Assembly: GCA_002269645.1 (NCBI GenBank) | Contig: NIVC01003040.1 | Coordinates: forward strand, 59,666-123,665 | Direction: 5' to 3' | DNA length: 64,000 nt | Source of the DNA: Macrostomum lignano | Taxonomy: Eukaryota | Shown: positions 1 through 64,000 of the stretch, piece by piece | How positions within the stretch are numbered: position 1 is the stretch's first letter | Layout: each line of letters opens with the position of its first letter | The notes under the pieces: model-generated | Told to the model about the DNA's origin: nothing | Databases searched by the model: none | What the model saw: the letters and a program-made list of their open reading frames with translations, nothing else | Translations under genes and position numbers: made by a program

Positions 1-702
1 CCAAGAGTGGCACGGACACCTGCAACAGGATGTTCCGCACATCCGACTGCAAGCGAAAGTCCGACTCATGCGAGAAGGCAATCTTCTCCGGCGGCATACT
101 CAACATAGCAGCTGTGAATGCCGCTGCCATCTGGAGACTGGCGCACCCGGAGCTCTGCGCCTCGCCGAACTATCGCAACGAGTTCCAGCGCAAGGCAGCT
201 GCGCGACATCTGCAACCTCTGATCGAGAAGCGCTCGCAATCGGCCGCTCTTCTTCAGAATCTGTCCAATCATCACCGGCTGATGATCCAGCTCGCAGGTT
301 GTCAAATCAACGACGAGCAAATGAAGGAACAGGCAAGCGTGCCTTGAGTGCGACAACAAGGAAGTGTTGCATATGTGATGAAGGAATTTGCCGAAGACAC
401 ACTGCGATGAAAATTGACTCCGCTTTTGTGTCTATGTGTCGGTGTTCAGATCCTTTGCACTGAATTTGCTGTAATGTCATTTTAGACATGCTGTAATATC
501 ATTTTTGACATGCTGTAATATCATTTTTTACAAATTAAATATTTTATTTTTTCAGTCGCCAAATAAATCTGTAACTCTCCAATTTAACATGGTGCAAAAG
601 CATTGTATAATATGCAGACATGCCTAGTTTGGAGCCTTGATAGAAAAATCACGATTTTGGGGGTGCCAGCTCGTCGGGGCCGCGTGGGTGGCACTCCGTT
701 AA
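1..702 (+). mobile_element. piggyBac-like transposon 3' remnant: transposase C-terminus with Cys-rich domain, then a probable right end at TTAA
   Basis: The 30..347 frame reads 'CKRKS...AIFSGGILNIAAVNAAAIWRL', resembling the piggyBac core end (xRRW...F..ilniAxvNa.iiw). A second frame has 'TTRKCCICDEGICRRH', like the C-terminal CxxC...CxxH domain. An imperfect palindrome (gggtgcca...tggcactc, 661-696) precedes TTAA at 699-702. The 5' part is outside the window. Confidence 0.6.
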
Positions 703-1814
703 GGTCCAGAAGGTCGCCTGTATGTCTACAGGTCAACCTAGAGGGTCGCCATCGTCCATTTCATTCACCGATTGTGTCTACTGACTGAATGCTGCATGCA
801 GAAGAGGATTATTCCATTTCAGTTTTGGGAACGCAGCCGCCTCTGAGACGCCGATCGGGTGCTTTTGTTGAAGGTCCCGACGGTCGCCGCCGTTGCTCCA
901 GACGGAGATGAAGGGGACCCTGGGGCCTGGGACGCTGAGAACAAAGGCCTCACGACCGATATGCATAGTTTGTTGAGCCGACGTGGTTTCATGATGAGAT
1001 TTTGTGAGCAGAAAAATTTTGCCAATGTTGGTGGTTTTTGTCACCAGACACCTCGAGGAGAATCGTTGAATATCTCGACGATGCCGATAATTCGTGATTC
1101 TCGAAGTTGCTTCATCGAATAGAGCGGAAAATTTTAGCCCGTGTTCTGGATTTTCATGGCAATCGGTTAAATATTCTTGGAGATCCAGACAAAGGAAAAT
1201 GTGTGTATTTGAAATACACCCCCATGGTCTTTCTACTGTTAATGCGACTGGGTCCGCGAGTTACCGATATCCCTAGTGCCTTTTGGAGTGACTTGAGAGT
1301 GACTGCGGGAGAGACAGCGAGAGTGAGCTCATTGGCGACTCACATCTTTCTGCCAGCTAAGCAGGCGGGAGGGCCTTCGGGCGTGGTCCCGATCTCCTTC
1401 GATCGGCTCAAGTCGCAGGGAGCAGAAGAGGATGAATGGAGGGCAAAAGCCGTGAAATTCGAGTTGCAGCCCTGAATGGGATGGAGAATTGGGAGATCAG
1501 CAGAGACGATAAGGCTCGGGAACGGGATGCGCGAGACAAATAGGAGAGAAGAATTCAGAGAGAGAGATCAGGAGGCTTTAATCCGATTTAATCTGATTAA
1601 GGACCTGTTTACCGGTCAGGTGTGACACAAGGATCACCTTAGAATAACGAATTCAAAAGCAGCATTGGGAAACTACAAGTGCAGAACTGAAATTGCATGA
1701 GCCTAACATTAATAAAGTAACAGAATCTGTCGTGAGACTTTCCGCTTATAATTTGAGTATATTTTTACTGGAAATGTGAGTGTGACGTTGCTCAGAATAC
1801 ATGCAGCATAGGAA

Positions 1815-2255
1815 TTCCCCTTAGCATGCTAGAGAAGCGTTCCAAGGTCACTCAAAATAGCATTGGAATTCCCTCAGCAGGGGGCAAGGAAGACTTGCCA
1901 AGTTCTACAAGGAATGCATTCGAATAAAATCACTAGACATGTGTGTAACGTCGCCAAGAATATATGCATTCCCCTTAGGAATTCCCCTTAGCATGCTAGA
2001 TAAGCGCGTCTAGGTCGCAAAGATTAGATTCGGGATTCCCCCAGCATGCACGAGAAGCGTGCCAAGGTCGCAAGATTCGGGATCCCCCCCACTATGCGCG
2101 AGAAGCGTGCCAAGGTTGCAAAATTAGATTCTGGATTCCCCACAGCATGCACGAGAAGCGTGTCAAGGTCACAAATATTTGATTCGGGATTCCCCCAGCA
2201 TGCAAGAAAGGCGTGCCACAAGGTCAGAAAAAATGCATTCGAGATTCCCTCAGTA
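1815..2255. repeat. Degenerate ~50-bp tandem repeat (gattcgggattccccagcatgcacgagaagcgtgccaaggtcgcaa)
   Basis: Clear copies at 2025-2220, with more degenerate copies upstream. Confidence 0.75.
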
Positions 2256-2671
2256 TGTAAAAAAACGTATCAAGTGTCAAGGCCACAGCGGAGACTTTTT
2301 CACTACGTTTTTTCCTTTAGTCTAAGATTGCAGGCAGAAAAATTGTGTGATATGTTGAACTCAAACGAAAACAAAACATTTCATTCATACTACTTCATAA
2401 AAGAGTAGTACCATAAATGAAAAATAATTTTTCTTACAGATCATAGATCTAATAACCAGCTTGAAATAACTAGCACTTCAGAACTGCTCATTAGCTGAGG
2501 TGCTGCTCTACTAATCCTCATTTGGAAGAGCTCTCAGGGCGCACGGCACGGGCGTAGCTTTTTTTAAGTTTGCTTTTTGCAGTTGCAGCCTGACCTGATT
2601 TTTTATTTTCAGAATTTCAAGCATTCAAGTTCGTGCTATCCTGGACTTGTTCTCAGCCTGTTTTCTTCACC

Positions 2672-3192
2672 TTGCTGTTGATGCTGTCACTCTGTCTGTC
2701 CCGCTCTCAGCACTCTGTTCACTCCTGCTGCTGTTGATGCTGTCACTCTGTCTGTCCCGCTCTCAGCACTCTGTTCACTCCTGCTGCAGCTGATGCTGTT
2801 ACTCTGTCTGTCCCGCTCTCAGCACTCTGTTCACTCCTGCTGCTGTTGATGCTGTCACTCTGTCTGTCCCGCTCTCAGCACTCTGTTCACTCCTGCTGCA
2901 GCTGATGCTGTTACTCTGTCTGTCCCGCTCTCAGCACTCTGTTCACTCCTGCTGCTGTTGATGCTGTCACTCTGTCTGTCCCGCTCTCAGCACTCTGTTC
3001 ACTCCTGCTGCTGTTGATGCTGTTACTCTGTCTGTCCCGCTCTCAGCACTCTGTTCACTCCTGCTGCTGTTGATGCTGTCACTCTGTCTGTCCCGCTCTC
3101 AGCACTCTGTTCACTCCTGCTGCTGTTGATGCTGTTACTCTGTCTGTCCCGCTCTCAGCACTCTGTTCACTCCTGCTGCTGTTGATGCTGTC
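2672..3192. repeat. 56-bp minisatellite, ~9 copies
   Basis: Unit gctgttgatgctgtcactctgtctgtcccgctctcagcactctgttcactcctgct; period checked from 2701 to 2757. Confidence 0.95.
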
Positions 3193-3939
3193 AAGCACCA
3201 GTGCAGTATTTACTTTTCCATAAAGGCAGGTTAGTGCTCGCAAATTGACTGGAGTAGCCAAGCTAGTTACGGAAAGGACAAAACCTGTGTGCCTGGAGCG
3301 GCACGAACAGCAAACAAGGTCAGGACCGAGCCGCCATGGAAATTGCTGGGTTTTCGGAGTCGCGCGCTTATGGCAAAGATGTTGCTGCTGCTCAGAGGTT
3401 GTAAAAACAGCCATCAGTGACCCCGCTACTTATCGTATGCGAAGGGGCCCCCGGCTGTGGGAGCATTAATCTTAAAACTGTACCTCAAATTCATAGTTTT
3501 GAGGTCTGCTCACCACCTGATCCCAGCACTGGCAAATCCTTCGCTGCCGCAAAATGCACTGCCGAAATGGGAAATTTTCAGCATTTGGCAAAAATCGACC
3601 GAGAGGGTTGGTTCGCGCGTTTGCTAATGTGCTTGCCAGTCTTCAATTTACATGTACTTTTGAATCAAACCCAGGCAGTACTTCAGTATACAGATGATAA
3701 AGCTGAAGAATGCAGCCGTCAGTTAACTCGAAATCCTTCATTTTCAGCTGCACTGCTTTTTTGTACGGGTTGGATTTATTGTGGACAAATGTATTGTACA
3801 ATGCGCATCTGGCAAGTGCTTAAGAACAGGATCAATAAGACAATGCTTTAGACTCAGTCTGAAGAGATGCGGAAGAGAGTTCTGGCAGGTAAATTTGCAG
3901 ACTTTTTCGAATAGTAAGTGATTATCTCCCTCTTCTTAA

Positions 3940-5145
3940 GTGATTATTTCTCTCCCCTCTTCTCTCTTCCACTCCTTTATTCTCTCCCCTCTTCTCTCTT
4001 CCATTCCTTTATTCTCTCCCCTCTTCTCTCTTCCACTTCTTTATTCTCTCCCCTCTTCTCTCTTCCATTCCTTTATTCTCTCCCCTCTTCTCTCTTCCAT
4101 TCCTTTATTCTCTCCCCTCTTCTCTCTTCCACTCCTTTATTCTCTCCCCTCTTCTCTCTTCCACTTCTTTATTCTCTCCCCTCTTCTCTCTTCCATTCCT
4201 TTATTCTCTCCCCTCTTCTCTCTTCCATTCCTTTATTCTCTCCCCTCTTCTCTCTTCCACTCCTTTATTCTCTCCCCTCTTCTCTCTTCCACTCCTTTAT
4301 TCTCTCCCCTCTTCTCTCTTCCACTCCTTTATTCTCTCCCCTCTTCTCTCTTCCACTTCTTTATTCTCTCCCCTCTTCTCTCTTCCACTCCTTTATTCTC
4401 TCCCCTCTTCTCTCTTCCACTCCTTTATTCTCTCCCCTCTTCTTTCTTCCACTCCTTTATTCTCTCCCCTCTTCTCTCTTCCACTCCTTTATTCTCTCCC
4501 CTCTTCTCTCTTCCACTCCTTTATTCTCTCCCCTCTTCTCTCTTCCACTTCTTTATTCTCTCCCCTCTTCTCTCTTCCACTTCTTTATTCTCTCCCCTCT
4601 TCTCTCTTCCACTTCTTTATTCTCTCCCCTCTTCTCTATTCCATTCCTGTATTCTCTCCCCTCTTCTCTCTTCCATTCCTGTATTCTCTCCCCTCTTCTC
4701 TATTCCATTCCGGTATTCTCTCCCCTCTTCTCTCTTCCATTCCTGTATTCTCTCCCCTCTTCTCTATTCCATTCCTGTATTCTCTCCCCTCTTCTCTCTT
4801 CCATTCCTGTATTCTCTCCCCTCTTCTCTCTTCCATTCCTGTATTCTCTCCCCTCTTCTCTATTCCATTCCTGTATTCTCTCCCCTCTTCTCTCTTCCAT
4901 TCCTGTATTCTCTCCCCTCTTCTCTATTCCATTCCTGTATTCTCTCCCCTCTTCTCTCTTCCATTCCGGTATTCTCTTCCCTCTTCTCTCTTCCACTCCT
5001 TTATTCTCTCCTCTCTTCTCTCTTCCATTCTCTTCTCTCTCCTCTCTCTTTTTCCCGTCCCTCCTCTCTTCAATCTTCTCTATCCTCTTTTCTCATTCCC
5101 CCCTCCTTTCGCTTCTCTTCTATTCTTCTTCTCTTCTATCTCTCT

Positions 5146-5222
<77 letters not shown>
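3940..5222. repeat. 32-bp pyrimidine-rich minisatellite followed by a (CT)n microsatellite
   Basis: Unit ttattctctcccctcttctctcttccactcct runs to ~5030; pure (CT)n at ~5150-5220. Confidence 0.95.
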
Positions 5223-5223
<1 letters not shown>

Positions 5224-5339
5224 TTTCTTTTTTCTCTTATCCCAGCTTCACCTCCTTCTTTCATCTGCTCCCCTATTCTCAGAATTCTCTCCATGCATTT
5301 CTCCCATAGTCAGGTCTCTTCCCACTGTCCCAGCGGCAG

Positions 5340-5933
5340 TCAGAAGTTCTGATAGCCCGCAAACAGCTCGCCCAGAATCCAGTCGATGGTGCTCTCGTAC
5401 AGCTGCCGGACGGCGCAGTACTTCTCCTCGCCCATGCTGTCCGCCACGGCCTCCAAGAACGGCTCCCGCATGAGCCAGAAGTGCTCGGCCTCGAAGTCAT
5501 GGAACAGGCGGTGCGTCCTGCCCGTGTACCACAGCCGGCGGCCCACAGCGTCAGGCTCGTGCAGCCCGCTGATGGCCTCGTCCAGCAGGCTCATAACCGT
5601 AGCCGCGTGCCGCTGCAGGTCGAGGTTGTCGGCCGTCAGGCAGCCGCTGCTCAGGCCGCTCGGACTCACCAGGCTGCTGCTGAAGTTGCGGAAGATGCCA
5701 AGCAGCAGGGGCCGCTGCTGGAACAGCAACAGGAACATGCGGACCCCGGCCTGGCACACCTGCTGCTGCACCGCCACCCAGGAGGCTCTGAGCTGGGCGA
5801 GGTCCTCAGGCTCCGACACGGGGCACTGCCAGCGCACCGGCTGCGGGTGGCGCCGGGGTCGGGGGCCGCCTGGCTGGGCCTTGCCAGGCGGAGTCGGGCT
5901 GGATGAAGCCGCTACAGATGCTGAGCAGCCCAT
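5340..5933 (-). CDS. Globin X / neuroglobin-like membrane-anchored globin, single exon, ~197 aa
   Basis: Globin-fold motifs: A-helix 'QLRASW', CD1 Phe in 'LLGIFRNF', distal His E7 in 'LQRHAATVM', proximal His F8 in 'TGRTHRLF', G/H helices 'HFWLMREPFLEAV...LYESTIDWI'. The N-terminus MGCSASV (ATG at 5933) fits a myristoylation/palmitoylation motif. Confidence 0.9.
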   Translation of the reverse strand: MGCSASVAASSSPTPPGKAQPGGPRPRRHPQPVRWQCPVSEPEDLAQLRASWVAVQQQVCQAGVRMFLLLFQQRPLLLGIFRNFSSSLVSPSGLSSGCLTADNLDLQRHAATVMSLLDEAISGLHEPDAVGRRLWYTGRTHRLFHDFEAEHFWLMREPFLEAVADSMGEEKYCAVRQLYESTIDWILGELFAGYQNF

Positions 5934-6399
5934 GCTGGCGGTGTCGGGAGTGACAGGTGAAGGGGCTGATCGCATCCGATTCCTGAAGCGGCGCGGGGTC
6001 GAGGATAAATCGGAGTTGAGGTACCAGTCGCTCGCTTCTGATTGGCTGGCTGTGCAGCCCCCCCCCCCGATTCTTCGGCTTCCGAGTCCGCATGAAGCAG
6101 TCGGGCAGGCAGCGCACGTACAACACGTTTTTGATCGTTTTGTGTTTTTTTCTAAATTGAGTAATTAGGATTCAAAAAAATATTTCTAATTAAAAACCTG
6201 AGCACAAACTCACACAGAGTGCCCTTTGAGACACGGTTGCTGTTGTTTAAGAAGACGAGTGCTAGGAGCAGGCAGACTGCTCAAATTTCCCGGGGTACCT
6301 ATTAGCGCCGGGACTTGGCGTTTTTGGCTCGGCAGCAGCTCGGAGGTTGGAGAGCTTTTGGTGCAGTGTGACTTTTTTGACCCACTATTAAAGAAGAGA

Positions 6400-8270
6400 T
6401 GGAGACCGAGATAGAGATAGAGAGGGAGATAGAGACAGAGATAAATATAGAGATAGAGACAGAGACAGACACAGAGACAGAGACAGAGATAGAGACAGAC
6501 ACAGACAGAGACAGAGATAGAGACAGACACAGACAGAGATAGAGATAGAGAGGGAGATAGAGACAGAGATAAATATAGAGATAGAAACAGACAGACACAG
6601 AGACAGAGACAGAGATAGAGATAGAGACAGACAGAGACAAAGATAGAGACAGACACAGACAGAGATAGAGACAGACACAGAGACAGAGACAGAGACAGAG
6701 ATAGAGACAGACACAGACAGAGATAGAGACAGACACAGAGACAGAGACAGAGACAGAGACAGACAGAGACAGAGATAGAGACAGAGACAGAGACAGAGAC
6801 AGACAGAGACAGACAGAGATAGAGGAAGAGACAGAGACAGAGACAGAGACAGAGACAGAGACAGACAGAGACAGACAGAGATAGAGATAGAGACAGAGAC
6901 AGAGACAGACAGAGACAGACAGAGACAGACAGAGACAGAGATAGAGACAGAGACAGACAGAGACAGAGACAGACAGAGATAGAGGAAGAGACAGAGACAG
7001 AGACAGAGATAGAGACAGAGATAGAGACAGACAGAGACAGACAGAGATAGAGACAGAGACAGAGACAGAGACAGACACAGACAGAGATAGAGATAGAGAC
7101 AGACACAGAGACAGAGACAGACAGAGACAGAGATAGAGATAGAGACAGACAGAGACAGAGACAGACACAGACAGAGATAGAGATAGAGACAGACACAGAC
7201 AGAGATAGAGACAGACACAGAGACAGACAGACACAGAGACAGACAGAGACACAGACAGAGATAGAGACAGACAGAGACAGAGATAGAGACAGAGACAGAG
7301 ACATACAGACACAGAGACAGACAGAGATAGAGATAGAGACAGAGAGAGACAGAGACAGACAGAGATAGAGATAGAGACAGACAGAGACAGAGACAGAGAC
7401 AGAAGGAGATAGAGATAGAGACAGACACAGACAGAGATAGAGACAGACACAGAGACAGACAGACACAGAGACAGACAGAGACAGAGATAGAGACAGACAC
7501 AGACAGAGATAGAGACAGACACAGAGACAGACAGAGACAGAGATAGAGACAGAGAGAGACAGAGACAGACACAGACAGAGATAGAGATAGAGACAGACAG
7601 AGACAGAGACAGAGACAGAAGGAGATAGAGATAGAGACAGACACAGACAGAGATAGAGATAGAGACAGACACAGACAGAGATAGAGATAGAGACAGACAC
7701 AGACAGAGATAGAGACAGACAGAGATAGAGATAGAGACAGACACAGAGACAGACAGAGACAGACAGAGATAGAGACAGACACAGAGACAGAGACAGACAC
7801 AGAGACAGAGACAGAGACAGAGACAGACAGAGATAGAGATAGAGACAGACACAGAGACAGAGACAGACAGAGACAGAGATAGAGACAGAGACAGACACAG
7901 ACAGAGATAGAGATAGAGACAGACACAGAGACAGACACAGACACAGAGACAGACACAGACACAGACAGATATAGAGATAGAGACAGACACAGAGACAGAC
8001 ACAGACACAGAGACAGACACAGACACAGACACAGACACAGACACAGACAGAGATAGAGACAGACACAGAGACAGACACAGACACAGAGACAGACACAGAC
8101 ACAGAGACAGACACAGACACAGAGACAGACACAGACACAGACACAGACAGAGATAGAGATAGAGACAGACACAGAGACAGACACAGACACAGAGACAGAC
8201 ACAGACACAGACACAGACAGATACAAACACAAAGATGTTTCCCAATCTGTATCTCTATATCTGTCTCTAT
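6400..8270. repeat. Compound (AG/AC/AT) microsatellite, ~1.85 kb (agacag/agatag/agacac)
   Basis: Seen directly; it accounts for the spurious 640-660 aa SV/CL ORFs. Confidence 0.97.
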
Positions 8271-8634
8271 CTATGACACGGACAGTGATGGAGATCACGC
8301 TGCGGCAGTTTCTATTTGTAGAAGATCGCTGAGCCATATACTTGGCGAGCGGTGTTGAAGAGAGGCTGAGAGATGATGCCACAAAGAATTCTCAGTTGAT
8401 TCTTTAATCAGCAGGCCTTTAATTATTGATTCTCCCATATAATTGAATATGATATTTGAACAATTTTCCCCAGCAAGTCTGATTATAGAGGCATCAGAGC
8501 GACCCGCTGAGGCTGCGGCGGACCGGGCCATCACGCAATGCTGCAGCATCCGGGACATCAAAATTTAAGCGGCAATTTTCGACAAGAACTGCAGTCCACT
8601 GAGATTTAGCATCCCGCTCTCCAAATTCTATGCT

Positions 8635-8965
8635 TCTCTTCTCTCTCGTTTCTTCTCTCCTTTCTCATCTCCTCTCTCTTTTTTCTTAACTCCTCTCTTT
8701 TCTCATCTCTTTTTCTTCTGTCCTCTCTCTTTTCTCTCTTCACTCTTCTCTCTTTTTCTTCTCTACTTTCTCTTCCCTTTTCTCTTTTCTTCTCTACTTT
8801 CTCTTCTCTTCTCTCTTTTCTTCTCTACTTTCTCTTCTCTTCTCTCTTTTCTTCTCTACTTTCTCTTTTCTTCTCTCTTTTCTTCTCTACTTTCTCTTCT
8901 CTTCTCTCCTCTCTTCTCTTTTCTCTTTTCTTCTCTTCGCTCTCCTCTCTATCCTCTCCTCTTCT
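8635..8965. repeat. CT-rich low-complexity tract
   Basis: Recurring ttttcttctctactttctc-type units. Confidence 0.85.
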
Positions 8966-9611
8966 ACGTCTCTCTCATGTTGCACTCTTTGCTCCCACTG
9001 GATTCTCTCTTTCCAGTTTTGTTTTGAGACTATTTTGTTGCAGGTCTAAATAAGCATCCCAGCACCTCCCCACGCCTCACACCCGTTAGGGCGAGGCCGG
9101 CACCCCAGCGCCGCAGCTGTAAAAGTGCCCTAATTAGCTGCCGACTCGAACAGAGCCGATTTGCTTTGCTCGCTGAAGCGAGAAGGCTGCCCACCCCAGT
9201 CCGCATTCCCGCACCCTACAGCTCTGCCTCCCCGCCCACTGCGTGTGCTGGCCCAGCTGCTGCCAAAGAAAGAATGAGAGAAACATTTTAGCAGAAGTCG
9301 GCAGCTCAACCGGCTGAGCTCTTTGTGAAACGGGAAAAATGAAACCAAAGCCAGTAGGGCACGCGGAGTTGTAAAAGAAGGCGGATACAGGTTTCTAGGC
9401 TAATAGCAGTGCGGACCAGCTGCTTGTGCCTCGAGCATCAAAAATGCCTCATCATGTGACTTCAACAGGGAAGCTGCAGTGCCGGCTTCTGTGCCCCAGC
9501 TGCCAGAGGGAGTTTACCCTCTCGGCTGTTGCCATGGCAACCGTAGTTGAGGATCAACCGGGCCGGACGCAGGAAGTTGGGTAAGCTTGAAACCTGGAAA
9601 CTTGGTTGAAA

Positions 9612-9912
9612 TCTGTCCTGCACCTGTGTGTGAGCTGTCCTCCACCTGTGTGTGAGCTGTCCTCCACCTGTGTGTGTGCTGTCCTGCACCTGTGTGTGAG
9701 CTGTCCTCCACCTGTGTGTGTGCTGTCCTCCACCTGTGTGTGAGCTGTCCTCCACCTGTGTGTGTGCTGTCCTCCGCCTGTGTGTGAGCTGTCCTCCACC
9801 TGTGTGTGAGCTGTCCTGCACCTGTGTGTGCTGTCCGCCACCTGTGTGTGAGCTGTCCTCCACCTGTGTGTGTGCTTTCCTGCATCTGTGTGTGTGCTGT
9901 TCGCCACCTGTC
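9612..9912. repeat. 22-24-bp minisatellite (ctgtcctccacctgtgtgtgag)
   Basis: About 13 visible copies. Confidence 0.92.
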
Positions 9913-10311
9913 TGTGTTGCCATTTTCTTTTATCACGTGAGAGCCTGTCGCAGCTGCTCCCCCACTCTGCTCAAACGCAAGCAGAGGCGCACCACCAGGT
10001 GCCGCAGCTTCGCCCAGCGGAAGGCATTGGAAGCTGAGCCAGAGCGCGGCGGACGCGGAGATCAAAGAAGCTATTGTTCCTCAATGCGGATCTCTTCATC
10101 AGTTTGCGTAAGTCGAAGAAAAACCCGATGGCTGAGGGCATAGCTAAGAAAACCTTGGATTCACCCAATTTGAGTTGCTTCACAATGCACTGATGGCATT
10201 CTTAATTCAATTAACATTGAGAAAGCTTTGGGACGTCTTGTCCAATTATTTTTCTTTCAGTGAAGGGAATTTTTTTATCTCTGTTACATAGTCTTATACT
10301 TTTGGAGCTCT

Positions 10312-10478
10312 GAGGGCTTATCTTTTCTCCTGACATGGGCTTATCGTTTCTCCTGACATGGGCTTATCGTTTCTCCTGACATGGGCTTATCGTTTCTCCT
10401 GACATGGGCTTATCGTTTCTCTTGAAATGGGCTTATCGTTTCTCCTGACATGGGCTTATCGTTTCTCCTGACATGGGC
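10312..10478. repeat. 23-bp minisatellite (gggcttatcgtttctcctgacat), ~7 copies
   Basis: Seen directly. Confidence 0.92.
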
Positions 10479-11337
10479 CCTTTTTACTGCAGTCATTGCT
10501 ATTGTCCCCCCTCAATGTACTTTTATCTGCCGAAGCTTACGGGGGGGAATTGCTGAGACGCCAAGACTCAAAGGGGAAGCTGATATCTTAGGCGAGAAAG
10601 CTGGAGTGTACACGAATTTCTATAATTCCAGTTCATTTAAAAACATATTTATTCGTTTCTTCGTTATTAATTTTCCATAAACTTGGGAGTTTCGTGTATG
10701 CTTACTACGGACATCATGGGCGTGGTTTTAATAATTTCACAATTTCAATTCCAATTTGTTTGGCTATCGAACTGACTTGTTTCAAACATCGCCATTTATA
10801 GAAAAAGCATAATTCGTGTACTTTTTGACACGGAGTCTCCAGATTTGTCAATCAAATATGAGCAATCGCTGATCCAAAAAAATTTAATCCCCTCTGCTCA
10901 CCGCTCAGACAGAGGGGCCTCATCAGCAGCCAGGAGCTCCGTTTTCACTCTCAGCTTCGCCCGCTCACTGCACGCAAAAGAGATTTCTGCGTTTTCAAAA
11001 TCAAGAGAGCTCGAATAATGGCTTTAATGGAAGGGAGTACACTGGGGAAGAGTCTGGGCGCTTCATCAGCGGCTATCAATTTCCTGAACATTACTTAATA
11101 TTTCAATTTACCAATATGAACTTAGGAGAAATTTGTCCTTCATGTGCTGTCCAAAAATTTCCCAATTTAGCAACTCGCAAGCGGCTGACGATACAGAAGT
11201 TCGGCTTCGGAGGCGCAACGAATCGCGAGCTGAGCAGCCCCGAATCAGGGAAACCACCTGGCTGATTGCTGCGGCGCCAACGAATGCGGCGCAGGGAAAT
11301 CCTGCGGCGCGGAATAGCGGCGGACAGAATTCCCACG

Positions 11338-11590
11338 TGGGGAATCCTGCCATGGGGAATCTGAGGATTCTCAGCACTGGGAATCCCGGCATGGGGAATC
11401 TGAGGATTCCCAGCACTGGAAATCCCGATTGGGAGAATCTGAGGATTCCCAGCACTGGGAATCCCGATTGGGAGAATCCAAGGAATTCCAGCTCTGGGAA
11501 TCGCGGCATGGGGAATCCGAGGAATTCCAGGTCTGGGAATCCAGGCATGGGGAATTCGAGGAATTCCAGCTCTGGGAATCCCGGCATGGT
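11338..11590. repeat. 39-bp self-complementary tandem repeat, ~6 copies, inside open frame 11133-11801
   Basis: Unit ggggaatctgaggattctcagcactgggaatcccggcat; translates as the 13-aa unit GNPGMGNLRIPST. Confidence 0.8.
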
Positions 11591-12089
11591 GAAAGCGGCA
11601 ACCGCTTTGGCACAGTTGAACTCGACAACATCAAAGAAGAAGCCGAGGCGCACCTGGTCGATTGAGCGACAGCGGCTCAACTGGCAGAAGGCGGAGAACG
11701 GCCGTCTGCCGTGGTTCCTTCGGCGACAGGTGCCGGAGACTCCGCTGATCGAAGTCGCGAGCAGCGCAGCGAAGGTTTGCCTCAAATGGCCTCTTCAGTA
11801 ATAATTTGGATTCAGCTCGAACTGCACAAACCTCAGGGATTCCAGACTGCTACATTGAAAGACCCGTGTAGCAAAGTGGCTGCTCAATGAAAACCCGTCA
11901 GCTCTGAGGAAATTGCTAATTTAAGATCTTAATTGATAGTGACAGCAGAGCGCGTGAGAATTTGAAGATGCGAAGCACTAGATAGGGGAACATGAGGTTA
12001 AAGAGGAAATTTGATCAGCTGGAAATTTTTATAGATTTAGAGGAATATGAAGCAAGTAATGTATGGAACTAATGGAATTAGAAGCAGCA

Positions 12090-12398
12090 GTGGGATCAGA
12101 GGGGAGAAATGGGATCAGAAGATGAGAAATGGGATTAGAAAGGGAGAAATGGATTAGAGGGGAGAAATGGGATCAGAAAGGGAGAAATGGATTAGAGGGG
12201 AGAAATGGGATCAGGGGTGAAGACTGAAGAGATGGGATCAGAAGGGGAGAAATGGGATCAGGGGTGGAGAGATGGGATCAGAAGGGGAGAAATGGGATCA
12301 GGGGTGGAGAGATGGGATCAGAAGGGGGGAAATGGGATCAGGGGTGGAGAGATGGGATCGGACGGGGGAAAAGGGATTAGAGCGGAGACATGGGATCA
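12090..12398. repeat. ~22-bp purine-rich minisatellite (gaaatgggatcagaaggggaga)
   Basis: Seen directly. Confidence 0.9.
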
Positions 12399-12462
12399 GA
12401 AAAAAGCAATGAGAGCCAGATCCCTCAATAAACTTTCCCGAATCCCTGTCAAAATTTTCCAG

Positions 12463-13269
12463 ACCAAAACCTGCAGCGTTTGCCGGCGCAGCTTCGATCC
12501 CGAGCGCATCGCGGCCCACCGAGGCGCCTGCGGCAGCGACACACGTCAAGACGGCGCAGCCAGCATCGTCTGTTTTGTCTGTGGTGGAGCCGCGGGTTCC
12601 TCAGTGTCGTCGGCCGCTCGTCACGAGAGCCGCTGTCTGGCGGACTGGCGGGCCAGCGTTGCCGACCTGCCGAGGCGGCTGCGCCCGCCGGATCCCAACC
12701 GGCCAGCCGTCGCTGCCATCGGCGCCATCGCAGAGTACAACCGGCTGGCAGCGGAGGCGGCCCAGGCTGCCATGCCGGGCTGCCCGCGATGCCGGAGGAG
12801 GCACCGGCCGCACCGCCTGCTCGCTCATCTGCAAGCCTGCGGCGGAGGCGGAAGCGGAGGCGGAGGCAGAGGCGGAAGCGGAAGCGGAGGCAGAGGCGGA
12901 AGCGGAAGCGGAGGCGGAGGCAGAGGCGGAAGCGGAAGCGGAGGCGGAAGCGGAGGCGGAGGCGGAAGCGGAGGCGGAGGCAGAGGCGGAGGCGGAAGCG
13001 GAAGCGGAGGCAGAGGCGGAAGCGGAGGCGGAGGCGGAAGCGGAGGCGGAGGCGGAGGCGGAGGCAGAGGCGGAAGCGGAAGCGGAGGCAGAGGCGGAAG
13101 CGGAAGCGGAAGCGGAGGCAGAGGCGGAAGCGGAGGCAGAGGCGGAAGCGGAGGCAGAGGCGGAAGCGGAGGCGGATGCAGAGGCGGAGGCAGAGGCGGA
13201 AGCGGAAGCGGAGGCAGAGGCGGAAGCGGAGGCGGCCTAATCGGCAACACAAAGAATCAAACGCACTGA
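12463..13269 (+). CDS. ZNF474-like C2HC zinc-finger protein exon; upstream exon not identified; Gly-rich tail of uncertain coding status
   Basis: Acceptor tttccag at 12456-12462. Three C2HC fingers: 'CSVCRRSFDPERIAAHRGAC', 'VCFVCG...ARHESRC', 'CPRCRRRHRPHRLLAHLQAC'. The linker 'CLADWRASVADLPRRLRPPDP...EYNRLAAEAAQA' matches the ZNF474-family pattern (C..kW...n..LP..LRrp.P...n..A...aq). Confidence 0.75.
   Translation, partial: TKTCSVCRRSFDPERIAAHRGACGSDTRQDGAASIVCFVCGGAAGSSVSSAARHESRCLADWRASVADLPRRLRPPDPNRPAVAAIGAIAEYNRLAAEAAQAAMPGCPRCRRRHRPHRLLAHLQACGGGGSGGGGRGGSGSGGRGGSGSGGGGRGGSGSGGGSGGGGGSGGGGRGGGGSGSGGRGGSGGGGGSGGGGGGGGRGGSGSGGRGGSGSGSGGRGGSGGRGGSGGRGGSGGGCRGGGRGGSGSGGRGGSGGGLIGNTKNQTH
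12841..13236. repeat. Hexamer repeat (gcggag/gcggaa/gcagag)n; Gly/Ser/Arg-rich in the ZNF474 frame
   Basis: Seen directly. Confidence 0.95.
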
Positions 13270-14049
13270 CGCGAAGTTCAGAAAGTTCTGCAGGCTGATT
13301 GGTGTGGCTGACCTTCAAGATCTGTGGCCAAATTATTTAGCATTGTCAAACACATTTAATTAACACTGCTGCATCACAAGTACGCTGCGACCAACCAGAA
13401 AGACACGTGTCTGACAAAACACTGACAGGCTGCGCTAATGGATTCTGCCCAGTTTATCACCTGGTTTAACCAACGATTGATTAATCTGACAAATCCCCGC
13501 ACTGTTGTAATACCTTTGCAAAGTATTTTCTCAGGTGACATTTAGGTGACATCTGCGTGTTTCAACATGCCCCGTCACTGCTACGAGCAGCTGTTTGCGA
13601 ATTCAAACATGCAAGGCTGTTTAGAATATTTTAAGTACTACTATCAGTAGACTGGTTGGCTTGCTTCACTCCGTTGATCGCCTGTTAATTATAAGAAGCA
13701 TTTTGCACATGCCGTAGTCAAAAAATTTCACTGCCAAAGTTTTTTTCGATAAGATAGCCTAAATTAGTCTGCCCAGACGCACACAGAAGCCTCGAGACCG
13801 AATGTCACTTACTGACCAGACTAACCACAACCAGCTAGTGCAGTAGAAATATGAAGCCAAAACAATCTTGGCAACTAATTTGAGGAGAGAATTTTGTGCC
13901 ATTTTTTGTTTTTGTTGTTTTATTTTGCCCAAGACATTGCATGCAGGGCCCGTCAGTTGCCAAGCTGCCACGAAAGAATTCTCAGGTAGGATTTGTCTCT
14001 GCTGATTAACTCTGCTCACTTCAGTTAGCTCCCTCTTGATAGAGTGGAT

Positions 14050-14690
14050 TAGACAGGTGTGGAATAAACAGGTGTAGAATAGACAGGTGGAATTAAACAG
14101 GTGGGGAATAGACAGGTGGGGAATAGACAGATAGACAATACACAGGTGGGGAATAGACAGGTGGGGAATAGACAGGTGGGGAATAGACAGGTGGGGACTA
14201 GACAGGTGGGAAAAGACAGGTGGGAAAAGACAGGTGGGGAATAGACAGGTGGGAAAAGACAGGTGGGGAATAGACAGGTGGGGAATAGACAGGTGGGAAT
14301 AGACAGGTGGGGAATAGACAGGTGGGGAATAGACAGGTGGGGAATAGACAGGTGGGGAATAGACAGGTGGGAAAAGACAGGTGGGGAATAGACAGGTGGA
14401 GAATAGACAGGTGGGGAATAGACAGGTGGGAATAGACAGGTGGGAATAGACAGGTGGGGAATAGACAGGTGGGAAAAGACAGGTGGGGAATAGACAGGTG
14501 GGGAATAGACAGGTGGGGAATAGACAGGTGGGAAAAGACAGGTGGGGAATAGACAGGTGGAGAATAGACAGGTGGGGAATAGACAGGTGGGGAATAGACA
14601 GGTGGGAAAAGACAGGTGGGAAAAGACAGGTGGGGAATAGACAGGTGGGAAAAGACAGGTGGGAAAAGACAGGTGGGGAATAGCTCGTAG
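14050..14690. repeat. 15-16-bp minisatellite (gaatagacaggtggg[g]), ~40 copies
   Basis: Seen directly; the same unit recurs at 16270-16580. Confidence 0.95.
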
Positions 14691-15167
14691 ACAGGCGGGG
14701 ACTCTCTTCCACTTCGCTTAACCGCATTTTTCAACCTCCTGATCCTCCCTTCATGCCCCTAATCAAGGGATCAGGGAAATCTATCCTTCAATAAGTGCGT
14801 TATCTCTGAGTCAGCCAGTCCAATTTAAACCAAGGAGTTTGGTAGCTCAACCCCGCTGCATCCTCAAGGCAAATCATTGAATAAAATAGCAAATTCTAAG
14901 CGACTGACGGTCAATTGAAACGCCTCTGCTCAAGACGGAAGCCGGCTGGCAGAATTTCACCCCACCCAAGTTGGCAATATCCGCGCATTGGCTTCCATGC
15001 CGCCATCAATAGGGGATAATTCTCCCCACTCAGCCAGCCAATCCCCGGAGCCGATATGTGATGGGGAATACAATGGGAAGCAGCCCAGCCTAAAAGCTTA
15101 GATTTTTTGCAGCAACTCAAAGGGAAGCTGCAGGGTTCAACAGGAGGTTTCAGCGCTCTTTGGAAGC

Positions 15168-18100
15168 ATGACGGAGCTACTGCAGCGAAGTCGCAGCTCA
15201 CGCTCCGACGGCGACTTCAGCATCGTCACGTCCAGGACTGAGCAGCAGATACCGCCCATTCTGATCGACTTCAGGGGCTCCCGGCGGTGCACCCGAGGCT
15301 CCCTGCCAGCCCTCCTGCCCGACGACCTCTGCAGCAGCGACCGGAGCTGCGACAGTCACCTGAGGCAACGGCGGCACCCTTGCGACGATGTGGATGACTG
15401 CCAGCTGCACAAAAGGCACCATGCACAGCTCGGCGAGCATCCAGACGGCCAAGACCAGCACCCAGCCAGCGGCGGTGGCAGGCTGACTCGCCGAGAGCTC
15501 CGGGAGATGCAGCGGCACAGAATAGTAGGACAATGATGAAGCTGGCACAGCCTCTTCCATGCCAATTCCAGTCTGGCGTGGGCAGGTGGCCCCTTAGCAT
15601 GACTTTTATTGCACCTCATCAAGTATTCCGGCATCAGCTTTCCCCCGACACAGCAATGGCCGGTGATCAGTCACAGCCCACTCGGATATTATGACAACTC
15701 TTCCAGGAAAATGTTCTGTTAAAGCATGCAGGCCTCTGCATCGCATGTTTTAAATATATTCATAGTTCTACTCGTAAGAGCTATTGATCCATTTCATTAG
15801 CTTCTATGAAGCTGTTCTTTGCACTTCAGTTCTGGATGAGGCCAGCATTAAAGCATCTGCGCTTGTGTTGGGAGCGAATTCTGATTTTCAAACCCGCTCC
15901 ATCACCCTACCTTAATCACCAAGCCCCTGGGGTTAATAATTAATTGCAAGACATGTAGAAAGAATATTTTCGTCGTTCTTTACGACCCTCTTCGCGCTGT
16001 CTGTCCTGGATCTCTGCGCCTCCATGCGAGTCAATGTGAGCGACCTAGTGGGCTAATAAACACACAGCTCTTCTGCAGCCTCCTCTGTGCTGCATCACTA
16101 ATCCATGAGCTTGCACTACTCACCCCTCCTGCTCCTCCTCCTCCTCCTCCTCAATCATCCGCACTGTTTCCAGGCGGCGGCCAAATTTAGCAAGTCCATC
16201 CGGCTGGTGGTGATCATGGTCACGTGGATCCGGGTCATGCTCAAGAGGTGAGTAGAGGCAGCAGTGGAATACGAATAGATAGGTGAGGAATAGACAGGTG
16301 TGGAATAGACAGGTAGAGAATAGACAGGCGTAGAATAGACAGATGGGGAATAGACAGGCGAGGAATAGACAGGTGGCAATAGACAGGTAGAGAATAGACA
16401 GGCGCAGAATAGACAGGCGGGGAAAAGACAGGTGGGGAATAGACAGGTGTGAAAAACACAGGTGAAGAATAGACAGGTGGGGAATAGACAGGTGGGGAAT
16501 TAGACAGGTGGGGAATTAGACAGGTGGGGAATAGACAGGTGTGGAATAGACAGGTGTGGAATAGAAAGGTGTGGATGGCCAAATGTAAAATGCAACATGA
16601 TCTAACAAACCCGATTTCAGAAAGAACTACCAGGAGGACGAGAGCGTGAAGGTGGTGGACACTTTGAAGGGTTTCACCATTGAGAACTCCGACCTGACGT
16701 TCGATCCATCCTATTTTCGAGCTAAACGCGAGGTCAGAAATTAAGCTCTACACTCTGTAATAGATTTTAGATAACTTAAAAAAATAACGCAATTGTCGAG
16801 TATACACTCGTACAGTCGCAGCAGTCATAAAATTTTGTCAAGCAGATCGACCTGACAGGCGAGATGAAGGCCATCCTGCAGCTGGAGCCGCAGGCGCGCA
16901 CTACGGAGCAGGTGCAAACGGTGATGTACGGTCTGCAGACCCTGCCGACCTTCAACGAATACCCGCTGCGCACCCAGGAAAAGCTGGCAAGGGTGGCCTT
17001 CTACCAGTCTGTGCCACCGGGCCGTCTGATCATCCGGCAGGGTCACATCGGGGTCAACTTCTACATCATCATCAGGGGCCGCGTGATTGTCAGCGTCATG
17101 CAGGAGGACCGGCGGACCGGCGACACTCGGACCAACATTGTGGCCCGGCTGGGCCAGGTGAGTGCTTGGCTAGATTAGCAATCCATTCTGGTCCTTCTGT
17201 TCCATATTGGCTGTGCTAGCAATCCGCTTCATCGCTCGCAGGGACAGTCCTTCGGCGAGGTGGCCCTGCTGCGGCAGGTCGCCCGCACAGCCAGTGTGGT
17301 CAGCCAGGACGCGACGCAGCTGCTGGCCATCGGGCGCGAGGAATTCAACGAGATCTTCACCAAGCCGGAGCCCGGTCGGCTGCTGCCCGGCCACGTAGAA
17401 TTCCTGGCCGGCTGCGGCTTCATGCGCAGCTTCCCGCTGGAGCGGCTGTCGCAGCAACCGTCTGCCTGCCTGCTGACCTTCTTTAGGCGCAACGCATTGA
17501 TCGCACCGGACAGCAAGGCGCACCCGCACCTGGTGGTGGTCCGGTCCGGCTCCTGCCGGGTGGTCAAGAACCTCGAGCTGTCGGCCGACAGCTTAAACGG
17601 AGCTGCCGAGGACGAGGAGGCGGCTGGCGCAGCCGAGAGAAGCGGTGTCAGTTTCGGCAAAGATGTCGGCAGGAGCGGTGAGAGGCAGATGAGCAATGGT
17701 CACTGCGCTACTAAGTCTCATTGTAAAAAAGCGGTATTTGGTAGTAAAGAAAAGATTGCCTAATTGCACACCTAACTGCCTTGTTTATGCAAGTTGGAAT
17801 TCAAATAGTAAGAGACTAAGGCTTCACATAGAAGTGGAATGAAAATTGGGGGACAAAAAGGTGAGACAATTAGCTCGTATTTGGCCAGTGCTAGGAGTGC
17901 CTTGAATGCCTTTAAGTAAAAAGTCACCATTCGCGCGAAATTGCTCAGAGCCCAAGGTGGACACCTGGCGAAGAAGACCCCAGGCATTCGCTGCCTCCCT
18001 AACAGTTGGAAGCAAGCATCATCAAGGCCAGGTGTCGCCTCGGTATTGGCAGCCGCAGCCGGTGCAGCTCCAGGTATCCAGACACGAGCACCACGGCGCA

Positions 18101-18843
18101 GCGACGGTCCTGGAGGTGTCGCGGCCCGGGCATCATCCACATCAGCTGCAGGCGCTGATGGAAGCCGAGGAGCTGCCGGAGCGGCCGAAGCTGCGCCGGC
18201 GCCTGGCGATGAATGCCGGGAGAAAGCGGCGCGGAGAAGACAGTCGTGGCGGTGCAAGTCAGCACTCTGAAGCCTGGCGACGTTTTTGTGAGTTTCTGCC
18301 GCTTTGCTCAATCGGTACTTCGAGGTAGGGCGGGAGAGGCCACTGGAAGGTCAAGGCGATCTCTTGGTGTGTTTTAGCCATTCTGTTGGCATATAGCTAG
18401 CCAATGTTCCGCCTTTGTTTCAGGGCCTGTCTGACGTGATTTTCAAAGGCGAGAGCAATCCAGAGATTGAGGCGAGCGCCAGTGTGGCCTTGGTAAGATA
18501 GCTTTAATACACGATGGTGACGTCTATCGCATTGATTGGAATCCGTGCACCAATGCGCAACTTGTGTGTGAACTGATGCACCGCGCACTACTCTTCACAG
18601 GTGAGCAACGGCGCCGAATGCGTACTGCTCAGCAAGGCCTTCTTTGTACAGCACGCTACGGAGCAGGTGCGACGCGATGTACGTGAATTGGCCAGGCCCT
18701 ACCCAGAGGAGGCCGTGTTTGAGGACAACTACCGCTGCCAGGTCGCCTGGACAAGTACAGGCGGCGATTGTTCCGCGACACCCTGCGGCGCATCGACGCG
18801 GCGCGCGGTGGCGATAAGTGACAGCGATTTTGATGTCTTTTGA
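15168..18843 (+). CDS. Cyclic nucleotide-binding domain protein, CNBD2-like, multi-exon
   Basis: Phase-compatible exons: 15168-15524 (tentative, weak GTAGGA donor), 16174-16247, 16621-16732 ('LTFDPSYFRAKRE'), 16843-17157 ('IIRQGHIGVNFYIIIRGRV'), 17242-~17644 ('GQSFGEVALLRQVARTASVV', PBC motif, then a second CNB-like repeat), ~18028-18260 (uncertain), 18601-18843 ('VSNGAECVLLSKAFF...PYPEE'). GT/AG junctions were checked for the middle exons. Confidence 0.8.
16270..16580. repeat. gaatagacaggtgg minisatellite in intron 2 of the CNBD2-like gene
   Basis: Seen directly; more degenerate than the 14050-14690 array. Confidence 0.92.
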
Positions 18844-19522
18844 ACGATCACAAATGGCAGTTTGGACTGACAATTTGCTTGTTTTCCAAAACAAAACGCC
18901 TGTTTGCATATACTGGAGTAGACATACCACAGTGAGCGAGCTATACTTGATTGCAATTCATGCTCAGACTTGGAATCTTCGAGTCTCAATACTATGGTAA
19001 CAGGCTTCCACTATTTGTGGATACAAACATAAGGTTTTGTTTTAATATGTGTTGCATTGTGGCATGCTTTCTCACTAGTTATGCTACTGTTGCGCTTGTG
19101 CAAAATTATGGACTAAAAAGCAAAACCACAGATTTTGTAAAAAACGATCTCACAAATAGGTGAACATATTGGCACAGGTAAGACACTCGTACATTCAAGA
19201 TCTTGATTGCGCTTCTATTTGCTCATCGACGGGTCATGATGCATTGCAAAATCAACACTAAAAACAATTTGTCTGCCTGTCGTATTGTATACTAGAGGAC
19301 TATGCAAAGAAATGTCGCAATACTACTTGAATATTTTACTGCTTGCTAATAATTTCAGCATTGGCTAACAGACTAAAGTTGATAAAATGGCTTAAAAAAT
19401 CTAGCAAGAAGTTCCACTTGCAATTATAGAAATCTTCTTCAGGCTACAAAAAAGTGCTCTAAGGCTTTGCAAACAAAGGAAGGACAAAAAAGGAGTCATA
19501 TGAATGAACATTGAACTGTTTA

Positions 19523-20307
19523 TCAGTAGAAGATCATGCAAGTATTTCCAGAGCCAAGAGTGCTTAATTCAAGCAACTCAAAGATCCGACATGAAGTAAA
19601 CAGGCTGGTTGAAGACGGGAACTTTGAATCTTCTGCGCGCGACGGACATTCTGTTGAACCAAGAAACTCCACCCGGTACTGGCCGCTGAAGAGGCTGCGG
19701 GTGCACTCCTCTGTGATGGCGTGCGGCGGACCCGCGTACTTGCTGCGGTCGTAATCGGCCAGCTCCATCAGCCAGGCGTTGCTTGGTCGCACAGCTCTCT
19801 CACACGTCTGACGTACTTCGCACGGTCAGGGACGTCTATGGCTACAAGGGCTGCCCTGTCCCACACAAGCTGACACGACGACTTCAGCTCTCGGTCAGCA
19901 AGCTGTCTGAGAACAGGTCTCCCAGGTAGAACTTCAGCCTGCCGTCCGAGCTCTCCCAGCACTCGACGCCGGGACCCACTGATCGACGACGCGACGGGTC
20001 GTCGCCGAGCTGCGGGTTCTCCGACAGTAGGCGCTGCAGGGCCAGCTCGCTGATCTCGATGCCGCACACGGACGACACTTCGGGCCGGGCCAGCAGCCAC
20101 GCCAGGTCTCGGACGCTCCGCACAGCGGCACCAGCACCGACACGGCGTCTCTCTTGCCCTCAGGCAGCTGCGACACAGCGTAAGACCAAAACTCAACCAG
20201 ACTACCGGTTACTTCCTCTTGATGGAATCCGGTGGCGCCACGCTTCCAACGACCCTGCAATCGTCTGGACTGACGGCATTTGATTCGAGAGGCTGGCTAT
20301 CTGTCAT
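19523..20307 (-). CDS. Thiopurine S-methyltransferase-like, copy A; intronless, several frameshifts (pseudogene or assembly error)
   Basis: Across frames: 'MTDSQPLESNAVSPDD(W)QGRWKRGATGFHQEEV', 'VLVPLCGA', 'VCGIEISELA', 'VWDRAALVAI', 'YDRSKYAGPPHA'. These match the TPMT motifs W..G..GFH, VPLCG, GVEISE, WDRxALVAI and GPP. Confidence 0.8.
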
Positions 20308-20979
20308 AGTTGATCTGCAAAGTTTGGTCATTTTTACTGTGTAATTCTTTACTAATCAAGCAGTTCGTGGCACTGACGCTCAAGCTATTAGGAGCAGGGC
20401 TGCAGGAGACAGACAGGACAATGAGAAGCCTATCTAAATACTGAGGAAAAGAACCTACACTAGCAGTGCGCGATATTTTTTTAATCTAAAGCTGAATGTT
20501 GCTGGTAAATCAACTTTTAACAGAACAAGGTCAGTTTCATTCAAAGTCAGCGGCAAGGAGTTAAGAGATTAAACACATTTTTTCATAATGAAAATCAAAG
20601 ACTGCATAGTGAATTCAAGACACGAGCTCTTAAAGTCACGTGCGTTTCTAATTAAAAATGCACGAATAAAAAATTGTCTGCTAATAAATCAGGCCTTAGC
20701 TCTAATGCGCGAAATGTGCTGGCAATAAACACGCATGCTCATGGAGTGAGATGGGTTTCAAATACATGAACTCGATGGCAACGGAGAAGATAAACTAACG
20801 ATTGACAAGACTTATCACCAAATGAAATCATATTGCTTATTAGTCAGAGAAGACACAAACTGAAGTATTCAGGAAATCAATAGAAATCAGGAATTATGGG
20901 AATGCCGCACTGAATTTCAAAGTCAAAGACGATTACGTGATAAGCAGAGTGGTACTCCGAATCGCCATGATCCAGATAG

Positions 20980-21716
20980 CTAATGGCTGGACAGAATGTA
21001 CACCATCTGCCAGTACTGGGACAGCTTGAAGAACGTGGCCTGCCTGGGATTCTGCGCCCTCTCCACCAGCTGAACCGTGTAAGCTTCGGCGAAAATTCTG
21101 TGCACGCACTCTTCAAAGGTGGCATGCGGCGGACCACCGTACTCACAGCGGTCGTACTTAACCATCTCAATCAGCTACACGTGCTGCGTCTCGCACATGG
21201 CCCTCAGACTGCTGATATACATGTACCTGTCTCTGTCGGGAACATCGACAGCCACCATCGATCGATCCCACACCAGCTGGCACGACGACTTCAGCTCGGT
21301 CAGCAAGCTGTCTGAGAACAGGTCTCCCAGGTAGAACTTCAGCCTGCCGTCCGAGCTCTCCCAGCACTCGACGCCGGGACCAGTGGTCGACGACGCGACG
21401 GGTCGTCGCCGATCTGCGGGTTCTCCGACAGCAGGCGCTGCAGGGCCAGCTCGCTGATCTCGATGCCGCACACGGACGACACCTCGGGCCGGGCCAGCAG
21501 CCACGCCAGATCTCGGGACGCTCCACACAGCGGCACCAGCACCGACACGGCGTCTCTCTTGCCCTCAGGCAGCTGCGATACCGCCTGAGACCACCACTTT
21601 ACCAAGGCAGGAGTGACAACCTCCTGGTGGAAGCCAATCTGACCCTCAGCCCAGATTTGGTCTTTCCAATTGTCTAGACTGGTGGAACGAGAATCCATGG
21701 CACTTTGATCACTCAT
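20980..21716 (-). CDS. Thiopurine S-methyltransferase-like, copy B; intronless, several frameshifts (pseudogene or assembly error)
   Basis: 'MSDQSAM...WAEGQIGFHQEEV', 'VPLCGASRDLAWL', 'GIEISELA', 'VWDRS-MVAVDVPDR', 'YDRCEYGGPPHA'. The central ~300 bp is nearly identical to copy A. Confidence 0.8.
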
Positions 21717-23034
21717 CTTATTGCTGAAATTTTCAGCATGTTATTTTCAAATAACATTTTCAATAGAAATGCTATTTTGTATCATCAAAATCTTGCAGCT
21801 AATGACAATTTAGTGCAACCTTCACATTTATTTGATTGTTAAAGTGAACTTGATTCATAACTGTAGCATACACATGCGTGACCACCCCCTGCCCAGCCTA
21901 CCCAAACCCCCTTATTCCTTCACATCCTGCACAGGCGCCTAATGGGAGCACTTGAGCAAGCATTTCAGCACACAAACACAAGGATCTATCCTCTCTGAGC
22001 AGCGAGACCACTGACAGCTGCAAACACAAAGATCAACGCCAACTTAGGAGAGAGTGCACTTCACAATCACATCACCATCCTGGGCTACGAGACAAGCACA
22101 CAGATGTATGCTAAAGGTTAGACTGTAGCCCAAAACTGCACAACTGTTGGAGTGACTTAGGACCTGCATCTTTACATAAGACTTGCAACTGTTATTGGTG
22201 GTTGTCTCTCCTTAGACAGAGGCCAAAAAAATCAAAGGGGAACCAAGCAAATTTTCACCAAAATATAGCAGCCACACTCTATACCCCTACCCCCTTTAGA
22301 ATCTTTAAGAATCCACCTTCTCCCTTCAAAAAAAGTTCTAGTTGTACTACTAGGCTAAATAGTATTAAAACTCTACTATTTAGGACCACTTGTTACAATA
22401 TAATAGCTACTACAACAAAAGCCACCCAAACTTCATTAAGGCTTCTAAACCAAACTTAAACATAGAACTAACAAGCATAAAAATGGTACAAGCCAATAAC
22501 TCTAAGTATTATAGGGTTATAGGCATGCTCTTTACTGCTTTTTGTACTTTGAATAGTACATTTCTCTTTTTGTATTTGATGTAAGTTGATGGTCATCTTT
22601 CTATTATAAGTTTGTCTACTATAAAATATTAAATACAAGGCCAATAATGACTAATATATATATTATATTACAAAGAAATATATTAAAGTGAATAGGCTGT
22701 TGTTAGAATGATTTACCACTGGTACAATAGTAGCTTCAATGCCCAAGTGGCAAGACATTGCTAACTATGAATTATATTTTCTAACGTGAGATTAGGCCTT
22801 ATCTATGATTAAAAGGTTCTTGGCTTTCTTTATAGAATTATAGTTTAATTACAATTTAAGAATATCTCATTTTGATTTGTCTAAACAGCATATCTATATT
22901 TCTTAGGGACTTCTCTTTTAATTGGCACTAGGCAAATCTGCCTTTTTCTTGCTTTACAATATGCTTTATTCTATTAAGCACTTTTTTATTGGCAAAAATA
23001 TTTTTTTGCCAAAAATCTTTTGAGTGAACATTTA

Positions 23035-24716
23035 AGCCAGGTTGCGGATGGTATGCATGTACGCCGGAACTTTTCCGGCGTACAAAATGGCCACCCTCAG
23101 TCCTTGGCGTACACAATCGGCGTACACAACCCTTGGCGCACTTTGTTGGCGTACACTATTGGCGTACACAAGTAACACAGCCACGCATACTTTTTTGGCG
23201 TACAAATTTTGGTGAATCAATTCATGCCATGCATGAAAATTGTAATGTAAATTAATGTTTTTACGTAAAGTAAAGGAAAATTTATATCGTCAGTGATAAA
23301 CTTTTTGCTTATTTTAAGTTAAAAAAAATAAAATTAGTGTAAAATTTTGCTGAAAGTATTAACTTTGCATTAAATTTTTTGTAGGTGTTATTTAAGTTTG
23401 TTTAAACTGACAATATTCGTAATATTTTAAAGACACTTTTCATACGAAAGCCTTTCCTAGAAAACTCTACTCGTGAAAACCGAGTGACCCTTTTTTAGGA
23501 ATTTTTGGTGTACATTTTAGTGCATGTAGTGAGTCGCTAGTTTAGTTAGGCGCCGCACTAGTCAGCTGTTGCCCTCGCCTTCTCCCCAGGTTTCTGTCTG
23601 CCGCTGGGCAGTTGCCTGTCCCTCCCGCTTGTCCCCTGGCCTGTCCTCTGCTCGTTTGTCTGTCTGTCTGTTTGTCCTCGTTTGCCCCCTTTTGTCTCGT
23701 TTTCCCTTTTTGCAGTGCCCAGACAGCTTGGTCTGGCCTGCCTCTGTTTCGTTCTCTGTCAGGCATCTCCAAATTTGGAGTGCCTTTCTGTTTTCCGGTC
23801 CCACGGTCACGAGTGCCTTCACTTGTGGGCCGTTTCCCCTTGTCATGTGAGTCAGTCACATGACAAGGCCCTCTTCCTTCTTTAGTCCAAAGTGCAATGA
23901 TTTCATCATTGTACGCTGGGCTCGTGTTTATGGGGAGATCACGTGCGCCCGGACCCCCCCTTGCCTCCTCTGAGGCAGGGCCCGCTTGTTTGTTGCTAAA
24001 AATAGCAACAGAGTCACTTATGACTCTCAGCGGGGGCCTTTCGTGCTATGGTGCAATCGATCCTCCCTATAAATGCGGCCCCTCTCATGGCTTGGCTCAG
24101 ACAAGCGTTCCTCGCGTTCCTAGCTTTCCAAGCTTTCCTAGCGTTCCTTCCGTTTCGTTTCTAGCGAACTCTAAGTTGTGTGCCAAGTTGACGCTTAAGT
24201 TGAACTCCAAGACTCCCGACTTTGCGCGTGACTGCCTCTGATTGTTCCTGCTAGCAATTAGCAGGCCAGCTCGGATCGCCCGAAGCTAGCACTTTCGCTC
24301 TCACCCCGCACCAGCCCGGCAGGGACTGCTGACGGTGGGCACCTCTGCGCGAGAACTGCTAAATCTGCACGAAGTGCGAGTCTCCTTCTCTCGTCTTAGT
24401 TATTTGCTTCTACGAGCTCAGCACCTCACCGAAGGCTGCGACTCTGCGAAGCTGGTGGCAGCACTACCAACGCTACTAGATCAACCCGGAGACTTCCCAG
24501 GAGAGCTCAAGGTAGGCAGCTCAAGCAACTACACTTCACTGGTGGCAGCGGTGGGATTCCAAGACCTACGGCTAGGCCACCCGAGACAAAATAAGAGACC
24601 ACCAACAACGAGAACTGTACTTCATGCAACTTTTTGTTTTTGGCGTACACTGGCGTACAAAGTCCTTGACGCCCGAATTTTTTCCGGCGTACACGGGTAC
24701 ATGATCCGCACACTGG
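23035..24716. mobile_element. MITE-like non-autonomous DNA element with ggcgtaca sub-repeats, interrupted by a solo LTR
   Basis: Imperfect terminal inverted repeats: ccaggttgcggat...gtacgccggaa on the left versus ttccggcgtac...atccgcacactgg on the right. Multiple ggcgtaca motifs occur near both ends. Confidence 0.55.
23525..24624 (+). mobile_element. Solo LTR, 1100 bp, with a 4-bp TSD TGCA
   Basis: Starts TGTAGT and ends ACTTCA (imperfect inverted termini TG..CA). TGCA flanks it at 23521-23524 and 24625-24628. It has an internal cctataaa TATA-like box (~24066) and a GC content well above the AT-rich flanks. Removing it rejoins the ggcgtaca-repeat host element. Confidence 0.75.
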
Positions 24717-26361
24717 CATTTAAGCATTTTGCCAAAAATTTTTTTGCTTTATAATCATTGCTTTTAGGCAAATAACTAAGAAAACAAAAAAATCATATGA
24801 TTTTATTTTGTAAACCAAAAAGGTTAAAACTAGCCCTAGCCTAGGTAAAATAAAAAACAAGTTTTTTGCTCCTTTCATTTCTATATTTATATAAGCTTTA
24901 GGTGGTAAAGTGGCTTTTTATAAGATTGCACCTAGTCAGCTAATTTATAAAATATTGCATAGAAAAAACTTTGTGCTTAAAGTAAACAAACAATATAATA
25001 AAACCAATCTTAAGTGAATAACATTTGGCTTTGGCAAGAATTTAGACTTAGTTAGTTATTAATTTTAATATATAAAAACTTAATAATTTTTAGCCTTATA
25101 ATAAGCCTTAATATGTCTATTTTGGATATTATCTCCTTTTACAAATTAATATATCAGACTTAGTGCATAATGAATGAGCAGATACTAGAATTTATGTAGA
25201 CCACATATTGATAATGACCACATTGAAAATTGAAATTGTTGTTGCTATGGCTATATTGTGTACTTGCCATCTGGTAGGCCTAAGATTAAGGTATTGAGAA
25301 AAAAATAATTAAAGTGCATTGGATTTTTGGACTTAAAGACATTATTAGTTATTAGATTAGAATGTCTTGCTTTGACGCGCAGTTCTTGACTGAACACGGG
25401 TGGAAACACTTAAAAACACTAAAGTACATATTTGCCTTTTATCTGCTCTAAAATTCAAAAAGTTTAAGCATCCAACTAATAAATTTTTTATTTCGATAAC
25501 TTAAATGTTCGTTTGGTTTAATTTTTTAAATAATAATGGCTTTTTTGTTTCTCTTTTCTTATTGAAAAAATTCAAACATTTGTCATTTCTACGAAACTGA
25601 CAAAATTAAATAAATAGCTGCTAGGACTCTCCGGGCATCCACATGCAGCGTCAGCCGTCGTCGCCCATTTCGCCAAAAATAGGGCATAGGACACGGCCCA
25701 GTTCCGCGGTCTGCAAGAATGGACTTAGAGAATTAAAGCAAACATACATGTTATTTTACTTGTTTGAATTATGTATGAGTGACTTAAGCCATAAGGGCAT
25801 AGTTCTAGTTTACTTCGTTATATTCCAACCCCCTACCCTTGAATAGAGGTCAAAATAACTTAACGCAGTAAACTAGAACTATACCGACTTAAGAGTTATG
25901 TAAAGTGGCATGCTATATATCTTTGTATACATATATATATATATCGAAAAAACAATTAATAGTAGCAATGCAAATCAATCTTGGTGAGCAATGCAAAGCA
26001 ATGCACTTTACAACCTTTAAAGAAAGGTTGCATTTTTTAATCAGAACAATATGGAATTGATCTAAGTACATATGACTTGGCCAAAAATTGCAAATGCAGC
26101 CTATTTCATTCAAATTTATTATAATTAATATTTTTAAGAAATATTGCATTGGATTAAAATTACATTTAGTAATATTTCACATCTAAAATTTTTATTACAT
26201 TTTAATAATATGATATATACATATAATATATAGCTTATGCTGCATGTTATTTTACATATTATTTGCACATTATCTTATTTTTTCCTATTTTCCACACGTT
26301 ATTTTTCTGTTTTTAGTCAATTAAAAACATATAATATTAAGGTGAATATATTTTTATATTA

Positions 26362-27351
26362 TATGAGGGGTGTCCCAAAAGTTGGTGCACTTTCTTCACT
26401 ACAGTCTTTTTTGACTAATCAGAAATATTAAGTCTTTTGCAGTTGAAAAGAGAATTATCTGCCTGTTAAAATGACTTTCTGTTTATTTCTGTATCTGCTG
26501 GCATTCTTAAGATATGAGCACTTTTCTGCCTACCCCCTGTGCTACTTTTACAAATTGCTGTAGACCAAAGCTTTGTACCTGATGCATGAAACAACTAAAC
26601 ATTCAACGAATCAACAAAACATCTGCAACATGAAAGCTAAGGAAAGAACAGTCAAAAGTTAATCAACATTGTCCTAAGGCTTCTTTACATAGTCACCACT
26701 GGGTGCGTTGCACACTTCTGCCATTGGCTGTGCATGTTGTCAATGTCATCAATCAGCAAAATCTGAGTGTGGCATCTCATGAAAAAGAACTTGGCAAGTG
26801 CTTCCAGGCTCCCACGACAAGCAAAGATTTGTCTATGCAGTAGCTTTTTCCTCTTTGGAAAGAAGGCAAAGTCAGCTATTGAGAAATCCAGAGAGTAAGG
26901 TGGCAGTGAGAGCAGCACAAAATTTGCCTGCTCAATTGTCTCCTCCAATTTCTTGGCCATGTGGGACGTGCATTGTCAACATGCATAGACGATGGCAGAA
27001 GTGTGCAGCGCAGTGGTGATTATGTGGAGAAGCCTCAGGACAATGTTGATTGACTTTTAAATGTTCTTTCCTCAGCTTTCATGTTGCGGATGTTTTGTTG
27101 ATTCATTGAATGCTTTGTCATTTCGTGCATCAGGTACAAAGCTTTGGTTTATGGCAATTTGTAAAAGTAGCACAGGGGGTGGGGCAGAAAAGTGCTCATA
27201 TCTCAAGAATGCCAGCAGATACAGAAATAAACAGAAAGTCATTTTAATGGGCAGATAATTCTCTTTTCAACTGCAAAAGACTTAATATTTCTGATTAGTC
27301 AGAAAAGACTATAGTGAAGAAAGTGCACTGACTTTTGGGATATCCCTCGTA
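26362..27351. mobile_element. Mariner/Tc1-derived fold-back non-autonomous element with ~390-bp inverted arms
   Basis: Termini TA(T/C)GAGGG.TGTCCCAAAAG and CTTTTGGGATATCCCTCGTA. The minus strand encodes a mariner C-terminal remnant, 'LPPYSLDFSIADFAFFPKRKKLL...WQKC' (cf. HPPYSPDLAPSDF.LFPKLK). Segment 26362-~26745 is the reverse complement of ~26970-27351. Confidence 0.85.
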
Positions 27352-27760
27352 TTATAATTTAGTACTTTTTATTTGTTTAGGGCCTACTATTGTAATAAAG
27401 AGTTATTGGACTCTTTTTAGGCAATGCCTAAAAATTCTTGCATGTCATACCATAGTTTGGAAGGCAACATATATGCAGGGATTTCCCGGTATACAACAAG
27501 GGTACTTGCAATTTTTCAGCATATATTAGCATATATCTTAGCATACATAACACAGCAGAAACATTGTATCAATGATACATTTTTTTAGTTTTAGCATACA
27601 AATGAGGTCTCTTAATTTTTCTGGCATTGGACCTGGCATATACTAATATACAATCCAAACTATAAATGTCATAGTGGCATTAACAATAGTGCACACCAAA
27701 AGTTTTTGTTAATATCAAAAAATCTTAATGGCCTCTTGTGCATATTACTAGTACATATAG

Positions 27761-28168
27761 CAGGGGTTGGCAAACTCTGGCCTATAGGCCAGATGGCAGA
27801 TGTGACCTGCAAAGCCTCTCTATCTAGCCTTGGGGTCTTTTGAAATTTCACAATTGCAATCTGGCCTACTCAAGGTTTGTGTTTCTTCTTAGTTATCTTC
27901 TCACCTCTCTTCTTATCTTTCCTGTCTTCCTCTCCTTTCCTCTTATCTCCTCTCATCTCTTTTCTTATCTCTTATTTCCTCTCTCTTCTCTCTCCTCTTC
28001 TTTCTCCTCTCTTCTCTTTTCTATTTTATTGCCTCTTCTCTCTTATCCTTCATTCATTAGCTGCTCCTTTTTCTTATTTCTCTTCCCTATTCTCTCTTTT
28101 CCTCTGGCCTGCAGTCATGCACTGGGTTATCCATCTGGCCCTTGAGGTAAAAAGTTTGCCAAGCCTTG
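27761..28168. mobile_element. hAT-family MITE
   Basis: TIRs caggggttggcaaac and gtttgccaagccttg, with subterminal ggccagatgg at both ends. The 8-bp TSD is acatatag/atatatag. The interior is filled with CT-rich sequence. Confidence 0.7.
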
Positions 28169-29463
28169 ATATATAGCATTTGACTATTTAGGCCCTTTTT
28201 GCAGAATTCTCCCTATAAAATAGCTTTTTAAAGAGTATAGGCTATGGCTAATGGCTATATAGTAAAGTATAGCATTGCTTTGTATGATGTCTGACATATA
28301 TAAAAGTACCATATTAGGATCCATTTTTAAGACATAATAAACTTGTGCATAAGTTGTATATAAAATATTAATATTGTGGCAAAGTTGCATGTCTAATGAA
28401 AAGCATAATTAAGAATTTAAGTGCTATCATTTTTGTTATGCAACATGTTTCACCTCTAAAACATGCAATTTGCCATGCCAAGTATGTCGTATAACAAAAA
28501 ATGATAATGCTCACGTTCTTAATAAAATAATAAATATAACTGTCTTATATAGCATATACATATATATGTAATAGTAGTTTTAGGACTCTATTTTGAGTCC
28601 TAAACTGGGTCCTAAAAATACTAAGTTTTTTTCTTTTTTGAGTCCTAAAAATACCTAAATTTTTCGGTATTTTTAAACATACTATATTCCAATAATCCAA
28701 CATTCCCATTTTTAGTTTAGAGCCAAAAAATTACTTTCATTATTATAAGTTGGTCTATGGTGGTATTTATGATAGAGGCACAAATAAATTTTTTTTTAAT
28801 ATAGTGAATTTAAAAAAGTATATAGTTTCAATTGTTTGATTGCAGCTACTTTATACAATATTTATGATGCCATGGAACAGTCTGAAAAAATAAAAGCCAG
28901 AATGTTCCAACAGGAGTTTATATAGGAATTCAACTTACTATATTCATAATGTATAATTTATTATAGAAATTTCTAGAATTACAGTGTATGCTAATACAAT
29001 AGCCCACAGAGTCCCAATAAGAAGAAAATTAAAAAATTCAAACAAATGATGCAATTTAGCCATATTTAGCTGAGCAAATTGCTGCTGTTACTAATGAGAC
29101 TTGCCTATAGGAAACTGGTAGAACCATATGCTTCCATGTAACAATGGAAGCTAATAAATGCTAATTGGATGACAAAGCGTTTAGCCTTAATTACACAGTT
29201 ATAGTTACTCACGCCGTTTACCTGAAGTTCAAAAGTCAAAAAAAGTCTTGTGGCCAGTGTTAATCAGGGGGGTTGCGCATGTATGGTTCTTTTTGTATTA
29301 TCTTTAAAAAATGTGCCAATTTATCTAACATTTAGTGGCAATGATAGGCAAATATATTGATTTTTTGCCTTTAATCAAACAGCTGTTAAGTAAATTAAAC
29401 TTAGTTATTATTTCTGTGTGTGCATCTCTGATATTTGCTTTGACATTGCAGGCGGGCCGCACA

Positions 29464-32015
29464 ATGAAGGAGCTCCTGTCACTGACGGTGCTGAGCCAGT
29501 CTGGCGCCCAGTTCGTGCACGAATTCCCCTCGGACACTGAGCTCTCTGTGGTCGCCGACCGGGCCCAGGCCGCCCTGGCCGCCAGCAGAGGCGTCCTGCT
29601 CGGCCAGCCGATCCAGCTGCTGCACGTCCGCACTGGCCGGCGACTGGCGCCCTGCCTCAGCCTGGCTGCTGCGGCCGTGCGGCCCGGCGACGAGCTGCTC
29701 CTGCTGCCCCCGCCGCCGCCACCGCCGTCGCCTCCGGCCCGAACGCCCTCTCCGGAAGCGTCTTTCCGGTCGCTGCTGTTCGGCGTCGGCGAAGGCGGCG
29801 CAGCCTCGGCTATTGAATTCGCCCGCGATGCTTCCACGTCAACAGACGAGCCGCTGCTGCGCCAGTCGCCCTCGGCTTCTGCGTCTCCAGCCGCCGAGAG
29901 ACGGCACGGCAGCCACGTGAATCTGGAGGACATCGAGGCCGCCACCCGACACCTGGAACCCCGGTCGCCGCCGCCGCCGCCGCCCCCAGCAACGCCCCCA
30001 GCAACGCAGTCCCCGTCGCGCAATTCCCAGGACTCCTCGGGTCCGCAGCGAATCACTGGGCAGGCTTTCTCGCGCGCCCTGGCGCCAACTTTGGTGACGC
30101 TGATTGACACCTGCCAGCGATTGCTGTGCACTCATCCGGATGCTGAGAAGCTGATGCAGCTGGTCCGGTCGGGCAGCTCAGCGCCTGCTGCGCCGCGCCC
30201 GGCGCCGGACCTGCAGTTGGTGCGCCAGCTGGCCGAGATGGGCTTCCCCGAGGAGCAGGCGAAGCGCGCGCTGGCCCTGGCGCACAACAGCCTGGCTGAC
30301 GCCACCGACTGCCTGCTGGCTGGCGAGTCGGCTCTGGCCGCGGCGGAGGCGCCCCAGCCAGCTGCTCAAGCCGAGTCTGAGTCCGCCAGCCAGGCTGGTA
30401 TGGCGGGAGTGAAGTTGGGGCTGAGTCACTGTCATGGTCATGTTGAGTAGGATCTGGGATATTGTCAGTGTCATGTTGAGTAGGATCTGGGATATTGTCA
30501 ATGTCATGTTGAGTAGGATCTGGGATATTGTCAGTGTCATGTTGAGTAGGATCTGGGATATTGTCAATGTCATGTTGAGTAGGATCTGGGATATTGTCAA
30601 TGTCATGTTGAGTAGGATCTGGGATATTGTCAATGTCATGTTGAGTAGGATCTGGGATATTGTCAGTGTCATGTTGAGTAGGATCTGGGATATTGTCAAT
30701 GTCATGTTGAGTAGGATCTGGGATATTGTCAATGTCATGTTGAGTAGGATCTGGGATATTGTCAATGTCATGTTGAGTAGGATCTGGGATATTGTCAATG
30801 TCATGTTGAGTAGGATCTGGGATATTGTCAATGTCATGTTGAGTAGGATCTGGGATATTGTCAATGTCATGTTGAGTAGGATCTGGGATATTGTCAATGT
30901 CATGTTGAGTAGGATCTGGGATATTGTCAATGTCATGTTGAGTAGGATCTGGGATATTGTCAATGTCATGTTGAGTAGGATCTGGGATATTGTCAATGTC
31001 ATGTTGAGTAGGGTCTGGGATATTGTCAATGTCATGTTGACTAGGATCTGGGATATTGTCAGTGTCATGTTGAGTAGGATCTGGGATATTGTCAATGTCA
31101 TGTTGAGTAGGATCTGGGATATTGTCAGTGTCATGTTGAGTAGGATCTGGGATATTGTCAATGTCATGTTGAGTAGGATCTGGGATATTGTCAATGTCAG
31201 CGACCTCGCAGCATCAGGATCTGCGAGGTCGCTGATGCCATACTGAGGATCTGGGAGGTCGCTAATGCCATACTGAGGATCTGCGAGGTCGCTGATGCCA
31301 TACTGAGGATCTGGGGGGGGGGAGGTCGCTAATGCCATACTGAGGATCTGGGAGGTCGCTAATGCCATACTGAGGATCTGGGAGGTCGCTAATGCCATAC
31401 TGAGGATCTGGGAGGTCGCCAATGCCATACTGAGGATCTGGGAGGTCGCCAATGCCATACTGAGGATCTGGGAGGTCGCCAATGTCACCCTGAGACAACC
31501 CAACCCCAACCATTACAGCTGACCGCGGCTTCGTGGAGCCGCTGTCGGTGCCGGGCATGCTGGAGCTGTTCCGGCAGTACAGCCGGGCCCAGTTCCGGCC
31601 CAGCCAGGCCACCCGGCTCCGCTTGCTGGACATGGGCTTCGACGAGCCAGGCGTCACGGACGCTCTTCGCTTGCACAACAATGATGAAGCCCAGGCGCTG
31701 GAGACCCTGCTGAGCGGTCAGGCCAGTCAGCATCTGCAGGAGAGCGCGGAGCTGCGGCAGCAGGGGGACGACGCCCTGACAGGCCTGGACCCGGAGTCGC
31801 CGCTGTACAAGGCGCTGATGGAGAATCCTTCGGTGCAGCTGGCCATGTGCCAGCCGGTCACCCTGCTGGCCTTCCTCAGCATCTTGGACAACCCGCTGAC
31901 CCTCAACAGCTGGCAGAATCAGCTGCCGGGATTTCAGTCGCTGATTCGAACCATAGCGTCTCTCTACTATGAGCACTCCGCTGGCGGGGAGGGGCCGCAC
32001 CTGCTCATCTCTTGA
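29464..32015 (+). CDS. UBAC1: UBAC1/KPC2-like protein (UBL-UBA-UBA-STI1-like), two exons 29464-30397 and 31519-32015
   Basis: N-terminal UBL-like 'LSLTVLSQSG...LLHVRTGRRL...DELLLL'; UBA 'LVRQLAEMGFPEEQAKRALALAHNSLADATDCLL'; UBA 'LRLLDMGFDEPGVTDALRLHNNDEAQALETLL'; C-terminal 'GLDPESPLYKALMENPSVQLAM...AFLSILDNP'. The phase-1 GT-AG intron keeps the frame. Confidence 0.85.
30425..31487. repeat. Two adjacent intronic minisatellites: 33-bp gtcatgttgagtaggatctgggatattgtcaat (~23 copies) then 30-bp gccatactgaggatctgggaggtcgctaat (~9 copies)
   Basis: Seen directly; together they fill almost the whole UBAC1 intron. Confidence 0.95.
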
Positions 32016-32464
32016 GCCAAGTTTCTCATTCTTTTACTCGATTGACCTCTGAGAAGTTTTTGCGATGTCCTGAGCACAGTGTAGTTGACCTCGTTCGACC
32101 TTCAGCAAACTATCTATGGTCTCATATTTGACTTTGGGCGAACTTTACGAGTAGATGACCTGTAATTTAGTTGACCTGGTTTGACCTTCGAACTCTAAAT
32201 GACCCCATATAGTTTTGATGACGTCATTGGACCTTCAGTGAACTTCATATGACAGGCAGTATAATTGAGCTTTGTCGAACTTTCGATGACCCAATTTGAA
32301 CTTTAGCGTCAGTCTTGCACAATTCAATTTAATTTAACTCAATCCAATTTAATTCAGTTTTTCCGATCTTGAGGGACTCGCCTAGAGAGCCGCAATGAAT
32401 ATTTCAGCGCCGCGCCATCCTGACCTCCGGCTGCTGGCCTTGCTGATCCTTGCTGATCAACTGA

Positions 32465-33310
32465 TCCACCAGTCACAGATGACCCACCAGACACTGATGA
32501 CCCACCAGTCACAGATGACCCACCAGTCACTGATAACCCACCAGACACTGATGACCCACCAGTCACAGATGACCCACCAGACACTGATGACCCACCAGTC
32601 ACAGATGACCCACCAGACACTGATGACCCACCAGTCACAGATGACCCACCAGACACTGATGACCCACCAGTCACAGATGACCCACCAGACACTGATGACC
32701 CACCAGACACTGATGAACCACCAGACACTGATGACCCACCAGACACTGATGACCTACCAGACACTGATGACCTACCAGACACTGATGACCTACCAGACAC
32801 TGATGACCTACCAGACACTGATGACCTACCAGACACTGATGACCTACCAGACACTGATGACCTACCAGACACTGATGACCCACCAGACACTGATAACCCA
32901 CCAGACACTGATGACCTACCAGACACTGATGATCCACCAGTCACTGATGACCCACCAGACACTGATGACCCACCAGTCACTGATAACCCACCAGACAGAT
33001 GACCCACTATACCCTGATGAGTCACTGATCACTGACACTGATAACCCACCAGATAAAGATGACCCACCAGACACTGATAACCCACCAGTCACTGATAACC
33101 CACCAGACAGATGACCCACTATACCCTGATGAGTCACTGATCACTGACACTGATAATCCACCAGTCACTGATGATCCACCAGTCACAGATGACCCACCAG
33201 ACACTGATGACCCACCAGTCACAGATGACCCACCAGTCACTGATAACCCACCAGACACTGATGACCCACCAGTCACAGATGACCCACCAGATACAGATGA
33301 CCCAGCCGTC
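32465..33310. repeat. 18-bp minisatellite (gatgacccaccag[ac/tc]act), with a duplicated interruption
   Basis: Seen directly; it runs straight into the cccgcag acceptor at 33314-33320. Confidence 0.95.
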
Positions 33311-33320
33311 ACTCCCGCAG

Positions 33321-34820
33321 GTAGAAATCAAGTTCGGCCTCGCATTCGTGCAAATCCTGGACCTGGACGAGAACCGGCAGCTGCTGCGCACGAACTGCTG
33401 GCTGCGGTACATGTGGCACGACCGGCTGCTGAACTGGAGCGGCTGGGCGAACACGACCCGCTAGTTCGAGAACCTGACCCAGATCCGAGTGTTCCCGGAT
33501 CTCATCTGGACGCCCGACATTCGGCTGTTGAATTTCGCCGACGAGCGACTATCAGAGCAGCGCGAGGCGCGGATTGTGGTGTACAGCCACGGCCTGGTGC
33601 TGTGGGTGCCGCAGTCTTTGTTTAAGAGCACCTGTCCGGTGGAGAGTCTTTATTTCCCATTCGACACGCAGCTCTGCGTGCTGGAGTTCGGCTCCTGGAC
33701 CTACGACGTGACCCAGCTGAACATCAACTGGTACGACTACGAGATCACCTACGACAACAACACGCAGGGCTCGGAGCCCAACCCCTACATTGATTACACT
33801 AACTACATCCCTAGCAACGAATGGGTGACGGACGGCGAGCTCGAGCCAACCATCTGGCCGTCCAGGCGCACCAAGCAGATCCGGTCCATTGTCCGGTGCC
33901 GCAACGTCACCTTCCAGTCTGCCAGCGGCGGCCAGTACAACCGGACCTACAAGACTCTGCAGTACCGGGTTCGCATGCGCCGGAGCGCCTCATTCTACCT
34001 GTCAATCCTGGTGCTGCCCTGCATGCTGCTCTCCTGCCTCACCTGGGTGATCTTCTGGCTGCCGCCAGAGTCCCCGGCCAAGATGCAGCTGGGCATGAAC
34101 ATCTTTGTGGCCTTCTTTGTCCTCATGCTGCTGCTGTCGGAGGCCACGCCGTCGGCCGTGAAGACTTTCCCGCTGATCGGGTATTACTACTGCCTGAACA
34201 TGGTGATGATCACCCTCAGCACCTTCCTGGCCGTCATCGTCATCAACCTGTACGTGTGCGCCGATCGCCACGCTCCGCTGAACCCGCTGCTCCGCCAGCT
34301 GCTTGTCGAAGGCCTCGGCCGGCTGTTCCTGGTCCGGCAGAGCGTCCCGCTGCCGCCTCCGGTGGCGTGCGGCAAGGCCGCCAAGCCGAAGAAGCAGCCG
34401 CCGCCGCCGCAACTGCCTTCGACGCAGGCGGTCGCCGCGGCGGGAGCCACTGAGGCTGAGCAGATCGGCCAGCTGCAGCGCCAGCGTCGGCACCGTCAGC
34501 AGCATCGGCAGCGGCGGCAGAAATCCAGCGGCGCCTGCTTGAACGAGGAGGATGACGCCGACGAGGAGTCGACCCGTTCCGGCTCGGTAGAGAAGGGCGT
34601 GCTGGAGCTGAAACGGCACCTGCGGATGTACCTGAGCCGGCTGAAGGAGAAGGAAAGACGGAATTCGGCGGCCATGGAGTGGCGCACCCTGGCCATTGTG
34701 CTGGACCGGATCTTCTTCACGTCCTACGTTCTGGCCATCATGGTGGCCATTGTGTTGCTCATCCCTCGGGCCCATCCGGAGCTGCCCTACGAGCGCGAGG
34801 ATCAGAAATACTGCATGTGA
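33321..34820 (+). CDS. nAChR-family Cys-loop receptor subunit (non-alpha, PA-type, predicted anion-selective); in-frame TAG at 33462-33464; N-terminal exon(s) unresolved
   Basis: 'KFGLAFVQILDLDENRQLLRTNCWLRYMWHD', 'IWTPDIRLLNFADE', Cys-loop 'CPVESLYFPFDTQLC', loop B 'FGSWTYD', M1-M3 ('LPCMLLSCLTWVIFWLPPESPAKMQLG...'), M4 'LAIVLDRIFF'. A possible signal-peptide exon starts at 32395 (MNISAPRHPDLRLLALLILA). Confidence 0.9.
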
Positions 34821-34834
34821 TGGATAATGTTGAA

Positions 34835-35425
34835 CAGGATGTTCCTTAGCTGACAGCAGGATGTTCCTTAGCTGACAGCAGGATGTTCCTTAGCTGACAG
34901 CAGGATGTTCCTTAGCTGACTGCAGGATGTTCCTTAGCTTACAGCAGGATGTTCCTTAGCTTACAGCAGGATGTCCCTTAGCTGACAGCAGGATGTTCCT
35001 TAGCTGACAGCAGGATGTTCCTTAGCTGACTGCAGGATGTTCCTTAGCTTACAGCAGGATGTTCCTTAGCTTACAGCAGGATGTTCCTTAGCTGACAGCA
35101 GGATGTTCCTTAGCTGACTGCAGGATGTTCCTTAGCTTACAGCAGGATGTTCCTTAGCTTACAGCAGGATGTTCCTTAGCTGACAGCAGGATGTTCCTTA
35201 GCTGACAGCAGAATGTTCCTTAGCTTACAGCAGGATGTCCCTTAGTTGACAGCAGGATGTTCCTTAGCTTACAGCAGGATGTCCCTTAGCTTACAGCAGG
35301 ATGTTCTTTAGCTGACAGCAGGATGTCCCTTAGTTGACAGCAGGATGTTCCTTAGCTTACAGCAGGATGTTCCTTAGCTTACAGCAGGATGTTCCTTAGC
35401 TTACAGCAGGATGTTCCTTAGCTGA
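34835..35425. repeat. 22-bp minisatellite (agcaggatgttccttagctgac), ~27 copies
   Basis: Seen directly; it starts ~15 bp after the nAChR stop codon. Confidence 0.95.
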
Positions 35426-36109
35426 GATTTTTTTTCAAGCTTAGTGATCCTAGCAGCTTTGATGATTAAAAAGCATAATTATAGTTCCGACTTGTATTGC
35501 ATAATTTCCATATTTTATATAGCACTGTATTCACTGTGTGCACCCTTTATTGCAGGCTGCAACTTTAGTATTGAGATTCCTTGTAGTGTACATTTTTTAA
35601 TCTTTGAAATTTGTGCATACGTTTTTTGGTGCATCAGACCGCCCAGATGTTTACTATTTAAACTTTAATAGGTGGTTTTTGTACTCTAGCTATTAAAACT
35701 GGTTTATCTAGTTACAATTTTATTACATTTTTCCTTATTGCACTACTTGCGTCAGTAAGCGGCATGCATTTGTCTGCATTTGTTATTTTCTTTCAAGTAA
35801 TTGATTGGGTTGTAAAACACGTACTTTCGTTTTGTGCGGACAATCAGGTTGTAGTTTTTCTTCACGTTTTGCATCGACTGTTTATCGAACATTGTCTACT
35901 ATGCGATTCTTCACCGCTTATGTTTGGCCAAACATTTTTGCGAGGTCTTCATCCGAGACTGTCTGCTGTTGTTTGTTGAAGGCAGTCGTCCGTTTTTCTT
36001 GTTATAAACCGTGCGGTAGGCTTATTGAGTTGCTTCGGTCCTTTCAGACCAACTAAAGGGGCTATATAAAAATACACTAAGGTTGTAAAAGCTTCTGAGT
36101 AGGTGGCAA

Positions 36110-37322
36110 GCCACTGAGTCGGTAGAAAAGTCACTGAGTCGGTGGAAAAGTCACTGAGTCGGTGGAAGGGTCACTGAGTCGGTGGCATAGCCACAAATGA
36201 TGTTTTAAAATCACAACTTAGGTTGTAAAGCCAAAAAATGAGGTTGTAAAGCCACAGATGAGGTTGTAAAGCAACAAATGAAGTTGTAAAGCTACAAATG
36301 AGGTTGTAAAGCCATAAATGAGGTTGTAAAGCCAAAAAATGAGGTTGTAAAGCAACAAATGAAGTTGTAAAGCCACAAATAAGGTTGTAAAGCCAAAAAA
36401 TGAGGTTGTAAAGCAACAGATAAGGTTGTAAAGGTATAGATGAGGTTGTAAAGCCATAGATTAGGTTGTAAAGCCACAGATGAAGTTGTAAAGCCACAAA
36501 TGAGGTTGTAAAGCAACAAATGAAGTTGTAAAGCCACAAATAAGGTTGTAAAGCCAAAAAATGAGGTTGTAAAGCAACAGATAAGGTTGTAAAGGTACAG
36601 ATGAGGTTGTAAAGCCATAGATGAGGTTGTAAAGCCACAGATGAAGTTGTAAAGCCACAAATGAGGTTGTAAAGCCAAAAAAATGAGGTTGTAAAGCCAC
36701 AGATGAGGTTGTAAAGCAACAAATGAAGTTGTAAAGCCACAAATAAGGTTGTAAAGCCAAAAAATGAGGTTGTAAAGCAACAGATAAGGTTGTAAAGGTA
36801 CAGATGAGGTTGTAAAGCCATAGATGAGGTTTTAAAGCCACAGATGAAGTTGTAAAGCCACAAAGGCGGTTGTAAAGTAAAAAAATGGGGTTGTAAAGCC
36901 AAAAAATGAGGTTGTAAAGCCACAGATGAGGTTGTAAAGCAACAAATAAAGTTGTAAAGCCACAAATGAGGTTGTAAAGCCATAAATGAGGTTGTAAAGC
37001 CACAGATAAGGTTGTAAAGGTACAGATGAGGTTGTAAAGCCATAGATGAGGTTATAAACCAACAAATGAGGTTGTTAAGCCAAAAAAGGAGGTTGTAAAG
37101 CCACAGATGAGGTTGTAAAGCAACAAATGAGGTTGTAAAGCCAAAAAGGAGGTTTTAAATCCAAAAATGAGGTTGTAAAGCCAAAAATGAGGTTGTAAAG
37201 ACAAAAATGAGGTTGTAAAGCTAAAAAAGAGGTTTTAAAGACAAAAAATGAGGTTGTAAAGACAAAAATGAGGTTGTAAAGACAAAAATGAGGTTGTAAA
37301 GCTGAAAAAGAGGTTGTAAAGT
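36110..37322. repeat. Short tcactgagtcggtggaaaag array followed by a ~20-22-bp minisatellite (gaggttgtaaagccacagat), ~50 copies
   Basis: Seen directly. Confidence 0.95.
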
Positions 37323-37829
37323 GATTTTATTGCAAAGAAAGTCGAATTTTGCCTTGAAATTTCACGCCCTGCGCAGTATGTATGTCTAGTCTTCAATTGG
37401 CCAGCCAGCCGATCGCTGTTGTTACGTCATCTGTTTTTGGATCCCTATTATATTTGTGGTAATTTTACTATATTTTTTTAATTTGTTACTTTTGTTACTT
37501 TATACTTTTACAAACGAATCTATTGCAAAGAATATTTATAATATTTTTTTCTAATTATTCACTAGCCATTTCTGTCTTTTGCTTGACTGCGCAGCAGGTT
37601 TTCTTCTAATAGTTCAGATCTTTTGAAATCTTTAAAAACTTATTAATTAATTAGCAGATGCTTTGTGGTAACTTGATTTTCACATACACCGCAAATTTAT
37701 GATAATGAGAGAATTTTATAACAGAATCGAAACTAGCTTTCTCTTTTGCTTTTCTGTTTATATTTCTGACTCTCACAACCATAGGAACCGCGCCACTTAG
37801 CTACCAGGGATAACCGGTCAAGCAACCAG

Positions 37830-38468
37830 GGTTCACCTGTTGAGACACCATTGGGTCACCTGTTGAGACACCGTGGGGTCACCTGTTAAGACACCGTGGG
37901 GTCACCTGTTGAGACACCGTGGGGTCACCTGTTGAGACACCGTGGGGTCACCTGTTGAGACACCATTGGGTCACCTGTTGAGACACCGTGGGGTCACCTG
38001 TTAAGACACCGTGGGGTCACCTGTTGAGACACCGTGGGGTCACCTGTTGAGACACCGTGGGGTCACCTGTTAAGACACCGTGGGGTCACCTGTTGAGACA
38101 CCGTGGGGTCACCTGTTGAGACACCGTGGGGTCACCTGTTGAGACACCATTGGGTCACCTGTTGAGACACCGTGGGGTCACCTGTTAAGACACCGTGGGG
38201 TCACCTGTTAAGACACCGTGGGGTCACCTGTTGAGACACCGTGGGGTCACCTGTTAAGACACCGTGGGGTCACCTGTTGAGACACCGTGGGGTCACCTGT
38301 TGAGACACCGTGGGGTCACCTGTTAAGACACCGTGGGGTCACCTGTTGAGACACCGTGGGGTCACCTGTTGAGACAGCAGGGGTCACCTGTTGAGACACC
38401 GTGGGGTCACCTGTTGAGACACCGTGGGGTCACCTGTTGAGACAGCAGGGGTCACCTGTTACGACACC
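37830..38468. repeat. 23-bp minisatellite (cctgttgagacaccgtggggtca), ~27 copies
   Basis: Period checked from 37834 to 37857; the array ends ~55 bp before the ALDH16 ATG. Confidence 0.95.
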
Positions 38469-38525
38469 AAAAGAGGCAGATCAATATTCTAGGAAGTTCT
38501 CCACCCCATCGCGCACTCCTCAGCC

Positions 38526-40631
38526 ATGCCGACCGACCTGAAGCGCATCATGCAGTCCGCCAGCTACCCCGCCGATGTGGAGCAGAGTCTGGAGCCGCTG
38601 CTCCGTTGGCTGCGGGACACCCCCGGGCTTGGCGGTCAAGTTCGGCCGTTCCGCTCCGGACAGTTTGTCGGCGATACGGCGGCTGCCGCGACTCCGCTGG
38701 CCAGCCCCTGGAGTTGCTGGTCGGCGTCGGTGACCGGTGTTTCGGTGCCGGCCGAGGCCTCAGCGAATGCAGAGCCGCCAGCCGCATCGACTGGCGACCT
38801 CGCCGAGGCGCTGCGGCGGCTGCGCAAAATCGCGACTAACAGGCGGGAGCTGAGCAGTCTGGCCGAGATCTTTGCCACCGGCCGGGCGCCGGCCGACGTC
38901 GCAGCCGACCTAGATAGCATCGACGCTCTGCTGGCCGACGCTGTCGAGCTGCCGCCTTCCCGACCGCTGCCGTCCATCGAGCTGGCAGTCATCGGCGGGC
39001 CGCGGCCGCTGCTCGACTGTTTCCGGCGGCTGTTGGCCTGCCTGGCTTCCGGCTGCGGCCTCTGCTTGGCCACCGCTGGGCCCGCCGACCCCGCCGCCCT
39101 GCCCTGCTGCCTGTTCGCCGCCATGGCTGCCGAAGCCAACTGGCCCGCCGGTCGCCTGGAGTTCCTACCGGGCATCGGCGCCATCCCGCAGCAGGTCAGC
39201 AGACTGTGGGCGCCTGCGGCAGCGGAGCCGCTGCTGTCCGGGCAGCTGCCGAAAGCGCTGGAGGCTGCCGCCTTCCGCGCCTCGCCGTCAGCCGCCTCAT
39301 CTCTGTTCGTCATCGCTCCGCCCTGCGATTTGGGCGCCGCCGCCGACGATCTGGCGATGTCGCTCGCCGCCTGCAACGGCCAGCTGGCCGAGACGCCCAA
39401 GCGGCTGCTGCTGCAGGAGTCTCTGGCCGGCGATTTCCTCGCCCTGCTGTCCGAGCGGATGAGCCGCCTGCGCGCCTCCGACCGGCCGCTCGTCTGCCTG
39501 GACGCAGGGCCGCCGCTGTCCGCGAGCTCGTCCGGCACGGCCGCCGCTTTGGCCAACGCCATTGTTGAAGGCGCCTCGGTGGCCGCCGCAGCTGCTGCCG
39601 CTGTCGATTCCAAGTCGGTCGGCTTCATCGCGCCGACCGTCCTGACGGGGCCGCAGCCGTCCGACCGGCTGCTGCAGACGCCGCACGCCGGCCCGCTGGC
39701 TGTCGCTCTCGTCTTCCGCTCGGCTGCCGAGGCGCTGAAACTGGCGGCAGCTGGCGGGCTGCCCGCAGACTCCGTGACGCTGCACTGCCAGCGCTCCAGC
39801 CTGCTGTGGGAGCTCATCCCCGGGTTCTCGCCCGCCGCCTCAGTGTGGGTGAACTCCCGGCCCAGGCCGCATCCGCTGGAGCCCGAGCTGGGGCCCAGGT
39901 GCGATCTGGCCTGGACTCTGTCGCCTGCGGATGTCGAAGATGAAGCTGAGAGTCTGGAGGTGTCGGTCGGCATCTGCCCGCTTGCGTCCGCAGCCGCAGC
40001 CGCTGAAGCCGCCCTGGCCATCGGCCGGTCCGCCAGCCGAACGGCCCGCTCCGATGCGGCCGCCTGCCTGGCCGAACTCGCCGACCGCTGCCCGCGCCGG
40101 CTGCGCGCCAGCCTCCCGGTCAGACCAGACGAAATCGGCGCCGCGCGCCTGGCGCCCGCGGGGCCCGCGTTCCCCGGCCAGGCGGCCGTGCGCGCCGTTC
40201 CGCCTGCCGCCCTGGTCATCGACGCCGGGGTCGAGTCGGCACGGACGGCACGCCAACTGCTTCGATTGGTCGCCCTGGCCGTTGCTATGCGAGTTCCGGT
40301 TGCCGTGGCAACGACCGGCGCCTGGGCGCCCAAAGCTCTGCTCGGCCTGCCGCAGGCCTGCGCTCCCCACTTCGTGGCGACGTCGCCGGCTGAGGCAGCC
40401 GAACTTCGCGCCCGCCTGCTGGCAGCTCGGCCGGCTGCGCTCTGCCTGCTCGGCGGCAACCGCGCCGACTTCGCCGGCCACCTCGGCGGCTGGCGGTCAG
40501 GCGCTGCCGCTGGCCGCCGGCTGCTGTTCTGCCCGGACGACTCGGACTCGGCGCCCGAGTTGGACGAGCTGCGACTCTGCCTGTGCCGTCAGTCGGCCGT
40601 GTGGCTGCCGGCCAAGCACTCGCTGGCCTAG
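38526..40631 (+). CDS. ALDH16A1: ALDH16A1-like aldehyde dehydrogenase-fold protein, single exon, 701 aa, probably non-catalytic
   Basis: The N-terminus 'LKRIMQSASYPADVEQSLEPLLRWL' resembles the ALDH16 N-terminus. ALDH motifs: 'PLL...LASGC...A', 'KRLLLQES', 'GFIAPTVLTG', 'AGPLAVALVFRSAAEALKLA', 'VWVN'. A second degenerate ALDH-like half ends in 'VWLP', giving the ALDH16 1.5-domain architecture. Confidence 0.75.
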   Translation: MPTDLKRIMQSASYPADVEQSLEPLLRWLRDTPGLGGQVRPFRSGQFVGDTAAAATPLASPWSCWSASVTGVSVPAEASANAEPPAASTGDLAEALRRLRKIATNRRELSSLAEIFATGRAPADVAADLDSIDALLADAVELPPSRPLPSIELAVIGGPRPLLDCFRRLLACLASGCGLCLATAGPADPAALPCCLFAAMAAEANWPAGRLEFLPGIGAIPQQVSRLWAPAAAEPLLSGQLPKALEAAAFRASPSAASSLFVIAPPCDLGAAADDLAMSLAACNGQLAETPKRLLLQESLAGDFLALLSERMSRLRASDRPLVCLDAGPPLSASSSGTAAALANAIVEGASVAAAAAAAVDSKSVGFIAPTVLTGPQPSDRLLQTPHAGPLAVALVFRSAAEALKLAAAGGLPADSVTLHCQRSSLLWELIPGFSPAASVWVNSRPRPHPLEPELGPRCDLAWTLSPADVEDEAESLEVSVGICPLASAAAAAEAALAIGRSASRTARSDAAACLAELADRCPRRLRASLPVRPDEIGAARLAPAGPAFPGQAAVRAVPPAALVIDAGVESARTARQLLRLVALAVAMRVPVAVATTGAWAPKALLGLPQACAPHFVATSPAEAAELRARLLAARPAALCLLGGNRADFAGHLGGWRSGAAAGRRLLFCPDDSDSAPELDELRLCLCRQSAVWLPAKHSLA

Positions 40632-41286
40632 GCTTGACGGGGGATCGAACCAAGGACCTTTTTGATACTTACTAGTAATTGCAATATTCCGTACTGCTCA
40701 ATATCAGTGCCCCTCTGAAATTCGAGATTATCGCTTAATCTGTAATGGGGAATTAATCAGGGTAGGCAAAGTCAAAGGGGTCGGTCGCCCTCTAGTAAAC
40801 CGGAATGGCTGCTAAAATACCGCAGTCAGCAATGCTCGCAGTGCCTGATCGCTTCTAACATTATTTAGTATCTTTCTTCGCTCAATCATGCGCGCAATGC
40901 CTACTCGCATATATAGCTTTTATTCAGTAGTATGCTTTGCAAACTAGCAGGTATTTTCTATCGTTGAACTTTCAAATTTAATTTCGACGCCTATCAAATT
41001 TCTTCGCTAGTCTGATTTTAATTTTCTCAATTTTGATTTCAAATTCGCGCCAAATTAGAAAAAAAACATTATTTAATTACATTCAGTAAATTTTGATGCT
41101 GATGTACTCGTAATTTCCTATTGCGGCGTTCTTCCAAATATACTTGCAGTTGAAGTCCTTCTGGTTCTACTCTGTTATATATATTTATTTACCAATAACT
41201 GACTCGCGGATCAGCTTAGCAGCCGATGAAACCGGATTAAACAAATCCTTTGCTATGCGCCCCGCCATTCCAGCCCAGAAAATCTC

Positions 41287-44200
41287 ATGCCGTCACTGTC
41301 GCCGCTGCTGCTGCCGCTTGCTGCCCTGCTGCTGCTGCTGGCATCCACCGGGCCTCGGGCCGCCCACTCCGCGCCCGCAGCTGCCGGCGCCGCCCTCTAC
41401 CAGGCCTCGGATCACGTGACTCCGCTGAAATTCGATGACCTCCGGGCCGTCGTCTATTCTGGCGAGCGTCGGCGGCACTGGCTGCTGCAGCTGTACCACC
41501 GGTACTGCGGCCACTGCATCAACTTCGCGCCCACCTTCAAGCGGTTCGCCAGCGATGTTAAAGGTTTGTAATGGGTGCACACCTCATTCACTCTGCACAC
41601 CTCATTCACTCTGCACACCTCATTCACTCTGCACACCTCATTCACTCTGCACACCTCATTCACTCTGCACACCTCATTCACTCTGCACACCTCATTCACT
41701 CTGCACAAACATTCACTCTGCACAAACATTCACTCTGCACACCTCATTCACTCTGCACAAACATTCACTCTGCACAAACATTCACTCTGCACACCTCATT
41801 CACTCTGCACAAACATTCACTCTGCACAAACATTCACTCTGCAATCCCCATCCACTCTGCACTCCCCATCCACTCTGCACTCCCCATCCACTCTGCACTC
41901 CCCATCCACTCTGCACTCCCCATCCACTCTGCACTCCCCATCCACTCTGCACTCCCCATCCACTCTGCACACCCCATCCACTCTGCACTCCCCATCCACT
42001 CTGCACTCCCCATCCACTCTGCACTCCCCATCCACTCTGCACTCCCCATCCACTCTGCACTCCCCATCCACTCTGCAATCCCCATCCACTCTGCACTCCC
42101 CATCCACTCTGCAATCCCCATCCACTCTGCACTCCCCATCCACTCTGCAATCCCCATCCACTCTGCACTCCCCATCCACTCTGCACACCCATTCACTCTG
42201 CACTCCCCATCCACTCTGCAATCCCCATCCACTCTGCAATCCCCATCCACTCTGCACTCCCCATCCACTCTGCACACCCATCCACTCTGCACTCCCCATC
42301 CACTCTGCACTCCCCATCCACTCTGCACACCCATTCACTCTGCACTCCCCATCCACTCTGCACTCCCCATCCACTCTGCACTCCCCATCCACTCTGCACT
42401 CCCCATCCACTCTGCACTCCCCATCCACTCTGCACTCCCCATCCACTCTGCACACCCATCCACTCTGCACTCCCCATCCACTCTGCACTCCCCATCCACT
42501 CTGCACACCCATCCACTCTGCACTCCCCATCCACTCTGCACACCCATCCACTCTGCACTCCCCATCCACTCTGCACTCCCCATCCACTCTGCACACCCAT
42601 CCACTCTGCACTCCCCATCCACTCTGCACACCCATCCACTCTGCACTCCCCATCCACTCTGCACACCCATCCACTCTGCACTCCCCATCCACTCTGCACA
42701 CCCACCCGCATTCCCCCGCTTTCACTCTCCTGTTTATCCGCTCTGTTCCTCCGCCGCCCCAGGCTGGTCGCACACGGTGGGCCTGGCCGTGATCGACTCG
42801 GCCGATTTCGCCCAGGTCATGACGCACTACGGCCTGAACGGGGTGCCCAGCCTGCTGTTCATTCCCAGCAACACCAGCTGGGAGCAAAAGTACTTCTCTT
42901 TGCTGAATTCCGAGGCCAACTTGATGGATCAGCTGTTGAATCAGCTGCAGCCGTTTGTGCCTCAGCTGGTGCCTCTGCAGTCGGGGTGAGTTATTAAACC
43001 TTCATACTAGTCTTTGTTGCATCCTTAACTCACTTAGTTAAGAATATTTTGATTGGAAACCGTTGTTAAGAGTCTTTGTTGAATGTTTTCTTTGTTACTG
43101 ACTTTGTCGCTTGTATCCTCATGTAGTCCATTTTTGCGTCCTTTTTGGGTTGGAAAGCCTCATTTGGTCTTTGTTGCATCATCTGAAACCCTCATCTGGT
43201 CTTTGTTGCATCATCTCAAACCCTCATCTGGTCTTTGTTGCATCATCTGAAACCCTCATCTGATCTTTGTTGCATCATCTGAAACCCTCATCTGATCTTT
43301 GTTGCATCATCTGAAACCCTCATCTGGTCTTTGTTGCATCATCTGAAACCCTCATCTGGTCTTTGTTGCATCATCTGAAACCCTCATCTGGTCTTTGTTG
43401 CATCATCTGAAACCCTCATCTGGTCTTTGTTGCATCATCTAAAACCCTACAAAGCCACTGCGTCTTTGTTGCTTGAAATTTTTACCCCTTCTTTCTATTG
43501 CCACGTCAAGTCTTTGTCCTTACAGACCTAATTACTCACGCCTGGAATACCCCTTTTCCGCTCTCCCAGTGAGGCCGCCAACAGCCCGGCGCTCCTAGAA
43601 GAAGCCAGTCCGGGCCGCCTCTCCCGCCGGCTCATTCTGGACAGCCTGCCCAGCTTGAGTCTTCGCTGGCGGCTCAACGCCGGTCTGAGCGGCGGCGCGG
43701 TCCGCGTCAGCCGGGTTCCCGCAGCCGGCGGCGGCAGCGCGGCCGCGCTGGGCGAATCCGCCAGCATCGATGAGCTTCGCCGCCTCTTGGCGCCGCCGCT
43801 GCGACCGCCATCTGCCGTGGCGCCGCCGGCCGCTGCCCCAAGCGTGATGGCGAAGGTCGCCCAGCCGTCCGACTCTTCATCTTCTCATGGCGAGCTCCGT
43901 CCGCCGACGCTGGACGACCTCCGGTCGGGCATCATCCGGGCGCTCGTCTCGGACGCGGCCGCCGTCAGCCTGGACAAACCCGGCGTCTGGCCGGCTGTGC
44001 GCGACTTTGTCCGCCTGCTGAACTCGCACCTGTCCGCCAGGTCGCTTGAGCTCGGCCGCCTGCTCCGGCCGCTGGCCGCCTGGCTGCCTGAGGAGCCGCC
44101 GAGCCACGACCGCTGGCTACGCGCCCTGGCCGACGCCGGCTTCCCGACGCGCCCGCCCGACGCCTGGGTCTCCTGCCGCGGCTCCAAGCCCTTCCTGCGT

Positions 44201-44815
44201 GGCTACCCGTGCAGCCTTTGGCAGCTGTTCCACACCCTCACAGCCGTGCGCTTCGCCACCGCCGGCGCCTCCGGCCCGCCTGTGATGCCCGTCATGCGCC
44301 GCTTCATCATCGCCTGCTTCTCCTGCCGCTACTGCGCCGAGAACTTCGACAAAGGCACCGCCGGCATGGAGGCGGAGATCGGCGCCCAGCCGGCGCCAGG
44401 CGTCGAGCTGCTGTACCTGTGGCGGAAGCACAACGCCGTCAATAACCGGCTGAGCGGCGAGTCCTCTGACGACCCCGCCTATCCGAAGGCCCGGTTCCCG
44501 TCCGCCGCGCTGTGCTCCGAATGCGCCGAGGGTGCCGCCTCCGCGGACGCGAACGCCGCCGCATTCCTGCTTCGCTGGTACGGGCCGGGCGCCGGCTGGG
44601 CCAGCCATCCGGAAGGCGACAGCGACTTTGCCAAGCCGGCCATCAGCACCGTCGACATAATGGGCTTCTCCCGGCTCGACCTGGTCATTGTGGCGCTGTG
44701 CTTTGCCTGCGTGCTCAGCGTCCTTCTGGCCGTCTGGTGTCGCCTCAGCCGCAGCGGCCGCCGGCTGTGCAGGCGAGGCCTATCGCCGTTCCGACGCTCG
44801 CCCAGCCCCGTCTGA
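41287..44815 (+). CDS. QSOX: Quiescin sulfhydryl oxidase (QSOX); exons 41287-41563, 42763-42985, 43570-44815; ~581 aa
   Basis: Signal peptide; Trx1 'WLLQLYHRYCGHCINFAPTF'; HRR; ERV/ALR 'CRGSKPFLRGYPCSLWQLFHTL', 'CRYCAENF', 'LWRKHNAVNNRL', 'DPAYPKARFPSAALCSEC'; C-terminal TM. Intron phases 1 and 2 were checked and the total of 1746 nt is in frame. Confidence 0.92.
41575..42712. repeat. 18-bp minisatellite in QSOX intron 1 (acctcattcactctgcac changing to tccccatccactctgcac)
   Basis: Seen directly; the unit type switches near 41845. Confidence 0.95.
43160..43450. repeat. 32-bp minisatellite in QSOX intron 2 (ctcatctggtctttgttgcatcatctgaaacc), ~9 copies
   Basis: Seen directly. Confidence 0.93.
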
Positions 44816-44949
44816 GCGAGGCCGAAAGTCACACCGTCTCCGATAGGTTTTGGGACTCTGTGGTAGCCGAAAAATTGATGTTATTACATGTCTTTCTGCG
44901 CTTTTGAAGGGTGGCTTGCGATTTCTACTTAGGCTAGTTTACGAGTATT

Positions 44950-45238
44950 TATGACTTCCGGTTGTCATCCGTTGCTTGGATTCGTACGCATGGATTTAGT
45001 TGATAAAGGAGGGCTTCCTGTTTCCATCCCAGGTTGATAAATTAGGAGTTCCGGTTGCTATCCCAGTTGATAAATTAGGACTTCCGGTTGCTATCACAGT
45101 TGATTAAGGATGACTTCTGGTTGCCATCCCAGTTGGTAAAGGATGACTTCCGGTTGCCATCCCAGTTGATAAAAGATGACTTCCGGTTGCCATCCCAGTT
45201 GATAAAGGATAACTTCCGGTTGCCATCCCAGTTGATCC
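44950..45238. repeat. Degenerate ~33-bp tandem repeat (gacttccggttgccatcccagttgataaaggat)
   Basis: About 7 copies, becoming more regular towards the 3' end. Confidence 0.8.
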
Positions 45239-46199
45239 GCTCACTCATAAAGTAAGCTATGCGTTAGTTTTTTATCAATACAGAGTAATGAGAAGCTGAG
45301 TGATCTCTTAATTTTTGCTTTTAAATAGTTTTTCATAGTATTTCCAATGGCTTTTGAGGTGACAGGAAATTAAAGAAAGCCATGAACTTGTGGGCTTTTT
45401 TTATTAATTTGTTGTGCTCCGATGTTCTCTGGTTTGTCTCGGTTTTGTTGTGATGAGGCGAACCAATATTGAATATTTTACTACGAGCCCGTAGTCACTG
45501 AAAGCAGACAAAGATCACAGACACAGTAATGTAGCTTGGCTTGATGCTTTTCCTTTGCGCTGTTTAAATTCGTGCGTTGCTATTCTTGCAAATCAGTTGA
45601 AGAATCTCGCTGAGACTAAACTCAATGTATTCGAATGGCTATACGAGTCTACCGAATAACTCCGCGGTGAGTTCATTAATTGTTCAAATTTTGTTGTTTG
45701 TTGCTTATGCAGAGGTGGAATTGTCCGTGATATTGCATTTTCTATGATTAATGTGTGCTTCTACTTGTCTTCACTGTGGTAACTGTTGTCGCGTTTTCAG
45801 CTGGACTAATTGTTGTGCGAGTTCCAACCCTCTATCTGATACTTATGCTAATTGCACTTTTAAAAAGAGAATGTCACAAGCTTGCCAGAGATTTAAGACA
45901 AATGCATCAGATTTGAAATTTATCAATTGAAAAGTGTCTTAACTTCCTTCTTTTATCCTTTCGACCTCCTATTGGCATAAAATCGGAGTAAAAATGCATT
46001 ACACATTGTGCTTTTCTTAGCCTCAGCGCTGCCAATTAGGTACGAATTAAATTCAGTTTAAATGTAGGGAAGCAAAACAGAGAGGCCTTCTAGTATACAT
46101 GTACTGTTGTACTTGACGCTGCAGCAGCTGAGTCGCAGGTTCTTACAAGAGACATCATTGACAATTTCTACTCAGTTAACTAGGCCTACTTAGTCGGTT

Positions 46200-47520
46200 C
46201 ACATACCCCCCCCCCCCCGAGGTCGCTTTCCTTTTACTGGCTGTGGGGTATGGACTTTGGGATTACGGCACAGCAGTCTGTCAACCTCATCCCCCATTCG
46301 CTTTTCAGCGGCCTATGGAGTACAACTCGTACCAAGGTGCACCCACCGCGTCCGTTGATGCTGCTGGAACGCCAACCAAGGTTGGTACCGCGGCTCAACC
46401 GGACATCCGACACACCGGAACTTTCATTGCCTCTCACTCTAGTAACCCTGCCGCCACTCAGGGTCATACTGAAGTGGCTAGACAACAGGGTAGAGTGTGA
46501 TAAATAGGCAATTAGATAATAGCATGCACGGTGAGCAATTATTGAGGCCCTAGACAAACCTACTTGGAGCGTTCGAAGATTTTAAAGCTATTAATCCTAA
46601 TCGCCTATCGCCGGTCGGCGAGTTCTACCAGTCTTCTCCAATAGCCGCAGGTACAGTACAGGAAAATAAAGAACACGAGGGAACACAAACCGAAGATTTA
46701 GAGAGTGATAATCCTATATGATACAAACTGATAATTGGCTAGACGATTTAATTTGATTACTCAAGTTACAGGATTCAAGCAAATTCGCGACGCAGATAAT
46801 TAGACTGATGATAACGAATAGTAACGATTAATAATAATGATTATATTACGCACTGACAAGCGGATCTCAGCTTGAAGAAGAAGAAGGAGGCACCGAACAC
46901 AGGACCACGGAGAAAGACTCCTAACCCCTGGCCTAAGCCAAAACCTACTCTCAAACGAGAGCCCTGCCGAATCGACCGTTCAACGGAGTACCGACTAAAT
47001 TCTATCGGCACTGCCCTTCAGTGTAACACTGAGGCCCTCGGGGTCGAGGCCGCGTACTTGATCAGATCCGACAGTCTCTATCTAACCGCGCTTGATAGCG
47101 ACGACTTCAGACAGGAATTTGCCGTAGACGTTACGCCACAAGACTACTGCGGTTGGGCGGGAACAAAGATACGGACCGGGGTGATGAATTCAGGCGCCTC
47201 AAAGCGCGAACCAACAAGAGGAGAAAAATCGGGCCACCGGCCGGGAAGCTGGACAAGACAAAACCGGGGAAAGGGAGAGAGAAGGCGAGATCCGATTGCC
47301 AAATACACTTTCATTTATAGTCAGAGTCACAACCCCTCAAAACCCCCCTCAAGCCGGGTGGTGGTCGTCTGGCCGGCCGCTTGCTTAAGCCGAATTGCAC
47401 TGTGCCCGCGGCGCCGGGTAGAATTGAAACTTGCCGCGTGCCAGGGTCCAGGCCGGTTCTGATTGGCTGGCCGCGCCAAGCTGGGGTTCGCAGAAAAACT
47501 CAACCCTCCGCTGAGTCACA
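46200..47520 (-). mobile_element. Possible LTR-like retroelement remnant
   Basis: On the minus strand it begins TGTGACTCAG at 47520 and contains a TATAAAT box. It ends at a G12 polypurine tract followed by taTGTGA, like a PPT plus the first bases of a second LTR. No TSD or PBS was found. Confidence 0.35.
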
Positions 47521-47640
47521 AATGGCGTCTAACTTCTAACCTGTTTACGCAAAATTGATTCCAACTAACAAGGAAAAAGTACACCAAAACGTATGACTAA
47601 ACTAAAGCAAAATAACAATTCAATAACAATATAGAAACTA

Positions 47641-49530
47641 ATGCAGTCAATTTACAACAAAATACACGCAAAGATGCTCACACTACAAGAGGGTCCCACA
47701 TCTCTAAGAAGAGAGTCCGTAGCATCGCCCGCTTCCAGGAATTCCGCCGGCGCAAAGCGGAAGAACAGAGGAGAGCGGAAGCCGCCTCTTCTGCCGCCTC
47801 TGAGGAGGCTGCCGGCAACTCTGCGAATCCCGCGGAGAAGCCGTCATCCCACAAAGTAGCGGACTCCGTGCGTCGGCCGGAAGCTTCGGATGGCACCAAA
47901 GCTTTTGGTGCGGCTGGCTCCTCCCGCGGCAGGACTCCTGCTCGTGAGGAAACTCCCACGGCTGCAGACGGATCCAACGCGGGGGGCGCTGGCCAAACCA
48001 CGCGTCCGAAGCGCACCTATGCGGATATGGCCAAAAGGCAGCCGACCCTGATTATTCAAGGCCAGGAAACGTCCCTTTCAGCCGAACAGCTCGACCAAAT
48101 CTGGCGCAGGTTGGATTCCCACCTGGTCAAGATGGCTCTGAGCGGCACTGTGCTTAAAGTCCTGAAGACGAGCGTTGAGGACCAGACACTCCGCATCCAA
48201 CCCGCCGATAGCCAGTCTGGGCAGCAGCTCCTTGAGCTCCTGAAAGCCTTCAACTGGGATGCGGAGTTGGGTAAACTGTTCATATACAGGGAGGACGAGC
48301 GACCCCGGACACACCGGCACCGTGCCTGGATTCCGGCTCGCAGTTCCATCACCAACGCCGACGAGCTGCGCCGCCTTCTGTTGGCAACCAATCCGAAACT
48401 GCCGGCAAATGGCGTCGTAGTTCATGAGACCATCGCCAAGCCGGGTGAAGATGGTTTCACGGCAATCCTTGGACTGTCTGATAGCTGGATGCTCCGCTAC
48501 CCGGACATGTCTCATATTTCTGCCGGGCTGACACGGATCCAAATCTTCAGCTTTGAATCCGACGCCACCCGTCCACCGTCCCCGGTGAAGCGTAAGCGGG
48601 CGAGCGGGAGCTCTGCCGGGCCGAACCGCCCAGGAAAAAGAGCTCCTGTGGGTCACGACCCCTCCTACTCGTAGGACGTGGACCCCGTCAGGCACAAAAC
48701 CGCGAAAGCTGAAGCAACAGGCGGACATGGGTAGGGCTAGAAACCCACCCGAAACACTATCCGCTATGATTTGCCTCTACGCGCGAAACAGCTGCTGGAC
48801 ACCGCCAAGGTTCGCAACCGCAGCAACCCCCAGTCCAGTGTCACCTCTTCGGCTCCCTCGGAAAACCGGGTCGAGAATGCGGATGCTGCCCCGGTGGCGG
48901 CCCCGCCCTTGACCATGCAAACCATCCGGGAGGAGCCCATTGAACTGGAGCCATCAGCGAGGTGGGATGCAGCTCTCCTGCTCCACAACTCGCCTTGAGC
49001 CAGCAGAAAGCTGCGCGGTCTATCTGTGGAATTCCGGCAATGGCCATTCTGCAGCTTAACCTGCACCACTGCATCGTAGCATCGACCCACCTGGCACAGG
49101 TGGTGGACTTCGTAAAATTGGGCATTGTCCTTATTCAATAGCCTTGTACAAAGGTAAGATTCGGAATATCCCTGCTGGTTTTGACTGTTTTCAGTCAATT
49201 CGTGTCTAACCTTAAAGCTTGGTACAAACCGGAACTCTCTGACAGCGACCTCTGTGTCATTCAATCCAATCACATTATCACCAACCGCACGGTCATCATC
49301 GCCTCGATTTATATCCCTGCCGTTCCGCCTAACCTCGCCTTCCTCGTGGCCTACTGATCTAACCGCAAGTTTGAGCTGCTGGTGGCGGGCGAAATTAACG
49401 CCCACCGCATACACTGGGGCAGTAATACCTCCAACGGCAGAGGCAAGGAACTCCTTGCTTATATCTGCACCACCAATAATGAGTTTTGCAATATCGGTGG
49501 AACTCCTACCTTCGACAACGGCCGTTGGAT
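47641..49530 (+). mobile_element. Degenerate non-LTR retrotransposon (R1-like) 5' part: ORF1 plus AP endonuclease, truncated before RT
   Basis: ORF1 47868-48674 has 'RTYADMAK...TNPKLP', similar to R1-type gag-like ORF1. From 49040 the APE motifs are 'ILQLNLHHC', 'LIQ*P', 'IASIYIP', 'GEINAHRIHWGSNTSNGRGKELLAYI', 'NIGGTPTF', interrupted by stops and frameshifts. Confidence 0.8.
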
Positions 49531-52500
49531 GTGTCCGCAGGCATACAAAAACTGGTTTGAACTAACACACAAGCCCCTTTTTTAGCATACCTTTTTTAGC
49601 GGACATTTGACATTTGAGGATTTACTTATTGAGGTTCGAATCTCAGCTATCTTTTCTGAAGCTTTGGTGTCACCCCAACTCCTTTTGAGCTTTGACATCG
49701 CATAGACCAAAATTCCATGCACTCACTTTACTCTCTGGTCCTAACAAGGGCCAAGCCCAAGGCACGGTAGAAGCTGCGCGCATGTCTTACAAAGACGAGG
49801 AAGTCAGAGCCTCTGTGCTTACCTGTGCTCTCGAGGATCTTGCTCAGGAGAGGCGTCGGGTGTGGTTAGCATTGACATCCCAGTCTCGCATGAATGAAAG
49901 AAGCCTCTTCTCGACGTCAAAAGTCACTATTGCTATCAATCTTGCGTACCTTCCCAGTAAAGTTTCCTAAGGGAAAGCATTAATTATCTCTTGCACTTTC
50001 CAGATACGCCAGCTGTGAAATTGAGCACCTCCGGCTGCAATCAGAGCAGCGAGTTCTCGAGCTCGTCTAACTGCACCAAAGCCATCGACTGAGTGGCGTC
50101 GCCGGCTCTCAGCGCCTACAGCAGAACAAATTCCGGCCCTAGCTGGTGATGCGGGGCTGATTTGAGCCCTGCATCTCTGCACCAGCGATCTCAATGCGTT
50201 CTCCCTGTCAGTGGACGGAGTCACATCGGTGCCGTTCTCTGTGACCAATTTCAGCTGCAATGCCTTCAGCGGCAGATCAATAATAGTGAATTTGCAGGCT
50301 GGCAAAATTGAACCTAATCATAAGCGAGTTCGAAATTTATGGCTATTGATAGCAGCTGCTAACGCAAGGACAACAATGAGGAACTCGAAGATCTTCTACG
50401 CAATTGTAAACGACCTGCAACCTGAAGACTGAATTTATTTTCAGCATCTTCACCAGCAATACGTTCAACATACATTTGGTGTTAAAAAGCTGGAAAATAT
50501 TTTTCTCGTAATTAAAAACCTAATGCTTGACTTTCAATTGTTCACTTTCAAGTGTTCCAAGATTAAAAACGAAGATTCATCAAGATCTATAAATCTGGGT
50601 TCGAGTTCTGGATTATCTGGAGCCACTTGACAAATTTCAAATGAAATGAGAAAATCTGTTTTTTAGCCACTAATCTCTCTACAAGTGTATTTTGCGACTA
50701 TAAACTCTTAAATATAGGATTCAATACTTGGTTTTGAGTAGTCTTGTAACACGATATATATTTCTCGTGCATTAAATGACTCCAGCCAATAGGCGATCAC
50801 GAGCCATTTAAGCACGCTTTTAGCGTTTAATGCACGCTTTTACACATTTATATCGTGTTATAATTTTCTATCTTAGAATTGCGCCAGAGTTTCACTATTC
50901 TAGAACATTCTGTAATTCTTTTTAGGGAATTATGCGGAGTTATTTACGTTTAGAGGTCAATCTGCCCGGACGGATTCTGATTTACGATCACTCAGCCAAC
51001 CTGAGTCCAGCTAGTCATCTCGGGCTCGTCAAATCAGAAAATTTGAGGAGAGTTATTATAAACTGGCTGTCATAAATCTACGAGTATTTATAGCGGCCGC
51101 TCGGCTCGCCTCCCTCACAAAACGTTCTTCCTCCACGTACGTCCCCCCGGATCAAAAACATCTGAGATCAGCGAGTACAGCAGTCGTCAAATACGAGCTA
51201 AGAGCAGCAGCAGCATCCATAAAATTATCCATGGCGACACCCCTGAGCATCAGTATCCTGTTTGGATATCTCAGTCACTGTGGACTTCCTGGTTACGGGC
51301 AGCTTGACCCTGATTGGTTGGGCGAGAGGCCTCCTTTGACTTGCTCTATTGGGTGCACATCTTGACTAACTCCTTTTCCGGTAGCTGGATTGGATTTGCA
51401 CTTTTACTTATTTGTTTATATGGAGTTCAGTAGCTTTGGGACATTGACGCTATTTTTTGAGAATTTGATAGAACTTCTAATGAATGAAATAAAAAGCTAC
51501 TCAATCAAACTAAGAATGGTGCATTCACTGCAGAGACTACTGACAAAATTGAGTTCAGTAGTTGATTTTCGCGCTGTCGCGAATAGCAAAATTTTCGCAG
51601 TTTTTATGGCCACATAGGTAGTTAATGAGTGGCCCATCTTGTGTATATATGATCTTTGCTGTGACCTGAGAAAGCCAATTTCTGTTTCGCAATGCTGACC
51701 AAGATATCGAGTGGCTTATTCACTGAGGCGAAGGTCGCAGTGGACCAAAAGAAATTCAGTTCCTAGTCATTCAACCCATCAATAAGTTAAATTCCGAAAT
51801 CACACCAATCCCGCTTGTTCCGCAGCAGGAATGAATCATTTATAATTAGCTTAGAGACCGAATTAGGCTCTGAATATTGTACTGCATCAGCGCTATCTGG
51901 CGACGAGCTGACTCGGTCCAGGCCAATTTCGTGCAGATCGATACACAAAGTATTTTCTGGGAATTCAATAATGTATTCTAATAGCACACTCAGTGGTGTA
52001 TGGAGACTCGCCAGAACAAGAACTCCCCGCTAAAAGTCCTACCTGCTGCCCCTGCATGGCCAGTGCGATATAGCAGTATCCATGATATGCAGTAGTATCC
52101 CTTATGTCGACTATGACTTCGAGATAGACAGCTAAAAGACACAAATTAGCATTTGTTAAAGTCTCGAGTAATATGAATTTTTCTAGCGCGGGCTTTTCTT
52201 CACCGAATAGGTAGGTCTACGGCCAACCCCTTTTAGCGCTTAAATGCGTTCTCTAGAACAACACGCTCGTACTAAATGCGCTAGCGGTTACGTTCTTTAC
52301 CGGCCTCTCCTGTTCAGTTCTAAGAAAATTGATCGTATCTACTAGCGTCCTAAATCAGTTTAAAACCAAAACCATGCATTTGTCATCTGTTCTCTGTTCT
52401 GCATTCAGTAGTCCGTAGTCTGCATACAACTCGTGCATTACAATAAATAAATGAGGTATAGTTAGCACTACGGCGAGTTTGGCGATTTTTCACGAGTTGG

Positions 52501-53065
52501 TTACACAAAAACGGGTCAGAAGTGTGATAAATTAGATAATAACATTTTACTAGTTTTTATTTTAGATCCTCTAAAGATTTCTATGTGTTCGCGTGGTATT
52601 TGTTAGTGCAAACATGGCAAGCTATAGCTGCTTTCATAATTCGGTCAATTCCATTACAATAGCTTATAATCGTTCGTTCACGATCTACGAGTAATACAAT
52701 TTCATGATATTACATTTTGAATTCCCTACTCCAATTTATAAACTTAAGTTCTGTCTATGGGCGTTAGCTCTGACGCTGTCGTTCAGTCGCCTACGATTCT
52801 TCGTTAACTTGTAATGCATTTCCTTTTCGGTTTTAAGCAGACGTATGAATTTAACTTGATAAATTAATCTACTAAAGTACACGAATACTGGCCATTTCAC
52901 CAGCATATAACAGCTATTCTTTTTACGTAAGTAGAGCCTAACACGACATGTGACTTTACTAAAACCGCCATCTGCAAAACATGCTGTGAACAAGTCGTCA
53001 ACTATACTCGCGCGTGCGTTCAACGTGAACGTGTGTAATATATTTAAAGACTTTAAATACCATGT

Positions 53066-53325
53066 GCCATCAAGCTGGCTGGTAGTCATCGGCGGGCCGC
53101 GGCCGCTGCTCGATTAATTGTTTCCGGCGGCTGTTGGCCTGTCTGGCTTCCGGCTGCGGCCTCTGCTTGGCCACCGCTGGGCCCGCCGACCCCGCCGCCT
53201 TGCCCTGCTGCCTGTTCGCCGCCATGGCTGGCGAAGCCAACTGGCCCACCGGTCGCCTGGAATTCCTACCGGGCATCGGCGCCATCCCGCAGCGGGTCAG
53301 CAGTCGTCTTCCGCTCGGCCGCTGA
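53066..53325 (+). pseudogene. ALDH16A1-like fragment: duplicate of 38977-39202 joined to 39709-39726
   Basis: Near-identical nucleotide match to the ALDH16 gene, with an inserted ttaa at ~53114 that shifts the frame; there is no start or end. Confidence 0.9.
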
Positions 53326-53548
53326 TTAATTCCTCAATATTGCTTTCAAATCCACGCCAAACTATAAAACATGAGTTAATTACATTCATGCTGATGTATA
53401 ATGTCCTTGTGAAATGCCATCCCGGTTCTAATCTGTTTTATATTTTTATTTACCAATAAATAACTCTTGGATCAAGCTTAGCAGCCGATGAAACCGGAAT
53501 AAACAAATCCTTTGCTATGCGCCCCGCCATTCCAGCCCAGAAAATCTC

Positions 53549-54730
53549 ATGCCGTCACTGTCGCCGCTCCTGATGCCGCTTGCTGCCCTGCTGCTGCTGC
53601 TGGCATCCACCGGACCTCGGGCCGCCCACTCCGTGCCCGCAGCTGCCGGCGCCCCGTCAGCGAACAGCGAATCCGCCAGCATCGATGAGCTTCGCCGCCT
53701 CTTGGCGCTGCTGCGACCGCCGTCTGCCGTGGCGCCGCCGGCCGCTGCCCCAAGCGTGATGGCGAAGGTCGCCAGGACGTCAGACTCTCCATCTTCTCAT
53801 GGCGAGCTCCGTCCGCCGACGCTGGACGACCTCCGGTCGGGCATCATCCGGGCGCTCGTCTCGGACGCGGCCGCCGTCAGCCTGGACAAACCCGGCGTCT
53901 GGCCGGCTGTGCGCGACTTTGTCCGCCTGCTGAACTCGCACCTGTCCGCCAGGTCGCTTGAGCTCGGCCGCCTGCTCCGGCCGCTGGCCGCCTGGCTGCC
54001 TGAGGAGCCGCCGAGCCACGACCGCTGGCTGCGCGCCCTGGCCGACGCCGGCTTCCCGACGCGCCCGCCCGACGCCTGGGTCTCCTGCCGCGGCTCCAAG
54101 CCCTTCCTGCGTGGCTACCCGTGCAGCCTTTGGCAGCTGTTCCACACCCTCACAGCCGTGCGCTTCGCCACCGCCGGCGCCTCCGGCCCGCCTGTGATGC
54201 CCGTCATGCGCCGCTTCATCATCGCCTGCTTCTCCTGCCGCTACTGCGCCGAGAACTTCGACAAAGGCACCGCCGGCATGGAGGCGGAGATCGGCGCCCA
54301 GCCGGCGCCAGGCGTCGAGCTGCTTTACCTGTGGCGGAGGCACAACGCCGTCAATAAACGGCTGAGCGGCGAGTCCTCGGACGACCCCGCCTATCCGAAG
54401 GCCCGGTTCCCGTCCGCCGCGCTGTGCTCCGAATGCGCCGAGGGTGCCGCCTCCGCGGACGCGAACGCCGCCGCATTCCTGCTTCGCTGGTACGGGCCGG
54501 GCGCCGGCTGGGCCAGCCATCCGGAAGGCGGCAGCGACTTTGTCATGCCGGCCATCAGCACCGTCGACATAATGGGCTTCTTCCGGGTCGACCTGGTCAT
54601 TGTGGCGCTCTGCTTTGCCTGTGCGCTTGACGCCCTGTTGGTCGTCTGGTGTCGCCTCAGCCATAGCGCCCGCCGGCTGTGCAGGCGAGACCTATCGCCG
54701 TTCCGGCGCTCGCCCATCCCCGTCTTCTGA
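53549..54730 (+). CDS. QSOX-derived thioredoxin-less sulfhydryl oxidase (signal peptide-HRR-ERV/ALR-TM), intact single-exon ORF, 393 aa
   Basis: Matches QSOX exon 1 up to 41391, then QSOX exon 3 from 43752, in frame. It retains CRYC, the FAD-binding W..H/HN motifs and the C-terminal CxxC (CSEC). Confidence 0.85.
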   Translation: MPSLSPLLMPLAALLLLLASTGPRAAHSVPAAAGAPSANSESASIDELRRLLALLRPPSAVAPPAAAPSVMAKVARTSDSPSSHGELRPPTLDDLRSGIIRALVSDAAAVSLDKPGVWPAVRDFVRLLNSHLSARSLELGRLLRPLAAWLPEEPPSHDRWLRALADAGFPTRPPDAWVSCRGSKPFLRGYPCSLWQLFHTLTAVRFATAGASGPPVMPVMRRFIIACFSCRYCAENFDKGTAGMEAEIGAQPAPGVELLYLWRRHNAVNKRLSGESSDDPAYPKARFPSAALCSECAEGAASADANAAAFLLRWYGPGAGWASHPEGGSDFVMPAISTVDIMGFFRVDLVIVALCFACALDALLVVWCRLSHSARRLCRRDLSPFRRSPIPVF

Positions 54731-57059
54731 CTTATTTAATAAGGTAATGTGTACTTCTACTTGTCTTCACTGTGGTCTGTTGTTGCATTTTCAGCTGGAG
54801 TAATTGTTGTTTGAGTTCCAATTTCCAACTCTATTTGATACTTATGCTAATTGTACTTTAAAAAGAGAATTTCCACAAGCTTGGCAGAGATGTAAGACCG
54901 GGGCATCAGATTTGAAAATTTATCAATTAAAATTGTGAAAGTGTCTTAATTTCCTTAGCTTCTTATTTAAAAAATCCTGCTACGTTTTATATGTTTTGCG
55001 TGATATTTTTGGTGCAAACATGTATCCTGCTTGAATAAATAACGTTTAATTTCCTTAAAAATAGAGCTTTACCTTCATGATTTAATAAAAATGTATGTTT
55101 TTGAATGTAGTAATAGATATTTTCTATTCGAATTTTTCCATTCTTCTATTTTACACAATCAGGTCATACACTACACGACATGTCTTTGTTAAAACCGCCA
55201 TCTGCAAAACACGGTTTAAATTTTTGAGCTGTGAACATGGCCGGCATGAACGTGTGTAGTACTTATTATCATAGAATTTAAATGCTATGCGTATGTAGTG
55301 AATTTTCCATTCTGGCCAGTAGTTTGTTTGTTTAAAAATCGAATAGCCTAAATTAGGACTGAGTAAAAATACAGTTACGTTACAGTAGGCCTATTGATCC
55401 AGGGGTTTGATCTGCATAGGCTTACCGACAAGTGACAATACCGAAGTTATAGGGCCTGCCTACCCTAGTCTAGATATTGAAACTTAATCGATACAAACAA
55501 AACTAGCTAGAATAAAATTGGGATAAGGATGATATGCACTAAGTGAGTGCTATTTGGTCTATCTGTACTCTAATCATCTAATGCAATCAGCAGAATGCAG
55601 ATAGCTGGTACAATCATTATCAATCAATGATATAAAATCAGGCAGTCAGGTAGACCTACATATTGCATGCAAGTACATTTTTAAATACTTGATAAAATTT
55701 TCTCATGTCATTCTGAATATTTTTGAAAATATTTTATAATCTGTGATCATTAGTACTATTATGAGTATACTAGGCCTATGCCTAATATTATTTAATGCAT
55801 AGGCCTAGGCCTAGCCACTATAGAATAAGATTTCTATATATTAAATTTACTGATATTTTTTATGTTATGATTAATTTAATGTGCATATTTAAGATAGCCA
55901 TAGCCTATAGGCATAGTTCTAAATCAGTTTGTGCAAAAAAAGTAGATTTTAACCTCTTTAAATTAGGCCTAGCTATTTTAGTTCCTAGGTCTAGGATGTC
56001 ATTTTTTACTAAAAATTCAAAGCAAATTTAGCTTAGCCTTAGCTTAGGATAGAGCAAAGCAGGGTAGGACAAGGCAATCTCTGGCAATGTAGAAGGCAAG
56101 GCAAGGTAAAAGCCATAGTTTGGATTATATATTAGTGTATGCCAGGTTTAATGTTGTAAAATTGATGAGACCTTGTTTATACGCTGGGTTTTCATGCCAA
56201 TATAAAAAATTATCTTTGGCACAATATTTCTACTATGTTATGCATACCAAGATATAAACTGATTTATGCCAAAAAATGATAAATACCTTGTTGTATTTGT
56301 ATAGGCTTACTAAGAAATCTTAGTATATGTGTTGCTTTCCAAACTATGGGGCAGAAGCAAGGGTAGGGATAGGTAGGGCTAGGTCAGAGTCTTAGAGATA
56401 GGGTAGGATAAAGAGCAACAAAATGGTTGATTAACATTAAAGCCAAGATATATTATCTTTTTTGGCTAATACTATAATACAATATTGATATAGAAAAAAT
56501 ACTAAATAACTGAATAAGATCTTAGGACTAAAATTAGAATACTTCAAGGTACCTAAGTAGATTTTTAGTTTGAGATTCAGGGAATCAAGACATTGAGGCA
56601 GATTTTGGATCTAAGTTTTGTGGCATCAACCCTATTGGAATAAGTCTTCATTTTCAGATGCTATCCAGTGTGTTTAAGAAATTTAGCTGGTATAGGTATG
56701 AGGAGATATATATATGCACAGGTGTGCTTATATGTATGCTATGCGTATGTGTGGTGCACATGTGAGCATTGTGCATAGCCTATACTCCACTCAAAAAATG
56801 AAAAGGCAAATATACAAAACAAGAAAAGTATAATCTTACCATTCAACATTTTTAGCCAAAAAGTTTTATTATTTATTAATTACTTTTATCTTAGGCCTTT
56901 GCAATAAATACTTAGCTACCAAAATTTATCATTACTTACAAATGTAAATTTAGTAAGGCCTAATTAAGATTTAGTATATTCTGATTACTTGCAATAAAAT
57001 TTGTTAAACTACATCAATGATTTCTAGAATAACTATGGAATATAGTCAAATACTAGCAA

Positions 57060-58170
57060 TCTACGCCCCCCGTTGGGGAGCCAAAGAAATGCAATACACG
57101 TTTTTTTAATAAGCTACATGTATCCTTGAAATCTTAAAAAATCTCCTATCAAACCTTGTAAGCCTTGACATGTCAGTTATCCCCCCCACAAGCTTTAACA
57201 TATCAACTTCCCCCCTTGACATCTCAGCCATGCCCCCAATAAGCCTTGGAAATCTAAAAATATCTGTCAACCTTCTAACCCCAACCCTAACCCTAACCCT
57301 AACCTAACCCTAAAGCATTGAAATTTCAGTAATTCTCTCTAAGAGTCATTATAGCACTACTACAGCATTATAGCGATTCCCTGCAAGCCTCGACATCGTA
57401 GGGATTCCCAAATGAATCTCTTAACTTCGACATGAAGCTTCTTTTATTTTTTACATTACGCTTTTTTAATCAGCGATCCCTCCCCTGAGGAGGCATCAAA
57501 TAATGTAATAAAAAGTTTTCAATAAACTACATGCAGCTTCTGACTTTAGCCTTGAAATCTCATTTATACCCCCGTGAGCCTTGACATCTCAGCTATTCCC
57601 CCCGTAAGCCTTAACATGTCAGCGATGGCGCCCATAAACCTTGAAATCTGAAAAATCCCCTGCTAACCTTGAAACTCGATAAAATATAACCCTCAACCCA
57701 CACCTGACCTAAGCCTAACTTTAACCCAACATAAAGCCTTGAAATCTCAGCAATTCTTCTCCCCTAAGCCTTGACATTTTAGTGATTCCCTCTTTAAGAA
57801 TCACAGCACTATAACGATTTCCACCAAGCTTTGACATCGTAGCAATTCCCAAATGAATCTTTTAACTTCGACATGACTTTTCTTTTATGTATACATACGC
57901 TCGTAGTGCTACTTTTATTTTTTACATGACTCTTCTTCTATCAGCGCCTCCCGTGGCGAGCCAACAAAGAATGCAATAAAAAAAATTGAGTAAAGTACAT
58001 GAACTTTGAATTAGCTTCTGACTTTTGCTTTGACATCTCAGAAACCCCCCCCCTCGTAATCTCAGTTATTCTCTGAGAGCCTTGACGTCTCAGTTTTTCT
58101 CCCCAGCACAGCATTATAGCTGCATTTAATTTTTCCATGACACCTTTCATGTCTGACATGACGCTTCTTT
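57060..58170. repeat. Degenerate ~430-470-bp higher-order repeat with agccttgacatctcag sub-repeats and a short (CCCTAA)n tract
   Basis: Unit starts at ~57060, ~57470 and ~57940; ccctaa copies at ~57277-57313; an inverted fragment of the same family at ~59750-59835. Confidence 0.6.
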
Positions 58171-58199
58171 TATTCTACTATGATGCTTCTTAATTTTTT

Positions 58200-58910
58200 A
58201 AATGACACTTTCATTAGTTTTTAAATGACGCTTCTATGATTTTTTCATGACGCTTCTATGATTTTAACATGACGCTTCTATGATTTTTTCATGACGCTTC
58301 TATGATTTTTTACATGACGCTTGTATGATTGTTTACATGACGCTTCTATGATTTTTTACATGACGCTTCTATGATTGTTTACATGACGCCTCTATGATTT
58401 TTTACATGACGCTTCTATGATTGTTTACATGACGCTTCTATGATTGTTTACATGACGCTTCTATGATTTTTTACATGGCGCTTCTATGATTGTTTACACG
58501 ACGCTTCTATGATTTTTAAAATGACACTTCTATGATTGTTTACATGACGCTTCTATGATTTTTTACATGACGCTTCTATGATTGTTTACATGACGCTTCT
58601 ATGATTTTTTACATGACGCTTCTATGTTTGTTTATATGACGCTTCTATGATTTTTTACATGACGCTTCTACGATTTTTTACATGAAGCTTCTATGATTGT
58701 TTACATGACGCTTCTATGATTGTTTGCATGACGCTTCTATGATTTTTTACATGACGCTTCTATGATTGTTTACATGACGCTTCTATGATTTTTTACATGA
58801 CACTTCTATGCTTTTTACATGATGCTTCCACGATTTTTTACATGACACTTCCACGATTTTTTACATGACGCTTCTATGATTTTTTACATGACGCTTTTAT
58901 GATTTTTTTA
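58200..58910. repeat. 23-bp minisatellite (acatgacgcttctatgattgttt), ~30 copies
   Basis: Period checked at 58381, 58404 and 58427. Confidence 0.95.
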
Positions 58911-60111
58911 GTTTTCTTGGCGTTAAAAAGCTTTAATTAAAAAAACTCTACTCTCTAAAAATTTGAACCATCGTTTCTGCATTTAGCAGTTCAGTCTGTT
59001 TACCGCTAGGCTAGCTCTCATCGTTTTGTTAACATGAATTCAACACTTATAATTATAAGTTTCAAAACTCCAAGCATAGAGTAAATCACACGAGGCAGTT
59101 ATTACATAATCAATTTCTCAGTCAGTCAGTATCAGTTAACAATATGGTTGCGCAATCTAAATCAAGTCTGGTGCTACGCTTCCACACTGCATTTTCAATA
59201 CTGTGACGCAATTCAAGTCGGAGTTACAATTCAGTTATGATGTAATCCATTTCAGAATCAGAATTCAACCAGTCAGTTTTTTCTCTAGCATTCTTACAAT
59301 GCATTTCAAGTCGAAAAGTTTGCTTGACCTTTGCAAAAAAGCATGTTTTTCGAATATTTAATCGCTTTAACATGGAGCAATTTCTTAGCCAAGATGCATG
59401 TACCGTCACGGGAAAATTTCTGATCGAACAGTGCAAGTTCGAAGAAAATCGGTCCAGCCATTTTTTCTCTAATCGATTTTGTACAAACAAACAACTCATT
59501 TTTAGTATATAGGATGCTAAAATAGTTAGTCAATATCTATCCATATAGGTAAGTAATCAATAAAAATGGCTTAACTAATTTTCTTTGAACTTATACCATT
59601 TGATAAAAAATTGGCTTAATAGAAAATTCATAGCAAATGTGTTTGTCTATGAAATGTTTTGCTTGAATAAGGTTATTTAAAAAAACAAAAAGAATTGGTT
59701 CTTAAGAAAATGTGCTTTTTATTGGATTTGCATAAATACTTTTTGTTCCTTGCTTATTGGCTACCCCAAAAGGGGGCACAAGATTGTTAGATAGGAGGAA
59801 TTGCTCAGATGTCAAGGCTTATAAGGGAAATTTCTAAGCTGTCAGGGCAAATATGCATCAGTCATTCATAAGTGTATTTCAATACAAGCTGACTTTTACC
59901 AACTTGCACTGAAATTTTGCTTTTATGTACCAAATAATTGCCAAAAGAATGCCAATTTATTGACTATGCTATAGTGTATGTATATATGCATCTTGCAATG
60001 TTTTTTATTCTCTTTTTGCCATTGTAGGAATCATGCAAACATATCCCAACTTCCAATTGCAAACCCAAATTTATAAAAGATTTATCTCTAATATCCTTGT
60101 GCTCTTTTACC

Positions 60112-60184
60112 TTGGGGTTGCGATAGGGGCCTCGCGGCCTATTTGCGGCGCCTGCGCGCCCCCGTCAGTAGTAAGTAAGTAAGT
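60112..60184 (+). mobile_element. Possible 5'-truncated LINE/SINE 3' end with a (TAAG)3 tail
   Basis: A GC-rich ~60-bp island in AT-rich DNA ending in gtaagtaagtaagta, like the short-repeat tails of RTE/CR1-type elements. Confidence 0.3.
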
Positions 60185-60523
60185 ATCTCTAATATAAGCT
60201 TTTTGCTTATTTTGTTTCTTTGCCTTCTTGACTAAACTAGAATGTTTATAGTATCTTTGCTACTATGTATGTTTACAAAAATAACACAAATTTCTTGCAA
60301 TTCTATGTCCGCCTTTTTGATTTTCCAGGAACAGCTCATTATTGTGTTAATGCAGTGTTTTTTAGTCATGCAAAAAACTGCTGCCAAATTTGCAGCTGAC
60401 ATCTTGCATTCAGAGTAGTAGTAAAATATCTCATTTGGTTTCTTTCATAACTTTCAGCGCTTTTCTGCTTTTCGCTATTTATCCTACTGATAATAGTAGT
60501 ATTATTACAATAAGGTTGAAACA

Positions 60524-61110
60524 ATGTCCGCCCAAGCCGAGCAGCGAAAGCAGAAGCAGGCGCAGCCAGCCGGCGCATCCGCGCAAGCCGAGGCCATGGA
60601 AGAGGAGGAGGCGTTCGGGCCGCTGCCGATCGCAAGCTGGAGACTGGCATCTCTGCCGCCGATGTGAAGAAGCTGGAGGAGGCTGGGCACCACACCGTGG
60701 AGAGCCTGCAGATGGTGCCGAAGAAAAACCTACTGGCTATTAAAGGCATCTCAGAGGCCAAGGCAGATAAAATTATGGAAGTTGTTCACAAGATGTGCCC
60801 ATGGGCTTCACCACGGCTACTGAGTTTCATCAGAAGCGGTGCGTATTCTACTACTCACCTTGTCTATTGTTGCCTAGTAGTATGATACTGTATTTTTCTG
60901 TATTGTATTTTTCTTTACTATTTGCCCAGCAATGCGCTGATTAGAATAACAGAGACAGACACCGAGTAAAACTGTCCCTAATATCATTTGCCTGTCTATC
61001 TGCCTGTCTGTTTGTCTATGTGTTTTGTCTGTCTGTCTGTCTGTCTGTCTTAGTGTCTGTCTGTCTGTCTTAGTGTCTATCTGTCTTATTGTCTGTCTGT
61101 CTGTCTGTCC

Positions 61111-61188
<78 letters not shown>

Positions 61189-62584
61189 GTGTCTTTGTCC
61201 GTCTGTCTGTCTTTCTGTCTGTCTTAGCGTCTGTCTATGTGATTGTGTCTGTCAGCCTGTCTGTCAGTGAGCGAACAGACTGGATTAACCGCCCTTAATT
61301 CCGCACTCCGTCCAGCTCGGAGATAATCCAGATCAGCACCGGGTCCAAGGAGCTGGACAAGCTGCTGCAGGGCGGCATCGAGACCGGCAGCATCACGGAG
61401 CTGTTCGGGGAGTTTCGCACGGGCAAATCGCAGCTCTGCCACACCCTGGCCGTCACCTGCCAGCTGCCTGTGGACATGGGTGGCGGCGAAGGAAAGTGCC
61501 TGTACGTTGACACCGAGGGCACCTTCCGGCCGGAGCGCCTGAGCCGTGGCGAGAGATTTGGCCTGAACGGAGCCGACGTGCTGGACAACGTGGCCTACGC
61601 CAGGGCGTACAGCTCCGACCACCAGATGCAGCTGCTGACTCAGGCGGCCGCCATGATGACCGAGTCGCGCTACGCCCTGCTTATTGTTGACTCGGCTACC
61701 GCGCTGTTTCGAACCGATTTTAGCGGCCGAGGCGAGCTGTCCGAAAGGCAGCGGCATCTGGCCAAGTTTCTCAGGTTCTGCTGCGGCTGGCCGACGAGTT
61801 TGGCGTGGCCGTGGTGGTCACGAACCAGGTTGGTGTGATGGGGTGTGGTGGTGATCTAAACCAGGTTGGTGTGATGGGGTGGTGGTAGTCACGAACCAGG
61901 TTGGTGTGATGGGGTGGTGGTGGTCACGAACCAGGTTGGTGTGATGGGTGGTGGTAGTCACGAACCAGGTTGGTGTGATGGGGTGGTGGTGGTCACGAAC
62001 CAAGTTGGTGTGATGGGGTGGTGGTGTCACGAACCAGGTTGGTGTGATGGGGTGGTGGTGGTCACGAAGCAGGTTGGTGTGATGGGGTGGTGGTGGTCAC
62101 GAACCACCAGGTTGGTGTGATGGGGTGGTGGTCACGAAGCAGGTTGGTGTGATGGGGTGGTGGTGGTCACGAACCAGGTTGGTGTGATGGTTGGTGGTCA
62201 CGAAGCAGGTTGGTGTGATGGGTGTTGGTGGTCACGAACCAAGTTGGTGTGATTGGGTGGTGGTCGTATACAAATGCAGGCATTTGATTCATAGTCTCTT
62301 AGAGTGTCAAAAATGGCATCTTATTTTCCTAGCGAAGTCATTAATTAATTCCCTTCGTTCCCCAATCGCACAGGTTGTGGCCCAGTGGACGGCCGCCATG
62401 TTCTCGGCCGATCCCAAGAAGCCGATTGGCGGCAACATCATGGCCCACGCCTCCACAACCAGGCTGTACCTGCGCAAGGGCCGCGGCGAGTCTCGAATCT
62501 GCAAGGTGTACGACTCGCCCTGCCTGCCCGAAGCCGAGGCACCTTCGCCATTCTTGCGAGGGCATCGGCGACGCCAAGGACTGA
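60524..62584 (+). CDS. RAD51: RAD51 recombinase; exons 60524-60838, 61316-61828, 62374-62584; several small frameshifting deletions as assembled
   Basis: '[14 protein letters not shown]...[10 protein letters not shown]', '[45 protein letters not shown]' (Walker A), '[27 protein letters not shown]', '[23 protein letters not shown]', C-terminus 'GIGDAKD*'. All four splice sites are canonical. Confidence 0.95.
60990..61265. repeat. (TCTG)n microsatellite in RAD51 intron 1
   Basis: Seen directly. Confidence 0.95.
61811..62265. repeat. 33-36-bp minisatellite spanning the RAD51 exon 2 donor site, ~13 copies
   Basis: Unit ggtggtggtcacgaaccag|gttggtgtgatggg; the first copy is the real exon/intron junction. 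Confidence 0.93.
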
Positions 62585-62837
62585 GCGAGCAACGGGCTGG
62601 TGGTCTTTGTTCGTTGCTTCCTGACTCAAGTTGATTGCCTGTTTTTCTGCTTGCTGTTCGCCACAGTTTTAACTATTTATTTTTGTCAATCAACTGCTGC
62701 TAGCGGAGGCTTAGAAAAGATATTTTAAAGAAGTTTCCAACCCAGTAACTCAAACTTTATCGACTCGACTCGATTCGAGGTTTTCCGAGGTCTGCTCGAA
62801 TCTTTGCAGTGATTTTTGAGCGCGTGCTTTAGGTCGT

Positions 62838-63140
62838 GGTGGTTTATGAGCCATTCTAGGGCGTGGGTTTATGGGCCATTCTTGGGGTGGTTTATGGGCC
62901 ATTCTTGGGTGGTTTATGGGCCATTCTTGGGGTGGGTTTATGGGCCATTCTTGGGTGGTTTATGGGCCATTCTTGGGTGGTTTATGGGCCATTCTTGGGG
63001 TGGTTTATGGGCCATTCTTGGGGTGGTTTATGGGCCATTCTTGGGGTGGTTTATGGGCCATTCTTGGGGTGGTTTATGCGGCCATTCTTCGGGGTGGTTT
63101 ATGGGCCATTCTTGGGTGGTTTATGGGCCATTCTTGGGTT
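62838..63140. repeat. ~21-24-bp minisatellite (gtggtttatgggccattcttggg), ~13 copies
   Basis: Seen directly. Confidence 0.93.
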
Positions 63141-63609
63141 TTACCATACCGCGATCAATAAATAGACTGTCAAACATAACTCGGTTGTTCCTCCCCATTT
63201 AATTAGCCAATCAAAATGCTGCATTTGTAACAGTAGTATGTTAAGCTCTTTATTCTAGTTTGAGATTTGTTCTCTACAATTTTGCCTTGCCGGCATTTTT
63301 ATATACATTTTATGCGTAACTATAGTATCATTGTTATGAGAAAGCATTTTGTTCCTTGCGTTCGCGTTCCTCGTACTTTACCAGTTCTGCTGCGCTCAAT
63401 TTTATTAATTCATTAATGTTACACCTGAAGAGAGCCTTAGTCTGTCTGCTCCTGGACTTTCTGGCTTTGCGTTAGAATTCAACAACTGGCTCAAGTAGTA
63501 TAGCGCTTTTTAAAAAATAAACGTATTTTTCGTCAGAGCGGCCCATTAATGTCTTTGTTTTTCGACAGTAGGATGCTGGAAATTGATTTCTATAGGGAAT
63601 CCTTTTTTT

Positions 63610-64000
63610 CTGTCTGAGTCTGCCTATTCTGTCTGTTTATCTGCTGTCCTTGTCGTCGTCCTGTCGTCTGTCTCTCTGTCTGTCTGTCTTCTCTGTCTGT
63701 CTGCCTGTCTGTCCGTCTGTCGTCTGTCTCTCTGTCTGTCTGTCTTCTCGTCTGTTTCTCTGTCTGTCTGTCTCTCTGCCTGTCTCTGTCTGTCTGTCTC
63801 TCTCTGTCTGCCTCTGTCTGTCTGTCTGTCTGTCTCAATCTGTGTCTGTCTGTCTGTCTGTCCGTCAGTCAGTCTGTATTATGTGTTGTCTTCTGTCTGT
63901 CTTAGTGTCTCTCTGTCTGTCTGTCTGTCTGTCTTAGTGTCTGTCTGTTCTGTCTATCTGTCTGTCTGCCTGCCTGTCTGTTAGTCAGTCTGTCTGTCTT
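63610..64000. repeat. (TCTG/TC)n low-complexity microsatellite running off the window end
   Basis: Seen directly. Confidence 0.93.

Follow-up and report, generated by a model that had tools for sequence, protein, structure and literature searches.

A thioredoxin-less partial duplicate of QSOX beside its parent gene in Macrostomum lignano

Results and Discussion

We analysed a window of 64,000 nucleotides of the Macrostomum lignano genome (contig NIVC01003040.1, labelled L002; L001 and L003 are other contigs of the same assembly), which carries a QSOX gene and, downstream of it on the same strand, a short QSOX paralogue ORF (53549-54730, + strand) without the thioredoxin (Trx) domain. We read this short copy as a genuine partial tandem duplicate, specific to the lineage, of the M. 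lignano QSOX gene, and give about even odds to the full reading, in which its core is gene-converted and its reading frame is maintained under weak constraint. The function of the short copy is unproven.

Structure of the parent gene and of the short copy

The parent QSOX gene (41287-44815, + strand) is composed of the exons 41287-41563, 42763-42985, and 43570-44815, and in its splice model the borders are GT..AG and the frame is open over 581 aa. The encoded protein matches rat and mouse QSOX1 in the PDB and is laid out as Trx1 with the CGHC motif, linker, pseudo-Erv, Erv, and transmembrane (TM) segment; Pfam identified Thioredoxin (PF00085, residues 62-133) and Evr1_Alr. For Trx2 (PF18108), no match was found in the parent even at E ≤ 10, and PF22220 (QSOX_pErv) gave a weak match, below the cut-off (E = 0.01), to the parental segment identical to the short copy. 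In the AF2 model of the 581-aa parent, residues 20-272 have a pLDDT below 50, and the alignment is shallow there. The parent introns consist largely of minisatellites, as found by the tandem-repeat scan.

The short ORF runs from ATG to TGA (393 aa plus stop) and encodes, in order, a signal peptide, a disordered linker, the pseudo-Erv (HRR) and Erv/ALR domains, a TM helix, and a short tail. The signal-peptide-coding piece (53549-53653, +) is a copy of parental 41287-41391 with 4 substitutions, 2 amino-acid changes, and a retained hydrophobic core. It is followed by a 13-nt filler without parental counterpart (53654-53666, +), which together with the next 2 nt encodes PSANS and preserves the frame, and then by the copy of exon 3 (53667-54730, +), which corresponds to parental exon 3 from 43752 to the stop. 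Coherently, the self-BLAST of the window aligned 53424-53653 to 41163-41391 (94.3%) and 53667-54725 to 43752-44813 (96.6%, E = 0). The parental interval skipped at the junction is 41392-43751 (2360 bp); on the splice model, it begins within exon 1, takes in the CGHC-coding remainder of that exon together with exon 2 and both introns, and extends 182 nt into exon 3.

The preliminary description of this ORF, made from the sequence alone, had proposed the same anatomy: a signal peptide joined through a filler to the pseudo-Erv/Erv and TM parts, without Trx. This agrees with the ORF, the self-BLAST, and the Pfam result. Its claim that 2360 bp including the CGHC Trx1 domain are gone while the frame stays open to 393 aa is borne out by the self-BLAST and the splice model, and its in-frame internal loss at the DNA level is confirmed, with breakpoints within exons and a filler that keeps the frame. 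The ERV/ALR motifs it listed are all present in the translation, as CRYC, GYPCSLWQLFH, LWRRHNAVN, and CSEC.

Pfam analysis of the 393-aa protein returned Evr1_Alr alone (PF04777, residues 192-287, E = 2.5e-11, 44.2 bits with a cut-off of 27.6), and no match to Thioredoxin (PF00085) was found in it. By definition the QSOX family needs both Trx and Erv (PMC3616962). The short protein shares with its parent the signal peptide, the pseudo-Erv (HRR), the Erv/ALR domain with the FAD-proximal CRYC, the distal CSEC, and the C-terminal TM anchor, whereas it lacks the QSOX-defining Trx1 with its CGHC and most of the Trx-Erv linker. None of the 26 invariant positions in an alignment of 35 QSOX sequences has changed in it, and its CRYC lines up with the CxxC of rat and human QSOX1. 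The sole other CxxC is CSEC, counterpart of the human distal disulfide C509-C512, which is reported to lie ~27 Å from the active site on the opposite face (PMC3401233). There is no Cys between the signal peptide and the pseudo-Erv.

The AF2 model of the short protein is confident at residues ~88-320 and for a helix at 346-381, with a pLDDT above 90 for the helices of residues 92-166 (pseudo-Erv). In Foldseek, the model reached a TM score of 0.80-0.82 to the human QSOX1 HRR-Erv fragment (3LLK/3LLI) over ~240 residues, i.e. nearly the whole fragment; phmmer gave E = 9e-28 to 3LLI, and the identity to the human fragment is ~28%. As modelled, the pseudo-Erv would be packed on the Erv domain as a pseudo-dimer. 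Erv2 and ALR were only weak structural matches (Foldseek E about 1).

Candidate Trx-less homologues elsewhere were also considered and rejected. The Erv-only or HRR-Erv matches in the databases start at arbitrary internal Met residues and lack signal peptides; in appearance, these are gene calls on the last exon rather than true Trx-less paralogues. Rice “QSOX-like 1”, considered as a precedent, is a normal Trx1 plus Erv QSOX.

Age of the copy and probable gene conversion

The short copy predates the recent genome multiplication of M. lignano. All short copies have in common fixed type-specific differences, of which 19 lie in exon 3 (18 of the fixed differences being in the TM/tail part) and further ones in the signal peptide and the promoter. 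Between the parent and the non-converted pieces the divergence is 6-10%, versus ~1% between subgenomes.

Divergence from the parent is unevenly distributed along the copy of exon 3. The middle 735 nt, which encode the pseudo-Erv/Erv core, are ~99.3% identical to the parent, and the differences cluster at the 5' end and in the TM/tail part, the latter being ~10% diverged. Of the 35 differences between parent and copy, the middle 731 columns contain only 5, against an expectation of 24 (p = 3.5e-11), and the dS between short copy and parent is 0.016 in the middle versus 0.14-0.25 at the 3' end. The HRR-Erv core is far closer to the parent than are the other pieces of the duplicate, and judging from this pattern it has most likely been held near-identical to the parent by gene conversion. 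With a core so close to the parent (~99.3% identity), most likely for this reason, the retained motifs carry no information on selection. The homogenisation of the core with the parent was missed in the preliminary description.

More generally, a partial duplicate in a young polyploid can seem functional when its frame is kept open by gene conversion and a high GC content, and motif retention in such duplicates is no evidence of selection.

Selection on the short reading frame

The alternative that survives best, to which we give somewhat less than an even chance, is that the short copy is a non-functional relic: a drifting Trx-less partial duplicate, whose RNA, if any, would be transcriptional noise or mis-mapped parental reads. 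On this reading, the frame would be open owing to the GC-rich sequence with its few stop-prone codons, to the overwriting of the core by gene conversion, and to triplet slippage, which favours indels of 3n nucleotides.

Several results fit a relic. The preliminary description had suggested computing dN/dS against the parent: the values are relaxed (about 0.4-0.65) and not significantly different from neutrality, both between short copies (0.65; 9 N : 5 S) and for short versus full copies (0.41-0.58), while among full copies dN/dS is 0.12-0.36. The subgenome divergence of the short ORF (1.2%) is that of the non-coding flanks (0.8-1.7%). The L001 haplotype has replaced an Arg that is invariant in 35 homologues, and shows a clustered complex change with a 6-nt deletion; the TM segment of the short copy has also gained an Asp. 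The absence of stops is uninformative because, at 71% GC, its probability under neutrality is 0.57-0.76; a 294-aa antisense ORF is open as well. Furthermore, two of the in-frame indels of the short ORF sit in triplet-like repeats, the product is predicted by analogy with human fragments to be inert to thiols alone (see below), and an aldehyde dehydrogenase (Aldedh) fragment from the same duplication is clearly dead.

Other results argue against a relic. The three indels within the short ORF (3, 3, and 6 nt) are all in frame, as is the junction. Zero frameshifting indels are present in ~430 nt of non-converted coding sequence with 32 substitutions, whereas for 52 substitutions in the duplicated non-coding pieces there are 16 gaps (~0.3 gaps per substitution), of which only 1/16 is a multiple of three (15/16 are not), although these control pieces are AT-rich and possibly more indel-prone than the ORF, and gene conversion would erase indels in the core too. 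Moreover, the short copy has retained its promoter-proximal 78 nt, signal peptide, and stop, its TM segment is still hydrophobic, and transcript-derived gene models exist at all three contigs. The evidence on selection cuts both ways and is equivocal; we infer that the reading frame is maintained and that the amino-acid constraint is weak.

Transcription

The short locus had been presented as a new gene, which is overstated: transcript-derived GenBank models already cover it, at each of the contigs L001, L002, and L003. The annotation of this assembly is wholly RNA-derived (PMC5730564). Model P0002 (353 aa, L001) contains a 14-nt gap without GT/AG borders, placed exactly over the private block of L001, and model P0001 jumps from the full gene into the 3' part of the short copy. 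We infer that the short copy is transcribed, because the annotation is transcript-based and these two odd models are best explained by RNAs with a short-type 3' end. Two of the GenBank models here, of 353 aa and 626 aa, are products of mapping artefacts and describe the gene wrongly. A genomic frameshift in the L001 copy, suggested by the 353-aa model, was rejected, the genomic ORF being intact at 391 aa. In the supplements of the M. lignano papers and the full-text literature searched, we found no mention of the gene IDs or of “sulfhydryl oxidase/QSOX”.

Predicted biochemistry and comparison with known systems

The short ORF would give rise to a type-I membrane-anchored protein on the lumenal or extracellular side, an FAD-binding “oxidative engine” made of pseudo-Erv and Erv. 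It would have lost the Trx1 CxxC that takes electrons from the substrate, and would have no Erv-type shuttle disulfide.

The closest reference is the human QSOX1 HRR-Erv fragment (3LLI/3LLK; the “SAQ” of Zheng et al. 2012, PMC3401233), which has the same pseudo-Erv plus Erv content. Engineered HsQSOX1b fragments without Trx still fold and bind FAD; they oxidise TCEP, whereas DTT and reduced RNase are not oxidised (PMC3401233). This likeness predicts FAD binding and O2 reduction, and no direct thiol oxidation: the product would reduce O2 once CRYC is reduced, and alone would probably be unable to oxidise protein or small thiols. The expectation in the preliminary description that the product would oxidise proteins poorly on its own is in line with the loss of DTT and reduced-RNase oxidase activity in the Trx1-less human fragments (PMC3401233). 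The short gene differs from the human fragment in being natural, with its own promoter copy, a signal peptide, a disordered N-terminal arm of ~65 residues, and a membrane anchor.

If the product is inert to thiols alone, its activity would need a Trx-fold donor in trans, i.e. a PDI-family protein or the Trx1 of the parent. Absent such a donor, it would be a weakly selected or regulatory by-product. The pairing in trans with PDI/Trx proteins, or the modulation of full-length QSOX, is speculation. The fuller form of this idea, a “split QSOX”, in which an expressed and selected membrane-anchored engine that recently lost its Trx domain and is kept up to date by gene conversion from its parent is fed in trans by a PDI-family protein or by the Trx1 of its neighbour, appears to us unlikely. 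Fungal ER Erv2 works with PDI, and by analogy a short protein with a separate Trx-fold partner would work alike; a “split QSOX”, if true, would be an animal counterpart of the fungal Erv2-PDI pair.

Very unlikely is the variant put forward in the preliminary description, a small-thiol oxidase that acts alone in the secretory pathway and produces H2O2. Erv2 and ALR are examples of stand-alone Erv enzymes, albeit weak structural matches here, and the Erv active-site CxxC and all the invariant Erv columns of the short protein are intact. Stand-alone Erv/ALR enzymes are homodimers with a flexible shuttle disulfide. The short protein shares with Erv2p, Erv1p, ALR/GFER, and viral pB119L the Erv four-helix FAD-binding fold and the active-site CxxC, but, as modelled, it would be an intramolecular pseudo-dimer, with the covalently linked pseudo-Erv as second “subunit”, rather than an Erv homodimer, and it lacks a shuttle: no Cys pair is present in its disordered N-terminal arm, which has no Cys at all. 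The role as a small-thiol H2O2 source also goes against the results with the Trx1-less human QSOX1b fragments, fully active on TCEP and with no detectable activity on DTT or reduced RNase (PMC3401233).

The short copy is an ordinary young partial duplicate. With gene-converted partial tandem duplicates it has in common the position beside the parent, the internal truncation, the mosaic identity, and the relaxed dN/dS; it differs from them in that frame, signal peptide, and anchor are preserved and a complete secretory-pathway protein is encoded. If made and maintained, this protein would be a naturally occurring version of the laboratory-made HRR-Erv fragment of QSOX, a test case of whether the QSOX oxidative engine is usable without a tethered Trx, and a new protein architecture that arose through a single in-frame deletion in a tandem duplicate.

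Origin of the duplicated block

The counterpart of the ~7-kb parental block 38974-45949, lying 14 kb downstream, is a patchwork of four pieces that spans 1.9 kb and had escaped the preliminary description. The first piece is the Aldedh relic (53067-53303, +), which derives from the interior (38974-39202) of the upstream ORF with a partial aldehyde-dehydrogenase-family match (38526-40631, +); it has two out-of-frame indels with respect to the parent and is non-coding here. The second comprises promoter and signal peptide: the copy of the upstream region and 5' UTR (53326-53548, +; parental 41018-41286) is nearly identical to the parent in its proximal ~78 nt and 79-80% identical in its distal part. 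The third is exon 3. The fourth is a 3' flank (54745-54956, +; parental 45749-45949; ~84-86% identity, 7 small gaps), which now adjoins the stop codon of the short ORF. In the 7-kb spacer, the ORFs 46872-47462, 47868-48674, and 48764-49414 gave no Pfam match.

This arrangement would be produced by a tandem duplication of the QSOX block followed by deletions or template switching. The internal loss between the second and third pieces joins the signal peptide, in frame, to exon 3 at its pseudo-Erv/Erv/TM part. A processed retrocopy is excluded, because the block carries the parental upstream region with the promoter as well as part of the upstream gene, the stop is not followed by a poly(A) tract, and the breakpoints lie within exon 1 and exon 3, with a 13-nt filler, and not at splice sites.

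Patchworks of non-contiguous gene pieces are typical of capture by transposable elements. For the origin alone, we consider it quite improbable that the four pieces were assembled in such a way, by a Pack-type DNA transposon or a Helitron-like element, or that they derive from the retrocopy of an aberrant transcript. The patchwork itself would fit capture, as would the 29-nt, 76%-complementary inverted repeat (45975/52810) that flanks the 6.8-kb spacer between the parent and copy blocks, and the genome is more than half repetitive, with 21% LTR retrotransposon (PMC5730564). However, the inverted repeat is probably due to chance, the search around 53067-54956 yielded neither convincing terminal inverted repeats nor a convincing target-site duplication, the pieces lie next to the parent and keep its order and orientation, and the block was found once per locus in the sequence searched. 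The retrocopy variant also conflicts with the included promoter, the missing poly(A), and the breakpoints inside exons.

Recurrence of the junction among contigs

The database search for sister species returned no Macrostomum relative besides M. lignano. Within the assembly, a 33-mer spanning the junction, unique to the short gene, is exact in L001, L002 (the window), and L003. The preliminary description had missed the recurrence on the two further contigs. Over at least 3.7 kb in this region, L003 matches the window with 100% identity, which leaves only two independent haplotypes, while L001 shows 0.8-1.7% divergence from the window and, in the flanks (surrounding 8 kb), many indels. The short ORF is open in both haplotypes.

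About 70% of the assembly lies in 3-copy paralogous blocks, and its copy numbers suffer from redundancy and errors (PMC10733133). It is nonetheless barely credible that a collapsed or chimeric join in this repetitive polyploid PacBio assembly made a false deletion junction: the assembly's redundancy and the identity of the window with L003 over several kb near the copy could suggest such an artefact, but the same junction lies in the clearly diverged L001, and the 19 fixed exon 3 differences from all parent copies could not be yielded by a mis-join of parental reads. The junction is thus not the misassembly that the preliminary description had named as a possible refutation, being exact on three contigs and in two haplotypes. 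The gene order QSOX-full, QSOX-short, Rad51, SNF2 is found in L001 and L003, and the window aligns to the Rad51 region of L001.

Structure of the short QSOX-derived gene

The window forms the terminal 64 kb of contig NIVC01003040.1 of the Macrostomum lignano assembly GCA_002269645.1. The short ORF at 53549-54730 (+) was found by ORF search and translated into 393 aa. Its parent is the full QSOX gene at 41287-44815 (+), for which a splice model with exons 41287-41563, 42763-42985, and 43570-44815 and GT..AG borders gives an open frame of 581 aa, matched in size and domains by transcript-derived GenBank models of 583-585 aa. Self-BLAST of the window returned two matches on the + strand, one between copy 53424-53653 and parental 41163-41391 (94.3%) and one between copy 53667-54725 and parental 43752-44813 (96.6%), with 13 nt between them lacking a parental match. 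Pfam detected Thioredoxin and Evr1_Alr in the parent and Evr1_Alr alone in the short protein. Read with the splice model, this means that the 2,360-bp gap takes out the CGHC Trx1, both introns, exon 2, and 182 nt of exon 3. The preliminary description, in which the signal peptide is joined to exon 3 with loss of Trx1, was thus correct. Viruses or virus-like elements have no part in this finding.

Assembly check, haplotypes, and age of the duplication

The 33-mer spanning the junction has an exact match in two further contigs of the same assembly, NIVC01000406.1 (L001) and NIVC01000301.1 (L003), and both carry the order QSOX-full, a spacer of ~8-10 kb, QSOX-short, Rad51, and SNF2; the L001 Rad51 region aligns with the window. 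Three paralogous subgenomes make up the DV1 genome, with ~70% of the assembly in three-copy blocks and a SNP divergence of ~2.2% genome-wide and 1.1% in CDS (PMC10733133). Since L001 differs from the window around the short gene by 0.8-1.7% substitutions and many indels, it is an independent witness of the junction, and an assembly artefact is extremely improbable.

Window 51000-54730 and L003 20452-24182 show 100% identity across at least 3.7 kb, so we counted two independent short-gene haplotypes rather than three. The parent exon 3 differs between the same two contigs at 19/1,062 sites; this combination would reflect mosaic divergence of the subgenomes or else partly redundant contigs.

In exon 3, 19 fixed differences separate all short from all full copies, with more in the promoter and signal peptide, and the non-converted pieces of the duplicate are 6-10% diverged from the parent. 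This indicates that the duplication is several-fold older than the subgenome split.

Patchwork origin of the duplicate

The rearrangement is bigger and more broken up than initially described: a parental block of ~7 kb is represented by four collinear pieces inside 1.9 kb, which implies three internal losses rather than one. The first piece (parental 38974-39202, copy 53067-53303) is an inner fragment of the upstream Aldedh-family ORF, a dead relic with two out-of-frame indels. It is followed by the upstream region and signal peptide (parental 41018-41391, copy 53326-53653), exon 3 (parental 43752-44815, copy 53667-54730), and the 3' flank (parental 45749-45949, copy 54745-54956; ~84-86% identity).

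Much of the parental DNA missing from the copy is minisatellite, namely an 18-bp × 63 array (41576-42703) and a 32-bp × 9 array (43153-43448) in the introns and a 33-bp × 7 array past the stop, in the QSOX 3' region (44998-45236). The length difference may thus partly reflect later array expansion in the parent. A 23-bp × 20 array (38000-38468) lies upstream of the Aldedh-like ORF, and array lengths vary among the paralogous contigs.

Near the coding junction, the two parental breakpoints sit in GC-rich sequence of similar kind that codes for PAA(A/G)G, a setting that would fit illegitimate recombination or template switching with filler. Terminal repeats and a target-site duplication, as signs of transposon capture, were looked for around the duplicate and not found. 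A processed retrocopy is excluded, as the copy includes the promoter and the breakpoints lie inside exons.

Probable gene conversion of the core

Parent-versus-copy differences in the alignment of exon 3 from full and short copies are strongly clustered: only 5/35 fall in the middle 731 columns, versus 24 expected (p = 3.5e-11), and one stretch of 294 nt, the longest, has no difference at all (p = 0.00015). Synonymous divergence rises from 0.016 in the middle to 0.14-0.25 in the last ~200 nt. One variant is common to the L001 full and short copies only, and in the L003 full copy, the 5' cluster and three more sites have short-type states. The pattern is most simply explained by recurrent gene conversion over the pseudo-Erv (helix-rich region, HRR)/Erv core, possibly in both directions. 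It follows that the presence of CRYC, GYPCSLWQLFH, LWRRHNAVN, and CSEC in the short gene does not show that selection has kept them there.

Between L003 12633-13691 and window 43754-44815, the short-type states lie at alignment columns 109-124, 714, 866, and 878 and include amino-acid changes. Either the truncated copy donated sequence to the L003 full QSOX by gene conversion, or these states would be ancestral.

Selection on the short ORF

The evidence for selection is mixed. The dN/dS comparison suggested in the preliminary description gave 0.12-0.36 among full copies, 0.41-0.58 when full and short copies were compared, and 0.65 (9 N : 5 S) for one short haplotype against the other; the values involving short copies do not depart significantly from neutral. 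The between-subgenome divergence of the short ORF (1.2%) is the same as that of its flanks. In the L001 haplotype, an Arg found in all 35 QSOX homologues is replaced, and there is a clustered change that includes a 6-nt deletion. An Asp was gained in the transmembrane (TM) segment, which is still hydrophobic. Moreover, at 71% GC only ~1.7-2.3% of random substitutions make stops, so a neutral frame is expected to stay open (P = 0.57-0.76). A 294-aa antisense ORF (53780-54664, −) is likewise open within the short gene, as are similar ones within the parent; all of them stem from the 71% GC, and open frames are cheap at this locus.

In favour of constraint, the junction is in frame and the indels within the short ORF (3, 3, and 6 nt) are all multiples of three, whereas the duplicated non-coding pieces have 16 gaps per 52 substitutions, with 1/16 a multiple of three. 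In the non-converted part of the coding sequence (~430 nt), there are 32 substitutions and two gaps, each of 3 nt. The neutral chance of zero frameshifts is ~0.005-0.15, depending on the indel rate assumed. This signal is suggestive only, because the controls are AT-rich and two in-frame indels lie in triplet-like repeats.

On balance, the chances are about even that the copy is a gene that is transcribed, has had its frame maintained, and serves some function. That it is instead a relic in drift, its frame held open by gene conversion and GC content, is a serious possibility, if somewhat short of an even one.

Transcription and GenBank models

The assembly annotation was built entirely from RNA (StringTie/TACO on RNA-seq, BLAT-mapped de novo transcripts, TBONE, and TransDecoder; PMC5730564), and models are present at all three contigs. 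The short gene is already in the databases, as "hypothetical protein / Sulfhydryl oxidase".

The L001 model (P0002, 353 aa; within L001 10001-11176) corresponds to L001 10001-11076 less 14 nt with non-GT/AG borders, and thereby loses the TM anchor; the genomic short ORF of L001 is intact (391 aa). The omitted 14 nt coincide exactly with a block private to L001, the pattern left when a transcript from a different copy is aligned with a gap. The L003 model (P0001, 626 aa; L003 10001-24182) follows the full gene to CSEC and then skips ~10 kb to enter the short copy at VELLYLW, repeating 41 codons and finishing in the TM and tail of the short type. Such a jump is unnecessary for a transcript whose 3' end is full-type, so this model hints at short-type RNA. 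Both models are artefacts (a fusion across ~10 kb and a 14-nt omission), and they suggest the existence of RNAs with short-type sequence. No expression table naming these genes was found in the papers searched.

Predicted product and comparison with known families

The AF2 model of the short protein (35-sequence alignment, mean pLDDT 76.9) has a signal-peptide helix at residues 8-19, low confidence at 20-88, high confidence at ~88-320, and a long helix at 346-381 corresponding to the TM anchor. The top Foldseek matches were 3LLK/3LLI ("Sulfhydryl Oxidase Fragment of Human QSOX1"; target-normalised TM 0.80-0.82 over ~240 of 241-251 residues), followed by full-length mouse, rat, and trypanosome QSOX, with Erv2, ALR, and Erv1 weak (E ~1); the sequence search concurred (3LLI, E = 9e-28). 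The short protein is thus the natural equivalent of the human HRR-Erv fragment, extended by a signal peptide, a disordered arm, and an anchor.

HsQSOX1b variants without Trx1 wholly lose oxidase activity on DTT and reduced RNase, and retain full TCEP oxidase activity and bound FAD; folding needs the HRR (Zheng et al. 2012, PMC3401233). By analogy, electrons could pass from CRYC to FAD and O2 in the short protein, which by itself would be unable to draw them from thiol substrates. The loss of reduced-RNase activity agrees with the earlier proposal of a product poor at oxidising proteins alone. The proposed H2O2-yielding oxidation of small thiols is disfavoured, given the lost DTT oxidation and an N-terminal arm without any Cys to serve as an Erv-type shuttle. 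Any catalytic role would then need a Trx-fold donor in trans.

QSOX is defined by Trx and Erv domains together (PMC3616962), and the short protein, lacking Trx, is a QSOX-derived pseudo-Erv/Erv protein not to be filed as QSOX. Nor is it a typical stand-alone Erv oxidase, as it has neither their homodimer nor their shuttle arrangement. Among the database matches and literature searched, we found no described natural precedent for a Trx-less architecture: Erv-only or HRR-Erv-only matches resemble gene calls of a last exon, and rice QSOXL1 is an ordinary QSOX. We conclude that the feature is real and its architecture a new arrangement, and that the gene is young, lineage-specific, and weakly constrained.

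Other features of the locus and window

A second Trx-fold domain is usual in metazoan QSOXs. In the parent, Trx1 and pseudo-Erv/Erv match mammalian QSOX1, and the second Trx-fold domain is without a match: the ~105 residues between Trx1 and pseudo-Erv (145-250) are low-complexity, PF18108 did not match the parent even at E ≤ 10, and AF2 was uninformative for this segment.

A 1.2-kb stretch (46496-47687), holding most of the ORF 46872-47462 (no Pfam match), is missing from L001, probably because the subgenomes differ there by an insertion/deletion polymorphism. Two spacer ORFs, also without Pfam matches, lie at 47868-48674 (+, 268 aa; also on L003 at 17318-18124) and 48764-49414 (−, 216 aa). 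Elsewhere, the window contains ORFs with Cys-loop ligand-gated channel domains (33489-34820, +) and a UBA domain (29335-30450, +), two related arrays of ~15-bp period 2 kb apart (14044-14683 and 16273-16575), and a strongly skewed region with several overlapping ORFs of 460-660 aa (4000-8400), probably repeats.
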